In this document: positions 1-64,000 of the stretch, one piece after another | Numbering within the stretch: the first letter of the stretch is position 1 | How the letters are laid out: each line of letters starts with the position of its first letter | Assembly: GCA_016199675.1 (NCBI GenBank) | Contig: JACQGE010000126.1 | Coordinates: forward strand, 1,527 to 65,526 | Direction: 5' to 3' | DNA from: Acidobacteriota bacterium | Lineage (GTDB): Bacteria > Acidobacteriota > Terriglobia > 2-12-FULL-54-10 | DNA length: 64,000 bases | Translations under genes and position numbers: made by a program | Notes under the pieces: generated by a model | Seen by the model: the letters and a program-made list of their open reading frames with translations, nothing else | Told to the model about the DNA's origin: nothing | The model's database searches: none

Positions 1-798
1 CGGCTGATAAATCGTTACCCCAGCCAACATCAGTTCCCGCGCCTTACGCGCCCGCAGTAGCGCATCGGCCTGCGCCAATTCTGCGCGGGTGTTTACGCCC
101 ATTGCCTCCGCGGGGTCGGGGATTGGATAGGCTGCTACTCTCTTGCCCCGCTGGTTCAGAAGGTGAATGACGTCGGTCAGATAGTACTCACCCGTGATCT
201 TATCCGGAACCAGCCGCTCCAATTCGACAAACAGTAGGCGCGTTTCAAAACAATAGATTCCTGTGTTGATTTCACGAATGGCTTGTTGCTCTGGAGAAGC
301 GGACTTCTGTTCCACAATCTGTTTCACGCTCTCGTCGGGCGCGCGCACGATGCGTCCATAGCCGGTGGGATCTTCCATCACTGCTGTCATTACACTGGCG
401 GCGGCGGTTGATTGACTGTGAAACTCCAGAAACTGGCGCAAAGTCTCGGCTCGTAAAAGCGGAGTGTCTCCATAAAAGACCAATAGCAGCGGAGCCGCCG
501 TCTCCAGTTCTTGTCGCCCGCAACGCAACGCGTGTCCTGTGCCCATAGGTTTTGTCTGTCGAATGAAGAACAATCTCTCTCCCGAGGGAACCGGGGGGGC
601 CGACAGGGTCTCGATTATTTCTTTCGCCTGGTATCCCACAATGACGAAGATTTTTCTAGGAAGCAGTTCTGTTGCAGTGCGGACGGTGTGCTCGATTAGC
701 CGCCGTCCTCCGGCGGAATGTAGCAACTTTGCGCGTTTGGATTTGAACCGAGTTCCCAAACCTGCGCCTAAAATAGCGATCGTAAATGGTTCAATCAT
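1..798 (-). CDS. glmU: Bifunctional UDP-N-acetylglucosamine pyrophosphorylase / glucosamine-1-phosphate N-acetyltransferase GlmU. N-terminal nucleotidyltransferase domain only; the C-terminal LbH domain runs off the window start.
   Basis: Reverse-strand translation starting at the ATG at 798 reads MIEPFTIAILGAGLGTRFKSKRAKLLH...LVFYGDTPLL...INTGIYCF...EYYLTDVI...GVNTRAELA...LAGVTIYQP. This matches the GlmU Gly-rich LGTR(M/F)KS motif and the start of the left-handed beta-helix. The ORF track missed it because it is split across frames. I re-read it by hand. Confidence 0.8.
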   Translation of the reverse strand, partial: MIEPFTIAILGAGLGTRFKSKRAKLLHSAGGRRLIEHTVRTATELLPRKIFVIVGYQAKEIIETLSAPPVPSGERLFFIRQTKPMGTGHALRCGRQELETAAPLLLVFYGDTPLLRAETLRQFLEFHSQSTAAASVMTAVMEDPTGYGRIVRAPDESVKQIVEQKSASPEQQAIREINTGIYCFETRLLFVELERLVPDKITGEYYLTDVIHLLNQRGKRVAAYPIPDPAEAMGVNTRAELAQADALLRARKARELMLAGVTIYQP

Positions 799-901
799 CG
801 CTTTATTCTAGCGGGGTTCCATTAAAGGAGCGAGAAGAAAAGAAGACAGAAACAAACCTGCGATAGCCAGGTTGTTTTTATATTGTAGTCGAATATGCCT
901 T

Positions 902-1966
902 TCAGGTTTTTCTCTTTGAGGCGGGTAAACTCTGGTGTTTTTCCGCGATCTCCAGAACTGCCCGTGCCAACAAATCAGGGTCGTGGCGAACCCATTTGGC
1001 AGCAGAATGATTGGCCCCTTCTTCAGAGACGATTTCCGACAAAACTACTTGAACTCCAAGTTTTTCCAGTTCCTCGATATCATTTTTTACAGGGCAAGAT
1101 CGTTGTGCCCGGTATCGCCTTTGGAGTCTGGGTGCAATGGGTACCGTATCGAGCAGTACGTAGTCAAACAATGCCATCCTACAGTGCTCATAGATGGTCC
1201 GGAGGTGGTCGGAGGCAGAAAATCCAGTCGTCTCGCCCGGCTGCGTCATCAAGTTACAGATGTAGATTTTAGCTGCCCGGGACTGCGCGATCTTTCGAGT
1301 CACGTCTCGCACCAGCAGGTTCGGGAGCAGGCTGGTGAACAGGGAACCTGGGCCCAGGGTAATTACATCTGCCTGCGCGATCGCTTCCAGCGTCTGCGGC
1401 AAAGGTCGGCAGTTGGGGGGTACCAAACGGATGCGGGTGATCGGATGGCGACTGCGGGAGATTTGAGTTTCGCCTTGAACGATCCGACCATTCTCCAATA
1501 CCGCTTCCAATTGGATGTCAGCCATTGTGGAAGGTATGATCCGACCGCGAATGACGAGTACTTCGCTCGAAACTTTTACCGCTTCCTGGAAATCCCCCGT
1601 AACCCCCGTCAAGGCGGTCAGGAACAAGTTTCCAAAGCTATGCCCTTTGAGACCTCGTCCTCCCGAGAAACGAAATTGAAAGAGACGGGAAAGAAGTGCT
1701 TCGTCTTCGGAAAGAGCCACTAGGCAATTGCGAATGTCCCCCGGAGGCAACACTTGAAACTCTCGGCGCAATCGGCCAGAACTGCCTCCATCGTCTGAGA
1801 CGGTAACGATTGCACTTAGTTCGTTGATCCGAGGTTCTTCTGCACCCGAAAACTCTTCAAGCGAGGGAACCAAGCCATCGCTGCTTCTATCGGGCCGTAC
1901 GTACTTTTTCAGCCCTTTCAGCAGAGTGGAGAGGCCAGTACCTCCACCCATTGCGACAAATTTCAT
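902..1966 (-). CDS. Gluconeogenesis factor, YvcK/CofD-like (UPF0052) family protein
   Basis: The N-terminus MKFVAMGGGTGLSTLLKGLK and the motif VTVSDDGGSSGRLR are hallmarks of the YvcK / 2-phospho-L-lactate transferase fold. Confidence 0.8.
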   Translation of the reverse strand: MKFVAMGGGTGLSTLLKGLKKYVRPDRSSDGLVPSLEEFSGAEEPRINELSAIVTVSDDGGSSGRLRREFQVLPPGDIRNCLVALSEDEALLSRLFQFRFSGGRGLKGHSFGNLFLTALTGVTGDFQEAVKVSSEVLVIRGRIIPSTMADIQLEAVLENGRIVQGETQISRSRHPITRIRLVPPNCRPLPQTLEAIAQADVITLGPGSLFTSLLPNLLVRDVTRKIAQSRAAKIYICNLMTQPGETTGFSASDHLRTIYEHCRMALFDYVLLDTVPIAPRLQRRYRAQRSCPVKNDIEELEKLGVQVVLSEIVSEEGANHSAAKWVRHDPDLLARAVLEIAEKHQSLPASKRKT

Positions 1967-1990
1967 TCGATTCCTCGTGGGGCTCCCAGG

Positions 1991-2695
1991 CTAACCCCCC
2001 TTAGGGAGGACCTTTTCAGGGTAGATCATCTCGGTAAAACGTGGGTCCTCCTCCAAATTGGAAAAGTCGGGATCTTTTTGTGCCAGGAATCGGTTCTGAG
2101 GATTGAGTTCAATCGCCTTCCGAAGATATTCCAATGCACCTTCAGCATTTTTCCGCAATGCCTGTGTCGTTGCCAATGCGTAATGTATATAGTCAGATTC
2201 AGGTGCTAATTTTAGTGCTTTTTTCAAAGATTCTTCCGCTTCTTCGAAGTTTCCTTGATTGGCTAATTGAATTCCGTGATTATAGAAATCATCCACGGTT
2301 TTCAAATGCAAAGTGGATTTCGATAGCCTCTGATTACAAATATGTAAATAGATTCGCGCACGTTCTGCCAAATCAGGCGCCGGGGCCGAAGATAGTCGCT
2401 CCAGAATCGCGCGCGCCTTAGCAAACTCATTATTATTGAAGAGCTTTACGGCATTCGCAAACTGTTCTAAAGCATTTTTGAAAGCAATTTCTTCTGAGGT
2501 TAGACGTCGCCGTGGGAGGGGTTTTATAATCTTTTCCTGGTACGAATCTTTGCTTCGAACGACCTTCTTAGCCGGATTCTTCTTAATGTTAATCTTTTTT
2601 TTCAAAGGCTTAGCAGTCTTAAGCGATTTTTTTTTCGAATTAGTTTGCTTACGGATTTCTTTGGAATGATTTTTTGCGGAATTAGTTTTTTTCAT
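1991..2695 (-). CDS. TPR-repeat protein with a lysine-rich basic N-terminal tail
   Basis: The first ~60 aa carry about 25% Lys/Arg (KKTNSAKNHSKEIRKQTNSKKKSLKTAKPLKKKINIKK). The C-terminal half holds several TPR-like helices (AxxxYxxGxxxxA patterns). Confidence 0.6.
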   Translation of the reverse strand: MKKTNSAKNHSKEIRKQTNSKKKSLKTAKPLKKKINIKKNPAKKVVRSKDSYQEKIIKPLPRRRLTSEEIAFKNALEQFANAVKLFNNNEFAKARAILERLSSAPAPDLAERARIYLHICNQRLSKSTLHLKTVDDFYNHGIQLANQGNFEEAEESLKKALKLAPESDYIHYALATTQALRKNAEGALEYLRKAIELNPQNRFLAQKDPDFSNLEEDPRFTEMIYPEKVLPKGG

Positions 2696-2871
2696 GCATC
2701 TAAAGTTTTTTGATTAATTTTTATAACAAAAGACTTAACAAAGTCAAGAAGCTTACAAGATATGAATTTCTAAAAAATCTCCAAAAGTTTCGAAATTGTT
2801 GCATAAATACAACACATCCTTTTTCATTACTATATGTAATATATTCATTATAAATAAATTATCATAAAGGA

Positions 2872-3825
2872 ATGGAAATTGCTTTTGCCTCTCAAGAAAT
2901 GATTTATCAACATACTATAGCTAAATCCGTTGAAATCTCTGGTATTGGGTTACATAGTGCTGTCTCTGTAAGGATTCGATTACTCCCTGGGACTGCCAAT
3001 AAGGGAATTATCTTCCGCAGGACGGACTTGGATAATTTTGAAATTCCCGCTTCCTGGAAGCATATTGCGCGCGTTAGTTATGCGACCAGCTTGATGCGCA
3101 AAGGAGTATTGATTTCTACGACTGAGCATATCCTTTCCGCACTGATGGCAATGGAGATTGACAATGCCGTCATCGAAATCAATTCCTTGGAATTGCCGAT
3201 CCTGGATGGCAGTTGCAAGCCGTATCTCGAGTTGCTCCAAAAAGCAGGGCGGCGGCGACAACGCACTCCGAGGACTTATTTGAAGATTCTGCGGCCGGTA
3301 GAGGTTGTGGAGGGAGCTAAGCGCATCGCCATCTTTTCTGCCGACAGTTTTCGCATCACCAGCAGCATTGATTTTCCGCATCCGCTGGTTGGCCATCAAT
3401 CCTTGGAGATGGAGATCACGCCGGAGGTTTATGCCCGTGAAATCGCGCCGGCGCGGACCTTTGGTTTTCTGGATCAGCTTTCACAAATGAAAGATATGGG
3501 GCTGATCCGGGGCGGCTCGCTGACCAACGCTGTAGTGTTCACACACGACTCGGTGATGAATGACGAAGGGCTGCGTTTTTCCGATGAGTGTTGCCGCCAC
3601 AAAGTTTTGGATTTGATTGGTGATCTGGCTTTGATAGGGTATCCGCTCCGAGCGCACGTGGTGGCCGAGCGGGCCGGACATGCCATGCACACAGCCTTGG
3701 TCTTGAAGCTGGTCAAGGATCGCTCGTTGTGGGAGTTGGTTACTGACGAGATACCTGCCGCTGCGCCATCCCTTTCCGCCCCGGAACTTGCCTTGGAAAC
3801 GGCCTCCCAGGCCGCCAACAGCTAA
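2872..3825 (+). CDS. lpxC: UDP-3-O-acyl-N-acetylglucosamine deacetylase
   Basis: The translation aligns along its length with LpxC: ISGIGLHS, TTEHILSAL, ARTFGF, GGSL, and HKVLDLIGDL, the zinc-site HKxLDxxGD motif. An AT-rich divergent promoter region lies upstream (2700-2870). Confidence 0.9.
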   Translation: MEIAFASQEMIYQHTIAKSVEISGIGLHSAVSVRIRLLPGTANKGIIFRRTDLDNFEIPASWKHIARVSYATSLMRKGVLISTTEHILSALMAMEIDNAVIEINSLELPILDGSCKPYLELLQKAGRRRQRTPRTYLKILRPVEVVEGAKRIAIFSADSFRITSSIDFPHPLVGHQSLEMEITPEVYAREIAPARTFGFLDQLSQMKDMGLIRGGSLTNAVVFTHDSVMNDEGLRFSDECCRHKVLDLIGDLALIGYPLRAHVVAERAGHAMHTALVLKLVKDRSLWELVTDEIPAAAPSLSAPELALETASQAANS

Positions 3826-4010
3826 AAAGTTAGTCACTTCTTTGATACCTGTGGCAAAAATGCCACACCACCAAAACGGCTTGCTCCCCCGGTTTCGTCA
3901 TGTGGTAGATGATAAACTTCCGCACTGCCGTAGGCCGGAGTGCAGCCGGAGGCGCAGCGACTCGCAACCCTCAAACGGTGCTAAGATTCTCGCTGGAGTG
4001 TTCCTGGTAA

Positions 4011-4511
4011 ATGCTAGAAAAAGCCTTACGCCGAAAACTTCCCAGCGGCTGTTTTCAGAATGTGTCAAGACAGCGTTCCGAAAACATGCGGGCCATAAAA
4101 GGAAGTTTGAACACTACTACTGAGCAGTGTTTGCGGCTTGCTCTTGTGAGGGCAGGATTGCACGGCTGGAAAGTGCGGCCGCGCGGTTTGCCTGGAAACC
4201 CGGATTTTGTTTTTCCCGAACGAAGAGTTGCCATCTTTGCAGACGGCTGCTTTTGGCATGGCTGTCCCCATTGCTGCCACGCTCCGGTTAGGAACAACTC
4301 CGCTTACTGGCGAGAAAAGATTAAGCGCAATCGGGCAAGAGATCAAAGCAATCGTCGGCGGTTGCAGACACAGGGGTGGCGAGTCCTTCGAATTTGGGAA
4401 CATGAGTTGAATAGATCACCTGATAAAGCAATCGGCCGCCTCCAATTCTTCCTGACGGCCAAAGGACGCAGGAATCTAGGAATGCGTATTAGATCAGTTC
4501 AATCGAAATAG
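4011..4511 (+). CDS. vsr: Very-short-patch repair endonuclease (T:G mismatch endonuclease)
   Basis: SENMRAIKGSLNTTTEQ...LPGNPDFVF...AIFADGCFWHGCPHC...YWREKIKRNRARD...GWRVLRIWEHEL matches the Vsr signature (NMxxIxxxNT, PGxPDxVF, F(V/A)DGCFWH). It is convergent with the methyltransferase operon. Confidence 0.8.
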   Translation: MLEKALRRKLPSGCFQNVSRQRSENMRAIKGSLNTTTEQCLRLALVRAGLHGWKVRPRGLPGNPDFVFPERRVAIFADGCFWHGCPHCCHAPVRNNSAYWREKIKRNRARDQSNRRRLQTQGWRVLRIWEHELNRSPDKAIGRLQFFLTAKGRRNLGMRIRSVQSK

Positions 4512-4535
4512 AGTTAGTCATTAGTGAGAGGTCAG

Positions 4536-5285
4536 TCAGGCCGAGGGGTACGAATCCATTTGCTTTTGAGTAAGGCTTTCCGGGAGGTTTTCGGGGCAAA
4601 TGTAGTCGTTAAAGAGAACACAAGGGACATGGACCTGGGGCTGCAAGCCCCCGTGTTTTGAGAAAGACCTCCTGCCGGCAGCAACGGATTTGTCGGCATC
4701 GCCCACGTTAAACTCGCTGTTCTTGCATTGGACTGAGACTATAGGCCGATGGGGTATCGTCCCAACTGGCAAAAGCCAGAGAATGTCAAAGCCGCCATCT
4801 CCTCTTCCCCTGCGCAACACGGGGCCATCGAAACCCAGGGTTTGCAGGTAATCGTTGAAATCCACTCTTGTTCTCCTAACATCCCTCGGGTCTCCAACTC
4901 GATGGATTGATCCCGTTGCGCGCCGGGCAAGACGCTCAGCCACACCGCACTCAAAGTCCCTCGATTTATCTCGCAAGGTTCGGATTTCTTTCATCGCTTT
5001 CACAAAGTTCAGAAAATCCGTGTCCACGGCGGTAAATCTGCCATCCTGGGGATTGTAATCAAATGGCAAGGGCGATCCTTTTCCCTTGAAATGGTTCTTC
5101 AATTCTTGCGTAGCAAGCCGCATAGCCTTTTCTGTGCTTGATGCACTCAGTTCCCTTCTGAGGTCATCCAGAAGAGGTGCTTGCTCCTCGTTCACTTGGA
5201 GATTGGAACGGGTCAACACGCGGGATTCCTGGGAACACAACTCCTCGGCAACAACCTCGAAGAACTTAAAGAGCGGGCTAGGCAT
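4536..5285 (-). CDS. Hypothetical protein with a PD-(D/E)xK-like core. Candidate restriction endonuclease of the adjacent methyltransferase operon.
   Basis: The C-terminal region contains GDGGFDILW followed about 15 aa later by VSVQCKNSE, a D...(E/Q)xK pattern. The start codon overlaps the stop of the ParB-like gene (ATGxxTAG), so it is the last gene of the M-ParB-X operon. It has no other recognisable family. Confidence 0.45.
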   Translation of the reverse strand: MPSPLFKFFEVVAEELCSQESRVLTRSNLQVNEEQAPLLDDLRRELSASSTEKAMRLATQELKNHFKGKGSPLPFDYNPQDGRFTAVDTDFLNFVKAMKEIRTLRDKSRDFECGVAERLARRATGSIHRVGDPRDVRRTRVDFNDYLQTLGFDGPVLRRGRGDGGFDILWLLPVGTIPHRPIVSVQCKNSEFNVGDADKSVAAGRRSFSKHGGLQPQVHVPCVLFNDYICPENLPESLTQKQMDSYPSA

Positions 5286-6321
5286 TCTTCGCCTTGAGAA
5301 AAGCTTTCACACTTGATTCAAAGTTCTGGAATGTTTTCAGAAGCTTTTCGGCATCGCTGTCTTTTTTCGACCGGAGGATTTTCTTTAAGAGGCGGTCTAA
5401 ATCCTTCGTGAGTTTGTGCAGCCGCTTTAGGCTCTCTTCCAGAGTGTCCACATAAAGTTCGGCTTCTTCTAAACTCTTCCGCTTGTGCAATACGTAACTG
5501 GCTTTTTCTGACCCTAACACCCTGGCTAGCTTGGCCAATTCACGTGTATCGCGGATCACTTTTCCCTGGGGATCGCGTTCGTTGCTGCCCGGTCTCTTCG
5601 GCCCGTACAAGTCATCCAGGAGACCCTTGAAATTCTGTTTGTTGAACCCTCGAATCTCCAGCGTCGTGGAATCAACGTCAAGTTGAAGGAAATTCTGTAC
5701 TCCGGTGCGCCCTAGCGCTTCACCCAGTACCCAGAAGTCCTCGTCGGGTGGCAAAGCCGCCCCCGCCAACTTAAGCAGCCGATAAGGAACCAAGAAACGT
5801 CGCGCCTGTTGCTTGGTGAGACGGACCTCCTTGATTACTCGATCGAGATTGCCGACCGATTTGATTTCTCGCTCTAAGAATTGTGCTTTACTCTTTGGCG
5901 GCCACTCTCGGAATCCAAACAGATGCCGCACCCCAAGGTAAACGCGCATCTCGTTTCGGAGCTGAGGATCAGGCTTTTTGGGAAAGACAATGACAGGGAT
6001 TTGGTCCAAGTCTGAGGTGCGTCCCTGATACTTGTCGAGATTAGCCCGGATTTCCCTTATGGCTGCTAAGCGGCGGTTGCCCTCGACGACAGCGAACCTG
6101 CCGTTTTTCTGCTTGACAACGAGAGGTTCATAATCAATGAAACCGTTTTCTAGGAGGGAGTCTACTAGTTCGGAAGCGTAGTGTGGCTTTCCATAGACGT
6201 ACCGCTGAATCTCATCTTGGCTCTTGCCAGACACATCACCGGCAAACCGGGGGTTTTCGGGATCAAAATCGAGAAGGTCAGGTGACAAATACTTCAATCT
6301 CGGCTGTTCTGACTTTGCCAT
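5278..6321 (-). CDS. ParB/Sulfiredoxin (ParB N-terminal nuclease/NTPase-like) domain protein with a C-terminal coiled-coil region
   Basis: FAVVEGNRRLAAIREI is the ParB/Srx GxRRxxA arginine-patch motif, followed by IPVIVFP. The C-terminal 120 aa are Lys/Glu/Leu-rich helix. The start was chosen at MAKSEQPRLKYL (ATG at 6321), 5 nt after the methyltransferase stop. The longer ORF-track start at 6465 would overlap the methyltransferase. Confidence 0.7.
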   Translation of the reverse strand: MAKSEQPRLKYLSPDLLDFDPENPRFAGDVSGKSQDEIQRYVYGKPHYASELVDSLLENGFIDYEPLVVKQKNGRFAVVEGNRRLAAIREIRANLDKYQGRTSDLDQIPVIVFPKKPDPQLRNEMRVYLGVRHLFGFREWPPKSKAQFLEREIKSVGNLDRVIKEVRLTKQQARRFLVPYRLLKLAGAALPPDEDFWVLGEALGRTGVQNFLQLDVDSTTLEIRGFNKQNFKGLLDDLYGPKRPGSNERDPQGKVIRDTRELAKLARVLGSEKASYVLHKRKSLEEAELYVDTLEESLKRLHKLTKDLDRLLKKILRSKKDSDAEKLLKTFQNFESSVKAFLKAKNA

Positions 6322-6326
6322 CGGAT

Positions 6327-7271
6327 TTACCAGAGGTCTCCCAAGTTTGAAACAACGGCTTTGAATAACGGTGGCGGAACAGCGTTGCCGATCAACTGGA
6401 ACCGTTCGCGCACCGTTCCTCTCTCCCATCTGAAATTTTTCGGGAATCCTTGGAGTGCTGCACATTCACGGTAGGACAATCTGCGCGCAGGTCCCTTTCG
6501 TGCGAACACCCACTTGTCCGTGTGGATTCGTTTCAGGGGAGGGCTCATTGGATGAAGCGGAACGTGCCGCCAGTGTCCCACAATGCAGGGACATGGTTCG
6601 TCCCAGTCGTGCCGCCGCCTCCTGGACAGGTAATACCAATGGAAGGGTTCGTCATTGAAATCCCCTTCCGGCCACTGCGGCATGCCGGCTAAAACTTCCT
6701 TCTGCGAAAGCGGACGGCGACCGGTTTCACTACCGTAGAGAGGCTTCGGAAATGTGTACTGGAAACTGATGTCTGACCGGATGCCAACAATGAAGATGCG
6801 TCGGCGCTGTTGTGCAACCCCATAATCTTGAGCGTCAAGCACCTGCCACTTGACACGGTAACCGGCCATTCGGTAGCGGTATAGCTGATTGTGCAGTAGC
6901 TTGCGATTCTCTCCGTAAAGCATCCCATTAACGTTTTCTACCGCGAACGCCCGTGGCAATACCGCACGCAGCACTCGGTCAAACTGCTGATACAGGAAGT
7001 TGATCGAATCACCCGTTTTGCGCCTTCCCCCTTGTGTAAAGCCTTGGCATGGATAGCAGCCCACGAGAAAATCCGCATCTGGGAAGTCAGCGAAGTCGAA
7101 GTCCTGGATGTCACCCTGTTCGATTACCGGTCCTATATTATCTTTGTAAGTCTGGCACGCCACCTCGTCAATATCATTGGCCCAAACGATGTGATGTCCA
7201 AGTTGCTTTATGGCAAAATCGGAACCGCCGCAACCACTGAACAGAGAAATCGTCTGGATTCGTTTCATCAT
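6327..7271 (-). CDS. DNA (cytosine-5)-methyltransferase
   Basis: The C5-MTase motifs are present in the canonical order: I LFSGCGG, IV GCYPCQGFT (PCQ), VI AVENV, VIII QQRRRIFIVG, and X GNAVPPPL at the C-terminus. The start was placed at MMKRIQTISLFSGCGG. The 58-aa upstream extension in the ORF track is unlikely to be real. Confidence 0.85.
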   Translation of the reverse strand: MMKRIQTISLFSGCGGSDFAIKQLGHHIVWANDIDEVACQTYKDNIGPVIEQGDIQDFDFADFPDADFLVGCYPCQGFTQGGRRKTGDSINFLYQQFDRVLRAVLPRAFAVENVNGMLYGENRKLLHNQLYRYRMAGYRVKWQVLDAQDYGVAQQRRRIFIVGIRSDISFQYTFPKPLYGSETGRRPLSQKEVLAGMPQWPEGDFNDEPFHWYYLSRRRRHDWDEPCPCIVGHWRHVPLHPMSPPLKRIHTDKWVFARKGPARRLSYRECAALQGFPKNFRWERGTVRERFQLIGNAVPPPLFKAVVSNLGDLW

Positions 7272-7589
7272 CAATCGAGCTTCTGCACGGTTCGACTTTC
7301 GAGGATCATACCAAATTCCTGTCTCTAAGCATAAACCAAAAGGCTTTCGTTGCGTTCGAGCGTCAACATTGCAAGAAATAGGCCGGTCAGACTCTCCGGC
7401 TTTGTAAGGCCTGGCTGTTGGAGTAAAAGTCGCTGCGCGGAGCACTGCGCTCCGGGCTTCGTCAGAGTCTGGATTAAGCCTCCGAACCGTTTTTCGGCAC
7501 GGTTAAAACCGTGCTTGACGGAGTTTCAAATTTCTTCTTTGAGAATTTCTCCTTATCAAACTGCGGAGTTGCGTTACACTTCCCCTTTT

Positions 7590-8804
7590 ATGAGCCAGAG
7601 GAAGAATCCCAACGAGTGTATTCCCCAAGGCTTTCTTTTTGCCGCTGAAGAAGGGGGCTTGCGGACCCACGGCAGCGGGCCGGACGTGGCCTTGATTTAT
7701 ACCGTCGCGCCCGCAAGGGTAGCCGCACTGTTCACCGCTAATCGAGTGAAAGCCGCTCCGATCCTGGTCTCTCAGGACCACCTGCGAGGCAGTCTCCGGA
7801 CGGCGCGAGCCATTGTGGTCAACGCTGGCAATGCGAATTGCGCTACGGGCGAATCGGGGATTCGCGCTGCCCGGCAATGCGCAACAGAAACGGCCCGACT
7901 GCTGAAGATACGCCCGAATCAGGTCTTGCTGGCCTCTACGGGCGTCATCGGCGTGCCCCTGAATGCGAGTGTCATCACCCGCATTCTGCCGTCGCTCGCC
8001 CGTCAACTGCATCCGGAGGGATACGTAGCCGCATCGCGGGCGATTTTAACGACCGATACCCGGCCCAAAGTTGCCGCCCGCAGCCTGCTGATTTCCGGCC
8101 GACGCATCACCATTCTGGGCATGGCCAAAGGCGCCGGAATGATCTATCCGCGAATGGCGACCATGCTGGGTTTTATTTTTACAGATGCCGCTGTCGAGCC
8201 GCCGTTTCTGCGGGCCGCCACGCGCCGCATGGGTGAGTTGAGCTTCAACCGCATCTCGGTGGATGGCGACACCTCGACGAACGACACCGTCTTTGTACTG
8301 GCCAACGGCATGGCTGGCAACAAACCCATCCAAGAAAAAAGTCCTGCCGGGAAGAAATTCTTAGAGGTTCTGACGGCAGTGGCGCAAGAGTTGGCCATTG
8401 AGATGGTCCGGGACGGGGAAGGTGCACGAAAACTAGCCGAAATCCGCGTGGAAGGAACCGTCACCGAAAAGCAGGCCGATGCCATCGCCCGCTCCATTGC
8501 CCTCTCTTCTTTGGTCAAGACCGCTCTGGCTGGCGCCGATCCGAACTGGGGCCGGATCCTGGCGGCGGCGGGCAATGCCGGAGTGGCGTTCGACCCACAT
8601 CACGTTGACATTTATCTGAATCGCACCCTGGTTTGCAAGAACGGCGTGGCGACCCATTTCAGCGAACCGACTCTCCAGCGTCAATTGCGCGCTAAAGAAG
8701 TCCTCATACGGGTCATCTTTAAACAAGGCCGTGCCCAGACCCGCTTTTGGACTTGCGATTTCACGGAAGAATACATCCGCATCAACGCCAGCTACCGCAC
8801 TTAG
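7590..8804 (+). CDS. argJ: Bifunctional glutamate N-acetyltransferase / amino-acid acetyltransferase
   Basis: The autoproteolytic site ATMLGFIFTDA, with its Thr nucleophile, and the C-terminus ...YIRINASYRT match ArgJ end to end. The start was set at MSQRKN (7590). The upstream 80 codons of the track ORF lie in the divergent intergenic region. Confidence 0.9.
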   Translation: MSQRKNPNECIPQGFLFAAEEGGLRTHGSGPDVALIYTVAPARVAALFTANRVKAAPILVSQDHLRGSLRTARAIVVNAGNANCATGESGIRAARQCATETARLLKIRPNQVLLASTGVIGVPLNASVITRILPSLARQLHPEGYVAASRAILTTDTRPKVAARSLLISGRRITILGMAKGAGMIYPRMATMLGFIFTDAAVEPPFLRAATRRMGELSFNRISVDGDTSTNDTVFVLANGMAGNKPIQEKSPAGKKFLEVLTAVAQELAIEMVRDGEGARKLAEIRVEGTVTEKQADAIARSIALSSLVKTALAGADPNWGRILAAAGNAGVAFDPHHVDIYLNRTLVCKNGVATHFSEPTLQRQLRAKEVLIRVIFKQGRAQTRFWTCDFTEEYIRINASYRT

Positions 8805-8952
8805 CGGACTGGTAAGCGAACCCATAAGCCCACAACACAAAGATAATGCCTGCCTTATGACCGCAGGGCCGAACACATCGCGGCTGCGAACAGCTCTTTT
8901 TCATTCGATTTTTCCTGCCCACTCCCATTGAAGCCGACTAAGATAAGCTCTC

Positions 8953-10080
8953 ATGTTCCTCTGCCCGAATTGTAATGAGCGGCTGGTGCGCACTGAAAAG
9001 GGCGATGAGGGTTTCTGGGTCTGCCCATCCTGCGGGGGACGGGCGGCCAATATTGTCGTGCTCCGCCGCACGGTCGCCCGGCAGGAAATTAATCGTTTGT
9101 GGGCATGCGTTCGGGAAGGCAAAACTGAACCTGGACGGCCCTGCCCCGCTTGTGAGCGGCCGATGGTGGTCATTCATACCGACGAATCGGTCGTCCAATC
9201 GCTGTCACTCGATGTCTGTACACGCTGTCAGTTCATCTGGTTTGACCCGAAAGAGTTCGAAGTATTGCCCCCTGCATCCCCGCCCCATAGGGTTGACGAA
9301 AAACAACTGCCCATGGAGGCGCGCCTCTTGCTGGCGAAATACGAAATCGAGCAAATTGACGATCAACTGCCTCTCGAACTCGACGAAGTTCCCCCGACTC
9401 CAGATTGGAAAACATTGCCAGCTTTCTTGGGTATGCCTGTCGAATATGAAAACCATGTACTGCAGAATCGGCCTTGGGCGACTTGGGTGCTGGCTACGGT
9501 GGTCAGCCTTTTCAGCTTTTTGGCGTTTCTAGACTTCGAAAACGCAGTCCGAGAATTTGCTTTGATCCCAGCCGAAGTGGGACGGTATTGGGGACTAACC
9601 CTGCTCACCGCGTTTTTCTTGCATGCCAACTGGCTTCATCTACTCGGTAATATCTATTTTTTGCTGGTCTTCGGCGATGATGTCGAAGAATATCTTGGCA
9701 AAAGCCGATATCTGTTGGTTCTGCTGCTAGCGATCGTGACAGGTGGCGTGCTGCACTCCCTTGCGCATCCAGATTCCACAACCCCTGTCGTCGGAGCCCG
9801 CGCCGGGATTTCAGGCATTCTGGTTTTTTATTGTTTACAGTATCCACGAGCGCGATTGGGGTTCCTGGTCCGCTATCTTTTCATTTTTCGATGGATTCGT
9901 CTGCGCGCCTGGATGTATATGCTTCTGTGGATTGTTCTCCAATCCCTGGGGGCTTTGCAACAATTGAGCGGGGTTACGCAGATTTCGTTCTTGGGCCACC
10001 TGGGAGGTGCAACAATCGGACTTTTATTTTGGCTATTGTGGAAGTGGGGCCTTCCTTCCCGACAAGAACATTATCATTAG
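8953..10080 (+). CDS. Rhomboid-family intramembrane serine protease with two N-terminal zinc-ribbon modules
   Basis: The N-terminus has CPNC...CPSC and CPAC...CTRC Cys pairs. The C-terminal half has 6 TM helices with GARAGISG (GxSG) and HLGGA (catalytic His), as in rhomboids. Confidence 0.75.
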   Translation: MFLCPNCNERLVRTEKGDEGFWVCPSCGGRAANIVVLRRTVARQEINRLWACVREGKTEPGRPCPACERPMVVIHTDESVVQSLSLDVCTRCQFIWFDPKEFEVLPPASPPHRVDEKQLPMEARLLLAKYEIEQIDDQLPLELDEVPPTPDWKTLPAFLGMPVEYENHVLQNRPWATWVLATVVSLFSFLAFLDFENAVREFALIPAEVGRYWGLTLLTAFFLHANWLHLLGNIYFLLVFGDDVEEYLGKSRYLLVLLLAIVTGGVLHSLAHPDSTTPVVGARAGISGILVFYCLQYPRARLGFLVRYLFIFRWIRLRAWMYMLLWIVLQSLGALQQLSGVTQISFLGHLGGATIGLLFWLLWKWGLPSRQEHYH

Positions 10081-10250
10081 CAAAAATTCGCACATTTGGT
10101 TGGGTCAAACTTCCCAAATCTTTTATGACATAAGAGTTTTATCTGTAATACATTCAAAAAATAAGAGTTAATTGTAATTTTTCATTTGAGTATTTGGAAC
10201 ATTAATTGCTCTTAAAAAAATGGAGGACTACACGAAAGGAGGATAATTAT

Positions 10251-11177
10251 ATGCTCCTGAAAAGTAGTCATTTACCGCATTCTGTCTATCTCCATTGGAA
10301 GCGATGGTTTTTTATTCTGGCAATGGTTCTGTTGTATTTATTCCTCTTGGTCAGTGGTGTAAAAGGCCAGCAGGGAATGCCGTGGCATTGGATGCATATG
10401 CCCAGGGCTCTTCAATCCTGGACTTCGGTAAAAATGAGTAGTCCTCCAGCGGCAGATTCCGAACTATTGATTACAGGAAAGAAGGTTTATCTCAACAATT
10501 GCGCGGCTTGCCATGGCGATATGGGTAAGGGAGACGGGAGATGGGCCAATTATCTGGTACCCCGGCCACGCAATTTCAGCCGCGGGATCTTCCGTTTTAA
10601 AAGCACTCCCAGCGGCACATTGCCCACCGATAATGATCTCTTCCGCACGATCTCCGCAGGTATTAACGCCACAGCAATGCCATCGTGGCAGTTTGTTCTT
10701 CCGGAAAAAGAACGGTGGGCGGTAGTCTCCTACTTGAAAACGCTTTGCAAGGATTTTGCAGAGGAAGCAGCGGGCAAGCCGATCATCCTAACTCCCAGTT
10801 CTGACATCACTCCAGGGCGAATGGTTCAGGAGGGAAAGGAAATTTTCCGTAAAAATTGCGTGGAGTGCCATGGGCCGGAAGGATACGGAGACGGGCCCTC
10901 CGCCCTGAATATGGAAGATTCTTTTGGCGATCCAATTGAGCCGCGCAACTTCCATCGAGCAGCAGAATTCAAAAGGGGCCATACGTTAGCCGATATCGCT
11001 TTGGTAGTAGCCACCGGCAATGATGGCACTCCCATGCCTTCATTTGATTTGGGGAAAGAGAACATCTGGAATGTGGCCAGCTTTGTCATGAGCCTGGCGA
11101 AAGAAAAGGAAGAAGGATCAGAGCCAAATGGTTACTGCCCGATGGGAATGGGGATGCGGATGGGAATGAAAAGATAG
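10251..11177 (+). CDS. Dihaem c-type cytochrome (class I), secreted or membrane-anchored
   Basis: Two CxxCH motifs are present (CAACHGDMGKGDG and CVECHGPEGYGDG), with an N-terminal hydrophobic segment. The ATG at 10251 is preceded by AAAGGAGGA, and an AT-rich promoter region lies at 10085-10240. Confidence 0.75.
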   Translation: MLLKSSHLPHSVYLHWKRWFFILAMVLLYLFLLVSGVKGQQGMPWHWMHMPRALQSWTSVKMSSPPAADSELLITGKKVYLNNCAACHGDMGKGDGRWANYLVPRPRNFSRGIFRFKSTPSGTLPTDNDLFRTISAGINATAMPSWQFVLPEKERWAVVSYLKTLCKDFAEEAAGKPIILTPSSDITPGRMVQEGKEIFRKNCVECHGPEGYGDGPSALNMEDSFGDPIEPRNFHRAAEFKRGHTLADIALVVATGNDGTPMPSFDLGKENIWNVASFVMSLAKEKEEGSEPNGYCPMGMGMRMGMKR

Positions 11178-11179
11178 CA

Positions 11180-11213
11180 CGGTTATGGCATGGCTGAACC
11201 CATGCCATAACGG
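11180..11213. terminator. Stem-loop between the convergent cytochrome c and BON genes. Possible bidirectional terminator.
   Basis: GTTATGGCATGG (11182-11193), loop CTGAAC, then CCATGCCATAAC (11200-11211) form a perfect 12-bp stem. There is no clear U-tract on either side. Confidence 0.35.
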
Positions 11214-11236
11214 TCTACACCAAAAGTGAAATTGTT

Positions 11237-11782
11237 CTAACTTCCTACTCTCAAATTGTTCGTTACCGAAAACACGCCGGAAATTCCTTGAACGCGTAAG
11301 TTGGCAATGTTCTTATCCGCCTCGCTATTAACGACACCCTCCAGAGTAACCGTGCCGTTTTTTACAATGATATGGATCGGCGGTACTGCGCCCATTCCGT
11401 AGCGAAATAACGGGCTGTCTTGGGAGAAAAGCGTCCAATAAGCAATTCGGCGTATCTGATCGTCCATGGGGGACAGCGGCAAGACTTCGATTTTATTGAC
11501 GACCTTGCTGACGCCTTCAATCCGTCCTACAACCTGCTCGGCGCTGGACTTCAGCGTCGGCTGCCTCACTTGGCCCGTGAGTATTACGACGTCACCGTCC
11601 AAACGATATTCCAGGTTGTCGAATACACTGTAAAAGGGTAGCGTCACAAGTTCATGACGCACTTCCCTCATCAAACGCGCCTGACCGCGGGGAGTAATCG
11701 GATGCTGAGCCGCCAATGGTTTTCCCAAAAACAATACAATCCCCATTACGACAATTTGTATGATTACCAATTTTCTTTTCAT
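11237..11782 (-). CDS. BON-domain (OsmY-like) periplasmic protein
   Basis: A signal peptide is followed by two BON-like repeats (V...V..G.VTL.G.V). The protein size is typical of OsmY-type proteins. Confidence 0.7.
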   Translation of the reverse strand: MKRKLVIIQIVVMGIVLFLGKPLAAQHPITPRGQARLMREVRHELVTLPFYSVFDNLEYRLDGDVVILTGQVRQPTLKSSAEQVVGRIEGVSKVVNKIEVLPLSPMDDQIRRIAYWTLFSQDSPLFRYGMGAVPPIHIIVKNGTVTLEGVVNSEADKNIANLRVQGISGVFSVTNNLRVGS

Positions 11783-11998
11783 GAGAGATTCCTCCTCTAA
11801 TGTGAGAAATGTCTATTAAATTTGATCGTTTTATGAACGATTAGGTTGTCTTTCAGCAAGATGATGAAAATGGAGGGTTTTTTGATGAGTTCTTGGAAGA
11901 TGGACCTCAGTGGATGAAGCCTCTATCGATTTTGAGGCAGTTACGGCACGCCTGAAGGCTTGCCCTACACAGTTATCCCACAGACTCTAAAGTCGTGC

Positions 11999-13384
11999 TC
12001 AGACCGTAGGCTTTGGCTTGATGTTCTGGTTCACTCGGAAAAAATTGTTCGGATCATATTTGGCTTTGATGACCGCCAGAGAGTCATAGCTGTCGCGGTA
12101 GGTCGCTTTTACGCGGTCCTCGCCTTCTTCCATCATGAAATTGACATACGCGCCGCCCGCAGAGTAGGGGTGCAGAGCTTCCCAATATTTCCTGGCCCAA
12201 TCTATTAAGCGTTCGTTGTTGGCAGGGTCAGGATCAACTCCAACGATGACCTCGGCCCAGGTTGTATCCCGGTAGTTCCAAGCAGTGTCCTTTTTGCTGA
12301 CACGGTGTACCGCGCCATTGACTGGATAGAGGTGCATGGTCGAATGCATGGAGGGAAGTTGGGAGCCATGTTCCACATGGAGCCGAATAGCCTCATCGTT
12401 TAACTCATTCACAAAATCAGCTTTCCAATACCACTGGAGACCCGGCGGGTAAAGCGGGTCGAACATGCTTTGCAGCGCCGGATAAGGCATGGGGCCTACG
12501 AAATCCAAGACGGGGGTCAAGAGTTTGCGAGCCGGCTTAAATACTTTCGCCGCCTTTTTCTCCGGGCCGCAGTAACACCAAACCACCCCACACACTTTCT
12601 TGTTGTGAAGATGTTCCGGAAAGGGAGGGGCGGGGGGCACGGTGAGAAAAGCGAAAAAGCCATTCAACTCCTCGGGCGCCTGCGTGATGAATTCGCGATA
12701 CCATCGCATCACTTCGGGAGCCTGGTCCAGGGTCCAAAACATGGGTCCGCCATGGACGGTGTGGATGGGATGGGCTTTGAAAACAAGAGAAGTGACCACG
12801 CCAAAATTCCCTCCGCCCCCCCGAATCGCCCAAAACAGGTCTTCATTTTGCTTGTTGCTGGCGGTGAGGAAACGGCCATCGGCGAGAACGAGGTCGGCGG
12901 AGATCAGATTGTCAATGGTCAGGCCACATTTGCGGGTGAGGTGGCCGAGGCCGCCGCCGAGTGTCAGGCCGCCAACACCGGTTGTCGAAATGATCCCGGC
13001 AGGCACAGCCAAGCCGAAGGCGTGGGTAGCGTGGTCTACATCGCCCCAAGTGCATCCGCCTCCGACCCGGACGGTTTTGGCTTTGGGGTCAACAAGGGTG
13101 TATCGAATCCGCGAGAGATCAATTACCAAACCATCATCGCAGATGCCCAGCCCTCCTGCGTTATGCCCGCCTCCTCGAATCGAAACCAGCAAGTTATTTT
13201 CTCGGCCAAAATTCACGGCGGCAATGACATCGGCAACGTCGGTACAGCGTGCGATCAGCAAGGGGCGCTTGTGAATCATCCCATTGTAGACTTTGCACGC
13301 TTCCTCATAATTCGGGGCATCGCGATCGATCAATTCTCCGCGCAGCTTTGCTTTTAATTGTCCCATTTCTGCTTTGCCGACCAT
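11999..13384 (-). CDS. FAD-linked oxidase, PCMH-type FAD-binding domain plus berberine-bridge-enzyme-like C-terminus
   Basis: The FAD-binding motif is RGGGHNAGGLGICDDGLVIDLSRI. The C-terminal YVNFMMEEGED...NNFFRVNQNIKP is the BBE-domain signature. The start was set at MVGKAEM, which has a GGGGGA RBS. Confidence 0.8.
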   Translation of the reverse strand: MVGKAEMGQLKAKLRGELIDRDAPNYEEACKVYNGMIHKRPLLIARCTDVADVIAAVNFGRENNLLVSIRGGGHNAGGLGICDDGLVIDLSRIRYTLVDPKAKTVRVGGGCTWGDVDHATHAFGLAVPAGIISTTGVGGLTLGGGLGHLTRKCGLTIDNLISADLVLADGRFLTASNKQNEDLFWAIRGGGGNFGVVTSLVFKAHPIHTVHGGPMFWTLDQAPEVMRWYREFITQAPEELNGFFAFLTVPPAPPFPEHLHNKKVCGVVWCYCGPEKKAAKVFKPARKLLTPVLDFVGPMPYPALQSMFDPLYPPGLQWYWKADFVNELNDEAIRLHVEHGSQLPSMHSTMHLYPVNGAVHRVSKKDTAWNYRDTTWAEVIVGVDPDPANNERLIDWARKYWEALHPYSAGGAYVNFMMEEGEDRVKATYRDSYDSLAVIKAKYDPNNFFRVNQNIKPKPTV

Positions 13385-13592
13385 TGTTTCCCCCTTTGCG
13401 AACAAATAAATTCCGCACACCGCCAAGTGAGGCTAGACAAAAATAGCCTGAGTTAACGCTAAAAACAAGCGGCCAGAAATGACACATCCGCCCTTGGGCG
13501 ACATTGCCCGAATTGCGCAAAAAAGCATTTCCTGTTGCCCTTCTTGCAGGCATAATACAAAGCAGGCAATTCAAAATCAATAGAGCAAAAGG

Positions 13593-14765
13593 ATGGGTCT
13601 AAGTTTCCGGTCGACGACTATCAAGACTTTTATGATTGCTTCAAAAAATTGGATTTCGTCGAGTGTGTTTTTCTACGCCGTAGGGGCCTTTCTGCCAGTA
13701 TGGTTGTTCTCTCAGGCACAACAGGGCCGTTCTCCCAGCGACGCCTGGATGACCGCACCGCCAACTTCCACCGGGATTGCAGTCGGGAAAAGGATCCCCG
13801 ACTTCAACGCCGTTGACCAGTTCGGCAAAATGCGGAACTTTAGCTCCATCCGCGGGCCCAAGGGCGCCGCCATCTTCTTCAACCGCTCTGCGGATTGGTG
13901 ACCCTACTGCAAAACGCAACTCGTCGAGTTGCAACAGAACGCAAATAGATTTCGCCAACAGGGCCTCGGGGTAGTTGTGATTACCTACGATTCAGTCGAA
14001 ATCCTGCGCGATTTTTCGACGCGCCGGAACATCACTATCCCGTTACTCTCGGACCCGAAATCGGAAATGATCCGGGCATTCGGAATCCTGAACACGTCCG
14101 TCCCCCCGACCCATCTGTGGTACGGCGTTCCTTATCCAGGGACTTTCATCGTGGATCAAAATGGAGTCGTGAAGTCTAAATATTTTGAAGACCTGTACTC
14201 GGAACGATATTCCGCTCCAACCATTTTGCTGCGCGAATTTGGCTCCGTTTCCGGCACGCGACAAACAACGGTGGAAACCAAGCATCTCCGATTCAATTAC
14301 CACTCCACGCACGACGTCGTACATCCGGGCTTACGCCTAACCCTAGGTGCAGACTTCCAATTGCCGCCGAAAATGCACGTTTATGCACCGGGGAATCAAA
14401 ACTACATTTCCATCCGTCTGGAGCTCGATGCTTCACCGAACTACAAAGCTCTGCCGGTTCAGTATCCCAAAGCGGAAATCTTGTATCTGTCTGCTATAAA
14501 GGAAAGAGTTCCCGTTTATCAAGGAAGGTTTCGAGTCACTCAGGATATTACCATAGCAACTGGAAGCGTCCTCCAGCCCATCATCGCCAGCAACGGCGAG
14601 CTGAAGATCAGCGGGAAGCTCCGCTATCAGGCTTGCGATGACCAAATCTGCTATTTGCCGGAAACCCTTCCCCTGGAGTGGACTCTAAAAGTGGAATCAC
14701 TGGACCGCGAGCGGGTTCCGGAACCGATCCAGCACAAGCCTGTCCCTGCTACAGAGGGAAGATAA
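13593..14765 (+). CDS. Predicted selenoprotein: a thioredoxin-fold redoxin (AhpC/TSA-like or Redoxin-like) with a U-x-x-C active site. Sec is encoded by the in-frame TGA at 13899-13901. A roughly 170-aa C-terminal extension follows.
   Basis: Two same-frame ORFs (13593..13901 and 13929..14765) are separated only by a TGA. Read through, the sequence is ...AAIFFNRSADW-U-PYCKTQLVELQQ...GVVVITYD...GTFIVDQNGVV. This is a canonical W-C-x-x-C redoxin motif with the first Cys replaced by TGA. The fold continues uninterrupted across the stop. A hairpin lies 15-31 nt downstream. Confidence 0.7.
13911..13937 (+). promoter_or_regulatory. Putative bacterial SECIS element, a stem-loop following the in-frame UGA
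   Basis: GCAACU (13916-13921), loop CGUCG, then AGUUGC (13927-13932) form a 6-bp stem. The apical loop contains GU and lies 21-25 nt 3' of the UGA. This sits within the 16-37 nt window of the bacterial SECIS consensus. Confidence 0.5.
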
Positions 14766-14794
14766 TGGTTTATCCGGAAGTGAGCGGCGGGCGA

Positions 14795-15172
14795 TCAAGG
14801 CGACAGGAAGTCCGCTATCAATCCTGCTTCTAGCCACGCCATCAGCGCCTGAAGGCCTTCGGGCTCTTCCAGAAATGAAATGCCTGCGAGTCCAATCTCC
14901 GTGCGGATGATGCGTCCCCTGGCGTGAATCTCCGTGTTATAACCTTGAATCGCAAAACGGGTTTCGACATCCGTTCCCACCCTCGGCGGAATCTTGCTCA
15001 GAACCAGGAGACCGCCAGCGCTCACATTTATCACTTCGTCAACTTCATCAACCTTATCTCCGGAGACTCCCGCAGGCGTGCGTAGAACTGCCTGACCTTT
15101 TACCAAGAATCGCTTGTGTCGGCGTCTATCGTCGCTGACGGAATGGAACATGTTGAAGCTCCGAACTCCCAA
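14795..15172 (-). CDS. PilZ-domain (c-di-GMP-binding) protein
   Basis: RRRHKRF (the RxxxR motif) and NVSAGGL (the DxSxGG motif) have PilZ spacing. The true start may be the internal MFHSV. Confidence 0.65.
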   Translation of the reverse strand: MGVRSFNMFHSVSDDRRRHKRFLVKGQAVLRTPAGVSGDKVDEVDEVINVSAGGLLVLSKIPPRVGTDVETRFAIQGYNTEIHARGRIIRTEIGLAGISFLEEPEGLQALMAWLEAGLIADFLSP

Positions 15173-15327
15173 GAATACGATACATAATCTACAGGAAGTT
15201 TGACACCTATTGTTCCATCAAGATTACGATTGCCGTATACGATTCGATACGATGGAGGCCCGCCCAACGCTGCATCGGTTTGTTTGGTTCAAAGAAACAG
15301 CAGCCATGAAACAGAGAAAGGGGACTC

Positions 15328-16425
15328 TTAAGAGGGGCGCGCTTTAACCCGCTGCTTCCTGCGTTTCATAGGCTGTTCCAAAAGATCCTGCAAACTTTGG
15401 AGGGGTGAAGATTCCCCGCGCTGCAAATAACCGATTTTTCGCTTCGCGGCATCAATTTGTCGTTCCTGATCGACGACCGTGACGTTCTTTTTAGCAGCCA
15501 GAGTTCCCGGAGGATAAAACATCTGACGGTACATGGGGTAACATTCTGCGCGGAGATGGGCCAACATTTGGTGGGCGCTCCGGGCTTTACGTTCGTAACG
15601 CAGCGTCTGCACATCGAGGGGCGCCACCACAATCCGCTCTCCCGGACCTGGTGAAGCTTGTGCCAGGATGCGGCCGTCATAGTCAACCACCATGCTGCCA
15701 CCCGGCCAGGAGAAGGGGGGATAATGCCTGAGGCTGGCGCCTTGATTGGCGGCTACGACATAGGCGGTGTTCTCCAAAGCCCGGCAGCGATTGACCACCG
15801 TCCACCAGTCCATCGGCTCCGCTGTCCCGAACGGGTCCATATAGGCTGAAACGCGGACCAGAATCTCCGCTCCATTAGCCGTCAGTTGCCGCAGGACTTC
15901 CGGAAACACCCAGTCGTAGCAGATCGCCACGCCAATGTTTCCGATGGGCGTTCGGGCAACGGGAAAGAGCTCTTCCTGGTAGCCCTCCAGATCATGCGGG
16001 CTGGCGTGCACCTCCCACGGTATCCAGGGGTTTACCTTGCGGTATTTGTAGAGAATGCCCTCGGGTCCGATGAGACAGGTGGTGTTAAAGACGGCGTGAG
16101 GCCATTGGGGATCGGCTTCCAGCATGCTCCCGGACTGTACATAGAGATTATATTCCATGGCCTTCTCGCGTATTTTTTCAGTGTGTTCGTTCGGAATGGG
16201 AATGGCGAGCTTTTGCCGCAATTCCTTCGATGTCAGATAGACCGGAGCTGAGTGAGCAAATTCAGGAAAGACGACCAGTTTCACGGGCAGAAGCGGGGCG
16301 TAACCCACGACCGCATAATCAATCATCTGGAGTAACCGGGCGGTGTTCCGCTTCATCTCGGAGCGCCGAACGGGATTGGGAAAATCCGTCTGGCACGCAG
16401 CAGCGTAGTATCTCAGAGTGTCCAT
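15328..16425 (-). CDS. Carbon-nitrogen hydrolase (nitrilase/amidase superfamily) protein
   Basis: The Glu-Lys-Cys triad context is present: VVFPEF, YRKVN and VAICYDWVFPE. The start was chosen at MDTLRYY (ATG 16425), which has a GGGAGG RBS, rather than the TTG at 16491. Confidence 0.8.
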   Translation of the reverse strand: MDTLRYYAAACQTDFPNPVRRSEMKRNTARLLQMIDYAVVGYAPLLPVKLVVFPEFAHSAPVYLTSKELRQKLAIPIPNEHTEKIREKAMEYNLYVQSGSMLEADPQWPHAVFNTTCLIGPEGILYKYRKVNPWIPWEVHASPHDLEGYQEELFPVARTPIGNIGVAICYDWVFPEVLRQLTANGAEILVRVSAYMDPFGTAEPMDWWTVVNRCRALENTAYVVAANQGASLRHYPPFSWPGGSMVVDYDGRILAQASPGPGERIVVAPLDVQTLRYERKARSAHQMLAHLRAECYPMYRQMFYPPGTLAAKKNVTVVDQERQIDAAKRKIGYLQRGESSPLQSLQDLLEQPMKRRKQRVKARPS

Positions 16426-16544
16426 TGCTTCTACCTCCCCGCCGAGAAATAGTTCATCCACCAGTATGGGGATGTGATCTGATCTGTTCAATGGAGAAAG
16501 GAGCGGGCGCGGTCCCCCTGCTGGCCCGGAAATATTAGCGTATC

Positions 16545-16605
16545 AGTCTTGTCAAGAACGCCGATATTGGGTATTATCCCCCATTCGGAAATTCATGTGG
16601 TAGAA
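16545..16605 (+). promoter_or_regulatory. Sigma-70-like promoter upstream of the IS1595-like ORF
   Basis: TTGTCA (16549-16554), a 17-nt spacer, then TATTAT (16572-16577). There is also a TGGTAGAAT extended -10-like element at 16596-16604. The AAGGAG RBS sits at 16612-16617. Confidence 0.3.
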
Positions 16606-16622
16606 TGGCAAAAGGAGTTGCG

Positions 16623-17225
16623 ATGGCGCTGATAGACGCTATCATCAAGAATAAGCGCACTTTTGACACGGAAGAGAAGTGCATTGCTTATTTAGAGAAG
16701 CTGCGATGGCCGGGGGGTGTTTCCTGCCCCTCCTGCGGGTGCGAGAAAATTTCCCGCATCTTGGCGAAAGGAAAATCCGGCAAAAATCGGCGGCTCTACC
16801 AGTGCCTGGAAAAGTCCTGCCGGTACCAATTTTCTCCCACTACGGGAACCATTTTCCACGATAGCCATCTCCCATTGAAGACTTGGTTCGATGCTATTGC
16901 CCTCATTGCTGGTTCCAAAACGGACATATCCGTAAATCAATTGAGGTTGCACCTGGGCATTCAGTACAAGACCGCCCAGCGCATGGTGCAATGCATCCGT
17001 GAAGCTGTACAGGAACGGAGAGTCGCTGAAGAACGGCGGAAACGCAGTGGAAAATTTACGGCCCTAGACCGCTCCCTTGAGCTCCCCGTCAACCTCTTCT
17101 GGAATGGAGGAACGATCATCGGCAACAGCATGAACATTGCCACATCGATGGCAAGAGTAGCTATTCGTTCCCCTTTCTATTTTGCCAAATACATAGTCTC
17201 AAAAGGTTCTCCAGTAAATACATAG
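16623..17225 (+). mobile_element. IS1595/ISXO2-family transposase N-terminal (zinc-ribbon plus HTH) domain ORF lacking the DDE catalytic domain. This is an IS remnant or a domesticated fragment.
   Basis: EEKCIAYLEKLRWPGGVSCPSCGCEK...YQCLEKSCRYQFSPTTGTIFHDSHLPLKTWFDAIALIAGSK...YKTAQRMVQCIREA matches the conserved N-terminus of IS1595 transposases. The ORF ends after 200 aa with no DDE region. I did not identify inverted repeats. Confidence 0.55.
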
Positions 17226-17410
17226 TCATTTTCAGGTTCGGTGCATGGCGCCTGATCTGGGATGACCAAGCGAACGTTTTATTTCGCCGTTGGTAGCGAC
17301 GAGGAAAAAACTCGTTGTGGCTACCCGCACTGCCCCAGATACACGAAATCGAAAATGCTTTGGCCAGATTCCGTGCTGAACGGGATGCTATTTGGTAAGT
17401 TGGTGCGGAC

Positions 17411-17971
17411 TTAACGGGGCTTGGGAAGTTTGCTCAGCAGGGCTTGTGGTTCCTTCCCCTTGTGATCCCCTAGTAACCACTCCACGCGCTGAAAGACATC
17501 TTTCTTCTTTGCTTCGCCCAAAATGCGGTAAATAATTCGTCCTTCCGGGTCTAAGAACACCGTTGATGGAAGCGCGTCTCCGAGTCCGAATAACTCTAAA
17601 TTGTCAACGGTGGCATCCACGAGCACCGGGAATGCGATCTTGCGCTTCTGGATGAATTGCGGGATCGCCCCTTTGGTCTCTGCCGCGTCCAGAGAGACGG
17701 CCAGGATGGCTACACCCCGCGCTCCATAGCGGCGGTTCGCCTCGACGAAAATCGGCATTTCGGCAGCGCATGGTGCGCACCAGGTCGCCCAGAAATTGAG
17801 GACCACGACCTTGCCACGAAACTCTTCCAGGCGGTGTAACTGTCCCTGCTGGTCCGGGAGTTCGAAAGTGGGCGCGGGGTCTTGCGCCCAACTGGACCGC
17901 AGGAAAGCGGTTTCAAGCAGGATCGCCAGAAGCCCAACCGCCACAGCCGATTTGAGGGGGAGCTTTCGCAT
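17411..17971 (-). CDS. TlpA/ResA-like periplasmic thiol:disulfide oxidoreductase (thioredoxin fold)
   Basis: A signal peptide (MRKLPLKSAVAVGLLAILL) is followed by VVLNFWATWCAPCAAEMP, a WCxxC active site. The start was chosen at MRKLP. The longer upstream extension overlaps the pseudogene. Confidence 0.8.
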   Translation of the reverse strand: MRKLPLKSAVAVGLLAILLETAFLRSSWAQDPAPTFELPDQQGQLHRLEEFRGKVVVLNFWATWCAPCAAEMPIFVEANRRYGARGVAILAVSLDAAETKGAIPQFIQKRKIAFPVLVDATVDNLELFGLGDALPSTVFLDPEGRIIYRILGEAKKKDVFQRVEWLLGDHKGKEPQALLSKLPKPR

Positions 17972-17990
17972 AGCCTGCCACACCGCCAAT

Positions 17991-18683
17991 TTAGAACGCC
18001 CTCGAAAAACCGAACATGAGGAGCCAGTCAGCAAACGCCGCATCGCCATGTCCTCCGGAGCGGACGTCCGGGACACTCCGGGTGCGGTTCCGATAGACCG
18101 CAATGGGGGCGCTGACCGACCATGTGCTTTGGCCACGTGAATACATCACGCCCGGCCCGAGGGTGAAAGCATAGCCGGGACGCCGGAACCCATCCTCTCG
18201 GCCGATGATGTCGCGCGCCGGAACACCCTCCATCCGCGCCGTTCCCGTGAACGCAAGCCCGTATGGGTCACCGTTTCAGCGCGATGATTGACTCGATCCA
18301 CGACAATGAACGGAGCACCGACATTCAAACTCCAACGCGGCGAAACGCGGTAACTCAGCGCAACATCGAACAGGTGCAGCTTATTTTCCATCTGCGTGTC
18401 TAGTTCCACGCGCTGTTTCTGCTCCACGTCGCCCCGAAAGTGGGTGTTGGAGTCCTGCCAGCGGTAGCCCATCGAGAATTGCCAGCGAGATGCAGTGGAA
18501 AGCGTGGTCGTTACGCTGGGTCCACCTACTGCCTGTTCCCCATCATGTCCAGCTTGGCATATGGCGCCAATCACGGGCGCCCCTGTGCGTGCAGCCACTC
18601 AACCCTGCGCGTTCAGGCGAGGGACTTGCAGAAAAACAGCCAATACGAAGACAGATATTGCCCATTGTCTCATGCGCCTCATG
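17991..18683 (-). pseudogene. Disrupted outer-membrane beta-barrel protein gene, with frameshifts and a premature stop
   Basis: The minus-strand ATG at 18683 gives the signal peptide MRRMRQWAISVFVLAVFLQVPRLNAQG followed immediately by a stop. Downstream, beta-strand-like segments continue in two other frames (…SYRVSPRWSLNVGAPFIVVD… and …GYAFTLGPGVMYSRGQSTWSVSAPIAVYRNRTRSV…). They end in a C-terminal Phe (…LLMFGFSRAF), which is typical of OMPs. Confidence 0.45.
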
Positions 18684-19230
18684 ATCTTGACCTCCTCAGA
18701 ACCACCCGTCCGATATCCCGCCAGGATTTCGAAGTAGGATACTCGGTTAAGGAGCATATTGTTTGATTGTTTTCTTTGTCAAGTAAAAAAATAAGACGCT
18801 CTTTTATTTGACAAAGATATATCCGGGAGTCTGGCAGGACAACGTGCTTTAGCAGCGATCCCTTTGCTTGACATGTCGTTGTCAGCGAGATTCAATGAGT
18901 CTTGATCTAAAGTGATACGACCATTTCAGTAGCGGCGGCAGGTGTAATCTTGCGCACAACGAGCAAAACCGAGAAGAATTGGGCTGCGGTGCGTTATGTG
19001 GCGAGTTGGAACGTGCTAAAGCGAAGCTTGCTCATTGCAGCGGTGGTGGGCTGCCTGCTTACGGTAGCCAATCAATACGATGTGATCCTGCACGAGCCAT
19101 TCAATGCCCGGCTGGGGGCGCAAAAATCTTCCTGAATTTTGTTATTCCCTTCCTGGTCTCCTCGGTCAGCGCCGTGGTCAACCGGACCGGCTCGTGATGG
19201 CGGCAGACCGCGATTGAGAGGCGATCAAAC

Positions 19231-21030
19231 CTACGGCTGGGATCGCTCGGAAGACGAGCGCGTTTTCAAGCGGTCGTAACTGGCCAGAATCGCAGGCAAG
19301 TGCTCCTCAGCCGCTCTGCGGCCGCAGTCGATAATCTCCTGGCTGCGGGAGAACTGAAGCATCGTGATATCACCGAGGGCCGGTGTAAAGACCACGTCAG
19401 CGCTTTGCTCGGCTCGAGCCTGGCCGATTTCATGTCCCATGACAAACATGCAGCGGGTCATGATATCGAAGGCGTTAAACGGATAGCGAGCGTTGATCTC
19501 TTGGGATTCGAGGGCGGCCATCGCATTGATCCCGATGGCGAAGTGACAGCCCATGCGGCGAACCAAGCGAACAGGGACGGGATCCATGATACCAGCGTCC
19601 ACCAAAAGATGGGAGTTGCTGGTGAAAGGGGAGATGAGACCGGGCAAAGCGATGGAGGCCCGCACACAGTCCACCAGAGAGCCTGATTGAATCGTGAATT
19701 CCTTGCCGGTCTTGATATCTACGGCATTGGCCCAATAAGGGATCTCGGTCTGGTTGACGGAGCGATCACCAAAATACTGCCGAAAGGTCGCGCGAACTCT
19801 CCTTTCATTAAGCAGAGACATGCGCCAAAGCCGCCATTCGATAAAGCGCCGGGTGCGCGTCTTCCAGTAGTTGGCAATCTCCTCTAATTGTGTCCCGGTG
19901 ACCCCCGCGCAGCGCAGCGCGCCAATGACGCTCCCCATCGAACAGCCGGAGACCATGTCAATCGGCAACCCCGCCCCTTCCAGAACCGAAAGCACGCCAA
20001 TGTGGGCCCAACCCCAGGCCGCACCTCCCCCCAAGGCCAGACCCACTTGCAGTCCGGCGATGCAACGAGCCATGGAATCCACGGTGCGGCGGAAGCGGGG
20101 GGAAACCGGACGGCCCGCGCGATAGGCAGACTCCGATTCCGAAACCTCAGAAACCAACTGCTGGCATCCGCTGAGCGTGGGCAGTGTGGGGCTTACCGCG
20201 TTTTGTAGCACAAAGCGGAAAGGGCCCGTCTCCGAGGGAATGGGGTCGCCGGGACCCAACAAGTCGCCCTGCCAGTTGACCAACGGTTCGGCAATTTCCG
20301 CCAGGGCCATTCCATCCGGGCCTACGGGGTTCAGAATCACGTTTTCAAATTTGCTCTTCCAGACGGACAACCGCTGCGCAATTTGAGATCGGCAATTGGA
20401 ATCGCGAACCTGCGCGGGGACATCGCAGGAGCTGGTTCGGTCATCGAACGACCTTATTCCCCCTTCTTCGTCCGCGCCCAGGTTTGCCAAGAGCGTTTCC
20501 CGCCCAGTCTGGCGGGCGAGAGAGCTAGCCAATTCGGCGGCGAAACTGTGGGGCGCTTCCCAGTGCGGATGATTCCGCAACAGCACGACCGGCAACTCCG
20601 CGGTCTTGGCGCCCTGCGTGACCGTCTGTTGCAATCTTCCGGCAATCACAGCCATCAGGGAACGCAGGATGCCTTCCCTCTGCTTCGGCAGCTTTGCCAT
20701 GGCTTCCTTGGGGAGCAGCAGGACTTCGGCGTCCACATCCACCTCGACATCACAGACGCAAGCGCGGCCCGTGATGAAGGACAGTTCTCCGAAAATATCG
20801 GGAGGTTGCAGATACGCCACGGTTTCGCGGGAGTCTCCTCTGCGGATCCGGGCCGCAAGCCTCCCAGAACGGATGAAATAAACGGCCTGGCTATGTCCCC
20901 CCTGGTGGAGGATGATCGTGCCGGCTGGATGCGATTCGCAGCGGAACAGCGGCGCAATTTCTTCGATCTGCTCCGGAGGCAGGCTCTGAAAAATGGGAGA
21001 TGATGCCAGGAAGGTTACAGTGTCATCCAT
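19231..21030 (-). CDS. Cyclic-nucleotide-binding domain / patatin-like phospholipase fusion protein (NTE/RssA-like)
   Basis: The N-terminal cNMP-binding fold contains FGELSF. The central region has GLALGGGAAWGWAHIGVL (oxyanion GGG) and GCSMGS (the GxSxG nucleophile elbow). A later D in DAGIMD completes the patatin Ser-Asp dyad. Confidence 0.8.
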   Translation of the reverse strand: MDDTVTFLASSPIFQSLPPEQIEEIAPLFRCESHPAGTIILHQGGHSQAVYFIRSGRLAARIRRGDSRETVAYLQPPDIFGELSFITGRACVCDVEVDVDAEVLLLPKEAMAKLPKQREGILRSLMAVIAGRLQQTVTQGAKTAELPVVLLRNHPHWEAPHSFAAELASSLARQTGRETLLANLGADEEGGIRSFDDRTSSCDVPAQVRDSNCRSQIAQRLSVWKSKFENVILNPVGPDGMALAEIAEPLVNWQGDLLGPGDPIPSETGPFRFVLQNAVSPTLPTLSGCQQLVSEVSESESAYRAGRPVSPRFRRTVDSMARCIAGLQVGLALGGGAAWGWAHIGVLSVLEGAGLPIDMVSGCSMGSVIGALRCAGVTGTQLEEIANYWKTRTRRFIEWRLWRMSLLNERRVRATFRQYFGDRSVNQTEIPYWANAVDIKTGKEFTIQSGSLVDCVRASIALPGLISPFTSNSHLLVDAGIMDPVPVRLVRRMGCHFAIGINAMAALESQEINARYPFNAFDIMTRCMFVMGHEIGQARAEQSADVVFTPALGDITMLQFSRSQEIIDCGRRAAEEHLPAILASYDRLKTRSSSERSQP

Positions 21031-21104
21031 GAAACGCCAGGGGAAACGATATGCCCCTTCTCCATATGATAAAGAATCTCGGAACGCAACTTGTGACCCA
21101 AGTT

Positions 21105-22229
21105 CTAGCGAGTGGCACGCGATTCAGATTCAGCTTTTTTCAAACGCTCTATCAGGGCGGACAGGTCCTGGTAGTGAAAGACCTCTCCGATACGCCTATG
21201 GTCCTTAATTACAGGGCCGAGATGTTGTAACGCCTGTTTGCACGGCATCTGCACCAAGCGCTCCCAGAGCGCAGCTATTTTTTGATCCACGGCAGCGGGC
21301 TTGTATTGATAAAACCTCACAATGTGTGGATCGTCGGGCGTCGTGTCGTACCGCATGATGACGGATGACATCACGCCATTGGAAAAAGCGTCGTCTTCGG
21401 AAAACTCTTGACCGTGGTATTGCAGCAATGTCTCCATAATCACCGGGAAGCGCATATTCACGAGGGTGACAGCCCAGGCAAAACCGGCTACCATGTTGCG
21501 GCGTCCAAGATCGTGGGGCGCTTCCAACCGACACATTTGTACGGCCCTCCACGGGGAGCGGTATCCGGGAATAAAGTTGGGCGGCGAAAAATAGACGGCG
21601 CGCCCTGCCCCATGCCATAGATAACCGACCAAGGTCTGATCCAAAGCCGCCAACTGCTCGTCAATCACGCGGACCATCGAAAGGCCATGAAGAAATCGCG
21701 CCGTTAGCCCGAGCGACTCAATCGCTGCGCCGAAGTAACCTTCCTGAGAGGAATCCTTGCAAAGAGCCACGATGTTTTCAACAGCTTTTCGAACAGCCGA
21801 AGCCGGGCTTTGCGGGTTCAGCCCCTGCAAGTTCCGTTTGGCGAAAGACATGCCAATCCCCGCGTGCAGCATTAGCAGGCTGCTCGAGGGAAGGGCGAAG
21901 AGTTTTGGGTCGGTCAACACATTCTTGGGAATTTCGCCACGTTCGTAGAAGGAGTCCGCATAGTAATGTCCGAGGCCCTCAATAGCCCAAAGGGCAGGAA
22001 AACTGCCCAGGGCGTAGCACTTTGGGACCAGTTCCGTCAAGGAGACGCCGCTCCCGGGCGGAGGGAGAATCGAGCTGACATGGGCGACGAGCTGGATAAT
22101 CTCCGCATTATTCTTGGCATTCCGCCAAGCGATGCGGCTGTCTCTACCAGGGATGAAGAGCGAAATGACCCTGGTAACAGGAGGCAATAGACGACTCGCA
22201 AAAGCCATGAGATTGGGATTGGGTTCCAT
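21105..22229 (-). CDS. Conserved hypothetical protein
   Basis: This is a long ORF with strong codon usage and no signal peptide. It lies 74 nt upstream of the patatin gene on the same strand. I could assign no family with confidence. Confidence 0.5.
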   Translation of the reverse strand: MEPNPNLMAFASRLLPPVTRVISLFIPGRDSRIAWRNAKNNAEIIQLVAHVSSILPPPGSGVSLTELVPKCYALGSFPALWAIEGLGHYYADSFYERGEIPKNVLTDPKLFALPSSSLLMLHAGIGMSFAKRNLQGLNPQSPASAVRKAVENIVALCKDSSQEGYFGAAIESLGLTARFLHGLSMVRVIDEQLAALDQTLVGYLWHGAGRAVYFSPPNFIPGYRSPWRAVQMCRLEAPHDLGRRNMVAGFAWAVTLVNMRFPVIMETLLQYHGQEFSEDDAFSNGVMSSVIMRYDTTPDDPHIVRFYQYKPAAVDQKIAALWERLVQMPCKQALQHLGPVIKDHRRIGEVFHYQDLSALIERLKKAESESRATR

Positions 22230-22473
22230 AACGCCCCCTATTTCAATGGAGCACTTTCGAGATTCGCAGAGTGCTTTCAGGCATCGTAATTATGATCCGC
22301 TATGCATTTGCAGGGGATCAGAGGGAGTTTGGAATCAACGCGGAAACGAAGTCTTCTCCTCAGACGCCCCCCGCCTCGTTCAACAGGAAGAATCTTAACA
22401 GGAAACCAGGACATTGACGAGTGATCAGAATGGGTGACATCGAAATTGGGATATCGAGGAGCCCGATTCGGCC

Positions 22474-23115
22474 TCAGGAAGCCGGAAACTCTGAGTTTTT
22501 TTTAATTCGCTCGATTTGTATGCCATGCCGAAAGTCATGATTGGCCAGGAATTCCAGGGTTCCGTAAATGTCGTAGGTTCCTATCAGGGGATGCGTCCAA
22601 CGAAAACAAGACAGATCCCAACCGCGAACTGGTTCCAATAGCTGAAGGGTTGCATCCCGAACCTGATGCAGATTATCGAGCAGTTCGGCCCGGAGAATTC
22701 CCGCCCGAGGCTCGACTGCCGGGGCTGTCCGGACTTTGACGACAGGATTTGCCAGGAAAAACGAACGCAGCGCCGAAGGCATGAAGCTAGTCATGATCGA
22801 GAAGGGGACCTGGAAGGGCGCCAACCGCAATAGAAAGCCGGGAAACATCCGTGGTGCCACAGGAAGTTCTCGATACGAAATTCGCCGAGTAGCGCCTTGC
22901 TCCTCCCGACCGGCCAGCAGCAGTGCCTGCAGATTCTCTTGGACTACCTTTTCGGTAAGACTCACGTGATGAGCTGTCTCGCCGACAGACCAGGAGTCTT
23001 GAGAAGGCTTAAAGTCCAGTTGGTCTTGCGAGAGGCTGTCAAACCGGGACAAAAAGGCAGCGCGTTCCTGCTGGATTCGGTTCAGAGCCCGGTCAAATTT
23101 TTCTTCATTCGTCAT
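22474..23115 (-). CDS. DinB/YfiT-like (DinB_2) metal-dependent hydrolase-fold protein
   Basis: WSVGETAHHV...HDFRHGIQIERIKK carries the His-containing motifs of the DinB superfamily. The start was set at MTNEEKF. Confidence 0.65.
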   Translation of the reverse strand: MTNEEKFDRALNRIQQERAAFLSRFDSLSQDQLDFKPSQDSWSVGETAHHVSLTEKVVQENLQALLLAGREEQGATRRISYRELPVAPRMFPGFLLRLAPFQVPFSIMTSFMPSALRSFFLANPVVKVRTAPAVEPRAGILRAELLDNLHQVRDATLQLLEPVRGWDLSCFRWTHPLIGTYDIYGTLEFLANHDFRHGIQIERIKKNSEFPAS

Positions 23116-23234
23116 GAAACGATGTCTATGTTCTGTGAGGACCCCTCTATTCACGGACTTCCATTCTGTATTGGAATGCCGATGTCCATGCGTTATGATA
23201 TTAACCTTAATAACGGAAGTAACCGTCAGGAGAT

Positions 23235-24299
23235 TTGAACGTGCGCGACACAGAGCTGATTCGTAAACTCGATTTTTTTCAACCCCTCGAAGACAAAATT
23301 ATCAAGAAGATCGCCAAGATGTGCATCGTGCGCGAATTCGCGGCGGGTGATTACATCATCAAGCGGGGGGAGTCAGGCCTGGGGCTCTATTTCATCATGC
23401 AGGGCCGCGCTAAAGTGGAGATTGACCGCGACGGCATCAAGGCCGCCGTCGCCGAATTAAGGGACGGGGATTTCCTGGGCGAGATTTCCATGATTGATGA
23501 CAAGGAGCGTTCCGCTGACGTCATCTGTTTGGAAGACACGAATTGCATGTTGCTCACCCGCGACAGTTTTACCAAACTTCTGAATAAATACCCTCAAATT
23601 GCATTACAGATTGCCAAATCTCTCGTCTCCCGGATTCGCGCGACAAACGAAAGAGTCGTTCCTGTTGCTGCGCCGCCTTTGACGGAAGTTGCGCCCGGTC
23701 CCGCTTCGGTACAGACAACCGGACCAGTTGCCGCTGGCAATGGGTCGTCCGGTTCTGGTTTCCAGCTCATCCACACCTACACTTCGACCAAGAATAAGGC
23801 TAGGGATATGCTGGTGGATCTATTCGGTTCCTTTTACCTCATGAAAATGATGACTCGTTTTTCTATGGCCATTATGGGTTGTCCCATCGAGGTCCAGCCA
23901 GAGAGGCAGCACTCGGAATCGCTGCACACTACCATCGAGGGGGTAAAGCTGGCGTTGTTCCCTGCTTCCCAGAGCCAGACTTTACGCATGGAAGCATTCG
24001 ACGACGGGGAATTTTCCGCAACTGTATTCCAACCGGCCCGCCGGGACCATCCCTCAGAAGCTTTGATAGCCGCTTTTAAGGGGCGTGTCTCTAAGAACGA
24101 AGTCCTACGGCTACATGTACGGGAAAACGGAGAGATATTTTTTGAGACTGCTGCGGCACAGAAAGTTCCGCTTTATTCGATACGGCCTCAAAGACTGAAG
24201 CAGTCCCAGGATAGCGCCTCCGTCTTTTTCTCAGAATGCGAATCCGATTCCCACGGGGCCAGTCCCGACGAAAAGTCACAAGAATTGGATCCGCAATGA
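23235..24299 (+). CDS. Cyclic-nucleotide-binding domain protein with no HTH and a long C-terminal extension. First gene of the ABC1K operon.
   Basis: FGEISMIDDKERSADVI is a cNMP-binding phosphate-binding-cassette-like segment. The stop overlaps the ABC1 kinase start (ATGA). Confidence 0.7.
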   Translation: MNVRDTELIRKLDFFQPLEDKIIKKIAKMCIVREFAAGDYIIKRGESGLGLYFIMQGRAKVEIDRDGIKAAVAELRDGDFLGEISMIDDKERSADVICLEDTNCMLLTRDSFTKLLNKYPQIALQIAKSLVSRIRATNERVVPVAAPPLTEVAPGPASVQTTGPVAAGNGSSGSGFQLIHTYTSTKNKARDMLVDLFGSFYLMKMMTRFSMAIMGCPIEVQPERQHSESLHTTIEGVKLALFPASQSQTLRMEAFDDGEFSATVFQPARRDHPSEALIAAFKGRVSKNEVLRLHVRENGEIFFETAAAQKVPLYSIRPQRLKQSQDSASVFFSECESDSHGASPDEKSQELDPQ

Positions 24300-25951
24300 T
24301 GGCCCAACTTCAGTATGTTCAGAGAGCCCTCTATCTTGTGGGGGTCTGCTTCCGTCACCTGCTAGAAATCCTGTGGGAGCGTGCGCGGAGAAGCCCCGGC
24401 GTCCCCGGTCCCCAACGTTTGCGCTCCCTGCTGGAAGAACTGGGCGGCAGCTTCCTCAAGTTTGGTCAAATCCTCTCCTTACAAGTTGATACCCTGCCGC
24501 GAGAATACTGCGATGCACTCTTGAATCTCCTGGATCGAGTTCCCCCTTTCGGCCGGGACGCGGTCAGGAAAGTATTTGTGGAAGAGTTTGGAAAGCCTCC
24601 GGAGGAGTTGTACCGAGAGTTCAATTATCAGACCCTAGCGTCGGCGTCGATCGGTCAGGTGCACCGTGCTGTCCTGAAAGACTCGACCGTGGTCGCCGTC
24701 AAGGTGCAGCGGCCCGAAGTTCAAGAAATCTTCCGGCGGGATGCGGCGCTGTTGCGGCTTTTTGTCCGGGTGGTTTTTGCTCTCAAAATCCGCACTCTCT
24801 ATTTCATGCGCGATCCCGTTCACGAGTTCAATGATTGGCTGGTAGATGAACTGGATTATCGCCGTGAGGCAGCCTATGGGGAAGCGCTGGGCAGGAATGC
24901 CCGGGAAACTCCCACCGAAATCGTACCGCGAATCCACTGGGCCCTGACCACCTCCCGCGTCCTTACCATGGACTTTCTGGAAGGGTACAGCGTGATGGAG
25001 TATCTGCGTCTCGCAGAGAAAGGCAGCGGCGAAGCGCAGAGAAAATTGCAAGGGATTGGATTTGATCCGCCCCTCTTTATCGCCAACGTGGTTAACAATT
25101 TTCTGAGCGACGCTTTTCGATACGGCATCTTCCATGCGGACCTTCATCCAGCCAATTTATTAATTCTGAAGAATAACGTTGTCGGTTATGTCGATTTCGG
25201 CATCGTGGGCCACTTGACACCGGAAGCCCGCCGGAAGCAGATTCAACTGAGCATGGCCTATGCTCGGGGCAAGACGGAGGAAATTTTCTCGGCCTTTCTC
25301 AATGTCTCCACGTTGACCCCGGGAGTCGATCTCGCCGGCTTCCGGCGCGAACTAGAACGGCGAGTCCAACAATGGTATCAGGAACCCGCGGTTGGAGGAG
25401 TGCCGCATTTGCAGCGAAGCTTGACCGTCGCGATGTTCGATCTGCTGGCCCTGTGCCGCAGCTACGGACTGCTAGTGGACCGCGAGATGATCAAGTACAT
25501 CCGTTCTCTGATGCTGGTGGATGGTTTAGTATCGCGTCTCTCGCCAGGGCTGGACCTGACACCCCAAATCCGGAAGGTCTGTGAGGACTTCCTCGCACGA
25601 GAAGCGCAAAATAAGTTATTGTCGCCGGGTGCGGCGCTGAGTTTTCTGGCGGACCTCTGCGGCTGGTTATCCGCCGATCCAGCGCAGATGCTCCGTGCCA
25701 TGGAACGGATCGAGCGGCGGCAGGCCCGTTCGCAGCCCAGGGAGTACCCAGGTTCGGACCTGGGAGAGGAAATACGGACTCGCACCCTGGCTGCGGGCGC
25801 GGTCTGGGTTACTCTGGCGATTGCAGCGCTCTGGAACCGCCAGATGATTTCTTTAGGAGCCCTTCCCTTTTCAGGGTATATTTTTATCGGAACTTGGGGA
25901 GCTTGGACGATATGGCTAGTAAGCCTCTTGCGGCGCTTGGCGAGAACCTAG
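24296..25951 (+). CDS. ABC1/UbiB-family atypical protein kinase (ADCK-like), C-terminal TM helices
   Basis: FLKFGQILSLQVDTLPREY, ASASIGQVHRA, VAVKVQRP and HADLHPANL are ABC1 motifs. There is a C-terminal hydrophobic pair. Confidence 0.85.
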   Translation: MMAQLQYVQRALYLVGVCFRHLLEILWERARRSPGVPGPQRLRSLLEELGGSFLKFGQILSLQVDTLPREYCDALLNLLDRVPPFGRDAVRKVFVEEFGKPPEELYREFNYQTLASASIGQVHRAVLKDSTVVAVKVQRPEVQEIFRRDAALLRLFVRVVFALKIRTLYFMRDPVHEFNDWLVDELDYRREAAYGEALGRNARETPTEIVPRIHWALTTSRVLTMDFLEGYSVMEYLRLAEKGSGEAQRKLQGIGFDPPLFIANVVNNFLSDAFRYGIFHADLHPANLLILKNNVVGYVDFGIVGHLTPEARRKQIQLSMAYARGKTEEIFSAFLNVSTLTPGVDLAGFRRELERRVQQWYQEPAVGGVPHLQRSLTVAMFDLLALCRSYGLLVDREMIKYIRSLMLVDGLVSRLSPGLDLTPQIRKVCEDFLAREAQNKLLSPGAALSFLADLCGWLSADPAQMLRAMERIERRQARSQPREYPGSDLGEEIRTRTLAAGAVWVTLAIAALWNRQMISLGALPFSGYIFIGTWGAWTIWLVSLLRRLART

Positions 25952-26370
25952 GAAACAGTTTGCAGAAGGCGGTCGTTTCCATGGTGCGCTTTTCGAGCGC
26001 ACTCGCTTTATACGGGATGGAAAATATGCAAACGGCTATTTCCTTCCAGAAAGGCGGGGGCTTGCCGAAGGCCGCGGAAAATTTGGAGGCCGTGTTGGAT
26101 TCAATGGCTCAATGTCTCGCAGATCAAATGGAGCAAAACAACCAAGAGGCACTAAAGTCAGCGACGAAGATTGCGGAACAAGTGGTCCAGCAATCGGTCG
26201 AGACCATGACTCTGTTGGATCCGCGACGCATGGTCAAGGTCGCCAATAATCTAGTCCAAAAATCCACCGAGGCAATCTCCCCAAGGCCCGGCAAGCAGGA
26301 AGCGGTCGAGGATCACGACAACGACAAACCCAGGTTGGCCGTGGAGATATTAACCACTTCGAATCCATGA
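25912..26370 (+). CDS. Small all-helical protein (phasin-like or lipid-droplet-coat-like). Paralog A.
   Basis: Ala-, Gln- and Glu-rich, with no Cys and no TM segment. It aligns with the next ORF (…SLQKAVVSMVRFSSALALYGMENMQTAISF… against …NLIASITRFSTAMTLFGVEQMEKTMNAF…). The start overlaps the ABC1K stop by about 40 nt. Confidence 0.5.
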   Translation: MASKPLAALGENLGNSLQKAVVSMVRFSSALALYGMENMQTAISFQKGGGLPKAAENLEAVLDSMAQCLADQMEQNNQEALKSATKIAEQVVQQSVETMTLLDPRRMVKVANNLVQKSTEAISPRPGKQEAVEDHDNDKPRLAVEILTTSNP

Positions 26371-26411
26371 CCATCCTTGTTCAGCACTTCATAGCAGATA
26401 AGGAGAACCCA

Positions 26412-26825
26412 ATGAGTAATTTGATTGCTTCCATCACCCGATTTTCGACGGCGATGACGCTGTTCGGCGTGGAGCAGATGGAAAAGACAATGAACGCGTT
26501 CGGAGGCGGAGCAGAATTCTCCAAGACTGTGGAGGATTTTGAAAAGACTTTGAACTCGCTCACCGATGTCCTGACCGGCAAGATGGACAAGAAAATGAGG
26601 GAAACTCTGCAATCGGTGACGAAGATGACGGAGGATACCGTCAATCGGACGCTGGATGTGATGGAAGTCGCCGACCCGCGCGAGGTGTTGAAAGCTTCCA
26701 CGGACTTGTTGCAGAAAACCTCCGAAACAACATCGGAGTGGGTTTCTAGAACAGCTTCGGCCGTCGAGAAGGCTACGACGGGCGCCGCCAAGTCCAAGGA
26801 TGCGGAACACGCCAAAACCCATTAA
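26412..26825 (+). CDS. Small all-helical protein, paralog B of 25912..26370
   Basis: See the preceding feature. The ATG at 26412 has a perfect AAGGAG RBS. Confidence 0.55.
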   Translation: MSNLIASITRFSTAMTLFGVEQMEKTMNAFGGGAEFSKTVEDFEKTLNSLTDVLTGKMDKKMRETLQSVTKMTEDTVNRTLDVMEVADPREVLKASTDLLQKTSETTSEWVSRTASAVEKATTGAAKSKDAEHAKTH

Positions 26826-26918
26826 ATCCAGCACGCAAAAGGGCCCCAAATCGGTGGCCTTGGCCCCTAGACAAGTTCGGAGATTTAGGGGAGCGGAGTT
26901 GCAGGAGGAACTATTCCG

Positions 26919-28442
26919 ATGGCAACGTGGGAGAAGTATGGTCTCACCGCGCCGGCTTGGTACCGGCCTCGAGCGAGAGAGCCACGTTTTGCACAACTTT
27001 CGCGCGAAGGTCGTTTCCGCTTAGCGTTGGAGCAGGAGGGGGGACTTTTTCCCACCTTCGGCCAATTTCTAGCCGGGCGAGTGGATCTCTTGCCCAATTC
27101 GTATCTGGATGAACTCCAAAAGTTGCAACCCTTGCAACGGGTATCTACTCCCCCCTTGTTGGAACGGGAACTGGCAAGCCAGATCTCTGGTTTGCAGGGG
27201 ATTCGCAATGCTCCCGGGCGCGATGTTTTCAGCGCCGTCTATCAAGGCCAATCCATCGTCCTGGAAGTCTACCAAGAGAATTTAGCCCTTGACCGGAAGT
27301 CTTGGGATGATTTCTGCGTCACGATCCGTCGGTTGGGAAACGGGCCGGAAGCGGCCATCGCCCGGAAGCCGGTGCTGGAACAATTTTGGAACTGGCTCCA
27401 GGTACAATCGGACATCGAACGCAAGCGGACCATCCTCGGCAACCTGCAAAAGATTCCTAAAGGTTCCGTGTCCAGGTTTCCGAGTCTCATATCCGAACTC
27501 CAATCCCCGCGCTGTCTTGTGTACCAAAAAATGGAAGGCTCTCTCCTAGGGACGGAGACCCTCCTCGAAGCAACCGCCGGCGGCACAAGGCTGCGAATCC
27601 TGGTGGAGGCAATTCTGGAGCAATCCCTATTGTTCTGCTTAATTGATACAGACGCTATGCCGGAAAATTACGTATTGCTGCCGGACGGAGGAATCGGATT
27701 CCGTTCGCTGCCCGCTTGGGTTTCCGTCCCGTCCGAATGGCATTATGAATTGCTGCAGTATCTTGCCTCAAGCGTGGCCGACCATACACCCCGCGCCTTG
27801 CAAATGCTTTGCCGGATGTGCTCCAATGGCGATCCCCATTGGGGAGAGCTGCACCTGCTGAACCGGCTCTCCTCCTTACAACCGGAGTTGAAGATCAACG
27901 TGATGACTCCAGAATCGGTGACCGCCCTGGAAAACTATTGGCGCGCTCTGGCCCGGACTGCTTTGCGTCCACCGCCTTTCCTGCAACTGTTTCACCGCAA
28001 TCTTGTACTCCTGGGACACTATAACGGGTTGGCGGCCCCTTCGACGGACTTGGTTGCCGAGGGCCTCTGGCCCGTGTTAGGCCGCGTGATTCGTTTTCAT
28101 TTGGGGGAGATCCTTTCCACCGAAAAAAGCAAGGAGTGGATTGTCAGTTCGGCGTTGCTCCTGATGACGGCCACCCGGCAATTATCTCTGGCGCTGGAGC
28201 AAGTCCGCGAGACACGCAGCGAATTATCCGCGGCACCGGATTCCAGGGAATCCGATTCGCAGAATGTCAAACTGAACCGGCGGACGGCGTCTTTGATTCG
28301 TTCGGCGGTTGCACTGGTCGCGTTCCTGTTCTCGGTTCAACTCGCTTACAGCGCCGGGGGAGCCGTCATCGCATTTTTGACAAAATCCGCCGCTGTCATT
28401 GCTGGCGTGGTTCTGTTTATTCTAGTCGCACGGATCAAATAG
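26919..28442 (+). CDS. ABC1/UbiB-family atypical protein kinase, second paralog, C-terminal TM helix
   Basis: FPTFGQFLAGRVDLLPNSYLDEL is the ABC1 N-terminal KxGQ-type motif. An AGGAGG RBS is present. The C-terminal membrane anchor is AVALVAFLFSV...VIAGVVLFILVA. Confidence 0.8.
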   Translation: MATWEKYGLTAPAWYRPRAREPRFAQLSREGRFRLALEQEGGLFPTFGQFLAGRVDLLPNSYLDELQKLQPLQRVSTPPLLERELASQISGLQGIRNAPGRDVFSAVYQGQSIVLEVYQENLALDRKSWDDFCVTIRRLGNGPEAAIARKPVLEQFWNWLQVQSDIERKRTILGNLQKIPKGSVSRFPSLISELQSPRCLVYQKMEGSLLGTETLLEATAGGTRLRILVEAILEQSLLFCLIDTDAMPENYVLLPDGGIGFRSLPAWVSVPSEWHYELLQYLASSVADHTPRALQMLCRMCSNGDPHWGELHLLNRLSSLQPELKINVMTPESVTALENYWRALARTALRPPPFLQLFHRNLVLLGHYNGLAAPSTDLVAEGLWPVLGRVIRFHLGEILSTEKSKEWIVSSALLLMTATRQLSLALEQVRETRSELSAAPDSRESDSQNVKLNRRTASLIRSAVALVAFLFSVQLAYSAGGAVIAFLTKSAAVIAGVVLFILVARIK

Positions 28443-28445
28443 ACC

Positions 28446-28979
28446 ATGGGATTCTTGACCAAACAATCCGCTGTGTTGTTGCCTTGTGATCCCGGGCTGC
28501 TATACGAGGTCCTGACGGACTATGACTCGTATGCTGAGTGGATGCCTTTCGTAGCCCGTTCCAAGTTGCTGGCCAGGGAGCGAGATCTGGCTCTCGCCGA
28601 GTTTGAACTGCTGCACCCGGCCAAAGACGTTTTTGTCGTTGAATGCATCCATACCAAAAATAAAATGGTTCTATGGAGGGCGATCCGGGGAAGAATACCG
28701 CTTTCCGAAGCTCAATGGGATATCGAACCGGCGGAGGGAGGACAGGTCCGGGTCAGACTCACGTTCCAAACGAATCTGAACTGGGGCCTTCTCCGTCCTG
28801 CGTACTCGCGATTTCTGAAGACAGCCCCCTGCTTGAATGCCCTGCGAATGCAGATCTCGGCGTTCCTCCCGGAACTGGCCCCAGAAGAGGGTGAAAAGAT
28901 CCTAGAGATCGCGGAAACTAGCGAAGGAACGATCTGCTGGATGCTGGGAAAGAAGTACATCCTGACACCAGCGCCCTAA
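28446..28979 (+). CDS. SRPBCC-superfamily (Polyketide_cyc2/COQ10/START-like) lipid-binding protein
   Basis: The size (about 175 aa) and pattern ...VLTDYDSYAEWMPFVARSKLL... are typical of Bet v1-fold ligand-binding proteins. Confidence 0.65.
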   Translation: MGFLTKQSAVLLPCDPGLLYEVLTDYDSYAEWMPFVARSKLLARERDLALAEFELLHPAKDVFVVECIHTKNKMVLWRAIRGRIPLSEAQWDIEPAEGGQVRVRLTFQTNLNWGLLRPAYSRFLKTAPCLNALRMQISAFLPELAPEEGEKILEIAETSEGTICWMLGKKYILTPAP

Positions 28980-28988
28980 AGAAGAGAT

Positions 28989-29564
28989 ATGATCAAAGCC
29001 GTCATTAACGTGGACTCGCCTCCGCCGCATGTATTCAATGTGCTGACGGATTTCTCGCGCTACAAGGAATGGATCCCCGGATGCCAACAGTGCACCGTGA
29101 CTTCCCGCAGCGGCAACGTTACGGACGCCGATATCATCATCAGCAGCATGAAGAGGATCGAACTGGCGCTGCGCTTCGAAGCCATTCCTCCCAATGTTCT
29201 GAATTTCAGGATGACGCGGGGCAAAGATATCAAAGCCTATTCCGGCACCTACCGTCTGATGAACGCGGCGGACGGGAACGGGACCGTGGTGATTGCTGAA
29301 CTGGAAATTGATGCCGGTTTCATGGTCCCGAAGTTCATGGTGGACAAGATCAGCAGAAAGATGATGGACGATACCGGAAGCGCCCTGCGGAAGCACATTG
29401 CCACCCTAACCATTCCCACGGCGATCGCTCGCGCGTCGGCTCAGAAAGCGCCCGAAGCGAAGCCACGTCGCGCCCGGCGGATTCTGCGGATCGTCAAGAT
29501 GCCTGCCGGATACAACGTTTGGCTTCTTGGCCAAACCTTTACAATAAAGAGCCAGGGAAGCTGA
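28989..29564 (+). CDS. SRPBCC-superfamily lipid-binding protein, tandem paralog
   Basis: ...VFNVLTDFSRYKEWIPGCQQCTV... follows the same fold signature as the preceding gene. Confidence 0.65.
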   Translation: MIKAVINVDSPPPHVFNVLTDFSRYKEWIPGCQQCTVTSRSGNVTDADIIISSMKRIELALRFEAIPPNVLNFRMTRGKDIKAYSGTYRLMNAADGNGTVVIAELEIDAGFMVPKFMVDKISRKMMDDTGSALRKHIATLTIPTAIARASAQKAPEAKPRRARRILRIVKMPAGYNVWLLGQTFTIKSQGS

Positions 29565-29634
29565 GACCGGAAAAGCGGCTTGCCTTGAATCCACGAAATC
29601 CCACAAACGGTCAGCATCCCCGAAATGAAATTTT

Positions 29635-30582
29635 TTGCCCGATGGGGATCGTAGTATGAATGCCCTACCTTCCAAGGCATTTCCGCTCACAATTTTTTGC
29701 GGTAAAGGCGGCGTGGGGAAAACTTCCATGGCGCTCGCCTTCGCCTTGTGGCATGCGGACCAGGGACGGGCCGTTTTGGTTGTCACTTCACATCCGTTGC
29801 GGGAACTCGCAGTCTCTGTGTCGCTGGCCGGCCTCCAAGAAGCTCATCCCCAGGCCGCAGCCAATCTGTTTATTAGCCATCTGGACCCGTTCGAAATCCT
29901 GGCTAACAAGGTGAAGCAAGTCATTCCCTCGGAACGGATCGTGAAAAAGGTGCTGGATAGCCCGATCTACAAGAGCCTCATCGAAGTGGCGCCCGGCCTG
30001 AAAGAAATCGCGTTTCTGGGACGTTTGCACCAGTTGTCGGAAGAGCGCTCCGTCGGAGAGACGACCGGGAATTTTGATTTACTGGTCTGGGACGCTCCAG
30101 CTACCGGCCATTTTCTTCAGACCATGAAAGTTTCACAAAGCTTCGAAATGTATTTATCCGGCCCTTTCGCTCTTCTGGGAAAAGAAGTCGCGGAGTTCTT
30201 TGCGGATTTTTCCAATTTCGCCGTCATTCCGGTAACGACGCTGGAGGAGATGGCTGTGGACGAGACGCTCGAACTCTGCGGGAAGCTGGCGGCGGAATTG
30301 ACGATGCGGCCTTCGGGTTTAGTGAGCAATATGGTCTCCCCGTTGCTCGTGGCGTCGGATTTCGATTTCGACGATCTTCGCCGCCAGGCAGCCGAGGGAG
30401 AAGCATCGAAAGATTTACAATTCATCCTCGATCGCCATGCAATTGAGCGCTCCCTGTTCCAAAGATTACGCTCTTCGCTGGACACGGAATTCTACGCCAT
30501 CCAACGGAAACCCTCTTGGAGCTCGGACCTAGGACTTCTTTGGGATTTGTCACGCCAGCTTGGTGGGATGATCCGAAATTGA
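29635..30582 (+). CDS. ArsA/Get3-family P-loop ATPase
   Basis: FCGKGGVGKTSMALAFA is the deviant Walker A of the ArsA/Get3/MinD clade. The A-loop and switch-like segment is LVWDAPATGHFLQ. Confidence 0.8.
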   Translation: MPDGDRSMNALPSKAFPLTIFCGKGGVGKTSMALAFALWHADQGRAVLVVTSHPLRELAVSVSLAGLQEAHPQAAANLFISHLDPFEILANKVKQVIPSERIVKKVLDSPIYKSLIEVAPGLKEIAFLGRLHQLSEERSVGETTGNFDLLVWDAPATGHFLQTMKVSQSFEMYLSGPFALLGKEVAEFFADFSNFAVIPVTTLEEMAVDETLELCGKLAAELTMRPSGLVSNMVSPLLVASDFDFDDLRRQAAEGEASKDLQFILDRHAIERSLFQRLRSSLDTEFYAIQRKPSWSSDLGLLWDLSRQLGGMIRN

Positions 30583-30586
30583 TTCC

Positions 30587-31618
30587 ATGCCCATAGAAAT
30601 CTTTTTGGGAACCGGAGGGGTGGGAAAAACCTCGGTAGCAGCCGCCACCGCCCTGAAAGCCGCGCTGGCCGGCAGCAAATGCCTGGTGCTCACGATTGAT
30701 CCAGCGAGGCGGCTTCAAACGGCTTTAGGGATTGATTCCAACGGATTAGAGCAAAGGGTCCCGCTCGATCTTCTAGAGGGAAAAGGGGAACTCTGGGCTG
30801 CTCTGCTGGATGTACGCGCCAGCCTGGACCGGGCCGTGCTACGCTACGCCAAACCGCAAGAAGCAAAGACCATTCTCGAACATCCGGTCTACCAGATCCT
30901 GATCACTTCCCTCGCCGGAATGCAGGAACTGTTAGCGATTGAGCGCATTCATCAGGCATTAGAAGACGGTTTCACCTCTATCGTCATAGATACAGCTCCC
31001 TCCCGCCACGCGTTAGAGTTCCTGGACAAGCCGGAATTTTTCACTCACCTGGTCTCAACTCCTCTTGTGAAACTGGTCGGACGGACCTACAAATTATGGA
31101 TGGCTTCTCCGCTCACATTGATTAGCAAGATGTCGTTCGAGTTGTATTCCCGAGTGGAAGAAATTTTGGGGACCGCATTAGTCCATCAGATATTGGAGTT
31201 CTTCTCCATCTTTCGCAAAATAGCCGAGGGTTATTCGGACCGCGCCCAGCAAACTTTAGCGTTGCTCCGGGACCCCCACACGACTTCGTTTACTATCGTT
31301 ACCACGCCGTTCAAGGCCAAACGTGATGGCGAGTATTTCTTGCACGAGCTGAAACGCAGAAAGTTTTACGTGAACAGCCTGGTGGTCAATCGCCTTTGGC
31401 CGGCCTATCCGGGAACACTGCCGCCGGGTTTCCCCTCGCCGCTTCAGGAACTGGTCGGCTGGTATCAGAATGTCTGCGACGCCCATCAAAGGGCCTGGCA
31501 GGAGGTTTCCCGACAGTTCTCCGGCGACATTCCGAAGCTGATCCCTTTGCCGGAGCTTTCTAGGGACGTGGACGGCCTGCCGGCGCTGTATAACATCGTT
31601 GAAGAGATGGAGAGATAG
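30587..31618 (+). CDS. ArsA/Get3-family P-loop ATPase, tandem paralog
   Basis: FLGTGGVGKTSVAAATA and IVIDTAPSRHALEFL. It lies 4 nt after the previous gene. Confidence 0.8.
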   Translation: MPIEIFLGTGGVGKTSVAAATALKAALAGSKCLVLTIDPARRLQTALGIDSNGLEQRVPLDLLEGKGELWAALLDVRASLDRAVLRYAKPQEAKTILEHPVYQILITSLAGMQELLAIERIHQALEDGFTSIVIDTAPSRHALEFLDKPEFFTHLVSTPLVKLVGRTYKLWMASPLTLISKMSFELYSRVEEILGTALVHQILEFFSIFRKIAEGYSDRAQQTLALLRDPHTTSFTIVTTPFKAKRDGEYFLHELKRRKFYVNSLVVNRLWPAYPGTLPPGFPSPLQELVGWYQNVCDAHQRAWQEVSRQFSGDIPKLIPLPELSRDVDGLPALYNIVEEMER

Positions 31619-31777
31619 CCGGTAGCCGAAAATCCTTTGCCGTTAGTTTCCGCAGTTTGTGATTTCCCTCATCCAGAAATGATGGGAGCGGGTCGATTTT
31701 TAGCCGTCGCTATTGACACTTAATAATGCGGATGCTATCTTGTGTCCCTTGCGCGGAACCCAGAAAGCATCGACTTT

Positions 31778-33214
31778 ATGCATTTGAAAAAATTTGTATG
31801 GTGGTTCGCCATCTGGTTCTTGAGTAGTCAGCAATCATACGCCTCTGGTTTTAGCATACTGGAATTGGGAGGACGAGCCGCCGGGATGGGAGGGGCTTTC
31901 GCGGCAGTGGCCGACGATGGTTCTGCCCTTTTCTATAACCCTGCCGGCATTTCCTTCCAGCGGGGAACGCGCTTCGAAATGGATGGCTTTGTCGTAAAAG
32001 GCATCTCTCATTTTTTTCCGACGGCTACGCCGCGCGGCACCATTGTGCCAGAAGAGGGATACAACGGGATTGTGTCACCCAAGGTGCAGTTCCTCGGAAA
32101 TATGTACATGACGAAGGAGCTCAGCTCAAGATGGACAGCCGGATTCGGGATGTATTCTCCGAACGGCTTGGGCGATAACTGGACGAATTTCAATGATTCC
32201 GATCCTCCGGGCGAAAAATTCGTGGGACGCTATGCTGGGAACCGCGGCCGCATGGAAAACATCTGGCTCCAACCGACCCTATCCTACAAATTGACGGACA
32301 ACAGCAGTTTCGCCATAGGTCCTGCCCTGGTTTATCTGCACATCATGCTGGAGCAGAGCATTTTGAATCCGCTGGACGATGCGAAAGTCTTTGGGGAAGC
32401 ACTAGCACCATTAATCCTTCCCGACCAGGACCCCGTGTTGGCTGGTCGTTCCATTGCCCGCCTGCTGCCGGAAGGGCGCGCCCGTTTCGCCGCCAAGGAT
32501 TTTGCACCAGGAATCAGTTTTGGCTACCTCTACAAACACACCGCCTCGAAAACGAACTTGGGAGCAATGTGGCGCAGTCCGGTTACGTTTCACCTCAAGG
32601 GCGACGCCTCGTTTGCTTTTACCGACGATTATCCCCTGAGAGCGTTTGTGGGCGCCGATACGATTCCCAACTTATTTCCGAAACAGGCCATCAAGGGGGC
32701 GTTTACCACTCCCTATACCTGGGCGGTCGGCGTAGCTAATTCCGCATACTGGGGCAGCACTTTTGCCGTTGACTTGCTGTTCCAAAACTATGCCCGGTTC
32801 AAGGACATCCCCATCAACTTTACCCAGACAGAGGGCACGGCGACACCGCCGGAAGTTCGGTTTCAGTTCGATTTTCAGAACGCCTTCTTCCTGCGAACCG
32901 GTTGGGAGAAGCGCCTGACCGAAAAGACGATTGTGCGGGCGGGCTACTACTACGACAAGTCTGCGGTTCCGGAAAAAAGCGTTGGGCCGTTCTTCCCGGA
33001 CAGCTCCAAACATGTAGGCACGGTGGGTGCTTCGTGGCAGATAGGCAACAAGGAGATTTCGTTTTTCTACCAGGGCGCGAAGTTGCTGGCCCGCGACGTG
33101 CAAGTCCCGGAAAATGCAAACCTGTGGACCAACGGCACGTACAAAACGTTTTTCCACTTGTTCGGCTTTGGATTTCGCATGCGCATGGGTGGGGAAACAA
33201 TTCGAACGGATTAG
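31778..33214 (+). CDS. FadL/TodX-family outer-membrane hydrophobic-compound transporter
   Basis: A signal peptide is followed by AAGMGGAFAAVADDGSALFYNPAGISF (the FadL N-terminal hatch motif) and a beta-strand-rich body. Confidence 0.75.
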   Translation: MHLKKFVWWFAIWFLSSQQSYASGFSILELGGRAAGMGGAFAAVADDGSALFYNPAGISFQRGTRFEMDGFVVKGISHFFPTATPRGTIVPEEGYNGIVSPKVQFLGNMYMTKELSSRWTAGFGMYSPNGLGDNWTNFNDSDPPGEKFVGRYAGNRGRMENIWLQPTLSYKLTDNSSFAIGPALVYLHIMLEQSILNPLDDAKVFGEALAPLILPDQDPVLAGRSIARLLPEGRARFAAKDFAPGISFGYLYKHTASKTNLGAMWRSPVTFHLKGDASFAFTDDYPLRAFVGADTIPNLFPKQAIKGAFTTPYTWAVGVANSAYWGSTFAVDLLFQNYARFKDIPINFTQTEGTATPPEVRFQFDFQNAFFLRTGWEKRLTEKTIVRAGYYYDKSAVPEKSVGPFFPDSSKHVGTVGASWQIGNKEISFFYQGAKLLARDVQVPENANLWTNGTYKTFFHLFGFGFRMRMGGETIRTD

Positions 33215-33248
33215 TGAGCAGTGAAGAGCGAAAGCGGCGGAAGGTCTC

Positions 33249-34826
33249 ATGGCTGATACTTACGACGTAATCATCTGCGGAGCGGGCTCGGGCGGCGGTT
33301 TTTTAGCCGGAGAGATTGCCTCCGATGCTTCGGTGCTCCTCTTGGACGCGGGGCCTCATATTGGTGGTGCTCCTCGGCCTGGCTTTGGTTCGGCGGAACG
33401 CAGACGATTCTCCACTCAAATCAATCTCGGCCTTTACATTCCCGATGGCGTCAACTCGAAAAACCAAGGGCTGTGCACTTTCCAATATCCGCTGTACGCG
33501 GACGAGTCGAACCCGGCTTTTGCGGGCGTGACGCGCGAAGCACGCGTGGTCGGCGGCGGCTCATTCATTAATGTGGGCGCGTGGGTGCGGCCACGGGCCG
33601 TGGATTGGGCTGGTTTTGAGGAGGCCACCGGCGTGGTCGGGTGGACCAAAGAAGCCTTCGAACCGCACTTCCAGAAAGCCGAGCGGATCCTGACCGTTCA
33701 TCGAGACAAACGGGAGAACTGGAACCCCGCGAGCGTTCTCTACGAGACAACGGCTGTCTCGATGGGCATCCCGGTATTTGAAAACGCCTCGAACCGGTCA
33801 AACTGCATCTTCTGCGGGCAGAGAGTCAACGCGGGGGTGCCTTGCAAGTACGACGCGCTGATGAGCACAGCGATCACCCAGATTCCAAAAGCTATCGAAA
33901 ACGGAACCCAGTTGGTGGACAACGCCACCGTCACTGGCATTCAAATCACCAACGGCAAAGCCACTGGGATCACCTACATCAAAGACGGCCAGACGATCAC
34001 GGCCAACGCACGCAAACTGGTGGTACTAGCGGCGGGAGCCATCGGCACCCCGTTAATTCTTTTTAATTCCGATATCCACCTCATCAATCCGAATGTCGGA
34101 AAATATCTGAAGGCTCACCCGGGCACTTCGGTAGAAGCGTTCATGCCCGGTGGCGAATGGAACAGCGACCGAGGGTATCAGTGGAATTGCTTCCATTACG
34201 GAATGCACGAAGACCAGCCGGTGGACACGATCGTTTTTCTCAGCACCTCCTTTCCAACCACGCCGTGGCTGGCCGCCCAAGTGGATGGTTTCGGCAAACC
34301 GTATAAAGACCTGATGCGGCGGTTTCGCTACCGCATCGGCGCCTGGATTTTCGCGCTCAAGCCAAATATTTCAGGGCGCGTGCTGGGCCGCGTGCATGCC
34401 CCCGTGGTGAGATATTCGATCATCACCACGGACGGATTGCCCGAGCCTAAGCTTTTGAATGACGTGAGCATCACAGTGCGGCAAGTGGCAGAAGTGTTCC
34501 AGCGGATGGGCGCGACCTTTACGGAGCCAAACCCCAACCAGCCAGAAGCGATCTTTCGCCAGGGACTGGCGCTCCGCCTGCCGGCGGCCGGAATCTTTCA
34601 TTCGCAGGGAAGCTGCCGCGCTGGGAGCGATCCGGGAACTTCGGTTGTGAATTCCAATTGCATGTCTCATGATATTGAAAATCTGATGATATGCGACGCC
34701 AGTGTGATTCCGAATCACATTGGCGCCAACAGCAATGCGATGGTTATGGCGGTCGCGAGCCGCGCTGCTGACTTCGTCAAGAGTCAAGTTTTGGATCGCG
34801 CTTCGGCGGATCACGAAGGGCAGTGA
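33249..34826 (+). CDS. GMC-family FAD-dependent oxidoreductase (dehydrogenase large subunit)
   Basis: The N-terminus is YDVIICGAGSGGG (the GxGxxG motif). The C-terminus is GSCRAGSDPGTSVVNSNCMSHDIENLMICDASVIP, containing the GMC active-site His/Asn region. Confidence 0.85.
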   Translation: MADTYDVIICGAGSGGGFLAGEIASDASVLLLDAGPHIGGAPRPGFGSAERRRFSTQINLGLYIPDGVNSKNQGLCTFQYPLYADESNPAFAGVTREARVVGGGSFINVGAWVRPRAVDWAGFEEATGVVGWTKEAFEPHFQKAERILTVHRDKRENWNPASVLYETTAVSMGIPVFENASNRSNCIFCGQRVNAGVPCKYDALMSTAITQIPKAIENGTQLVDNATVTGIQITNGKATGITYIKDGQTITANARKLVVLAAGAIGTPLILFNSDIHLINPNVGKYLKAHPGTSVEAFMPGGEWNSDRGYQWNCFHYGMHEDQPVDTIVFLSTSFPTTPWLAAQVDGFGKPYKDLMRRFRYRIGAWIFALKPNISGRVLGRVHAPVVRYSIITTDGLPEPKLLNDVSITVRQVAEVFQRMGATFTEPNPNQPEAIFRQGLALRLPAAGIFHSQGSCRAGSDPGTSVVNSNCMSHDIENLMICDASVIPNHIGANSNAMVMAVASRAADFVKSQVLDRASADHEGQ

Positions 34827-34865
34827 GTAGAGCAACGCAAGGATTCGTACGAAGCGGGTGGGACC

Positions 34866-35555
34866 ATGATGAGAGAAGCGATTGAACACCTGGAACGCGA
34901 ACTGTCGCGACGCGCCTTCCTGAAAAAAGCCGCCACCGGCGCGGGGATTGCTTTTTTCTGGGAGCGCTTCGGGATGAAATTCGCAAGCGCCCAAAGCAGT
35001 ACGACCGATCCGAAGGCTGTTTTTAGCGCGATCGGCAACATCGTCATTCCTGTTGACGAGGACCCCGGCTGGGCCACCTTTGAGCCGGAAATCTCCCAGT
35101 ACGCTCTCGATGTCATGGTCAAACAGGTTTTCTTGCGTGGCAATGAACTGGCATTCCAGGGGGTTCTTGACACGTTTCGAGTGATGAATGAGATTCCGCC
35201 CATGATCAACTACGCCACAATACAGTTTTTGCAGATGTCCCAGACGCTTCAGGCCAAGTACCTGGGCGACATCTTCACGGGCCAGTTCGAAAACGACGGC
35301 GTTCAGGACATCCTGTTCCTGGCGGCTTTCGTCGGGATCTTCTCGACCAAAGCGGTCTTCTTTTCGAATTTCCCGAATCACCTGGCGATCCCTGGCGCAG
35401 AATTTCAGGTGCGACCCTCCGGCCCGCAAAAGACGGGCTGGGAGATCATGAATTTCAAGGGGCCGATCGGGCCGGAAGAAGAAAACGCGTTGCGCGCAAA
35501 GTACATGGACGCCGAAATCTTGCCGGGCGTGGATCCGAAGAACCCCTATCTATGA
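34866..35555 (+). CDS. Tat-signal small subunit of the GMC dehydrogenase (gluconate 2-dehydrogenase subunit 3-like)
   Basis: The twin-arginine signal LSRRAFLKKAATGAGIAF and its position immediately downstream of the GMC gene support this call. Confidence 0.6.
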   Translation: MMREAIEHLERELSRRAFLKKAATGAGIAFFWERFGMKFASAQSSTTDPKAVFSAIGNIVIPVDEDPGWATFEPEISQYALDVMVKQVFLRGNELAFQGVLDTFRVMNEIPPMINYATIQFLQMSQTLQAKYLGDIFTGQFENDGVQDILFLAAFVGIFSTKAVFFSNFPNHLAIPGAEFQVRPSGPQKTGWEIMNFKGPIGPEEENALRAKYMDAEILPGVDPKNPYL

Positions 35556-36442
35556 GACACCTCACCCTTTTTGCGATTCTGATCTTCTGCTCCACCTCCG
35601 CCGATGCGCAGTTCGGGGGACGCCCAGGTGATGCGGTCCTGTATCTGGTAACTGCGAAAGGAAGCGCCGATTTCCAGACCGTCCTACCCGGCACAGCAAA
35701 CGACAGTAGCACCGTCGCGGCCTTTCGGGTAACTAGCCTGGACTCCGTGCCGGTACTGACCAGCGAACCCTTCCATTTTCTTCGTCAGATGCTCCACGAA
35801 GCCTCCGACGAAGTTTTCATTAAATTCTCCGAACCGGAGGGAGCGGTCGGCCCTCACCGGATTTTTGTAACCCCGGCAAAATTTTTGATCCTCCATGGGA
35901 TGAGCCTCCTGGTGAAAGATGCGATCGGACCCCCCACTTCCTTTCTGACGATCCCGAAGGATTTGGACCTGGAAGGGGAAATTTCGCTGGAACGATTTGG
36001 GTTTCTGTTTTGGGCTCCGAAAAACTGGCCACCCATCGTGCCCACCGACCGTAGGGGACCGATTGGTCCGCCGGAGATGAACGGATTCGAGTATGCCGCC
36101 TCGAGCGGTCTGGCGAAATTGGCCAATTTTATTCGGTGGGTAAGCATGAGAAAAATTTACCCCGGCAGCGGCTGGCCCAACGGCGTCGATCTGAAATTGC
36201 TGGAAGCCGACGCCGCCGCAGGCAGCACGATTCGTCTGCTGCGTCTGCGTCCGGGAACCAAAACGCCGTTGTTCCGAGTGCCTGGACACACACACTTGTA
36301 CGTATTGCAGGGCCAGACGGAGCTTGCTCCAGCGAATTCCAGCCCGGTGACGCTAAAGGCAAATGATTATGCATTCCTTCCAGGAAATTTCGTGGTCAAA
36401 CTCTCAAATCCCAAACCGTATGATGGTCCAGACGCACAGTAA
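35552..36442 (+). CDS. Secreted hypothetical protein with a C-terminal cupin-like (ChrR/cupin_7-like) domain, paralog 1
   Basis: There is a signal peptide. The C-terminus is RLLRLRPGTKTPLFRVPGHTHLYVLQGQTEL...NDYAFLPGNFVVKLSNPKPYDGPD. Confidence 0.5.
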   Translation: MRHLTLFAILIFCSTSADAQFGGRPGDAVLYLVTAKGSADFQTVLPGTANDSSTVAAFRVTSLDSVPVLTSEPFHFLRQMLHEASDEVFIKFSEPEGAVGPHRIFVTPAKFLILHGMSLLVKDAIGPPTSFLTIPKDLDLEGEISLERFGFLFWAPKNWPPIVPTDRRGPIGPPEMNGFEYAASSGLAKLANFIRWVSMRKIYPGSGWPNGVDLKLLEADAAAGSTIRLLRLRPGTKTPLFRVPGHTHLYVLQGQTELAPANSSPVTLKANDYAFLPGNFVVKLSNPKPYDGPDAQ

Positions 36443-36494
36443 GATGAAAATGCATCGGCAAAGAATCGGATTAAGAAGGGTCGGTAGAGTCGAT

Positions 36495-37382
36495 ATGCGC
36501 GTAGCAAAGCTAGCGTTCATTGGTGCGCTGCTATTTTGCTCTACGGCACTGGCGCAGTTTGGAGGACGCCAGGGCGATGTCGTGCTGTATTTACTGACGG
36601 CCAAAGGCAGCGGCGAATTCCAAGTCCTGCCCGCAGGCACGACAAACAGCGCAGCAGCGTCGGCTGCTTTCCGCATCATTCCCCTGGACTCGGTTTCGGC
36701 CGTCGCCTCCCCTCCGTTCCCGATTTTTCGTCAGGTTTTTTACGAAGTGGATGATGAGATCTTCCAGTTCGTCACGGACCCGGAGGCCGCTATCGGCCTG
36801 CACCGGGTCTTTCTGAAAACGACCAAGGTATTCGTCGTACATGGCTCCGACAATACTTTCGGAAGCTTCGTTACGTCGTTTCCTACCTACGCGTCGTTCC
36901 CCGGTGACCTGGACGTTGAAGGCGAAATCGTGCTGGAGGACCTCCAGTTTCTGGCGTGGACTCCCATGAAGTGGCCCATTCTTGCAGTGGTTGACAAGCG
37001 AGGTCCGATTGGCGATCCAAATGTCTCAGGCTTGGAATGGTTCTTCGGAAATGCGGTGGGGATTAAGGTTCCGTTCCTGGTTCCGTGGACGCCCCTGCGG
37101 CGGAGCAGCGGTGCAGGCTGGCAGCAGGGTATTGATCTGAAGATGCTGGATACGGACCCCAGCGTCGGAATCACCGCAAGGCTGTTGCGTTTGCGCCCTG
37201 GCAGACGCACGCCTATTTTGCGGATGGGGGGACACACGCACTTGTTCGTCTTGCAGGGGCAGATGGAACTTTTGCCAGCCGGTTCCGGAGCCGTTCCTCT
37301 GGTCCGAAACGATTACGCCTTTCTTCCCCCAGGCTATGCATTCAGGCTCTCGAATCCCAAGCCGTACGACGGACCCGATTAG
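36495..37382 (+). CDS. Secreted hypothetical protein with a C-terminal cupin-like domain, paralog 2
   Basis: It is collinear with paralog 1 (FGGRQGDVVLYLLTAKGSGEFQVLPAGTTNS... ...RLLRLRPGRRTPILRMGGHTHLFVLQGQMEL...SNPKPYDGPD). Confidence 0.5.
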   Translation: MRVAKLAFIGALLFCSTALAQFGGRQGDVVLYLLTAKGSGEFQVLPAGTTNSAAASAAFRIIPLDSVSAVASPPFPIFRQVFYEVDDEIFQFVTDPEAAIGLHRVFLKTTKVFVVHGSDNTFGSFVTSFPTYASFPGDLDVEGEIVLEDLQFLAWTPMKWPILAVVDKRGPIGDPNVSGLEWFFGNAVGIKVPFLVPWTPLRRSSGAGWQQGIDLKMLDTDPSVGITARLLRLRPGRRTPILRMGGHTHLFVLQGQMELLPAGSGAVPLVRNDYAFLPPGYAFRLSNPKPYDGPD

Positions 37383-38671
37383 TGGCAGATATGAGAAGAA
37401 AACGAACGATCCTCTTGTTACTCATCCTGATGCCCTGTCTCGAAGCGGCAGCGCAGACGGGTCGGCTTGACGTCACCACATTCGTTGTCCTCGGGGAGGG
37501 GCTCGCGGCAGGAATGGCGGACTTCACGCTGAAGGAGACATACCAGACGAGGAGTTTTCCGGCTCTTCTGGCACAGCAGATGAAAACCGCGTTCCCGCAG
37601 CCTCTGATCCAGCCGCCAGGAATCGGCAATGCCGTTGGCTTCTCGGAATTACCGGCAGCGATTCCGGGCAAACAACAAACGACCGTTCGGAAAGGATTCC
37701 CCCCAGGCCTGTTCATCTTTAATCTTTCGGTCCCTGGCTTTCGCGTCTCGGATGCTATTCGAGCCCGCCCGGCTCGGCCCCTGGTGCAGAGCGACAATCC
37801 CCGGCAGACGATGATTAACATGACGCTGGGCTACCCCGCGCTCTTGTTGGATAAGACGGTCCCGTTGTGGACGCAATTGGAATACGCCCAGCAAATGCGC
37901 CCGACGATGGTCCTGATCGAGCTTGGTTATTATGATGTACTCGATGCCGCCGTCAGAGGGAACGCTAGTTTGCTGCCAGATGTGGCAGCGTTCCGATCGG
38001 ATTACGCCCAGATTCTGAACGAACTGAAAGGAACCTTCGCCGATATCATCGTAACGACAATTCCCGATCCGTTCGACACGGCCTATTTCACCTCTCCCGC
38101 GGCGGCCACCAGGCTGCTGGGAGCTCCGGAATCGGTGTTGGTTCGCCTCTACAATTTGAGGTCCGGCGATTTATTCACCGTCCCTGGGATTATGGCGGTC
38201 GGAAGCCAGATTCAGAAGAGGTCTATCCTCCCACTGGCTGCCGGGGAGGTGCTGGACCAGCAGACGGCTGATCAAATCCGCGCTCGAGTGCGCGCCTTGA
38301 ATAGCGAGATCAATACCTTGGCGCAACAGAACGGCGCCGTTGTATTCGACTTGAATGCGCTCTTTGCTCGCTTTAAGTCTCAAGGGATAACCATCGGAAA
38401 CCGCCCGTTAAGCGCAGATTATCAGGGTGGAATCTATTCTCTAAATGGCTATTACCCCGGCATGACGGGCCATGCCGTCATTGCTAATGAACTGATCGGT
38501 TTTCTCAACAGAACTTTTGGCTCGTCATTCCCGCTGGTGGATCCGGCAGCAGCTCTTGCTGAAGATCCCGCCGTCCGGGCCGCACCGCAGCGCGGGAAAA
38601 AATACGAACTTGAGGAATGGCAGCAGATCTTTCCGCAACTCCTGAATCCAACCGAAGGAGAGGCACAATGA
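37382..38671 (+). CDS. Secreted hypothetical protein, possibly SGNH/GDSL-like fold with substituted catalytic residues
   Basis: There is a signal peptide. VVLGEGLAAGMAD occupies the position where a GDSL block I would be. GHAVIAN lies near the C-terminus. The assignment is tentative. Confidence 0.35.
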   Translation: MADMRRKRTILLLLILMPCLEAAAQTGRLDVTTFVVLGEGLAAGMADFTLKETYQTRSFPALLAQQMKTAFPQPLIQPPGIGNAVGFSELPAAIPGKQQTTVRKGFPPGLFIFNLSVPGFRVSDAIRARPARPLVQSDNPRQTMINMTLGYPALLLDKTVPLWTQLEYAQQMRPTMVLIELGYYDVLDAAVRGNASLLPDVAAFRSDYAQILNELKGTFADIIVTTIPDPFDTAYFTSPAAATRLLGAPESVLVRLYNLRSGDLFTVPGIMAVGSQIQKRSILPLAAGEVLDQQTADQIRARVRALNSEINTLAQQNGAVVFDLNALFARFKSQGITIGNRPLSADYQGGIYSLNGYYPGMTGHAVIANELIGFLNRTFGSSFPLVDPAAALAEDPAVRAAPQRGKKYELEEWQQIFPQLLNPTEGEAQ

Positions 38672-40494
38672 ATCGCTGCGGCTGGTTTGTCTCCTTGGCT
38701 CTTGTGCTTCTGCCGTCTTATCTGCAAGCTCAGACACCGCTGAAGCTGCCGCCCGGCCTGACGCAAATCCTTCCTATCAACAAGGATGCCAGCTATGTGG
38801 GCGATGCAATCCGCGTGGCCGATTGTCCCAGGGATGAAGACAATCCTTTCGGGGCTTGCGGCAATTTTCTGTTCGGCGGTCTGGCGTTGATGGACAGCCA
38901 TCTGGAAGGAATGATCCAGATTCGATTTTTTCCGCCGGTCAACAACATTGCTCACTTCGAACTGACCCATCCGGCCAATCTGCGAGGTGAGGATGCCGTA
39001 TTGAAAGCCCCGGTCTTTTATGAACTCCCGGTGCAGGAAAACTTCATTATTGATCCCATTGCAGACGTCTCCAGCGGCGATTTAAATTTGCTCACCGGCG
39101 AAGTGACCAATTTGCGCTACACGGTACTGGTTTTTAATAGCTTCTATACGGCATTCCAGAACGTGAACCCCAACCTTAAAGCATCAGCCTTCGTTTTCCC
39201 CGGGCTTTACGGATCGGCCAAAGCGGAATTCCAGCAGCGTCCCGACGGACTGCTGGACTTTACGTTGACCGCGACTACTTTTCTTCCGCTCGGCAACAAA
39301 ATTCTTGAAGACCCGGTTCGCATGCCTCTGCCATTTTGCGGGCCGTTGTTGCAATGTGGCAGTATCGAGGCTCCGGGCACCAGTTTTCATCCCCATGTGC
39401 GCATCAGCACGGGCCCGCTGTCTGATCCCGAATGCGGAGACAACTGCCCGGCGATTTCGCCCAATTCCGTGCAGCTTTATACCGCGTATTCCTACAACAC
39501 GACCCTTGGCGATAATTTCCAACTGAACGCTCCGGAGTTGGGCGGCCCCGCCGAGGCGCGTTCGCATATTTCCGGCCGCATTCAGATTCAGTTTGGCGAA
39601 CGAACGGGGGACTTCGTTCCCTTCTCCGTTTCGATGCTGCCGCCGGAGGCGTTGCTGGCCGAGCCTCCTGGAGAGGCGCCGTTCCCCGGTTTTTCGTTGG
39701 GCCTGTTGGGGCAATCCGAGTTCTTGCGGTTTCCGAAATCGACGTACTTTTTCCGGGATGTCATCACAGCGGATGATCCCTTCGAGGTTGCCGTGGGCCA
39801 ATTGAATCTGAAGACTGGACATTCCGTCGGCGATTTCAACTATCGGTTTATTTTCAGCCAGAACATGTTTCAAGCCATTCTCGAGATTAATCCCGGTCTC
39901 GCGCCAGCAGCACAGGTCGTTCGGGGACCGCTGAGCTTCGAACAGGGCGCCAACGGCCAGACTGTCTTTCGCTATAACGGCGAGATCCTGGTTTCTTTGC
40001 CGGGGATCATATTCCCACGACCGGATTTGAATTCGGGATTTGCAACGGGTCCGGATTCTAAATTCGATGTGTTTCTCCGCTTGCAAGCCATGCATCCTGT
40101 TGATCCGCCCCGGACAACCAAAAGTGGCTCAGCCAGCAATGTTCTGTCGTCAGCCGGAGACCTTTTTTCCTACAACTACTTCATTCGCTGCAATGCGCCT
40201 TCGGAGGACGCGTCCTTTGAATACACTAACAATAATCCCTCCAATGGGGGAACCTTCCGAATGCAAAGCATCGCTGCCGTAAGCTGTACCAATTCGCGAA
40301 ACTCTCGCGCAGCGCCTGGCGACTATGACACGGTGACCTTCACGGGCTTTGGCACGTGGAGCAAGGACTCGCAGCCACACGCTGCGTCGGTGCAGTTTTC
40401 TGTTGCGCCGGATTCTCCCTATGTCTACATCATGATTGACGCTGGGTTCACTTCGCAGGCGAATACAAAGCCGGACGCAACAACTTTCCCGTGA
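38668..40494 (+). CDS. Large secreted hypothetical protein
   Basis: The signal peptide is MNRCGWFVSLALVLLPSYLQAQ. There is an ATGA overlap with the previous gene. The sequence is Gly/Pro/Asn-rich and probably beta-rich. Confidence 0.5.
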   Translation: MNRCGWFVSLALVLLPSYLQAQTPLKLPPGLTQILPINKDASYVGDAIRVADCPRDEDNPFGACGNFLFGGLALMDSHLEGMIQIRFFPPVNNIAHFELTHPANLRGEDAVLKAPVFYELPVQENFIIDPIADVSSGDLNLLTGEVTNLRYTVLVFNSFYTAFQNVNPNLKASAFVFPGLYGSAKAEFQQRPDGLLDFTLTATTFLPLGNKILEDPVRMPLPFCGPLLQCGSIEAPGTSFHPHVRISTGPLSDPECGDNCPAISPNSVQLYTAYSYNTTLGDNFQLNAPELGGPAEARSHISGRIQIQFGERTGDFVPFSVSMLPPEALLAEPPGEAPFPGFSLGLLGQSEFLRFPKSTYFFRDVITADDPFEVAVGQLNLKTGHSVGDFNYRFIFSQNMFQAILEINPGLAPAAQVVRGPLSFEQGANGQTVFRYNGEILVSLPGIIFPRPDLNSGFATGPDSKFDVFLRLQAMHPVDPPRTTKSGSASNVLSSAGDLFSYNYFIRCNAPSEDASFEYTNNNPSNGGTFRMQSIAAVSCTNSRNSRAAPGDYDTVTFTGFGTWSKDSQPHAASVQFSVAPDSPYVYIMIDAGFTSQANTKPDATTFP

Positions 40495-40527
40495 TCGGTT
40501 GGAAATCTCTGGACACGGGACGCCAGA

Positions 40528-41013
40528 GTGTACCAGAATGAGACTTACCAAATACCGGTAAGGAGGTGCGGGGTTATGACAGGAATGCGGGTTTGCATGC
40601 TTTCCGGCTTTGTGGCTACATTGTGCGGCATATCCCAGTCCATGTACGCTGCGGAAATCACAGTTCAAGTGAGCGGTTTCCGCAATGACAAGGGCAGCGC
40701 GATTATCTACCTTTGGAATGGCAAATCGGGTTTCCCGCGGGATACGACCAAATCCTTTCAGCAGAAGCCCGTTCCGATCGAGGGGACATCTGCGAAGGTC
40801 ACCTTCACCGATATTGCTCCGGGCGACTATGCGGTTAGCGTGACCCACGACGAAAATAGCAGCGGCAAGATGGACACGGGCTTTATGGGCAGGCCAAAAG
40901 AAGGATACGGCGTTTCGAACAACATTAAGAAATTTCTTCCGCCCTCGTTTGATGAGTGCAAGATCACCCTGGATGACAATGGCAAAACCATTGATATCCA
41001 AGTTAGATACTAG
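40528..41013 (+). CDS. DUF2141-like secreted protein
   Basis: THDENSSGKMDTGFMGRPKEGYGVSNN resembles the conserved DEN-x-NGK-D...G-P-EGYGFSNN core of DUF2141. Confidence 0.55.
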   Translation: MYQNETYQIPVRRCGVMTGMRVCMLSGFVATLCGISQSMYAAEITVQVSGFRNDKGSAIIYLWNGKSGFPRDTTKSFQQKPVPIEGTSAKVTFTDIAPGDYAVSVTHDENSSGKMDTGFMGRPKEGYGVSNNIKKFLPPSFDECKITLDDNGKTIDIQVRY

Positions 41014-41107
41014 CAATTCGCTACCAAGGATCGCCGCAAAAACGCCGAGGGATTTCCGGCATGTCGCTTTTTTGGTCCTGAAGACGTTTTCCCCCCGAAA
41101 ATAATCT

Positions 41108-42163
41108 ATGAGCGTTCCAAACCACCTTACGGACAAATCCTCCTTTCTGGCCAGCAACGCGGAAATTGCCTACCGTGATGCTTCCTTATTACTTTCGTGG
41201 TGGAAGGAGAAACAGGCCAACGGAACTCTAAAGACCTTTCTCGCTGGCGTCCCTGACTCACCTTCCCTTCAAGTGGAGTGTTTTTACGATACGTTTGTTC
41301 TCCATGGGAAACAGACCGCTTTAATGGGTTGTGTGTGGAAATCGCAGTATCCGCGAAACCGAAGCGCGGAAATAAGCCTCCCATTGACTCTGGAATCCTT
41401 TATCCAGACTCAATTTCTGGATTGTTGTCGGTGGGCTCACCCCGATACACTTCCTGGAGGTTTTGGGTTCATCCCCCTTCAGTACAAGATGCGGGCAACC
41501 GGGGAATATGGCGTCTTCACAAAAAAAGAGCCGTCCCTCGACCTGAGCCAGATTGGTAAAGACTATGAATGGGTAATTCTAGAGGCTGTCGTTCACGATT
41601 TTTTCCGGAATATGCCGCGATTCAATTTTGGTCCCAAAATCCTTTCCCGGTTGCCCAAAATGGCTTCTTACGTTTTAGTGCATAGGGATTACTTCTCTCC
41701 CCTCAATCCTTCCCTGGAAGGAGCGAAAGACGAATGCTGTTTTGGTTATTCATTCCTGCCGTGCCCCGTCGTTCAGTCGGTTTTCGGATATGGGCCGGGG
41801 CAGTTTACTGCTGCAGTAAAGCAATTTCAGTTCGCCCTTTTGGAGAATGGCAACATCGGAATCAAAATGTTTTTCCTGGTTTGCCCCCGGAGCGAGAAGA
41901 TACTTTCTTTGCGGGGATTTGATCCCATTTATTCCTCGATTCATCTGCTGAATGCATTAACGTTTGGGGTTTTTAATCTCAAGCGGCGAGTTCACGACCG
42001 AGTAGATTCTTTCTCGCTGGCGATGCATGCGAAAATATATCAGAACTTATTGGACGGAATGAAAGAAGTCTGGGAAAACCAAAATTGGATCGAAAGAAAC
42101 CTTCAGAGCAGTCCCCTGAACGTTGTGACCTCTCTCTCCGGTAATTCTCCGGAATCGCAATAA
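41108..42163 (+). CDS. Hypothetical protein
   Basis: This is a long ORF with consistent codon usage. I could recognise no domain. Confidence 0.4.
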   Translation: MSVPNHLTDKSSFLASNAEIAYRDASLLLSWWKEKQANGTLKTFLAGVPDSPSLQVECFYDTFVLHGKQTALMGCVWKSQYPRNRSAEISLPLTLESFIQTQFLDCCRWAHPDTLPGGFGFIPLQYKMRATGEYGVFTKKEPSLDLSQIGKDYEWVILEAVVHDFFRNMPRFNFGPKILSRLPKMASYVLVHRDYFSPLNPSLEGAKDECCFGYSFLPCPVVQSVFGYGPGQFTAAVKQFQFALLENGNIGIKMFFLVCPRSEKILSLRGFDPIYSSIHLLNALTFGVFNLKRRVHDRVDSFSLAMHAKIYQNLLDGMKEVWENQNWIERNLQSSPLNVVTSLSGNSPESQ

Positions 42164-42197
42164 ACTCCAGGCGGTTAGTTCGTTCCAAAATTTTAGT

Positions 42198-43778
42198 TTA
42201 AGCTCTTACCGGAGAGACCGCCCGCTGGAAGGGTGGAATGACGGGCGCCGTGCCGTCCAGCACTCGTCCCCAGTAGATGCTTTTCCTCCGCGCCAGCATG
42301 TGGTTGATGTTTTGCTGCACGATATCTTGCACGTAACGGCTCAAATCCCTGACCAGTTTGTCGTTCTCAGCATCCTCCGGCTTCAATCCCGCCAGCGATA
42401 TTGGCTTCAGAATCCGCACATGCCACTTCGACGGATTTGGGACGACCGGAAGGAACGGGAAGGGAGGAGCAATGGGGAAATAGGGCCAGTCAAATTCTTT
42501 CGTTACATAACCCCAATGAATCCGGCCAATAATCGGAAATATCTCTGCGTGTCCAATCACAGCCGCAGGCACGATGGGCGACTGGTTCTCGATCGCCATC
42601 CGAGCAAACGCACTTTTAGAAAAATTGCGGAGCCGGTACGCAGATTTGTATGGCGTGAAGGTCCCTCGGATTCCTTCCGGGAAAGTGCCTACCAGATTTC
42701 CTCGGCGGAATAATAATTCCACGTTTCGCTGGGTAGCCACTACTCCACCCAATTTGGTCAAAAAGTTGCACAGAAACGGCATTTTCAGCAAGCCGGGGAT
42801 AATGATAAACCGGATGATTCGTCCTGTGTGCGTCAGGACCAGTGACAGGTGCATCACAGCGTCTAGTGGCATGAAACCGCGATGATTGCTGATGAACATG
42901 GCCGGGCCGGTGCGGGGAATATTTTCCATTCCCTCGAATTCGATTCGCCAATAGACTTTCCGGAGAAATGCAAACCACCAACCCCAGGCGCGAATGTAGT
43001 CCACGTCAAGACCCCATTCATCGTATGGCTTCCCGAGCAATTCCAGCCGAGCGCCGGGTTTGCTTCTCACAAATTCCGCAAGCGCCCCTATCGTCGTGAG
43101 CTCCGGCTTGAATCCCAACTCCCGCATCGCCCGGTCGCCAGAAACTGTCCAGTTATACTCCAGTTCCTCAATCGTCTCATTGCCGAAAGGAAAATGAAAC
43201 GCCTTCAACAGAGGTATGCGCATCGTTCCCGAAGCGCGAAGTGCCTTTTTAAGCGGAATCGTGCCTTCTCCGGCGGCATTGAAAACACCCGTTGCGTCCG
43301 ATTCCGCCGCTGCCACCAGGGCGCGCGCCGCATCCTTCAGGCTGATGAATTGGATACTGGGATCGCGACCGGCGAGCGATACCGCAGCTTTCCCGGCCAA
43401 TTGTCGTACGAGTAGGTCGCCTTCTTCAGTTGACAATACATTGGTTAGCCGCACCGCAGCCCAGTTTGAAAATCGGCAAGCAATTTGTTCGGCTCGTAGC
43501 CAGCGTTGCTCGGGCGCATTTTCAGGCAGCAGGGAGACCCGTTCCTCGGTCATCAAGCCGGGATTCTTTGCGTTAGAGCCATACGCGCAGGAATGACTTC
43601 GCAACACCAATCGTCGAAAGCCACCTCGCTCCACTAAAGCTTTGAGATTCTCCAATGATCCCGGTAGATAAATAATTCGGTCGGCGCCATCTTCTGATGC
43701 TAGATGCCCTCGGCGGGCAAGTTCCGCCCGCGTTGCCTGCGCCAGCGGACCCTCAAAACCCAGGACGGCGATCTTCAT
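42198..43778 (-). CDS. Fusion protein: an N-terminal NAD(P)-binding Rossmann-like (epimerase/reductase-like) domain and a C-terminal lysophospholipid (PlsC-type) acyltransferase
   Basis: The N-terminus MKIAVLGFEGPLA resembles a Rossmann start. The C-terminal half carries NHRGFMPLD (the HxxxxD acyltransferase motif) and FPEGIRG (the FPEG-TR motif). Confidence 0.75.
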   Translation of the reverse strand: MKIAVLGFEGPLAQATRAELARRGHLASEDGADRIIYLPGSLENLKALVERGGFRRLVLRSHSCAYGSNAKNPGLMTEERVSLLPENAPEQRWLRAEQIACRFSNWAAVRLTNVLSTEEGDLLVRQLAGKAAVSLAGRDPSIQFISLKDAARALVAAAESDATGVFNAAGEGTIPLKKALRASGTMRIPLLKAFHFPFGNETIEELEYNWTVSGDRAMRELGFKPELTTIGALAEFVRSKPGARLELLGKPYDEWGLDVDYIRAWGWWFAFLRKVYWRIEFEGMENIPRTGPAMFISNHRGFMPLDAVMHLSLVLTHTGRIIRFIIIPGLLKMPFLCNFLTKLGGVVATQRNVELLFRRGNLVGTFPEGIRGTFTPYKSAYRLRNFSKSAFARMAIENQSPIVPAAVIGHAEIFPIIGRIHWGYVTKEFDWPYFPIAPPFPFLPVVPNPSKWHVRILKPISLAGLKPEDAENDKLVRDLSRYVQDIVQQNINHMLARRKSIYWGRVLDGTAPVIPPFQRAVSPVRA

Positions 43779-44401
43779 GAATTCACGATTCCCCGCAAGA
43801 GAATGTCGGACATCTCGCGCACGACACGCTCTTCATCGAGGGGTTCTACCTGCTTGCCACCAAACAACTCCACGATGAGGAGAATGCCGGTCAACGCTGC
43901 CAGAAACAGAGCGGCGGCCGCCTCCACATCCACATCATCGCGCAATTCTCCTCGCCGTTTTCGGACATTCAGGAACTCGGTAAACAGTAACCGCCCCTGC
44001 AAAATGAACTTTCTGTAGAACAGGGCCCCGATCTCCGGATTCCGCATCGCCTCGCCCAGCAGATTGCCCAAAAAAGGAACCCGGTTCCGGTACTCCTGGA
44101 GCATGATCTTGGCAAGCACTTGGAGTTCATCTTGAAGCGTCTCGCTCGGAAAACGCAGTTCTGGAGAAGCCACCGCCCCGGCGATCAATTCCAATTCGCG
44201 TTCCAGCAGAGCCGCCAGGATGTTTTCTTTGGAGTGATAGTGTCGCACGATATCGAATGCGGTCACCCCGCAGGCATGCGTCAACTGCTCCAGAGTAATT
44301 TCGGAGGGACTGTGGCTGGACATCAACTGCATCGCTGTTTCCAACACAAGTCGCTGCTGTTCGGGAGTCAGTACGCCGGAACCCATGAACTCTACCTTCA
44401 C
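43775..44401 (-). CDS. TetR/AcrR-family transcriptional regulator
   Basis: The N-terminal HTH region is ...SEITLEQLTHACGVTAFDIVRHYHSKENIL... Its size is typical, and its stop overlaps the next gene. Confidence 0.7.
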   Translation of the reverse strand: MKVEFMGSGVLTPEQQRLVLETAMQLMSSHSPSEITLEQLTHACGVTAFDIVRHYHSKENILAALLERELELIAGAVASPELRFPSETLQDELQVLAKIMLQEYRNRVPFLGNLLGEAMRNPEIGALFYRKFILQGRLLFTEFLNVRKRRGELRDDVDVEAAAALFLAALTGILLIVELFGGKQVEPLDEERVVREMSDILLRGIVNS

Positions 44402-45948
44402 TGCCGCACTTCGGTTGGGGTTAGATGGGCCGCCGACCGAAAAGCGAAGTATTCGGACGCCAGGCGAGCCCCGTCTTCCTTCCCCGTCAAGATCATCTGT
44501 GCGACCCGCTGCGCCGAGATAATAACCGGTGTGATGCCGCCTCCCGGTTGCGTCCAGTGTCCCACCAAGTACAGGTTCTCAATAGGAGTCGCGTTCGGCA
44601 GCCGTGCCGAACCCAGTTGCCCCGGCGACATTTCCCAACCCAGCATTGCCCCCTGCCAGTTGTTGGTGAACTGGTACGATGTCATTGCCGAAGCGCTCAA
44701 TTTGACCACAATATGATCCTCAATTCCTGGCAGGATTTCGCGCAGGCGCTCCAGAATCCGGTTTTCTACTGCCTCCTTATGCGCCGCCCAGTCGGTGATT
44801 TCTTCCAAGCGCACCGGCGATAGTTTTTGGACAATCAAAATTTGGCAGCCGGATGGGGCCACGTCCGGATCGAAACGAGTTGGAATGAAGATTTTGAATA
44901 CATTGCGGATAGCATCTTCCGCCTCATAGGAACTCCAATAATACCCTTCCGCCTCCGCAAGTTTTTCTGGATCCATGCCCCGTAAGCCAATGTGTATCAG
45001 AAAACAAGGGTAACTGGGCCGTAGCGATTCCATGTAATCAATCAACCACCGTCCACAAGATTTCTCACCGATCAAGTCACGGTACGTGTGAATCGCATCA
45101 GCGTTGGAGACTACCACCGGGGCACGAAACACATATTCTTGCGACGGCCGCTTGGAGATTGTGCGGATTCGCACTCCTTGAACTTTTCCGCTTTCGATGA
45201 GAATATGCTCGGCTGATGCACATTTCAGAATCTTACCTCCGCGCAGTTCCAGTGCCTGGCCCAGATCGTTGGCGAATTTCTGGGAACTGCCGCGAGGATA
45301 GTAGTTTCCCAGGAAATAGGAGAGGCGGAGCATGGCGTCGAATAAATACGAAGTTTGGTTCGGCAAAGAACCCCAATGCGGCGTGTCCGCCATGAGGAGT
45401 GCCTTCAATCGCGGGTCGTGAAAGTGTTCATCTAGCTTATCCATCACTGTGTATTTCTCAAAGCGACGAGCGGGTTCGTTATCCACGCCCTTGAAATAAA
45501 ACAGCAAGCCATACAAATAGGCTTGCCGTAGTTCCGAAAAATATCGGTCAATCGCCGTTGCCTCCTCTGGAAACCATGCTTTCAGCTTCTCAAGATATTT
45601 TCCGAAATCGGCTGGAACCGAAAAAGGTGGCAAAGAAGGAAAATGGAACTGGTCAACAGGTTCCATCTTTATCCATTGCGTTTGAATCTTCAGTTGTTTC
45701 AATAACTTGCCTGTAAGTGTGGTTTCGTTTCCGAGCAAAGGATAGAAATGGGTTGCTGCGTCAAATATAAAACCTTTTCTGCGAAATGTAGAACAAAATC
45801 CGCCCAGCATATAATGCCGCTCGAGCAGCAAAACCTTCACTCCGTTCTGAGCCAGCAGATTAGCGCAAAAAAGTCCCCCGATGCCGCTGCCAATTATAAT
45901 AGCGTCAAATTGTTCCGGGTATTCCCGGCCAAAAATAGCATAGGCCAT
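44398..45948 (-). CDS. Phytoene-desaturase-family (CrtI/CrtD-like) FAD-dependent oxidoreductase
   Basis: FDAIIIGSGIGGLFCANLLAQNGVKVLLLER is a dinucleotide-binding motif in CrtI-like context. The protein is about 516 aa long. Confidence 0.75.
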   Translation of the reverse strand: MAYAIFGREYPEQFDAIIIGSGIGGLFCANLLAQNGVKVLLLERHYMLGGFCSTFRRKGFIFDAATHFYPLLGNETTLTGKLLKQLKIQTQWIKMEPVDQFHFPSLPPFSVPADFGKYLEKLKAWFPEEATAIDRYFSELRQAYLYGLLFYFKGVDNEPARRFEKYTVMDKLDEHFHDPRLKALLMADTPHWGSLPNQTSYLFDAMLRLSYFLGNYYPRGSSQKFANDLGQALELRGGKILKCASAEHILIESGKVQGVRIRTISKRPSQEYVFRAPVVVSNADAIHTYRDLIGEKSCGRWLIDYMESLRPSYPCFLIHIGLRGMDPEKLAEAEGYYWSSYEAEDAIRNVFKIFIPTRFDPDVAPSGCQILIVQKLSPVRLEEITDWAAHKEAVENRILERLREILPGIEDHIVVKLSASAMTSYQFTNNWQGAMLGWEMSPGQLGSARLPNATPIENLYLVGHWTQPGGGITPVIISAQRVAQMILTGKEDGARLASEYFAFRSAAHLTPTEVRQ

Positions 45949-45981
45949 TTCTACCGCCTTTTAGCGATCCCTTTAAATCCT

Positions 45982-46707
45982 TTAAGTTAATCCTCCATCA
46001 ATAACAAAGACTTGGCCTGTGATGTAGGTCGCATCCTGACTCGCCAAATATAACGCCAGTCGCGCTACCTGCTGGGCACAACCGGGGCGTCCAGAAGGTA
46101 TCTGCGCATATAACTTCCTGCGGGCCGATTCTTCCATTGAGATAGTCATATCTGTCTCGATAGCGCCAGGAACAATGGCATTCACCCGGACGCCCAGCCG
46201 CGCCACTTCTCTCGAGAGCGCTTTAGTAAACCCAATAATACCGGCTTTAGATGCGCTATAGTTGGTCTGTCCGGCGATGCCCATCATGCCGCTGACACTG
46301 GCTATGTTAAGAATCACTCCGCCCCGCCGAATCAAATCCGGGATTATAGATCGTGAATAATTAAAAGTGCCGGTGAGATTGGTTTCGATCACCTCCTGCC
46401 AGACAGCAGGATCCATATTGAGCAAAGCCCGGTCCCGCCGGATTCCAGCATTATTCACCAGTACCTCCACGGGGCCTAGCAATTCTTGTACTTGTTTCAC
46501 GACCTCTTGGGCCCGCTGGAAATCCCTCACATCCGCCTGATAGGCTACCGCCCGCGTTCCGTTTTCCATCAGGCTGGCGACCTGCGCTTCTGCCGACTCC
46601 CGGTTCTGCACATAAGTGAATGCGACTGCATGCCCGACGCGGCCAAATTCTTCCACGATTGCCCGGCCAATTCCTCGACTGCCGCCGGTAACCAGAACCG
46701 TACTCAT
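45982..46707 (-). CDS. fabG: 3-oxoacyl-ACP reductase (SDR family)
   Basis: TGGSRGIGRAI, NNAG, and S...YSASKAG (the YxxxK motif) are all present. Confidence 0.85.
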   Translation of the reverse strand: MSTVLVTGGSRGIGRAIVEEFGRVGHAVAFTYVQNRESAEAQVASLMENGTRAVAYQADVRDFQRAQEVVKQVQELLGPVEVLVNNAGIRRDRALLNMDPAVWQEVIETNLTGTFNYSRSIIPDLIRRGGVILNIASVSGMMGIAGQTNYSASKAGIIGFTKALSREVARLGVRVNAIVPGAIETDMTISMEESARRKLYAQIPSGRPGCAQQVARLALYLASQDATYITGQVFVIDGGLT

Positions 46708-47957
46708 TTCGGCCGGTTCCTTCCGTAATGCTCATGGGCTGCCACGAACTCTCTCGTAGCAATGGCGGCGGCCATGGAAACTTCGCCTCCTAAGACCGCC
46801 GCCGCTATGATTTCCGCAAGCTTCTTCACCTTTCCCGACCCGTAACATCCCATCATGCTAATGGCCTCTCGTTGGGTGGGCAGACCCGTGCCCCCGCCCA
46901 CAGTGGCCACGGAAAGGGCTGGTAGAGTAGCGCTGACAAACAGCCCTTCAGGGAGCAGTTCGAATGAGGTTACTCCACAAGCGGCGTTAACCACATTGGC
47001 CACGTCCTGTCCCGTCGCGATGAAGATGGCCGTAAGTCCATTGGCATAATGCCCGTTATAACCAATCGTACCCGCCTGCAGGTGACCAATCACGGTCGAT
47101 TGCCATACCCGGAACATCTGTTCCGCGGTTGCGTGCAGATACATCTTCAGCACGTCGTGCGGCAAGAGAGCGCCCGCCGTCACCCTCTTGCCTTTGCCGC
47201 GACTCATTAGGAATCCACTCGCTCTCTTTTCCGAACACATCCCGCTAAAAATCAGATAGCTGGAAATCCGATAGTTTGCCTGAACCCATCGGCAAACCGC
47301 GTCCGCTGCTTTCACGATCATGTTCATTCCTTGCGCGTCGCCGGTAGAAAAACCAAAATTCACCAGTACCTGCCGTCCCACTTGGTAGCATTTGAGACTC
47401 GTTAGCTTCCCGTGTTGGGTTGACCGCGCGGCCTCCGCCTGCATCTGCATAAGATGCTGCGGCGCCCATTCACTGAATTCCAAGGCGGAGGACACATCAT
47501 CAAAAAAGAAGGTCGGAGTAATCTGATTCTCGTCCTCCAGCAAAGCGGTCTGTACCCCGCCCCCCCTGGTCAGCGCTACCATCCCGCGCTCGTAACTGCG
47601 AATTAAAGCACCTTCAGTAGTAGCCATAGGGACATAAAAAAGACCGTTGGCATGCCGTCCGTGCACCAGAACAGGGCCGGCCACTCCCATCGGGACTTGG
47701 GCTACGCCGATCGGGTTCTCGATGTTGCCTCGCAACTCTTCCGTGTCGAAGGAACAATCACCGATATGGCGAAGAGAAACTTTCGTCTTTTCTTCCAACC
47801 AGCGGCGTCGTCGAGCCACTCGCTCGGCAGAGTATCCCTGGTTTTGAAGGCGTGGAAGAAGATCGGAAAGACCGAATTCTTTCAAGGCGGATTCCTCTTC
47901 CAGGACCCTTCCCATGGAGCTTTGTTCCTGACCCGTGAATTCTTCAGCCTTCTTCAT
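46704..47957 (-). CDS. HMG-CoA-reductase-family protein (four-electron thioester reductase fold) in a fatty-acid or polyketide context
   Basis: The HMGR signatures are present: ENPIGVAQVPMGVAGP (the ENxIG motif), TGDAQGMNM (DAMGMN) and ATVGGGTG (GTVGG). There are no mevalonate kinase or decarboxylase genes nearby. Confidence 0.8.
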   Translation of the reverse strand: MKKAEEFTGQEQSSMGRVLEEESALKEFGLSDLLPRLQNQGYSAERVARRRRWLEEKTKVSLRHIGDCSFDTEELRGNIENPIGVAQVPMGVAGPVLVHGRHANGLFYVPMATTEGALIRSYERGMVALTRGGGVQTALLEDENQITPTFFFDDVSSALEFSEWAPQHLMQMQAEAARSTQHGKLTSLKCYQVGRQVLVNFGFSTGDAQGMNMIVKAADAVCRWVQANYRISSYLIFSGMCSEKRASGFLMSRGKGKRVTAGALLPHDVLKMYLHATAEQMFRVWQSTVIGHLQAGTIGYNGHYANGLTAIFIATGQDVANVVNAACGVTSFELLPEGLFVSATLPALSVATVGGGTGLPTQREAISMMGCYGSGKVKKLAEIIAAAVLGGEVSMAAAIATREFVAAHEHYGRNRPK

Positions 47958-48005
47958 AATGGCTTTCCTTGAAAGCGACTCCGACCGGATTTCTTGTTCT
48001 CTTCC

Positions 48006-49259
48006 TTACTGCATCCAACGTCGCAACACCATAGACGTATTATTTCCATCACACCCGAAAGCCGTTACAAGAGCATATTCGCCGTCGAAGGGTTGTGGGT
48101 CTTTAGAAAGCAGAAGGCTCGTATCTCCGTCCATTAAACCAGCGGTCGGCGGTGTGGCTTGTCTTCGAAGCGCAATCCCCGCTACCAGGGCGCAGATTGC
48201 GCCGGAGGCCCCCATGGTTTCTCCCACAGCGGCCTTCGGGGCGCAAATGACAATCTTTCCAAGGCGATCCTGAAAAACATTCTGAAGCGCCCGAACTTCC
48301 ATTTCATCCCCGGTCCGGCTTCCGCTTGCTCCAGAAACAATACAGCCAATCTGCTCGGGGCCGATTCCGGCCGACGCCAGCGCCTCCTGGATGGATGCCG
48401 TTGCCCCTTCCGCGCGGACTCGGAAAGCGCTGACGCTCTGAGCATCATGAGCGCACCCAAAACCGCTAATTTCCATCCAAGGTTTTGCATGGCGCGCCGC
48501 AGCCGACTCTTCTCCTTCAAGCACTAACAAGGCAGAACCCTCTCCCAATATTGTTCCATCCCGATTCTTGCCGAAAGGGCGTAGAGAGCCGGAGGGCGAA
48601 ATGAGTCCCGATTTTCCGAACCCAAGGACAGACTCTTCGCAAAGCTCCTCCATGCCGCCAGCAAGCAAGATGCGCGCCCTCCCGAACCGCAAGAACTCTG
48701 CCCCGCAATGCAGCGCGTACAGGCCGGACGCCAGACCGGCGCAAACGGTCGAGTTGATGCCGCGCAGCTTGTACTTGATCGCTGCCTGCCCGGCTGGAGA
48801 ATTGATGACCGTATTGGGAAACTCCATGGGGTTCACATAGTTTGGCCCCTCCACTAATCCGCTCCAGTCAAACGAAGTGATGCTGTGGAGGCTGCCAAAC
48901 ATCGTACCGCAGATCATCCCTAAACCTGGATCGCCCTGGCCGGAATCATCCAGCCGCAGGTCGGATCCACAAAGAGCCTGATGTACGGCAACACAAAGCA
49001 GGCGGGCGCTGCGGTCGAGAACTCGGATCCCTTTATTGCCCAGCCATTGCTGGGGCGTAAAGTTCCGAATTTCGGCTGTAATTTCGTGCTCTCCGAATAA
49101 TTCACTGGGCTTCACACCCGAGGCACCGCTATAAAGTGACCCCTCAAATTCCTCTACCCCTACTCCCAGGCAAGAAATGACTCCCGCGCCGGTTATCACA
49201 ATCCGCTCATGCATGGATCTTGCCGCTCCGTCCTCTAGACCGCGTACCGCGCCAAGCAC
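48006..49259 (-). CDS. Ketosynthase-like protein (KS partner or CLF-like). It retains the active-site Cys position but lacks both catalytic His residues.
   Basis: STVCAGLASG aligns with PTACAAG of the neighbouring KS. The positions equivalent to HGTGT and GHTMGAAS read SGASGS and GETMGASG. Confidence 0.75.
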   Translation of the reverse strand: MLGAVRGLEDGAARSMHERIVITGAGVISCLGVGVEEFEGSLYSGASGVKPSELFGEHEITAEIRNFTPQQWLGNKGIRVLDRSARLLCVAVHQALCGSDLRLDDSGQGDPGLGMICGTMFGSLHSITSFDWSGLVEGPNYVNPMEFPNTVINSPAGQAAIKYKLRGINSTVCAGLASGLYALHCGAEFLRFGRARILLAGGMEELCEESVLGFGKSGLISPSGSLRPFGKNRDGTILGEGSALLVLEGEESAAARHAKPWMEISGFGCAHDAQSVSAFRVRAEGATASIQEALASAGIGPEQIGCIVSGASGSRTGDEMEVRALQNVFQDRLGKIVICAPKAAVGETMGASGAICALVAGIALRRQATPPTAGLMDGDTSLLLSKDPQPFDGEYALVTAFGCDGNNTSMVLRRWMQ

Positions 49260-50479
49260 AAAGAGGCGTTATTGCCTCCAAAAGCGTAAGCATTGTTGAG
49301 CACGACCCGCGGATGGGTTTCCCGTGCCTGATTGGGGACGTAATCCAGATCGCATTCCGGGTCCGGTTCTTCGTAGTTAATCGTCGGGGGAATCATTCCG
49401 GTGCGAAGCGCCAAGGCGCAGGCCACAGCTTCGATAGCGCTGGCTGCGCCCATAGTGTGGCCCAGCATGGATTTGATGGAACTCATGGGCACTTTCCCCG
49501 CACGGTTCCCGAACAGAGCCCGCACCGCAATGGATTCTGCCCGGTCATTGGTGGGTGTTCCCGTGCCGTGCGCGCTGATGTAATCAATGTCCTCGATGCC
49601 AACCTTGCTTTCGTCTATCGCCATGGCCATTGCCCGGACCGCGCCGTCACCTTGCGGATGCGCCGCCGTCATGTGATGGGAATCGCAACTCAGACCGTAG
49701 CCAAGCACTTCAGCGTACACCTGAGCCTCGCGTCGGACAGCCGCCTCCAGCGATTCCAGCACCAGGACGGCGGCTCCTTCTCCCGGAACCATGCCCTGCC
49801 GATTCTTATCAAACGGCTGGCAGCGCTCGCGGGCGATCGCCCCCAACCTGGCAAATCCCATGTACGGGATCCGTGAAAAAGCGTCCGCACCCCCCGCCAG
49901 CATCAAATCCGCACGTCCGGCGCGGATGAGATCGAATCCGTACCCAATGGCATAATTCCCGGCCGCACAGGCCGTCGGTATCATTAGGTTGGGCCCGCGG
50001 AGTTCAAACTCAATGGCAATGTTGCTAGGAATCACGTTGCAGGGATATTTGGGCAGCATTTCACCCGGAATGGCTTTCAAGCCGTCCGCTTTCCGAATGT
50101 TGTTATAGCGTTCCACGAAAAGCGGCTCCCCCGATGTCGTTCCCATGGAAACACCCACGCGGTGACGATCGTAGCGGGCCAGATTCGCTTCCGAGTCCTG
50201 GAGCGCCAGTAGCGCTGCGGCCACGGCAAGTTGTGATGCTCTTCCTAAATTTTCCGGGGTCTGGCGGTGGATATACTGTTCCGGCACAAAATCTCTAACT
50301 TCCGCGCCGATATGCACTGGAAAGGAGGAGGTGTCAAAGGAAGTAACAGGTCCGATGCCGGATTTTCCTGCCAGCAGTGCTTCCCAGAAATTTCTCCATC
50401 CCGAGCCAATGGGCGTGACCACTCCAAGACCTGTGATGACAACGCGTCTCATAAGGATCAATCGGAAAGACCTGCGCAA
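49235..50479 (-). CDS. Beta-ketoacyl-ACP synthase II-like ketosynthase
   Basis: PTACAAG (Cys), ISAHGTGTPTND (His) and SMLGHTMGAASA (His) are all present. It overlaps the downstream KS-like gene by 25 nt. Confidence 0.85.
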   Translation of the reverse strand: MRRSFRLILMRRVVITGLGVVTPIGSGWRNFWEALLAGKSGIGPVTSFDTSSFPVHIGAEVRDFVPEQYIHRQTPENLGRASQLAVAAALLALQDSEANLARYDRHRVGVSMGTTSGEPLFVERYNNIRKADGLKAIPGEMLPKYPCNVIPSNIAIEFELRGPNLMIPTACAAGNYAIGYGFDLIRAGRADLMLAGGADAFSRIPYMGFARLGAIARERCQPFDKNRQGMVPGEGAAVLVLESLEAAVRREAQVYAEVLGYGLSCDSHHMTAAHPQGDGAVRAMAMAIDESKVGIEDIDYISAHGTGTPTNDRAESIAVRALFGNRAGKVPMSSIKSMLGHTMGAASAIEAVACALALRTGMIPPTINYEEPDPECDLDYVPNQARETHPRVVLNNAYAFGGNNASLCLARYAV

Positions 50480-50490
50480 TGCTCTGGCAC

Positions 50491-50766
50491 TTACTGTGCT
50501 TTGGCCGCGCCGCCTAAATGCCGCTGCACAACCTCCACAGCGTCATACACGTTCCGGATCTTTCCGAACTCCTCTTCCGGAATTTCGATCTTGTATTTTT
50601 TGTCCACAGCGACCAGTATCTCGATCGCCATTAGAGAGTCAATGCCCAGCTCTTCGATGAAATCCGCCTTTTCAGAAACTTCCTGCGGTTCACGTTCCGT
50701 AATTTCGGCAACTAATTGTCTGACTGCATTGCGTATCTCTTCTGCTGTTACTTGTTGATTTGTCAT
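50491..50766 (-). CDS. Acyl carrier protein
   Basis: The protein is 91 aa with LGIDSLMAIE, the DSL phosphopantetheine attachment Ser. Confidence 0.85.
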   Translation of the reverse strand: MTNQQVTAEEIRNAVRQLVAEITEREPQEVSEKADFIEELGIDSLMAIEILVAVDKKYKIEIPEEEFGKIRNVYDAVEVVQRHLGGAAKAQ

Positions 50767-50842
50767 ACTCTCCTGAATCCTATTGGTGTGTGCTCTTGGG
50801 GGAATTCATTTACTTACAAAATGTCGAACTCGTTGTCTACCG

Positions 50843-52549
50843 TTATTTGCGGGACGCCGTTGCCGCCGGTGCCTTTGTTTTCTCCGGTTCCCATCGGGAA
50901 ATGATTCCTTTGCCCTCTTCCACCGTAATGGACTGGCCGGCCGGAATGTTGGCGAGCTTGTGTTTGGCGCCGCTGGGCCATTCGATTTCCAAGGACCGGA
51001 CCGTTGAATCCGCTCCCAGGCCGAACGTAAGGGCCAAATCGCTCTGGGAAAGGTAACTCGACCCGCTGCGCAGCATCTGCCATTGTTTTCCCGAAGCGGA
51101 TTCCACGCGTACCACCGTACCGATTCCATTGCGATTGGACTTCGTGCCCACGGTCTTCACGGTGATCCAGTGGTTGCGATTGCCGCCATCATTGCGAAAC
51201 AAATAAGCCTGGCCGTTATTGGTGGTTGTCAGGATATCCAGGTCGCCATCCCGGTCGAAATCCCCATAGGCTGCGCCCCGCGCGACCTTCGGACGGCTGA
51301 ACGCCGCTCCCATGGCAGCCGTAACTTCTTCGAACCTGCCACGGCCGAGATTGCGGAATAGATGGGGTGGCTGTGCATACTTCACTTTCGGCTGCACTCG
51401 CTCAATCTCGTCTTCGATATGTCCGTTCGCGACAAAGATATCGAGAAAACCATCCAGATCGTAATCGAAGAAAAACACCGCAAAGGCGAGCGTCAAAAGA
51501 CTGGCGCGACCAACGGTGGAAGTCGGAGCTTCGTCCACGAACAGCCCCGTGCCTTCGTTGTGATACAGGCCGAGCATCTGATTCGAAAAGTTGCCGACGA
51601 CCAGAGAAGCTTTTCCGAAGCGGTCGTAATCAGCCGCATCCACTCCCATAGCGCCCCTCGCCACTCCATCCTCGCCGAAAGCCACGCCCGCTTCGATGCC
51701 GACTTCGGTGAAAGTCCCTTTTTGGTTGTTGCGATACAGTTTGTTGGGCTGCGTGTCATTCGCAACAAACAGGTCGGGCCATCCATCTCCGTCATAGTCA
51801 AATACGGCGACCCCCAGCGATTTACTGGTCGGGTCCCCCACTCCCGCCTTCTGGCTGGCATCCTCAAACTTGCCGCCACTCAGATTATGGTAGAGCTTCG
51901 AAGAGGTGCCTTTGTAAGACTCCGGAGTGCAATACGACTTGGTCGTCCCATCCAACGAGCACCACAAATCTCCCGGGAGGGTCCATTGCACGTAATTCGC
52001 CACGAATAGATCGAGGTTCCCATCACGATCATAGTCCAGCCAGGCGGCGCTGGTTCCGAAGGAAGCGTTCTGGATTCCGGATGTCTTCGTCACGTCCCGG
52101 AATTTGTAGCTTCCTTCGTTGTGGAAGAGATGATCGCCGTCGAGGGCTGTAATATAAACATCGTCCTTGCCGTCATTGTCGTAATCGCCGATGGCAACGC
52201 CCATGCCGTACATTTCAATATCCAGGCCGCTGCCGGCGGTTACGTCCGTGAACGTCCCATCGCGGTTGTTGCGGTACAAAGCCAGCAGCGACTTTCGGCC
52301 ACGGGGTTGCCAATCTTTGCCATTGATCAGGATGATGTCGAGCCAGCCGTTTCCGTCCGCGTCGAAAAATGCGGCGCCCGATCCCAGCGTCTCCGGTAAA
52401 TACTTTTTCCCCGAACGACCATTATTGTGAATAAACTTGATGCCAGCCGCAGTCGTGACATCCGAAAAAGTTACGCCCTGGGAATGGCCCGGAACGCTCA
52501 ACCATATCATGTAACTTGCCAGGGTTAATAGCAGCAGTCTTCTCCTCAT
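50843..52549 (-). CDS. CRTAC1-family protein (FG-GAP/VCBS repeats plus ASPIC/UnbV C-terminal domain), secreted
   Basis: A signal peptide is followed by repeated xDxDxDGxxD motifs (FDADGNGWLDI, GDYDNDGKDDV, FDYDGDGWPDL...). The C-terminal region SGSSYLSQSDLALTFGLG is the ASPIC/UnbV signature. Confidence 0.85.
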   Translation of the reverse strand: MRRRLLLLTLASYMIWLSVPGHSQGVTFSDVTTAAGIKFIHNNGRSGKKYLPETLGSGAAFFDADGNGWLDIILINGKDWQPRGRKSLLALYRNNRDGTFTDVTAGSGLDIEMYGMGVAIGDYDNDGKDDVYITALDGDHLFHNEGSYKFRDVTKTSGIQNASFGTSAAWLDYDRDGNLDLFVANYVQWTLPGDLWCSLDGTTKSYCTPESYKGTSSKLYHNLSGGKFEDASQKAGVGDPTSKSLGVAVFDYDGDGWPDLFVANDTQPNKLYRNNQKGTFTEVGIEAGVAFGEDGVARGAMGVDAADYDRFGKASLVVGNFSNQMLGLYHNEGTGLFVDEAPTSTVGRASLLTLAFAVFFFDYDLDGFLDIFVANGHIEDEIERVQPKVKYAQPPHLFRNLGRGRFEEVTAAMGAAFSRPKVARGAAYGDFDRDGDLDILTTTNNGQAYLFRNDGGNRNHWITVKTVGTKSNRNGIGTVVRVESASGKQWQMLRSGSSYLSQSDLALTFGLGADSTVRSLEIEWPSGAKHKLANIPAGQSITVEEGKGIISRWEPEKTKAPAATASRK

Positions 52550-55437
52550 GGTTCCCTCAAAGCAACAATGGCGCGGCCATTATCCTCGGTGCGATTCCTG
52601 GGTGTGGGATCGGTTCCGGCTTTCCTGGATCCTTCGGAAGCTCCCAATGGAACGCTCTCATGCTCGTGAATCTGCTGGCGCTCATTGTTGTCCTCCGGAC
52701 TCAACATGCGAGGCTTGGCGGTGATAGCCTGCGATGACTCTTCAGCCTTGAAGCGCAAAAAGAGTTGCTGCTCCCGAGCGGCATTTTCTTTGTCTTGTAG
52801 CCCCCGGTAGCACAACATCCTTGTGTAGTGCATCTGGAGGTCTTCCGGGTCGATCAGGCAGACGCGATCGAGGACCAGGAGCGCCTCGGCGTACTGGCGC
52901 TTGAGAAAGAGGATGCGGGCGATTTGATTGAGGACTACCCGGTCGCGCGGATAGCTTCGCTCCACCGTGCGAAGCGAAGCCAGAGCGCCATCGTAGTCGC
53001 CGTCAGCCTTTTGGATCAATGCCTTGAAATAGTGAATTCGTCCGAGGCTGGAATTAATCGCCAAAGCTTTCTCGATATGGGGCTTGGCCGCCTCCGTCTC
53101 GCCTTCCTGAATCAGCGCCCGCGCCGCATTCAGCCAGCCGTCGGCATAGTCTGGTTGCGCTTCAGTAACCCGTTTGAACGCATACTCCGCGCCTTTCAAA
53201 TCGCCTTGCAGGAGTAAACCGATCCCCCAATCATTCCATCGCTCTCGGTCCGTCTCCTGAACGACCGGGTTCCAAACGGGCTCGGTTTTTTTATCGCCCA
53301 GGGGGAGCGTGACCTCATCCTCTGCGAGAGTTATGATCGGTAAATTCGGAATCTCGCCTTTGATCTGCCCCGAAACATTCTGGGGAATATTCGATGGATC
53401 AAAGGAATATTCCAGGCTGTTGTGACTGGCGCTTAGCAGCGATGGGTCCTGATTGGACTTCGGCTGGCCAGCGTAAGCCCAGTGCGTGTAGTAATGGGAA
53501 AACTTGCGGTAATTAAGTTTGGCGGTCAAGGTAATCGGCCCCTTCGCATCGTCGGGGATATGGACGCGATAATGAGCCAGATCCGCCGCACCCGGAGGAA
53601 TCAGCCGTACATAAAGGAGACTGCGGGCTTGCCAGGCATTGCGCTTATTGACCATGTTTCCTTCGCCGTCGAGCAGGTAAGAACGATAAAAATGGGCTCC
53701 CCGCTCTACGGGCCCTTGACCATCGCCTTCCACCATACCGCTCCAGAATATGATCCTGCCGGTCGAATCTTTTCCTTGTAATTCTAGCCACACATCAAAA
53801 GCATCTACGGTCCCTCCCGGGAAAAAATGCCCGATCTTACGGGTTCGCACGACCACGTCTACACGGGTGGTCGAACCGGGTTTCAATTGCAAGCCTGCTT
53901 TGTCAAGCGGCGCTGACAGCTTCCCCACCTCCCGAATAATGCCGGTCACAGGCTGCTCGGCTTCCTCCCCGACCGCAAAACTGGACATCGCTTGCAGATT
54001 ATCTCCTGTCCGCCGCACCATCGGAGTGCCCTCTGACGGAACTTCTGCCGGACTGGCGGCAAAAATGTCAACCGTGATAAATCCAGACTTCAGGAAGTCT
54101 TCCTGAACCTTCAGTTGCTCTTTATCCTGATTAACAAACGCCACGGCCGTATTAGCCCCCGGGAAGCGATGCGAATGCACCATGCCGTTCTGATTGCCGG
54201 GATCCTTCGAAGGCACCAACGGCATGTGACAGTCCGCGCAGTGGCTGCTCTTCTCTGGATAATAGAATGACCTCGCCCCTTCCCAGGACACCCCGCTGGC
54301 CTGCCAGGCATCGTATTCGTTGAAACCACGGAACCAGCGATACTGGTTTACCGGAACATCCAGGTGGACTTTGTGGCACGAGGAACAGAATTCAGCAGTG
54401 TCCTCACGCATGAAGGGCTTCATGAAGGACTTCCGGTGGGGAGCGGGATTGAGATAGGTCAAAAAGTGGTCGAGCGATTTCATGAACTTATTTTTGCTGG
54501 TGGCCAATTCATGGAGCGGCGGATACTGGATGAGGAAACCACCGTTTCCCATCGAGCTGTCGACGTGAATGATTGCATGGCACGAGGTGCAGGCCAGGCC
54601 GGCGTGCGCTTCCGGCGTATCAATCTGCTCCTGGATCGGCCGGTCGAATCGGCCATTGAAGAATACGGCATGGTCGTGGCACCCCGCGCACCATTTGCTC
54701 GGCTGTGTTCCGACCACGTCCTGCATATACTCCACCGACTTCCGATAAAACTGGTTATTAAAAGAAGCGAAGTGGTGAGCCGAACTGTTCCATTGCTGAT
54801 AGATGTCTTTATGGCATTCCCCGCACGTCGCGGAATCCATGAAGAAATTGGAAGGGATGATCCCGTTCCGGTCGGTGTTCGCCGAGGATGGGAAAAAAGG
54901 AGAATTCGGCCCGGCTCCTTCGCCATCCATCGAAGTCGGCACGACCAGCGGATTTCGTATGGAATCCATCGGATTCGGAAAGAGCTTGCGGTACACCGCC
55001 GTGGAGGAAGGCAACAAAACGAGCAGCGCCACGGCAGCCATAAGAGTTTGCCGGAACCGCAGCCATTCCCCGCTGTGGCGGGCCGCCTGCTTCCAAACAT
55101 AAGGAACCAGCGCAGCAATTCCAAGTGCTGCGGCCACAATGTGCGCACGGAGCGCCCAGCGGTGGTCCATTGTATTCCCCCACCCAGCCAGAAAGATTCC
55201 GCAACCCAAAGCGACTATGAACAAGATTGTGGCGGCGGGAATTCCCCGGCGTAATTGCAGGTCGCGTTTCAGCAAAAACGCCAGCGCGACCGCAAGGGCC
55301 AAGCCCAATCCCAGGTGGAACAAGACATTGACCATGTAGAAGATAGTCGCTGAGGAAAATGCCGACACATAGGCGGTGTTGATCAACAGTATTATGAAAA
55401 AGATTCCCGTCCATTTTGCAAGGTTCTTCATAGTCAC
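52546..55437 (-). CDS. Membrane-anchored pentahaem c-type cytochrome with a C-terminal TPR region
   Basis: There are about 4 N-terminal TM helices. Five CxxCH motifs are present: CGECH, CAGCH, CTSCH, CSSCH and CADCH. The C-terminal 230 aa are TPR-like (…AEYAFKRVTEAQPDYADGWLNAARALI…). Confidence 0.8.
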   Translation of the reverse strand: MTMKNLAKWTGIFFIILLINTAYVSAFSSATIFYMVNVLFHLGLGLALAVALAFLLKRDLQLRRGIPAATILFIVALGCGIFLAGWGNTMDHRWALRAHIVAAALGIAALVPYVWKQAARHSGEWLRFRQTLMAAVALLVLLPSSTAVYRKLFPNPMDSIRNPLVVPTSMDGEGAGPNSPFFPSSANTDRNGIIPSNFFMDSATCGECHKDIYQQWNSSAHHFASFNNQFYRKSVEYMQDVVGTQPSKWCAGCHDHAVFFNGRFDRPIQEQIDTPEAHAGLACTSCHAIIHVDSSMGNGGFLIQYPPLHELATSKNKFMKSLDHFLTYLNPAPHRKSFMKPFMREDTAEFCSSCHKVHLDVPVNQYRWFRGFNEYDAWQASGVSWEGARSFYYPEKSSHCADCHMPLVPSKDPGNQNGMVHSHRFPGANTAVAFVNQDKEQLKVQEDFLKSGFITVDIFAASPAEVPSEGTPMVRRTGDNLQAMSSFAVGEEAEQPVTGIIREVGKLSAPLDKAGLQLKPGSTTRVDVVVRTRKIGHFFPGGTVDAFDVWLELQGKDSTGRIIFWSGMVEGDGQGPVERGAHFYRSYLLDGEGNMVNKRNAWQARSLLYVRLIPPGAADLAHYRVHIPDDAKGPITLTAKLNYRKFSHYYTHWAYAGQPKSNQDPSLLSASHNSLEYSFDPSNIPQNVSGQIKGEIPNLPIITLAEDEVTLPLGDKKTEPVWNPVVQETDRERWNDWGIGLLLQGDLKGAEYAFKRVTEAQPDYADGWLNAARALIQEGETEAAKPHIEKALAINSSLGRIHYFKALIQKADGDYDGALASLRTVERSYPRDRVVLNQIARILFLKRQYAEALLVLDRVCLIDPEDLQMHYTRMLCYRGLQDKENAAREQQLFLRFKAEESSQAITAKPRMLSPEDNNERQQIHEHESVPLGASEGSRKAGTDPTPRNRTEDNGRAIVALREP

Positions 55438-58400
55438 CTGACTTTCGACAATAACTCCGGCAACGGGTGCAGCAGGCGCAACGCTGGCCGAGTGTTGTAT
55501 TGCTCTCGATATAGCTGGTGTGCGTCATCGTCCGGGAAATGTTCTGTTGCGGGATAGGGATAGGCGCTCATGCCATGAAAGGGTAAAGGTTCCACTGACT
55601 GCGCAAAGGCCGTGTTGGCGTCTTGGTCCTTGGCCCAGCCATCCACAAGCAGCAGGAAATCCCGCTGCCAACCTCGCGGAAGTGGGGGAAGACTCATAGC
55701 AGAGAATCGCAACTGCATCTCGTCGCCGGAACCCATGATGACCAAATGATCGTCTACGGAAGCTAGCAAAGGGTTGACCCCCCCGTACCGCGTGTAATTG
55801 CCGGGAGTGGGGTTCCACATGCTGAAGGGCATCCAATCCGCATAAAGAAAAGATTCCGGCTGTTTGCGCTGGGGATGAATAATGGGCTTGGAAAATCCTC
55901 GGAAACGCAAGTCCGCGACTGCAAGTTCCAGGTCGGTCAAAACCACGGGAGGGGGCGCGGTCTCTTCGCCCAGAAAGATTTCATCCCAATAGAGACAGAG
56001 GTCGGTGACAATACGAATTTCGCGCGAAGCAGAAAGAAACTTGTCCGTTAGGTCCACCACGATTGTCTTCGGCTTTCCGGCGGGGATGCCCATATCCTCG
56101 ATGACCGTTTGCCAGCGACCCTGCGCGTCCTTGACTTGCAAGTACGGCATAACAAGCCCTTCCTTGCGCTCCTGGGACACAGCCCGGTAGGTGCTACCGT
56201 CCGCCCAATCGAGCCATCCACTCAGAACGAGTACGGCCCGGTTCTGCGGCGCGGCGCTTCCAAAATCCAGGTCCAAGTGATGTAATTCTGCGACACCGGC
56301 GTAATCACGCTGGAACCCGTCCGGGTACCGGTGGTCGCGCTGCAAGAGTTGTGGCAAAACATTGCTTCCTCGATCATCGTTTGCAGCTATGGGGTAGATT
56401 CGGCGCCGAACCCCAAACAAGCGAAACTCAGGGAACGGGGGAGCTTTGAACTTTTCATTTGTAAATATCGCCACATCTGCTGGATGATCCACCGCGATCA
56501 AGCGAATGGCGTCAATGTAAGATACTTCACGAAGTTCTTCGGTAATCCGAATTTCATAGTGTCCATTTTCCAGAGCCAACACGCTGCCCGGAATCTGGAT
56601 GTATTCGTCATGGTCCACCGGGAAATATTGTCCATCACCTGAACTGGCTCCCAAGGGAGCCACTCCCAGAACATCGGTAATGAAATCGAATTTTTTGCCG
56701 TCCCAAGTGAAGATCATCGGGCAGGAGCCGGAAAGCCGCTGGGCTTCCTTATAGGTCAGAGATTTGCCGACGGTCTGTTTCATTTCATTTTGCACTAGAC
56801 CATTCGGCCAAGTAATTCGTACCGTATCGACTTCTACGTGAGCTTGCAATCCGAATGTAAGGGGTGTCCCATTATAGGTCTGCTTTTGATACAACGATCC
56901 GGCTTTGACTTCTACTCTGGCCCCCGGCGCCAATTTCAGGTTTTTGATCCCCTCCAGTCCTATCTCCACCCAGGAGTTTCGCGTGTTGGTTTGATTCTTT
57001 AACCGACGCACGGTTCCATCTGAATTGATTGCCATTAGGTCGGTCTGGCCGTCGCCATCAAAGTCCGATGCTACCATCGCGACTGCGGGCACACCGGAAG
57101 TAACAGCCTTGCCTTCCTGGAATCGGCCGAGTCCCTGATTGCGGAAGACTAACTCTCCGGCCATTACCTCTATTAATCCACGGTTTTCAAAATCCGCCAA
57201 TGCAGGAGGACCTTTGGCGGATGCAGGAAACGCAGCCCCTTCCAATTTACCCTTCCCATTATTGATCAGGAGCGATATGCCGGAAGATTTGCTGGCGACA
57301 AGATCTGTCCATCCATCATTGTTAAGGTCGCGAGCCAGCAGAGATTGTGTGGCCGGCGGGAGAGCTTCCAATGGTTCCGCCTCGTATTTTCCCAACAAAT
57401 GATCTCGATAAACCACACCACTGCCATCCTGGTATGCGACTACAAGATCCATGCCGTTTCCCAAAGCATCCAAATCGGTTACAACACCGCCCGAAGCACG
57501 CCTCTTCACAAAGGGAAACGTCGCAGTCTCATCGCTGAATCCACCATTACCGTTATTGCGCATCAGGATGGAGTTTTGGCCGAGCAGAAACAGATCCAGG
57601 TCGTAGTCGTGATCGAAATCAAGCCAGATAGGCTGGGCAAACGTTCCGCCCGGCAAGGAAACTGAGGACTTCTGGAAAACCCCATTCTGATTTGCGTAAA
57701 GCGAGGCTCCGGATTCCGTAAGCACTGCAAGGTCCGGCCAACCGTCGTTGTTGAAGTCACCAGGCGCAACCGACAGAACCTCCTTCAAATCGTTGAGCCC
57801 GGCATCCTGTACCAGGACCGAGCCGTTTTTGAAAATCCGGACTCCCGTAGCAGACCAGACAATCACATCTGGACGCCTGTCGCCATCGTAATCAAGCAGC
57901 GCCAGGCCGGCGTTCTTCACATCGAAGTTCGCCGCGATTTGTTGTTCGTCGAATTTGAGCTCGTTCACAGTTATCTCTCGGTCTGGAACAGGCGAAGGCT
58001 CGATAGGATCGTATATTTCAGCGTAGGCGCTCCAATCGAGGTCTTCCGGGATGACGGCTCCCGCTTGCAGTTTCTTAATCTCCTGGAAAATCTGTAACTC
58101 CCGATCCGCGTCGGCCGCACGGCCAGCCGCGCGATAGGCGTTATAAAGTTGGAAGTGTGGGCCAGCAAGATTCGGGTCCAACTTAGCAGCTGTCTCGAAA
58201 GCCTGGAGCGACTGGTCAACGTTCCCTTCCAGTTTGTACAGATAACCCAGGTTGTAATACGAAACCGCATCGTTGGTCACAAGCTTCACCATTTGCTCGA
58301 ACTGTTGGAGGGCGCGACCGTATTCCGATTCCTTCTTGAAGGCAATCCCCAAGTTGAACCACGTATGAGGAATGCTGGGGTCCTGTTGCTGCACCTTCAC

Positions 58401-58676
58401 TAACTCCGCAATCCCTTCCGCGGTTTTCCCATTGCGCAATAGAGCCAAACCGTAATTGAGCCGTTCGCGCGCCGAATTCGGCGCCAAGGCCAGCGCTTTC
58501 TGGAACTCATCCACAGCTTGGGCGTGGGTGGTCGGATTTTCGTAGAACGCTTTTCCCAGGTTGCGATGGATCCAGAGCTGCTCTTCGACTGGAATTTCCT
58601 GGGCTTTCGGGGCCGGGAATCGCACCAGGAAAATCGCTAGTCCCACCAGGATCAACAACAGGGCGGCGTGCCTCAC
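55434..58676 (-). CDS. Large secreted TPR / FG-GAP repeat / ASPIC(UnbV)-domain protein (CRTAC1-family with fused N-terminal TPR and an extra C-terminal domain)
   Basis: A signal peptide is followed by TPR repeats (aa 40-200), FG-GAP-like D-x-D-x-DG repeats, SGSCPMIFTWDGKKFDFITD, and a long additional C-terminal region. Confidence 0.75.
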   Translation of the reverse strand: MRHAALLLILVGLAIFLVRFPAPKAQEIPVEEQLWIHRNLGKAFYENPTTHAQAVDEFQKALALAPNSARERLNYGLALLRNGKTAEGIAELVKVQQQDPSIPHTWFNLGIAFKKESEYGRALQQFEQMVKLVTNDAVSYYNLGYLYKLEGNVDQSLQAFETAAKLDPNLAGPHFQLYNAYRAAGRAADADRELQIFQEIKKLQAGAVIPEDLDWSAYAEIYDPIEPSPVPDREITVNELKFDEQQIAANFDVKNAGLALLDYDGDRRPDVIVWSATGVRIFKNGSVLVQDAGLNDLKEVLSVAPGDFNNDGWPDLAVLTESGASLYANQNGVFQKSSVSLPGGTFAQPIWLDFDHDYDLDLFLLGQNSILMRNNGNGGFSDETATFPFVKRRASGGVVTDLDALGNGMDLVVAYQDGSGVVYRDHLLGKYEAEPLEALPPATQSLLARDLNNDGWTDLVASKSSGISLLINNGKGKLEGAAFPASAKGPPALADFENRGLIEVMAGELVFRNQGLGRFQEGKAVTSGVPAVAMVASDFDGDGQTDLMAINSDGTVRRLKNQTNTRNSWVEIGLEGIKNLKLAPGARVEVKAGSLYQKQTYNGTPLTFGLQAHVEVDTVRITWPNGLVQNEMKQTVGKSLTYKEAQRLSGSCPMIFTWDGKKFDFITDVLGVAPLGASSGDGQYFPVDHDEYIQIPGSVLALENGHYEIRITEELREVSYIDAIRLIAVDHPADVAIFTNEKFKAPPFPEFRLFGVRRRIYPIAANDDRGSNVLPQLLQRDHRYPDGFQRDYAGVAELHHLDLDFGSAAPQNRAVLVLSGWLDWADGSTYRAVSQERKEGLVMPYLQVKDAQGRWQTVIEDMGIPAGKPKTIVVDLTDKFLSASREIRIVTDLCLYWDEIFLGEETAPPPVVLTDLELAVADLRFRGFSKPIIHPQRKQPESFLYADWMPFSMWNPTPGNYTRYGGVNPLLASVDDHLVIMGSGDEMQLRFSAMSLPPLPRGWQRDFLLLVDGWAKDQDANTAFAQSVEPLPFHGMSAYPYPATEHFPDDDAHQLYREQYNTRPALRLLHPLPELLSKVR

Positions 58677-60466
58677 TTCCTGATGGTCCCTCCTTCACGG
58701 ATGTAGCTGATCTTGTTGATGGGAATCGCTAACTTATCCACGTGCCCGCTTGGCCAGCGGATTTCCACTGAATTGACTTTTGTTGCACGCCCCAACCCGA
58801 AATGAACTCGGGTCGAACCTTGGCCGGCATAGCCATTGCCACCGTCCACCATGCGCAACAGGGTCAACTCATCGGTCTGGAGGGCAATCCGGGCTCCGAT
58901 TGCATCGCGATTTGATTTCGTGCCCTCCAATTTCAACTCCACCCAGTTTCCGGCTCCGGCACTCCGATTCCAGTAAAGTTGGGACGGCTGATCCGCATTC
59001 GTCTGATAAAAATCGAGTCGGCCATCATTGTCAAAATCAGTAATGCCAATTCCCCGCCCGTCCGAATCATTATCCACGCCCGCCTCAGCGGATATTTCTT
59101 TGAAAACCTGGCCTCTCAGGTTGTGAAACAACTTCTTTTTTTGATAGCCGCTCCAGGACATGTTGCCGATGTTGGGCCAGTTGTTGACGTCGGAAAAATC
59201 AATGCCTGGAGTCACCATCATCTGGAACAGTACCGGAATGTAATTTTCTTTCCCCGCCGAGCGCAGGCCGTTGACTGCAATCAGGTCCACCCAGCCGTCA
59301 TTATCGAAATCCCCGAATTTGGCCGCCCATCCCCAGAGGGTATCGCAGGTGCCGGTTTCTTTAGAGAGGTCCGTAAATGTTCCACCGTCGTTGTGCCAGA
59401 GCATATTGCACTCTTTCATGTACTCATCAGTGATATTGGTAACGTAGATATCAAGGAGGCCGTCATTGTCGTAGTCTCCAAATTCGGCGTTCATCCCTTT
59501 TTTAGTGTCAAAGCCTCCCAGAGCCTTTTCGGTAACGTCGGTGAAGGTGCCGTCGCCATTATTGAGGTACATGCGGTCAGTGCCGTAGTCCCCGGCCAGG
59601 TAGATATCCTGAAAACCATTATTGTTGAGGTCGCCATGGCCGACGTCCAGAATCCAGCCCTTCTGGTTGTCCAAGCCCGCTTTGGCCGTCACATTGGCGA
59701 AAGTGCCGTTGCCGTTGTTGCGCCACAAGCCCACGCCGCCGCCGTTCACGGCGTTGTCGAGATCATTCGGCAGCACTTTTGGGTTTTTGAGGCTGATCAG
59801 ATTCTCGGGTTGGAAATAATTCCCGAATAGGAGATCGAGATATCCGTCATTATCGTAATCAAAAGCGATGACAGCGATCGTGTTGGCGAACTCGTTGAGC
59901 CCGGATCGAATCGTTACATCGCGGAATTTGTGGTTGCCCTCGTTATGGTACAGAATGGGCGTGCCGAAGCGCGCCACCAGCAGGTCGCGCCATCCGTCGT
60001 TGTCATAATCGAACCATAATGCATCGGAGACGATGGAGCGGGAATCGTTACCGCTTCCAACTTCTGCCGACACAGTGAGGTCCGTGAAAGTCCCGTCGCC
60101 GTTGCTGCGAAAGAGACGATTCGGCCTGTTGGTATCGGAATCTGTCACGAACAGATCGTCCCAGCCATCGTTATCAAAGTCGCCGACGGCAACCGAAGAA
60201 CCGCCGGAAGTGAACATGCCCAGCACGTCGGCGCTTTTTCCTTGAAATTTTCGTGTATGGTGAAGATGCTGCACCCCTGCTTTTTGGCTGACTTCCTCAA
60301 AACGGATCGCGGACTCTGACTCGTTCACAGCCGACAGCGCCATCGAAAAGGCAAGTAGTCCCACTGCCAGGATGCTGAGGCTGCTCGCGATGCGGAATCC
60401 CGTTTTCCGTCGCTTGGAAATCGCCGTTTCTTTACGGCTTCGATTGGATTGGCTGCTGGTTTTCAT
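58673..60466 (-). CDS. CRTAC1-family protein (FG-GAP plus ASPIC/UnbV)
   Basis: It contains FDNDGWDDLFV, FDYDNDGYLDL and the C-terminal GGNGYAGQGSTRVHFGLG. Confidence 0.85.
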   Translation of the reverse strand: MKTSSQSNRSRKETAISKRRKTGFRIASSLSILAVGLLAFSMALSAVNESESAIRFEEVSQKAGVQHLHHTRKFQGKSADVLGMFTSGGSSVAVGDFDNDGWDDLFVTDSDTNRPNRLFRSNGDGTFTDLTVSAEVGSGNDSRSIVSDALWFDYDNDGWRDLLVARFGTPILYHNEGNHKFRDVTIRSGLNEFANTIAVIAFDYDNDGYLDLLFGNYFQPENLISLKNPKVLPNDLDNAVNGGGVGLWRNNGNGTFANVTAKAGLDNQKGWILDVGHGDLNNNGFQDIYLAGDYGTDRMYLNNGDGTFTDVTEKALGGFDTKKGMNAEFGDYDNDGLLDIYVTNITDEYMKECNMLWHNDGGTFTDLSKETGTCDTLWGWAAKFGDFDNDGWVDLIAVNGLRSAGKENYIPVLFQMMVTPGIDFSDVNNWPNIGNMSWSGYQKKKLFHNLRGQVFKEISAEAGVDNDSDGRGIGITDFDNDGRLDFYQTNADQPSQLYWNRSAGAGNWVELKLEGTKSNRDAIGARIALQTDELTLLRMVDGGNGYAGQGSTRVHFGLGRATKVNSVEIRWPSGHVDKLAIPINKISYIREGGTIRK

Positions 60467-61209
60467 CTTCCTTGTGTTCCTTGATCAGCCCACAATTCCT
60501 GCAAGGAGGTATCAATGCGTTTCGTGATGTCATAGGCATCGTCCATCACGGCTTTCAGTTCATCCCCTTGCGTGGAGAGACGTGCTTTCAAGGCGGGATT
60601 ACCGGGAAACAACGACAGGCCTTCGTTCCAGATCGCCTTCGCTTTGTTCAATTCATCCATTTTCCAATAACCATCTCCCAGAGCAATATAGGTGCGCACG
60701 TAATACGCCTTTTTAGATTCTCCCCTTTGAAGTCTCATCGCTTCTTTCAGGTCGTCTATCCCTAGCGGTGTACGGCCAAAAATCTTCGGCCAATACAGAT
60801 AGCTGTTTCCCCGGCTGTAGTAGCCGATCCAACTTGGCCCCAATTCCAGGGACCGGCTGAACTGGGCAAGGGCGCTATTAGCCAAGAGCACCTGGGTGAT
60901 CGAGCCAGCTATAGGGATCTTGTCCACATAAGCGAAAGCGTAGTTCAAGTGAGCGCTGGCCGCATTGTCGTGCTCCTGGACGAGTTTTTCGAAGAATTTG
61001 AGCGCGCGATCATATTGGGATGTTCGGATAATAAGTTGCCGATACTCGCTGCCAAGGCGCAGATTATCTGGATCTTTTTCTAATGCAGCCTCAAGCGCAG
61101 TGGCGGCCGAGACATCTTCGGCGATTGCCCGTGGATGAAGCGCCATGGCGAAGACAATGGCGAACAGGAATGAGATCATCTTGGCAAGGATCGAATTTCG
61201 CCTTTTCAT
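60463..61209 (-). CDS. Secreted TPR-repeat protein
   Basis: The signal peptide is MKRRNSILAKMISFLFAIVFAMALHP, followed by TPR-like helices. The start was set at 61209 so that ATGA overlaps the upstream CRTAC1 stop. The longer track ORF would overlap that gene by 115 nt. Confidence 0.6.
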   Translation of the reverse strand: MKRRNSILAKMISFLFAIVFAMALHPRAIAEDVSAATALEAALEKDPDNLRLGSEYRQLIIRTSQYDRALKFFEKLVQEHDNAASAHLNYAFAYVDKIPIAGSITQVLLANSALAQFSRSLELGPSWIGYYSRGNSYLYWPKIFGRTPLGIDDLKEAMRLQRGESKKAYYVRTYIALGDGYWKMDELNKAKAIWNEGLSLFPGNPALKARLSTQGDELKAVMDDAYDITKRIDTSLQELWADQGTQGR

Positions 61210-62948
61210 GGTTTCCTCAACTTTACGGCGAGGATGCTGGTTGTTTGATCCCCCTCGCGCAGTTTGTAGATTTTGTCCGCTGCAAGATTCTCGAAAATCT
61301 GCCGCCCCCCGGATGGCCACCGCACTTCCACTCGATCCACGGTAGTGATCTTCCCCAGGCCAAAGTGGATTCGCGGCGTGCTTTGCGCGGCAAACCCGTT
61401 ACCACCATTGACAAAGCTCAAACGTGTCTCTCCATTGGCGATGATCCGGACCTGGGCCCCCACGGCCATACGATTAGACACCGTCCCTTCCAGCAGAAAC
61501 TCCGCCCAGTGCGCACCGGTCGGCAGGCTGTTGTGATAGAGGAATGGAGCAGCGTTGGCATTGGTCACAAACAAGTCCAGCCTGCCGTCATTGTCAAAAT
61601 CGGCAACGGCAATTCCACGACCGTCCCGCTGTGAATCCAACGCATGGCGGCCCGCCTCTTCCTTGAAGGAATGCCTGCCTTCGTTGTGAAACAGTTTCTT
61701 TTTCTGATACCCGCTGAGACTCTTGTCCTCCATCGGCGGCCAATTCCGCAGATCCGCCAAGTCCACGTTGGGTCGCATAATCATCTCGAAAATATCGGGA
61801 ACGTAGTTCTCTTTCCCCGCAGAGACCCATCCGTTGACCACGTATAGGTCCAGCCAGCCATCATTGTCATAGTCAAAAAACTTCCCGCCCCATCCCCAGC
61901 CCGTATCGTAGGTGCCTGTTTCCCGCGCGACATCAGTAAAAGTGAGATTGCCGTTGTTATGCCAGAGAAAATTGCCCTCCCTCATGTAGTCGTCGGTAAT
62001 GTTGGTGACAAAAACATCGAAGAAGCCATCATTGTCATAGTCGCCCCACTCGGCATTCATCCCTTTCTTGGTGTCGAAGCCTCCCAAGGCCTTCTCAGTG
62101 ATGTCGCTGAAGGTACCGTCGCCGTTATTGACAAAGAAACGATCTGTTCCGAAATCGCAGGCCACATAGAGATCATCCCAGCCGTCGTTGTTGGCGTCAG
62201 TATGGCCCAGGTCGAGTACCCAGCCGCTTTGCTCCAGGCCGATTTCTTTTGTAACGTTGGTGAAAGTTCCGTCCCCATTGTTACGGAAGGCCATCACTCC
62301 TCCACCGTTGTTTGCTGTCTCAAAACTCTCCGGAAAAAAGCGGGGGGTTTCCGGATGGAAGATATTGACGGGCTGAAAGTAAGCGCCCAAAAACAGATCC
62401 AGATCCTTATCGCGGTCATAATCAAAAGCGATGGCGGAAATGGCATTCATATAATGAAGAAGTCCGGCTTTCTCGGCAACCTCTTGGAACTTCCCATTGC
62501 CCAGATTCTCAAACAATTGGCTGTAACCGAACCGGATGATCAGAAGATCAGGCCGCCCATTGTTGTTGAAATCAAACCATAAACAATCGGCTGAGGCGTT
62601 TTCAGCGTCATTTCCATCCGCCACGCCCGCCGATTGCGCCACATCCGTAAAGGTCAAGTCGCCGTTATTGCGATACAAACGATTTTTGCCGTCTTCTTTC
62701 GAATCCGTGACGAAAATGTCCTCGAAGCCGTCGCCATCGAAGTCCGCCACGCAGGCAGCTGCTCCCAAAGCCGTGTAGCCGGACATGATGTGCGAGTAAG
62801 GATTTTTGAAAGTGCGGTTGGTGTGCTTGTGTGCAACACCAGCTGATTGGGTAATGTCCTCGAACCAGCGGCCGGCGGCGGGGTCATTCGGGGCCCAGGC
62901 CAAACCTAAGCCAGCCGCCAGCAACACCGCGATGAAATGCAGCCTCAT
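61206..62948 (-). CDS. CRTAC1-family protein, close paralog of 58673..60466
   Basis: It shares long near-identical blocks with 58673..60466 (KKGMNAEWGDYDNDGFFDVFVTNITDDYM against KKGMNAEFGDYDNDGLLDIYVTNITDEYM). The ASPIC C-terminal region is GGNGFAAQSTPRIHFGLG. Confidence 0.85.
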   Translation of the reverse strand: MRLHFIAVLLAAGLGLAWAPNDPAAGRWFEDITQSAGVAHKHTNRTFKNPYSHIMSGYTALGAAACVADFDGDGFEDIFVTDSKEDGKNRLYRNNGDLTFTDVAQSAGVADGNDAENASADCLWFDFNNNGRPDLLIIRFGYSQLFENLGNGKFQEVAEKAGLLHYMNAISAIAFDYDRDKDLDLFLGAYFQPVNIFHPETPRFFPESFETANNGGGVMAFRNNGDGTFTNVTKEIGLEQSGWVLDLGHTDANNDGWDDLYVACDFGTDRFFVNNGDGTFSDITEKALGGFDTKKGMNAEWGDYDNDGFFDVFVTNITDDYMREGNFLWHNNGNLTFTDVARETGTYDTGWGWGGKFFDYDNDGWLDLYVVNGWVSAGKENYVPDIFEMIMRPNVDLADLRNWPPMEDKSLSGYQKKKLFHNEGRHSFKEEAGRHALDSQRDGRGIAVADFDNDGRLDLFVTNANAAPFLYHNSLPTGAHWAEFLLEGTVSNRMAVGAQVRIIANGETRLSFVNGGNGFAAQSTPRIHFGLGKITTVDRVEVRWPSGGRQIFENLAADKIYKLREGDQTTSILAVKLRKP

Positions 62949-64000
62949 TGCGCACTCCGCGAGTAAACCTTCGAGTAAACTTTTTCCGCCAATGTGTCAC
63001 TGCCCTCGGTGATCTCAACGATACGGTTTGCCGCAATATTCTGGAATCGCTGTGTAATGCCGGAGCGCGGCCATTTCACTATGATCTCGTCTACCATGCC
63101 TTCCTCATTGAGGCCAAAATGTTGACGCAACGTGTTCTGGGAACCGTAGCCATCGCCGAGCACGACTTCTCGCATCTGTAACTGACCCTTGACGTGAATC
63201 GTTATACGTGCTCCCACTGCATCGCGGTTGGATTTTGTTCCGATCAACTCAACAGCCAGCCAGTTCCGCTTCTGGCCAATCTCGTTTTTCAACAACGCAT
63301 GGCGGTCTCCGGAGGCGGAAATGGCGATGTCCAAAACGCCACGATTCCAAAAATCGGCGACGGCTACGCCACGGCTATTGAGCAATAGATCGGTGCCAGT
63401 GGCGCGGCCAATTTCGACAAATGTTCCATCTCCGTTGTTCCGTAGATAGCGGTTTCTCTCGTGGCCATGCCAGGAATTCCTTCCGAAATGCTTGGGGTCA
63501 AAAAAGATCCCGGTCTTGTACTCATTCTGGCGGCTGACCACGTTGTTGAGAAATTCCATCTCGATTTCCGTGCCTGGATCGTTGTAAACCCACCCATCCG
63601 CCATGTAGATGTCCTGCCAGCCATCATTGTCGAAGTCGGCAAAGGAGGCCCCCCAAAACCAGCCAACCGGGTTGGCGCCTGCCGCCCACGTGACGTCTTC
63701 AAACGTTCCATCCCCTTTGTTCCGGAGCAGAGTGTTCCCGGAGGCCATCTGCTGAAATATCCCCACAAACCCGAACCCTGACTGCCGGAACATTTCAAAA
63801 TACAGTGGCATGTCCGTCTTCCAAACACCCTGCCGGAAAGAGTTCAGGATGTAACGACGGACCGTGGGCGCCTCAGCAAACCAAGCTTCTTCTGAGCGGA
63901 TGTTGGTCACATAGATATCCAACTTGCCGTCGTTATTGTAGTCGGCTATCGACGCGTTCATCCCCGCACCATAGGCCAGCGTGTTGGTGCGTATAGTGAC
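62945..64000 (-). CDS. FG-GAP/ASPIC(UnbV)-domain protein, 5' end beyond the window. N-terminal part missing.
   Basis: The reading frame remains open to the window edge (…VTIRTNTLAYGAGMNASIADYNNDG…). The C-terminus GDGYGSQNTLRQHFGLN is ASPIC-like. There is an ATGA overlap with the next gene. Confidence 0.7.
   Translation of the reverse strand, partial: VTIRTNTLAYGAGMNASIADYNNDGKLDIYVTNIRSEEAWFAEAPTVRRYILNSFRQGVWKTDMPLYFEMFRQSGFGFVGIFQQMASGNTLLRNKGDGTFEDVTWAAGANPVGWFWGASFADFDNDGWQDIYMADGWVYNDPGTEIEMEFLNNVVSRQNEYKTGIFFDPKHFGRNSWHGHERNRYLRNNGDGTFVEIGRATGTDLLLNSRGVAVADFWNRGVLDIAISASGDRHALLKNEIGQKRNWLAVELIGTKSNRDAVGARITIHVKGQLQMREVVLGDGYGSQNTLRQHFGLNEEGMVDEIIVKWPRSGITQRFQNIAANRIVEITEGSDTLAEKVYSKVYSRSAQ

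Follow-up and report, generated by a model that had tools for sequence, protein, structure and literature searches.

The window, a stretch of 64,000 nucleotides from an Acidobacteriota bacterium, carries an eight-gene cluster that we read, with moderate confidence, as an operon for a specialised lipid centred on a fatty alcohol. Its acyl chain would be built by a KS/CLF pair (ketosynthase and chain-length factor), released by an enzyme of the HMG-CoA reductase (HMGR) family, modified by a flavoprotein and transferred by a PlsC-type acyltransferase. As product we favour a glycerolipid derived from the fatty alcohol, perhaps an alkyl ether lipid, and the main rival is a wax-like ester.

All eight co-oriented minus-strand open reading frames of the first-pass annotation were recovered at the positions it gave, and Pfam and NCBIfam profiles agree with the families it had named (Table 1). 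From the acyltransferase gene to the ACP gene, the intergenic spacings are -4, -4, 33, -4, 48, -25 and 11 nt; an earlier description of overlaps or gaps of at most 34 nt therefore holds for six junctions but not for the 48-nt gap between the HMGR-like and KS-like genes. Within the cluster there is no gene for a dehydratase, an enoyl reductase, a radical-SAM enzyme, a wax synthase (WS/DGAT) or AGPS.

Table 1. Genes of the cluster and a possibly associated block in the window
Feature	Position	Strand	Characteristics
ACP	50491..50766	-	91 aa, DSL serine present; PF00550 51 bits
Active ketosynthase, KSa	49235..50479	-	PF00109 and PF02801; amxFabF2-like
KS-like protein, KSb, chain-length-factor-like	48006..49259	-	best PDB match 9s5h_C, 233 bits, 35% identity
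HMGR-family protein	46704..47957	-	PF00368 370 bits
FabG-type SDR (3-ketoacyl-ACP reductase)	45982..46707	-	TIGR01830 277 bits, PF13561 205 bits
CrtI/phytoene-dehydrogenase-family FAD enzyme (PDH-like)	44398..45948	-	TIGR02734 179 bits
TetR-family regulator, embedded in operon	43775..44401	-	PF00440, PF14246, PF16859
SDR-fold/PlsC two-domain protein	42198..43778	-	526 aa; PF01553 52.6 bits, residues 278-407
Possibly associated block	24236..29564	+	ABC1/UbiB-type kinase, ABC1-related 507-aa protein, two SRPBCC lipid-binding proteins

This is a genuine gene cluster, conserved as a unit among soil Acidobacteria in an arrangement far beyond chance. The gene order is identical in L001, L002 and L082/83, and the core of KS, KS-like, HMGR-like and CrtI-like genes, whole or partial and usually with the acyltransferase, was found in seven further loci from several acidobacterial classes (L006, L007, L009, L012, L013, L014 and L018). 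Overall, more than ten loci, independent of one another and drawn from Bryobacterales, Holophagales, Thermoanaerobaculia, Pyrinomonadaceae, gp6 and other groups, keep the synteny. The CrtI-like gene belongs to this conserved core across the Acidobacteriota. The fabG gene is present in the closest relatives, the Bryobacterales-type loci, and in L004, and is missing from more distant acidobacterial loci. All close homologues found come from uncultured genomes.

KSa has an intact Cys-His-His triad that is conserved in all orthologues, whereas in KSb the triad is changed to Leu, Ser and Glu, the His-to-Glu change being invariant in acidobacterial orthologues. The Cys of the nearby "VCAG" motif in KSb is not conserved and is placed upstream of the catalytic column by three residues. 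KSb had been described as a His-less partner; both His are indeed lost, but the catalytic Cys is gone as well. The two proteins are reciprocal best matches to two chains of PDB entry 9s5h: KSa matches 9s5h_B with 523 bits and 55% identity, ahead of Iga11 (6kxd, its second-best solved relative, 362 bits) and FabF (~335 bits), and 9s5h_C, the match of KSb, bears the Val/Asn/Glu triad described for amxFabFmut. These chains are most likely amxFabF2 and amxFabFmut of the ladderane Cluster I of anammox bacteria, and by sequence KSa and KSb are a KS/CLF heterodimer with a catalytically dead KSb. Neither subunit of the anammox heterodimer is biochemically active by itself, and the pair favours C6-C8 substrates (10.64898/2026.05.19.726425). 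The best PDB matches of the cluster ACP include the anammox amxACP (7auf, 53 bits) and 9s5i_E, with a small margin over ordinary ACPs, and the FabG-type protein has an intact S-Y-K triad. The anammox KS/CLF precedent is in line with the proposal that a KS, an inactive partner and a ketoreductase build the chain iteratively on a dedicated ACP.

The HMGR-like protein keeps the catalytic residues E115, K244, D318 and H408 plus N306, whereas the substrate pocket of human HMGR is altered (R590 to I146, S684 to F237, K735 to S287 or a gap, and L862 to F404). Judging from these lost HMG-binding residues, it is not a mevalonate enzyme. An experimental precedent is provided by FcrA, a fatty acyl-CoA reductase derived from class I HMGR, which makes fatty alcohols and leaves HMG-CoA unreduced (Grossi et al. 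2025, ISME J; PMC11948995). The window protein is predicted to be a thioester reductase of the FcrA superfamily that would convert acyl-ACP to a fatty alcohol in an NADPH-dependent four-electron reduction. It shares with FcrA the fold, the catalytic Glu/Lys/Asp/His, changes at S684, K735 and L862, the pocket positions highlighted in that study, and the predicted four-electron conversion of a fatty thioester into an alcohol; as for FcrA in Coxiella, a PlsC-like gene is adjacent (PMC11948995). Some FcrAs with such a neighbour have been proposed to feed ether-lipid synthesis (PMC11948995). Unlike FcrA, the window protein is without a Lad domain, is partnered by neither WS/DGAT nor FadD, and is encoded within a KS/CLF/ACP operon; the sister clade that holds the window protein has also lost R590, whereas WS/DGAT-linked FcrAs keep it.

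An HMGR-family phylogeny, which the first-pass annotation had proposed, was obtained as a neighbour-joining tree; in it the protein groups within a non-R590 clade whose sister is formed by the FcrAs encoded beside WS/DGAT and FadD genes. Four loci from unrelated lineages (L086, L089, L090 and L091) have the gene of this clade immediately after an ACP gene, in support of acyl-ACP being reductively released as an alcohol, and in P0142, a related protein, adenylation, carrier and reductase parts are fused. The substrate is probably acyl-ACP, because the gene sits inside the KS/CLF/ACP operon; ACP rather than CoA would then be the carrier. The characterised FcrA substrate is acyl-CoA, not acyl-ACP (PMC11948995), which counts against the favoured reading. 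The idea of an HMGR-type thioester reductase is thus strengthened by the FcrA precedent (PMC11948995), the lost HMG pocket and the frequent adjacency to ACP genes; of the aldehyde and alcohol that had been suggested as release products, FcrA-type chemistry argues for the four-electron product, the alcohol, and against the aldehyde.

The CrtI-like protein scores 179 bits against TIGR02734, under the cut-off of 238, and is closer to anammox Kuste3607 (first 400 aa, 30% identity, 179 bits) and Kuste3336 (139 bits) than to Pantoea CrtI (82 bits). Identification as a bona fide CrtI was therefore rejected. We predict that the flavoprotein introduces or removes double bonds in the chain.

The acyltransferase protein, which is 100% identical to a protein of an NCBI Acidobacteria MAG (P0271), consists of an extended-SDR/epimerase fold (residues 1 to about 245) and a PlsC/LPLAT-type domain (about 270-500). 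Its AlphaFold2 model has a pLDDT of 82.6 and a pTM of 0.80, and the top Foldseek matches are UDP-sugar 4-epimerases (E about 1e-10). The annotated "reductase-acyltransferase" fusion stands as to its two folds but not as to reductase activity: the SDR catalytic YxxxK is replaced by an invariant W93xxxE97, and the N-terminal half is probably not a reductase because the catalytic residues are absent. The PlsC-type domain has the invariant motifs H299-R-G-x-x-P-x-D306 and FPEGI, the former being an atypical HX6D motif I that counts against the favoured reading.

In the proposed pathway, KSa and the dead KSb would start and lengthen an acyl chain on the cluster ACP, and FabG would reduce its 3-keto function. 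The dehydration and enoyl-reduction steps would be supplied by housekeeping fatty acid synthesis or partly by the flavoprotein; that the cluster has neither a dehydratase nor an enoyl reductase counts against this reading, since a fully saturated long chain then depends on enzymes from elsewhere. The HMGR-derived enzyme would then free the chain, most likely ACP-bound, as a primary alcohol. As the first-pass annotation had suggested, the CrtI-family flavoprotein may act on the chain, here by changing its saturation, and the PlsC-type domain, guided by the non-catalytic epimerase-fold domain, may transfer the acyl group, with the alcohol-derived unit entering a glycerolipid. The likeliest products would be a 1-O-alkyl (ether) glycerolipid, made by a route that parallels that of myxobacterial ElbD/ElbE, or alternatively an ester of the alcohol. 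The final product, how long the chain is, what the flavoprotein does and which acceptor the acyltransferase uses are what we infer. The absence from the window of AGPS or another known ether-forming enzyme counts against the favoured product.

The cluster still defies assignment to a characterised pathway, as had been concluded before. The ladderane template, which had been set aside, nevertheless supplies the nearest characterised relatives of KSa, KSb and the CrtI-like protein, and marginally of the ACP. Anammox Cluster I (KustE3603-3608) comprises amxACP, amxFabZ, amxFabF2, amxFabFmut, a phytoene dehydrogenase homologue and a B12 radical-SAM enzyme (10.64898/2026.05.19.726425). Both clusters have an ACP, an active KS, a triad-less partner with the shared His-to-Glu change and a CrtI-family flavoprotein, and among solved or characterised proteins none is closer to the window pair than the anammox KS and its partner. 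The window cluster lacks FabZ and a radical-SAM enzyme and adds the HMGR-type reductase, FabG, TetR and the acyltransferase, and its host belongs to the Acidobacteriota, which are not known as ladderane makers. Ladderane itself is excluded because the FabZ and B12/radical-SAM genes are absent.

The myxobacterial elbA-E loci (ElbD = FAR-ACS-ACP-AGPAT; MXAN_1676-1674) are alike in function in combining a fatty-acyl reductase, a carrier protein, a PlsC-like acyltransferase and an NAD-epimerase/dehydratase-family protein. In the window, however, the reductase is of the HMGR type and not FAR/NAD_binding_4, KS/CLF supplies the chain in place of an adenylating ACS domain, the epimerase-like module forms one protein with the acyltransferase and is without the Tyr/Lys, and AGPS is missing. 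Highly reducing type II PKS systems (ishigamide Iga11/Iga12) and aryl-polyene/flexirubin clusters share the KS/CLF heterodimer, ACP and ketoreductase, and aryl-polyene clusters further include an acyltransferase of the PlsC/LPLAT type. A dehydratase pair, a thioesterase, aryl starter genes and export genes are absent from the present cluster, and reductive HMGR-type release is foreign to these systems.

Among the alternatives, we give some, though small, credence to a neutral storage lipid, in which a PlsC/DGAT2-related acyltransferase esterifies the fatty alcohol to a wax-type ester and replaces the usual WS/DGAT partner of FcrA. In Solirubrobacterales, Burkholderiales, Woeseiaceae and other groups, FcrA homologues with ~45% identity are encoded beside WS/DGAT and FadD; the acidobacterial loci hold no WS/DGAT, and some acyltransferase homologues have a weak precomputed match to PF03982 (DAGAT). 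Storage would also suit the neighbouring genes, which encode an ABC1 kinase, SRPBCC proteins that bind lipids and a patatin lipase bearing a cNMP-binding domain. However, PlsC-family enzymes usually have glycerol-phosphate-type acceptors, ordinary wax esters would need neither a dedicated KS/CLF/ACP set nor a CrtI-like flavoprotein, and Acidobacteria are not known for wax esters.

It is unlikely that the cluster is an acidobacterial cousin of anammox Cluster I making an unsaturated or polyene-type chain, where KS/CLF/ACP and the PDH-like flavoprotein yield a short or desaturated acyl-ACP that is reduced, anchored and, in many relatives, processed by a C=C-cleaving oxygenase. The identities of KSa and KSb to the likely amxFabF2 and amxFabFmut, the flavoprotein's proximity to Kuste3607 and the C6-C8 preference of the anammox pair fit this scenario, as do stilbene/carotenoid-oxygenase-like (RPE65-family) genes, recurrent neighbours at differing positions in many relatives. 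Yet FabZ and the B12/radical-SAM enzyme are absent, identity to Kuste3607 is only 30%, and the window contains no RPE65 gene.

A diffusible or regulatory lipid, such as a fatty alcohol or aldehyde signal, in place of a structural one is improbable. Outside the Acidobacteria, reductases of the same clade are fused to PilZ or receiver domains, or their genes are followed by 7TM-GAF sensor kinases or phosphodiesterases, and acidobacterial clusters have embedded regulators, namely TetR (L001-L004) or an ECF sigma/anti-sigma pair inserted in its place (L013). The acidobacterial clade, however, lacks such fusions and sensors and carries the acyltransferase instead, a sign that the product becomes part of a larger lipid. 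Finally, a housekeeping HMG-CoA reductase for isoprenoids lying beside fatty-acid genes by accident is very improbable: despite strong PF00368 and TIGR00533 matches and a database annotation as HMG-CoA reductase, the HMG carboxylate-binding residues are lost, the TIGR00533 score is 309 against a cut-off of 442, the gene's linkage with the KS/CLF and CrtI-like genes is conserved, no mevalonate-pathway gene occurs among the window ORFs scanned, and bacteria with such homologues and no canonical HMGR lack the mevalonate pathway (PMC11948995).

A flavin halogenase-like gene also flanks the cluster in many relatives; these oxygenase-like and halogenase-like genes are unexplained by an alkyl-glycerol product and count against the favoured glycerolipid reading. 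The ABC1/SRPBCC block lies ~13 kb from the cluster on the opposite strand in the window and has two ~110-aa tblastn matches (about 25960-26750) to a 133-aa ORF of L001. In L001 the block, with its ABC1/UbiB-type kinase and SRPBCC proteins, comes after the acyltransferase gene, and ABC1 genes take the same place in L003, L004, L008 and L013.

Eight co-oriented ORFs occupy positions 42198–50766 of the window, and Pfam and NCBIfam assignments confirmed the families that the first-pass annotation had given to this cluster (see the table). From the acyltransferase gene to the acyl carrier protein (ACP) gene, the intergenic spacings are -4, -4, 33, -4, 48, -25 and 11 nt, so that one junction exceeds the 34 nt initially reported as the upper limit. 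Consensus promoters and terminators scanned across 41–53 kb were no richer than in shuffled sequence and do not delimit the transcription unit. The best-supported reading of the cluster is a four-step mechanism, in which a heterodimer of the active ketosynthase (KSa) and a chain-length factor (CLF), the KS-like protein KSb, would build a chain together with FabG on the dedicated ACP, the HMGR-derived reductase would free this chain as a primary alcohol, the flavoprotein would alter its saturation, and the PlsC-type domain would install the resulting unit in a lipid. As the product, an alkyl-glycerol (ether) lipid ranks first, followed by a wax-like ester, an unsaturated chain of the anammox-module type and a signalling lipid, with a housekeeping HMGR role last.

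Features of the window and of related loci, with supporting family matches
Locus	Feature	Position	Strand	Match or remark
Window	ACP	50491-50766	-	PF00550
Window	KS (KSa)	49235-50479	-	PF00109, PF02801
Window	KS-like (KSb)	48006-49259	-	PF00109, PF02801
Window	HMGR-like	46704-47957	-	PF00368, 370 bits
Window	FabG-type SDR	45982-46707	-	TIGR01830, 277 bits
Window	CrtI-family flavoprotein	44398-45948	-	TIGR02734, 179 bits, under the cut-off of 238
Window	TetR	43775-44401	-	PF00440, PF14246, PF16859
Window	Acyltransferase protein, 526 aa	42198-43778	-	PF01553 at residues 278-407
Window	Patatin/cNMP-binding gene	19231-21030	-	precedes ACP in L001
Window	ABC1/UbiB-SRPBCC block	24236-29564	+	opposite strand to cluster
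Window	ArsA/Get3-like (two), FadL-type and GMC oxidoreductase genes	29635-34826	+	
Window	FG-GAP/ASPIC (UnbV) and TPR/cytochrome-c554-like genes	50843-58676	-	
L001	91-aa ORF	9726-10001		no Pfam match
L002	RPE65-family gene with flavin halogenase/monooxygenase-like gene	14932-18119		
L013	ECF-type sigma factor and zf-HC2 anti-sigma gene	11231-12525		
L082	RPE65/lignostilbene-dioxygenase-family gene	1097-2533		
L082/L083	DDE transposase; DUF772 transposase fragment	1-381, 4128-5142		

Synteny, assessed by tblastn and precomputed gene calls, demonstrates a genuine gene unit of long standing in the phylum Acidobacteriota. The full order ACP/KS/KS-like/HMGR-like/SDR/CrtI-like/(TetR)/acyltransferase is repeated in two related loci, L001 on a 598-kb contig and L082 on a 7.2-Mb contig, while the KS, KS-like, HMGR-like and CrtI-like genes, usually with the acyltransferase, are kept in L002, L006, L007, L009, L012, L013, L014 and L018. 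Loci keeping this core include representatives of the Holophagales, Thermoanaerobaculia, Pyrinomonadaceae, gp6 and 'Multivoradales'. The FabG gene is present in L001, L003, L004, L005 and L082 and the TetR gene in L001–L004; among the more distant loci, no FabG or TetR gene was found. Among the matches listed, the closest HMGR-like homologues (71–82% identity) belong to Bryobacteraceae/Bryobacterales MAGs, and all matches above 52% identity, with one genome scanned per species, are from Acidobacteriota except for one Zixibacteria MAG. The sources of the cluster members are MAGs only, with no cultured carrier identified among the matches listed. The acidobacterial clusters have acquired different regulators, namely TetR, located between the CrtI-like and acyltransferase genes in Bryobacterales-type loci, versus an ECF-type sigma factor and its anti-sigma gene, located between the HMGR-like and CrtI-like genes in L013. 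In L082/L083, a DDE transposase precedes the cluster, a DUF772 transposase fragment follows it, and an uncalled gap of ~1 kb parts the KS from its partner and may reflect an inserted mobile element or an overlooked gene. In L001, the genes of the KS partner and the HMGR-like protein flank a 91-aa ORF, which has no equivalent in the window.

Among solved structures, the HMGR-like protein is closest to class-I HMGR from Methanothermococcus thermolithotrophicus (6hr7, 287 bits). The query and 120 close homologues keep the catalytic residues E115, K244, D318 and H408, which correspond to human Glu559/Lys691/Asp767/His866, as expected of a class-I HMGR; N306 is also retained. All three residues that bind the HMG carboxylate (Lys735, Ser684 and Arg590 in human numbering) are replaced, and the protein scores under the TIGR00533 cut-off. 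The 'class-I HMGRs' of a large bacterial and haloarchaeal clade were recently shown to be NADPH-dependent fatty acyl-CoA reductases, named FcrA, which convert acyl-CoA of C14 and longer to fatty alcohols, do not reduce HMG-CoA, are statin-insensitive, and keep the HMGR catalytic residues but differ at S684, K735 and L862 (Grossi et al. 2025, PMC11948995). In an alignment with 6hr7 and representatives, the window protein has F237 at S684, S287 or a gap at K735, and F404 at L862, and thus agrees with the FcrA residue pattern (no Ser at S684, a small or absent residue at K735, a bulky one at L862); R590 is replaced by I146. The window ORF is ~17–20 residues longer at its N-terminus than most homologues.

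The family was surveyed by searching 1.8 billion representatives and then calculating a neighbor-joining tree, without bootstrap support and without the Pb-FcrA and N. pharaonis sequences. Three groups were obtained: canonical HMGR, a clade keeping R590, and its sister clade, where this position is Ile, Val or Leu, both clades standing apart from canonical HMGR in this tree without support values. Members of the R590-keeping clade adjoin WS/DGAT and FadD genes, the clade also includes a Promineifilaceae sequence (L068), and it is the characterised type of FcrA. The acidobacterial proteins, including that of the window, fall tentatively in the non-R590 sister clade; the phylogeny called for in the first-pass annotation thus places the window protein outside the canonical group, again without support values. 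Loss of R590 was considered as a hallmark of FcrA and rejected, since the WS/DGAT-linked FcrAs keep this residue; it marks the sister clade only. Outside the Acidobacteria, the sister-clade gene almost always lies directly after an ACP gene (L085–L091), which is itself preceded by a KS or AMP-ligase gene, and it is mainly from this recurrent adjacency that we infer, short of proof, the use of a carrier-bound thioester by the window reductase. ACP-fused forms of FcrA are also known (PMC11948995). Sister-clade proteins outside the Acidobacteria are fused to PilZ, receiver or hotdog (4HBT) domains. Among the HMGR-like fusions (P0123, P0125, P0126, P0130, P0131, P0134, P0145 and P0142), the partner is a receiver domain, a 4HBT hotdog domain, a single or double PilZ domain (c-di-GMP-binding), or an AMP-binding domain together with a PP-binding domain. 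P0142 is an adenylation-carrier-reductase fusion with an HMGR-type reductase, which carries Lys instead of R590 and falls among the R590-type sequences in the tree.

KSa has an intact Cys-His-His triad, and its far best match among solved structures is chain B of 9s5h (523 bits by phmmer, 55% identity by BLASTP; the reciprocal best match spans 490–523 bits), followed by Iga11 (362 bits) and FabFs (~335 bits). In KSb the triad is gone, the alignment showing Cys replaced by Leu in the window (variable elsewhere), one His by Ser or Ala, and the other by an invariant Glu. The Cys of a 'VCAG' motif in KSb was rejected as a catalytic residue, being offset in the alignment and not conserved. The best solved match of KSb, also reciprocal, is chain C of 9s5h (35% identity, 233–241 bits), where the triad positions are Val/Asn/Glu. 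Each of 9s5h and 9s5i has two distinct KS chains, with an additional ACP in 9s5i. A heterodimer of amxFabF2 and amxFabFmut from Brocadia fulgida has been described, with and without amxACP, as the KS/CLF pair of the ladderane 'Cluster I' (KustE3603–3608); the pair has to be heterodimeric to decarboxylate malonyl-ACP, and its preferred probes are C6–C8 (preprint 10.64898/2026.05.19.726425). Judging by their composition and the Val/Asn/Glu triad, 9s5h and 9s5i are presumably the structures of this pair, for which the preprint prints no PDB codes. The top solved match of the window ACP is amxACP (7auf), by a marginal lead. In contrast to the CLFs of aromatic type II PKSs, which have an active-site Gln, KSb-type proteins have Leu, Phe, Ile, Asn, Glu, Val or Ser at this position. 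Furthermore, aromatic type II PKS and aryl-polyene clusters encode dehydratases, cyclases or aryl-starter enzymes, whereas this cluster lacks dehydratase, thioesterase and ammonia-lyase genes.

Over its first 400 residues, the span compared, the flavoprotein shows 30% identity (179 bits) to Kuste3607, 27% (139 bits) to Kuste3336 and 21% (82 bits) to Pantoea CrtI, using truncated sequences provided as supplementary material by Javidpour et al. 2016 (PMC4790861). Since it is nearer to the two anammox proteins than to CrtI, and since neither of these complements CrtI (PMC4790861), it is probably a phytoene-dehydrogenase-like enzyme of the kind found in fatty-acid clusters and not a carotenoid desaturase; at 30% identity, a common subfamily with Kuste3607 is plausible.

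The acyltransferase protein has an invariant H299-R-G-x-x-P-x-D306 motif in an alignment of 26–28 homologues, i.e., HX6D versus the usual HX4D, together with FPEGI(R/H/Q)G and PI(I/V)P motifs. It shows 100% identity to P0271, encoded on a 67-kb contig of an NCBI Acidobacteria MAG; an exact-match query with the HMGR-like protein gave no hit. The N-terminal part of the acyltransferase protein had been annotated as a Rossmann reductase. The Rossmann half is real by an AlphaFold2 model (pLDDT 82.6, pTM 0.80), where the top fold matches of residues 1 to ~245 are UDP-sugar 4-epimerases and related extended SDRs (E ~1e-10). However, an invariant W93xxxE97 replaces the YxxxK of extended SDRs, so despite the epimerase-like fold this half is most likely not a reductase.

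The ether-lipid reading draws on Myxococcus, where both ether-lipid loci encode a fatty-acyl reductase, an ACP, a PlsC-like acyltransferase and proteins of the NAD-epimerase/dehydratase family (ElbA/ElbE, MXAN_1674), ElbE being required for ether-lipid formation. By family and fold, the cluster has an ACP, a PlsC-like acyltransferase and an epimerase-like domain, the latter without Tyr/Lys. The elb-type system uses a FAR-type (NAD_binding_4) reductase and an AMP-binding loading domain, whereas the cluster has neither domain; its reductase is of the HMGR type, and KS/CLF stands in for the adenylating domain. The functional sets would thus be equal by analogy, at the level of families rather than of ElbD/ElbE sequences. 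Some FcrAs have been suggested to supply ether-lipid synthesis, and the Coxiella FcrA has a PlsC-like neighbour (PMC11948995). This reading matters because Ger occurs in all ether-lipid producers except Acidobacteria (Sahonero-Canavesi et al., PMC13159169) and Solibacter usitatus has no ElbD (Halamka et al., PMC10087280). The tie between the cluster and acidobacterial ether lipids is circumstantial.

A wax-like ester, the second-ranked product, would agree with the WS/DGAT neighbours of FcrA homologues; the ORFs of the window scanned with Pfam (those up to 55434, except some shorter ones) include no WS/DGAT gene, nor any mevalonate-pathway, AGPS or radical-SAM gene. Third comes an unsaturated chain of the anammox-module type. 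Four components of anammox Cluster I have counterparts in the cluster, including the amxFabF2-type KS and its triad-less amxFabFmut partner, matched by KSa and KSb. FabZ and the cobalamin radical-SAM enzyme of Cluster I were found neither within 42198–50766 nor among the annotated genes of the related loci L001 and L082, and their absence excludes ladderane itself. The earlier statement that the cluster fits neither aryl-polyene nor ladderane templates therefore holds for the aryl-polyene features and for FabZ and radical-SAM, but overlooks the four shared components. A signalling lipid has low probability. Outside the Acidobacteria, in L085–L091, the HMGR-like gene is followed by a 7TM-GAF sensor with a His-kinase or HD domain, suggesting that a reduced-lipid product is coupled to signalling in this (KS or AMP-ligase)/ACP/HMGR-like/7TM-GAF module, of which no description was found in the FcrA paper (PMC11948995). 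These contexts (L085, L087–L091 and L086) belong to P0126, P0125, P0138, P0153 and P0122. A housekeeping HMGR role, the alternative raised in the first-pass annotation, is very improbable given the lost HMG-binding residues and the scan without mevalonate-pathway genes.

The components of the cluster are of kinds described in 2025–2026, and no description of their combination was found in the literature searched. Overall, the eight-gene cluster noted in the first-pass annotation is confirmed, and the interpretation given there is supported in part. If the proposed mechanism is true, HMGR-derived reductases extend from acyl-CoA and wax esters to carrier-bound chains in a type II synthase, which would represent a new mode of chain release from such a system. 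Clear relatives of the anammox KS/CLF/ACP/flavoprotein set, which is regarded as part of a ladderane-only cluster, are encoded by widespread Acidobacteria of soils; they change the reading of this module and offer a comparative route to its function. The cluster also provides a concrete candidate gene set for ether-lipid synthesis in aerobic Acidobacteria. A more far-reaching scenario, rather unlikely as a whole, is that it constitutes the missing oxygen-tolerant route to alkyl-glycerol ether lipids in Acidobacteria without ElbD and Ger, where an HMGR-derived acyl-ACP reductase would yield the alcohol and the pseudo-SDR/PlsC protein and CrtI-family flavoprotein would assemble the presumed building blocks of the brGDGT palaeothermometer, the anammox module being older and general.

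A gene of the lignostilbene/carotenoid-oxygenase (RPE65) family lies just after the acyltransferase gene in L002, L005, L007, L012, L013 and L014, and just before the ACP gene in L082. A flavin halogenase/monooxygenase-like gene adjoins it in five loci, L013 and L082 not among them; neither gene was found in the window. In L001, the acyltransferase gene is followed by a block of genes for an ABC1/UbiB kinase, an ABC1-related protein (507 aa) and two SRPBCC proteins, and several other loci have ABC1 genes at this place. The window has its ABC1 block and patatin gene displaced by 13–23 kb, the former with inverted orientation, indicating a local rearrangement. The interval from the ABC1 block to the cluster encodes, in a row, two ArsA/Get3-like ATPases, a FadL-type outer-membrane channel for long-chain fatty acids and a GMC oxidoreductase, a set with a lipid theme. 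Finally, large FG-GAP/ASPIC (UnbV) and TPR/cytochrome-c554-like genes are the immediate upstream neighbours of the ACP gene, on its strand, and similar FG-GAP/ASPIC and TPR genes were observed upstream in L001, L002, L007, L013 and L014.
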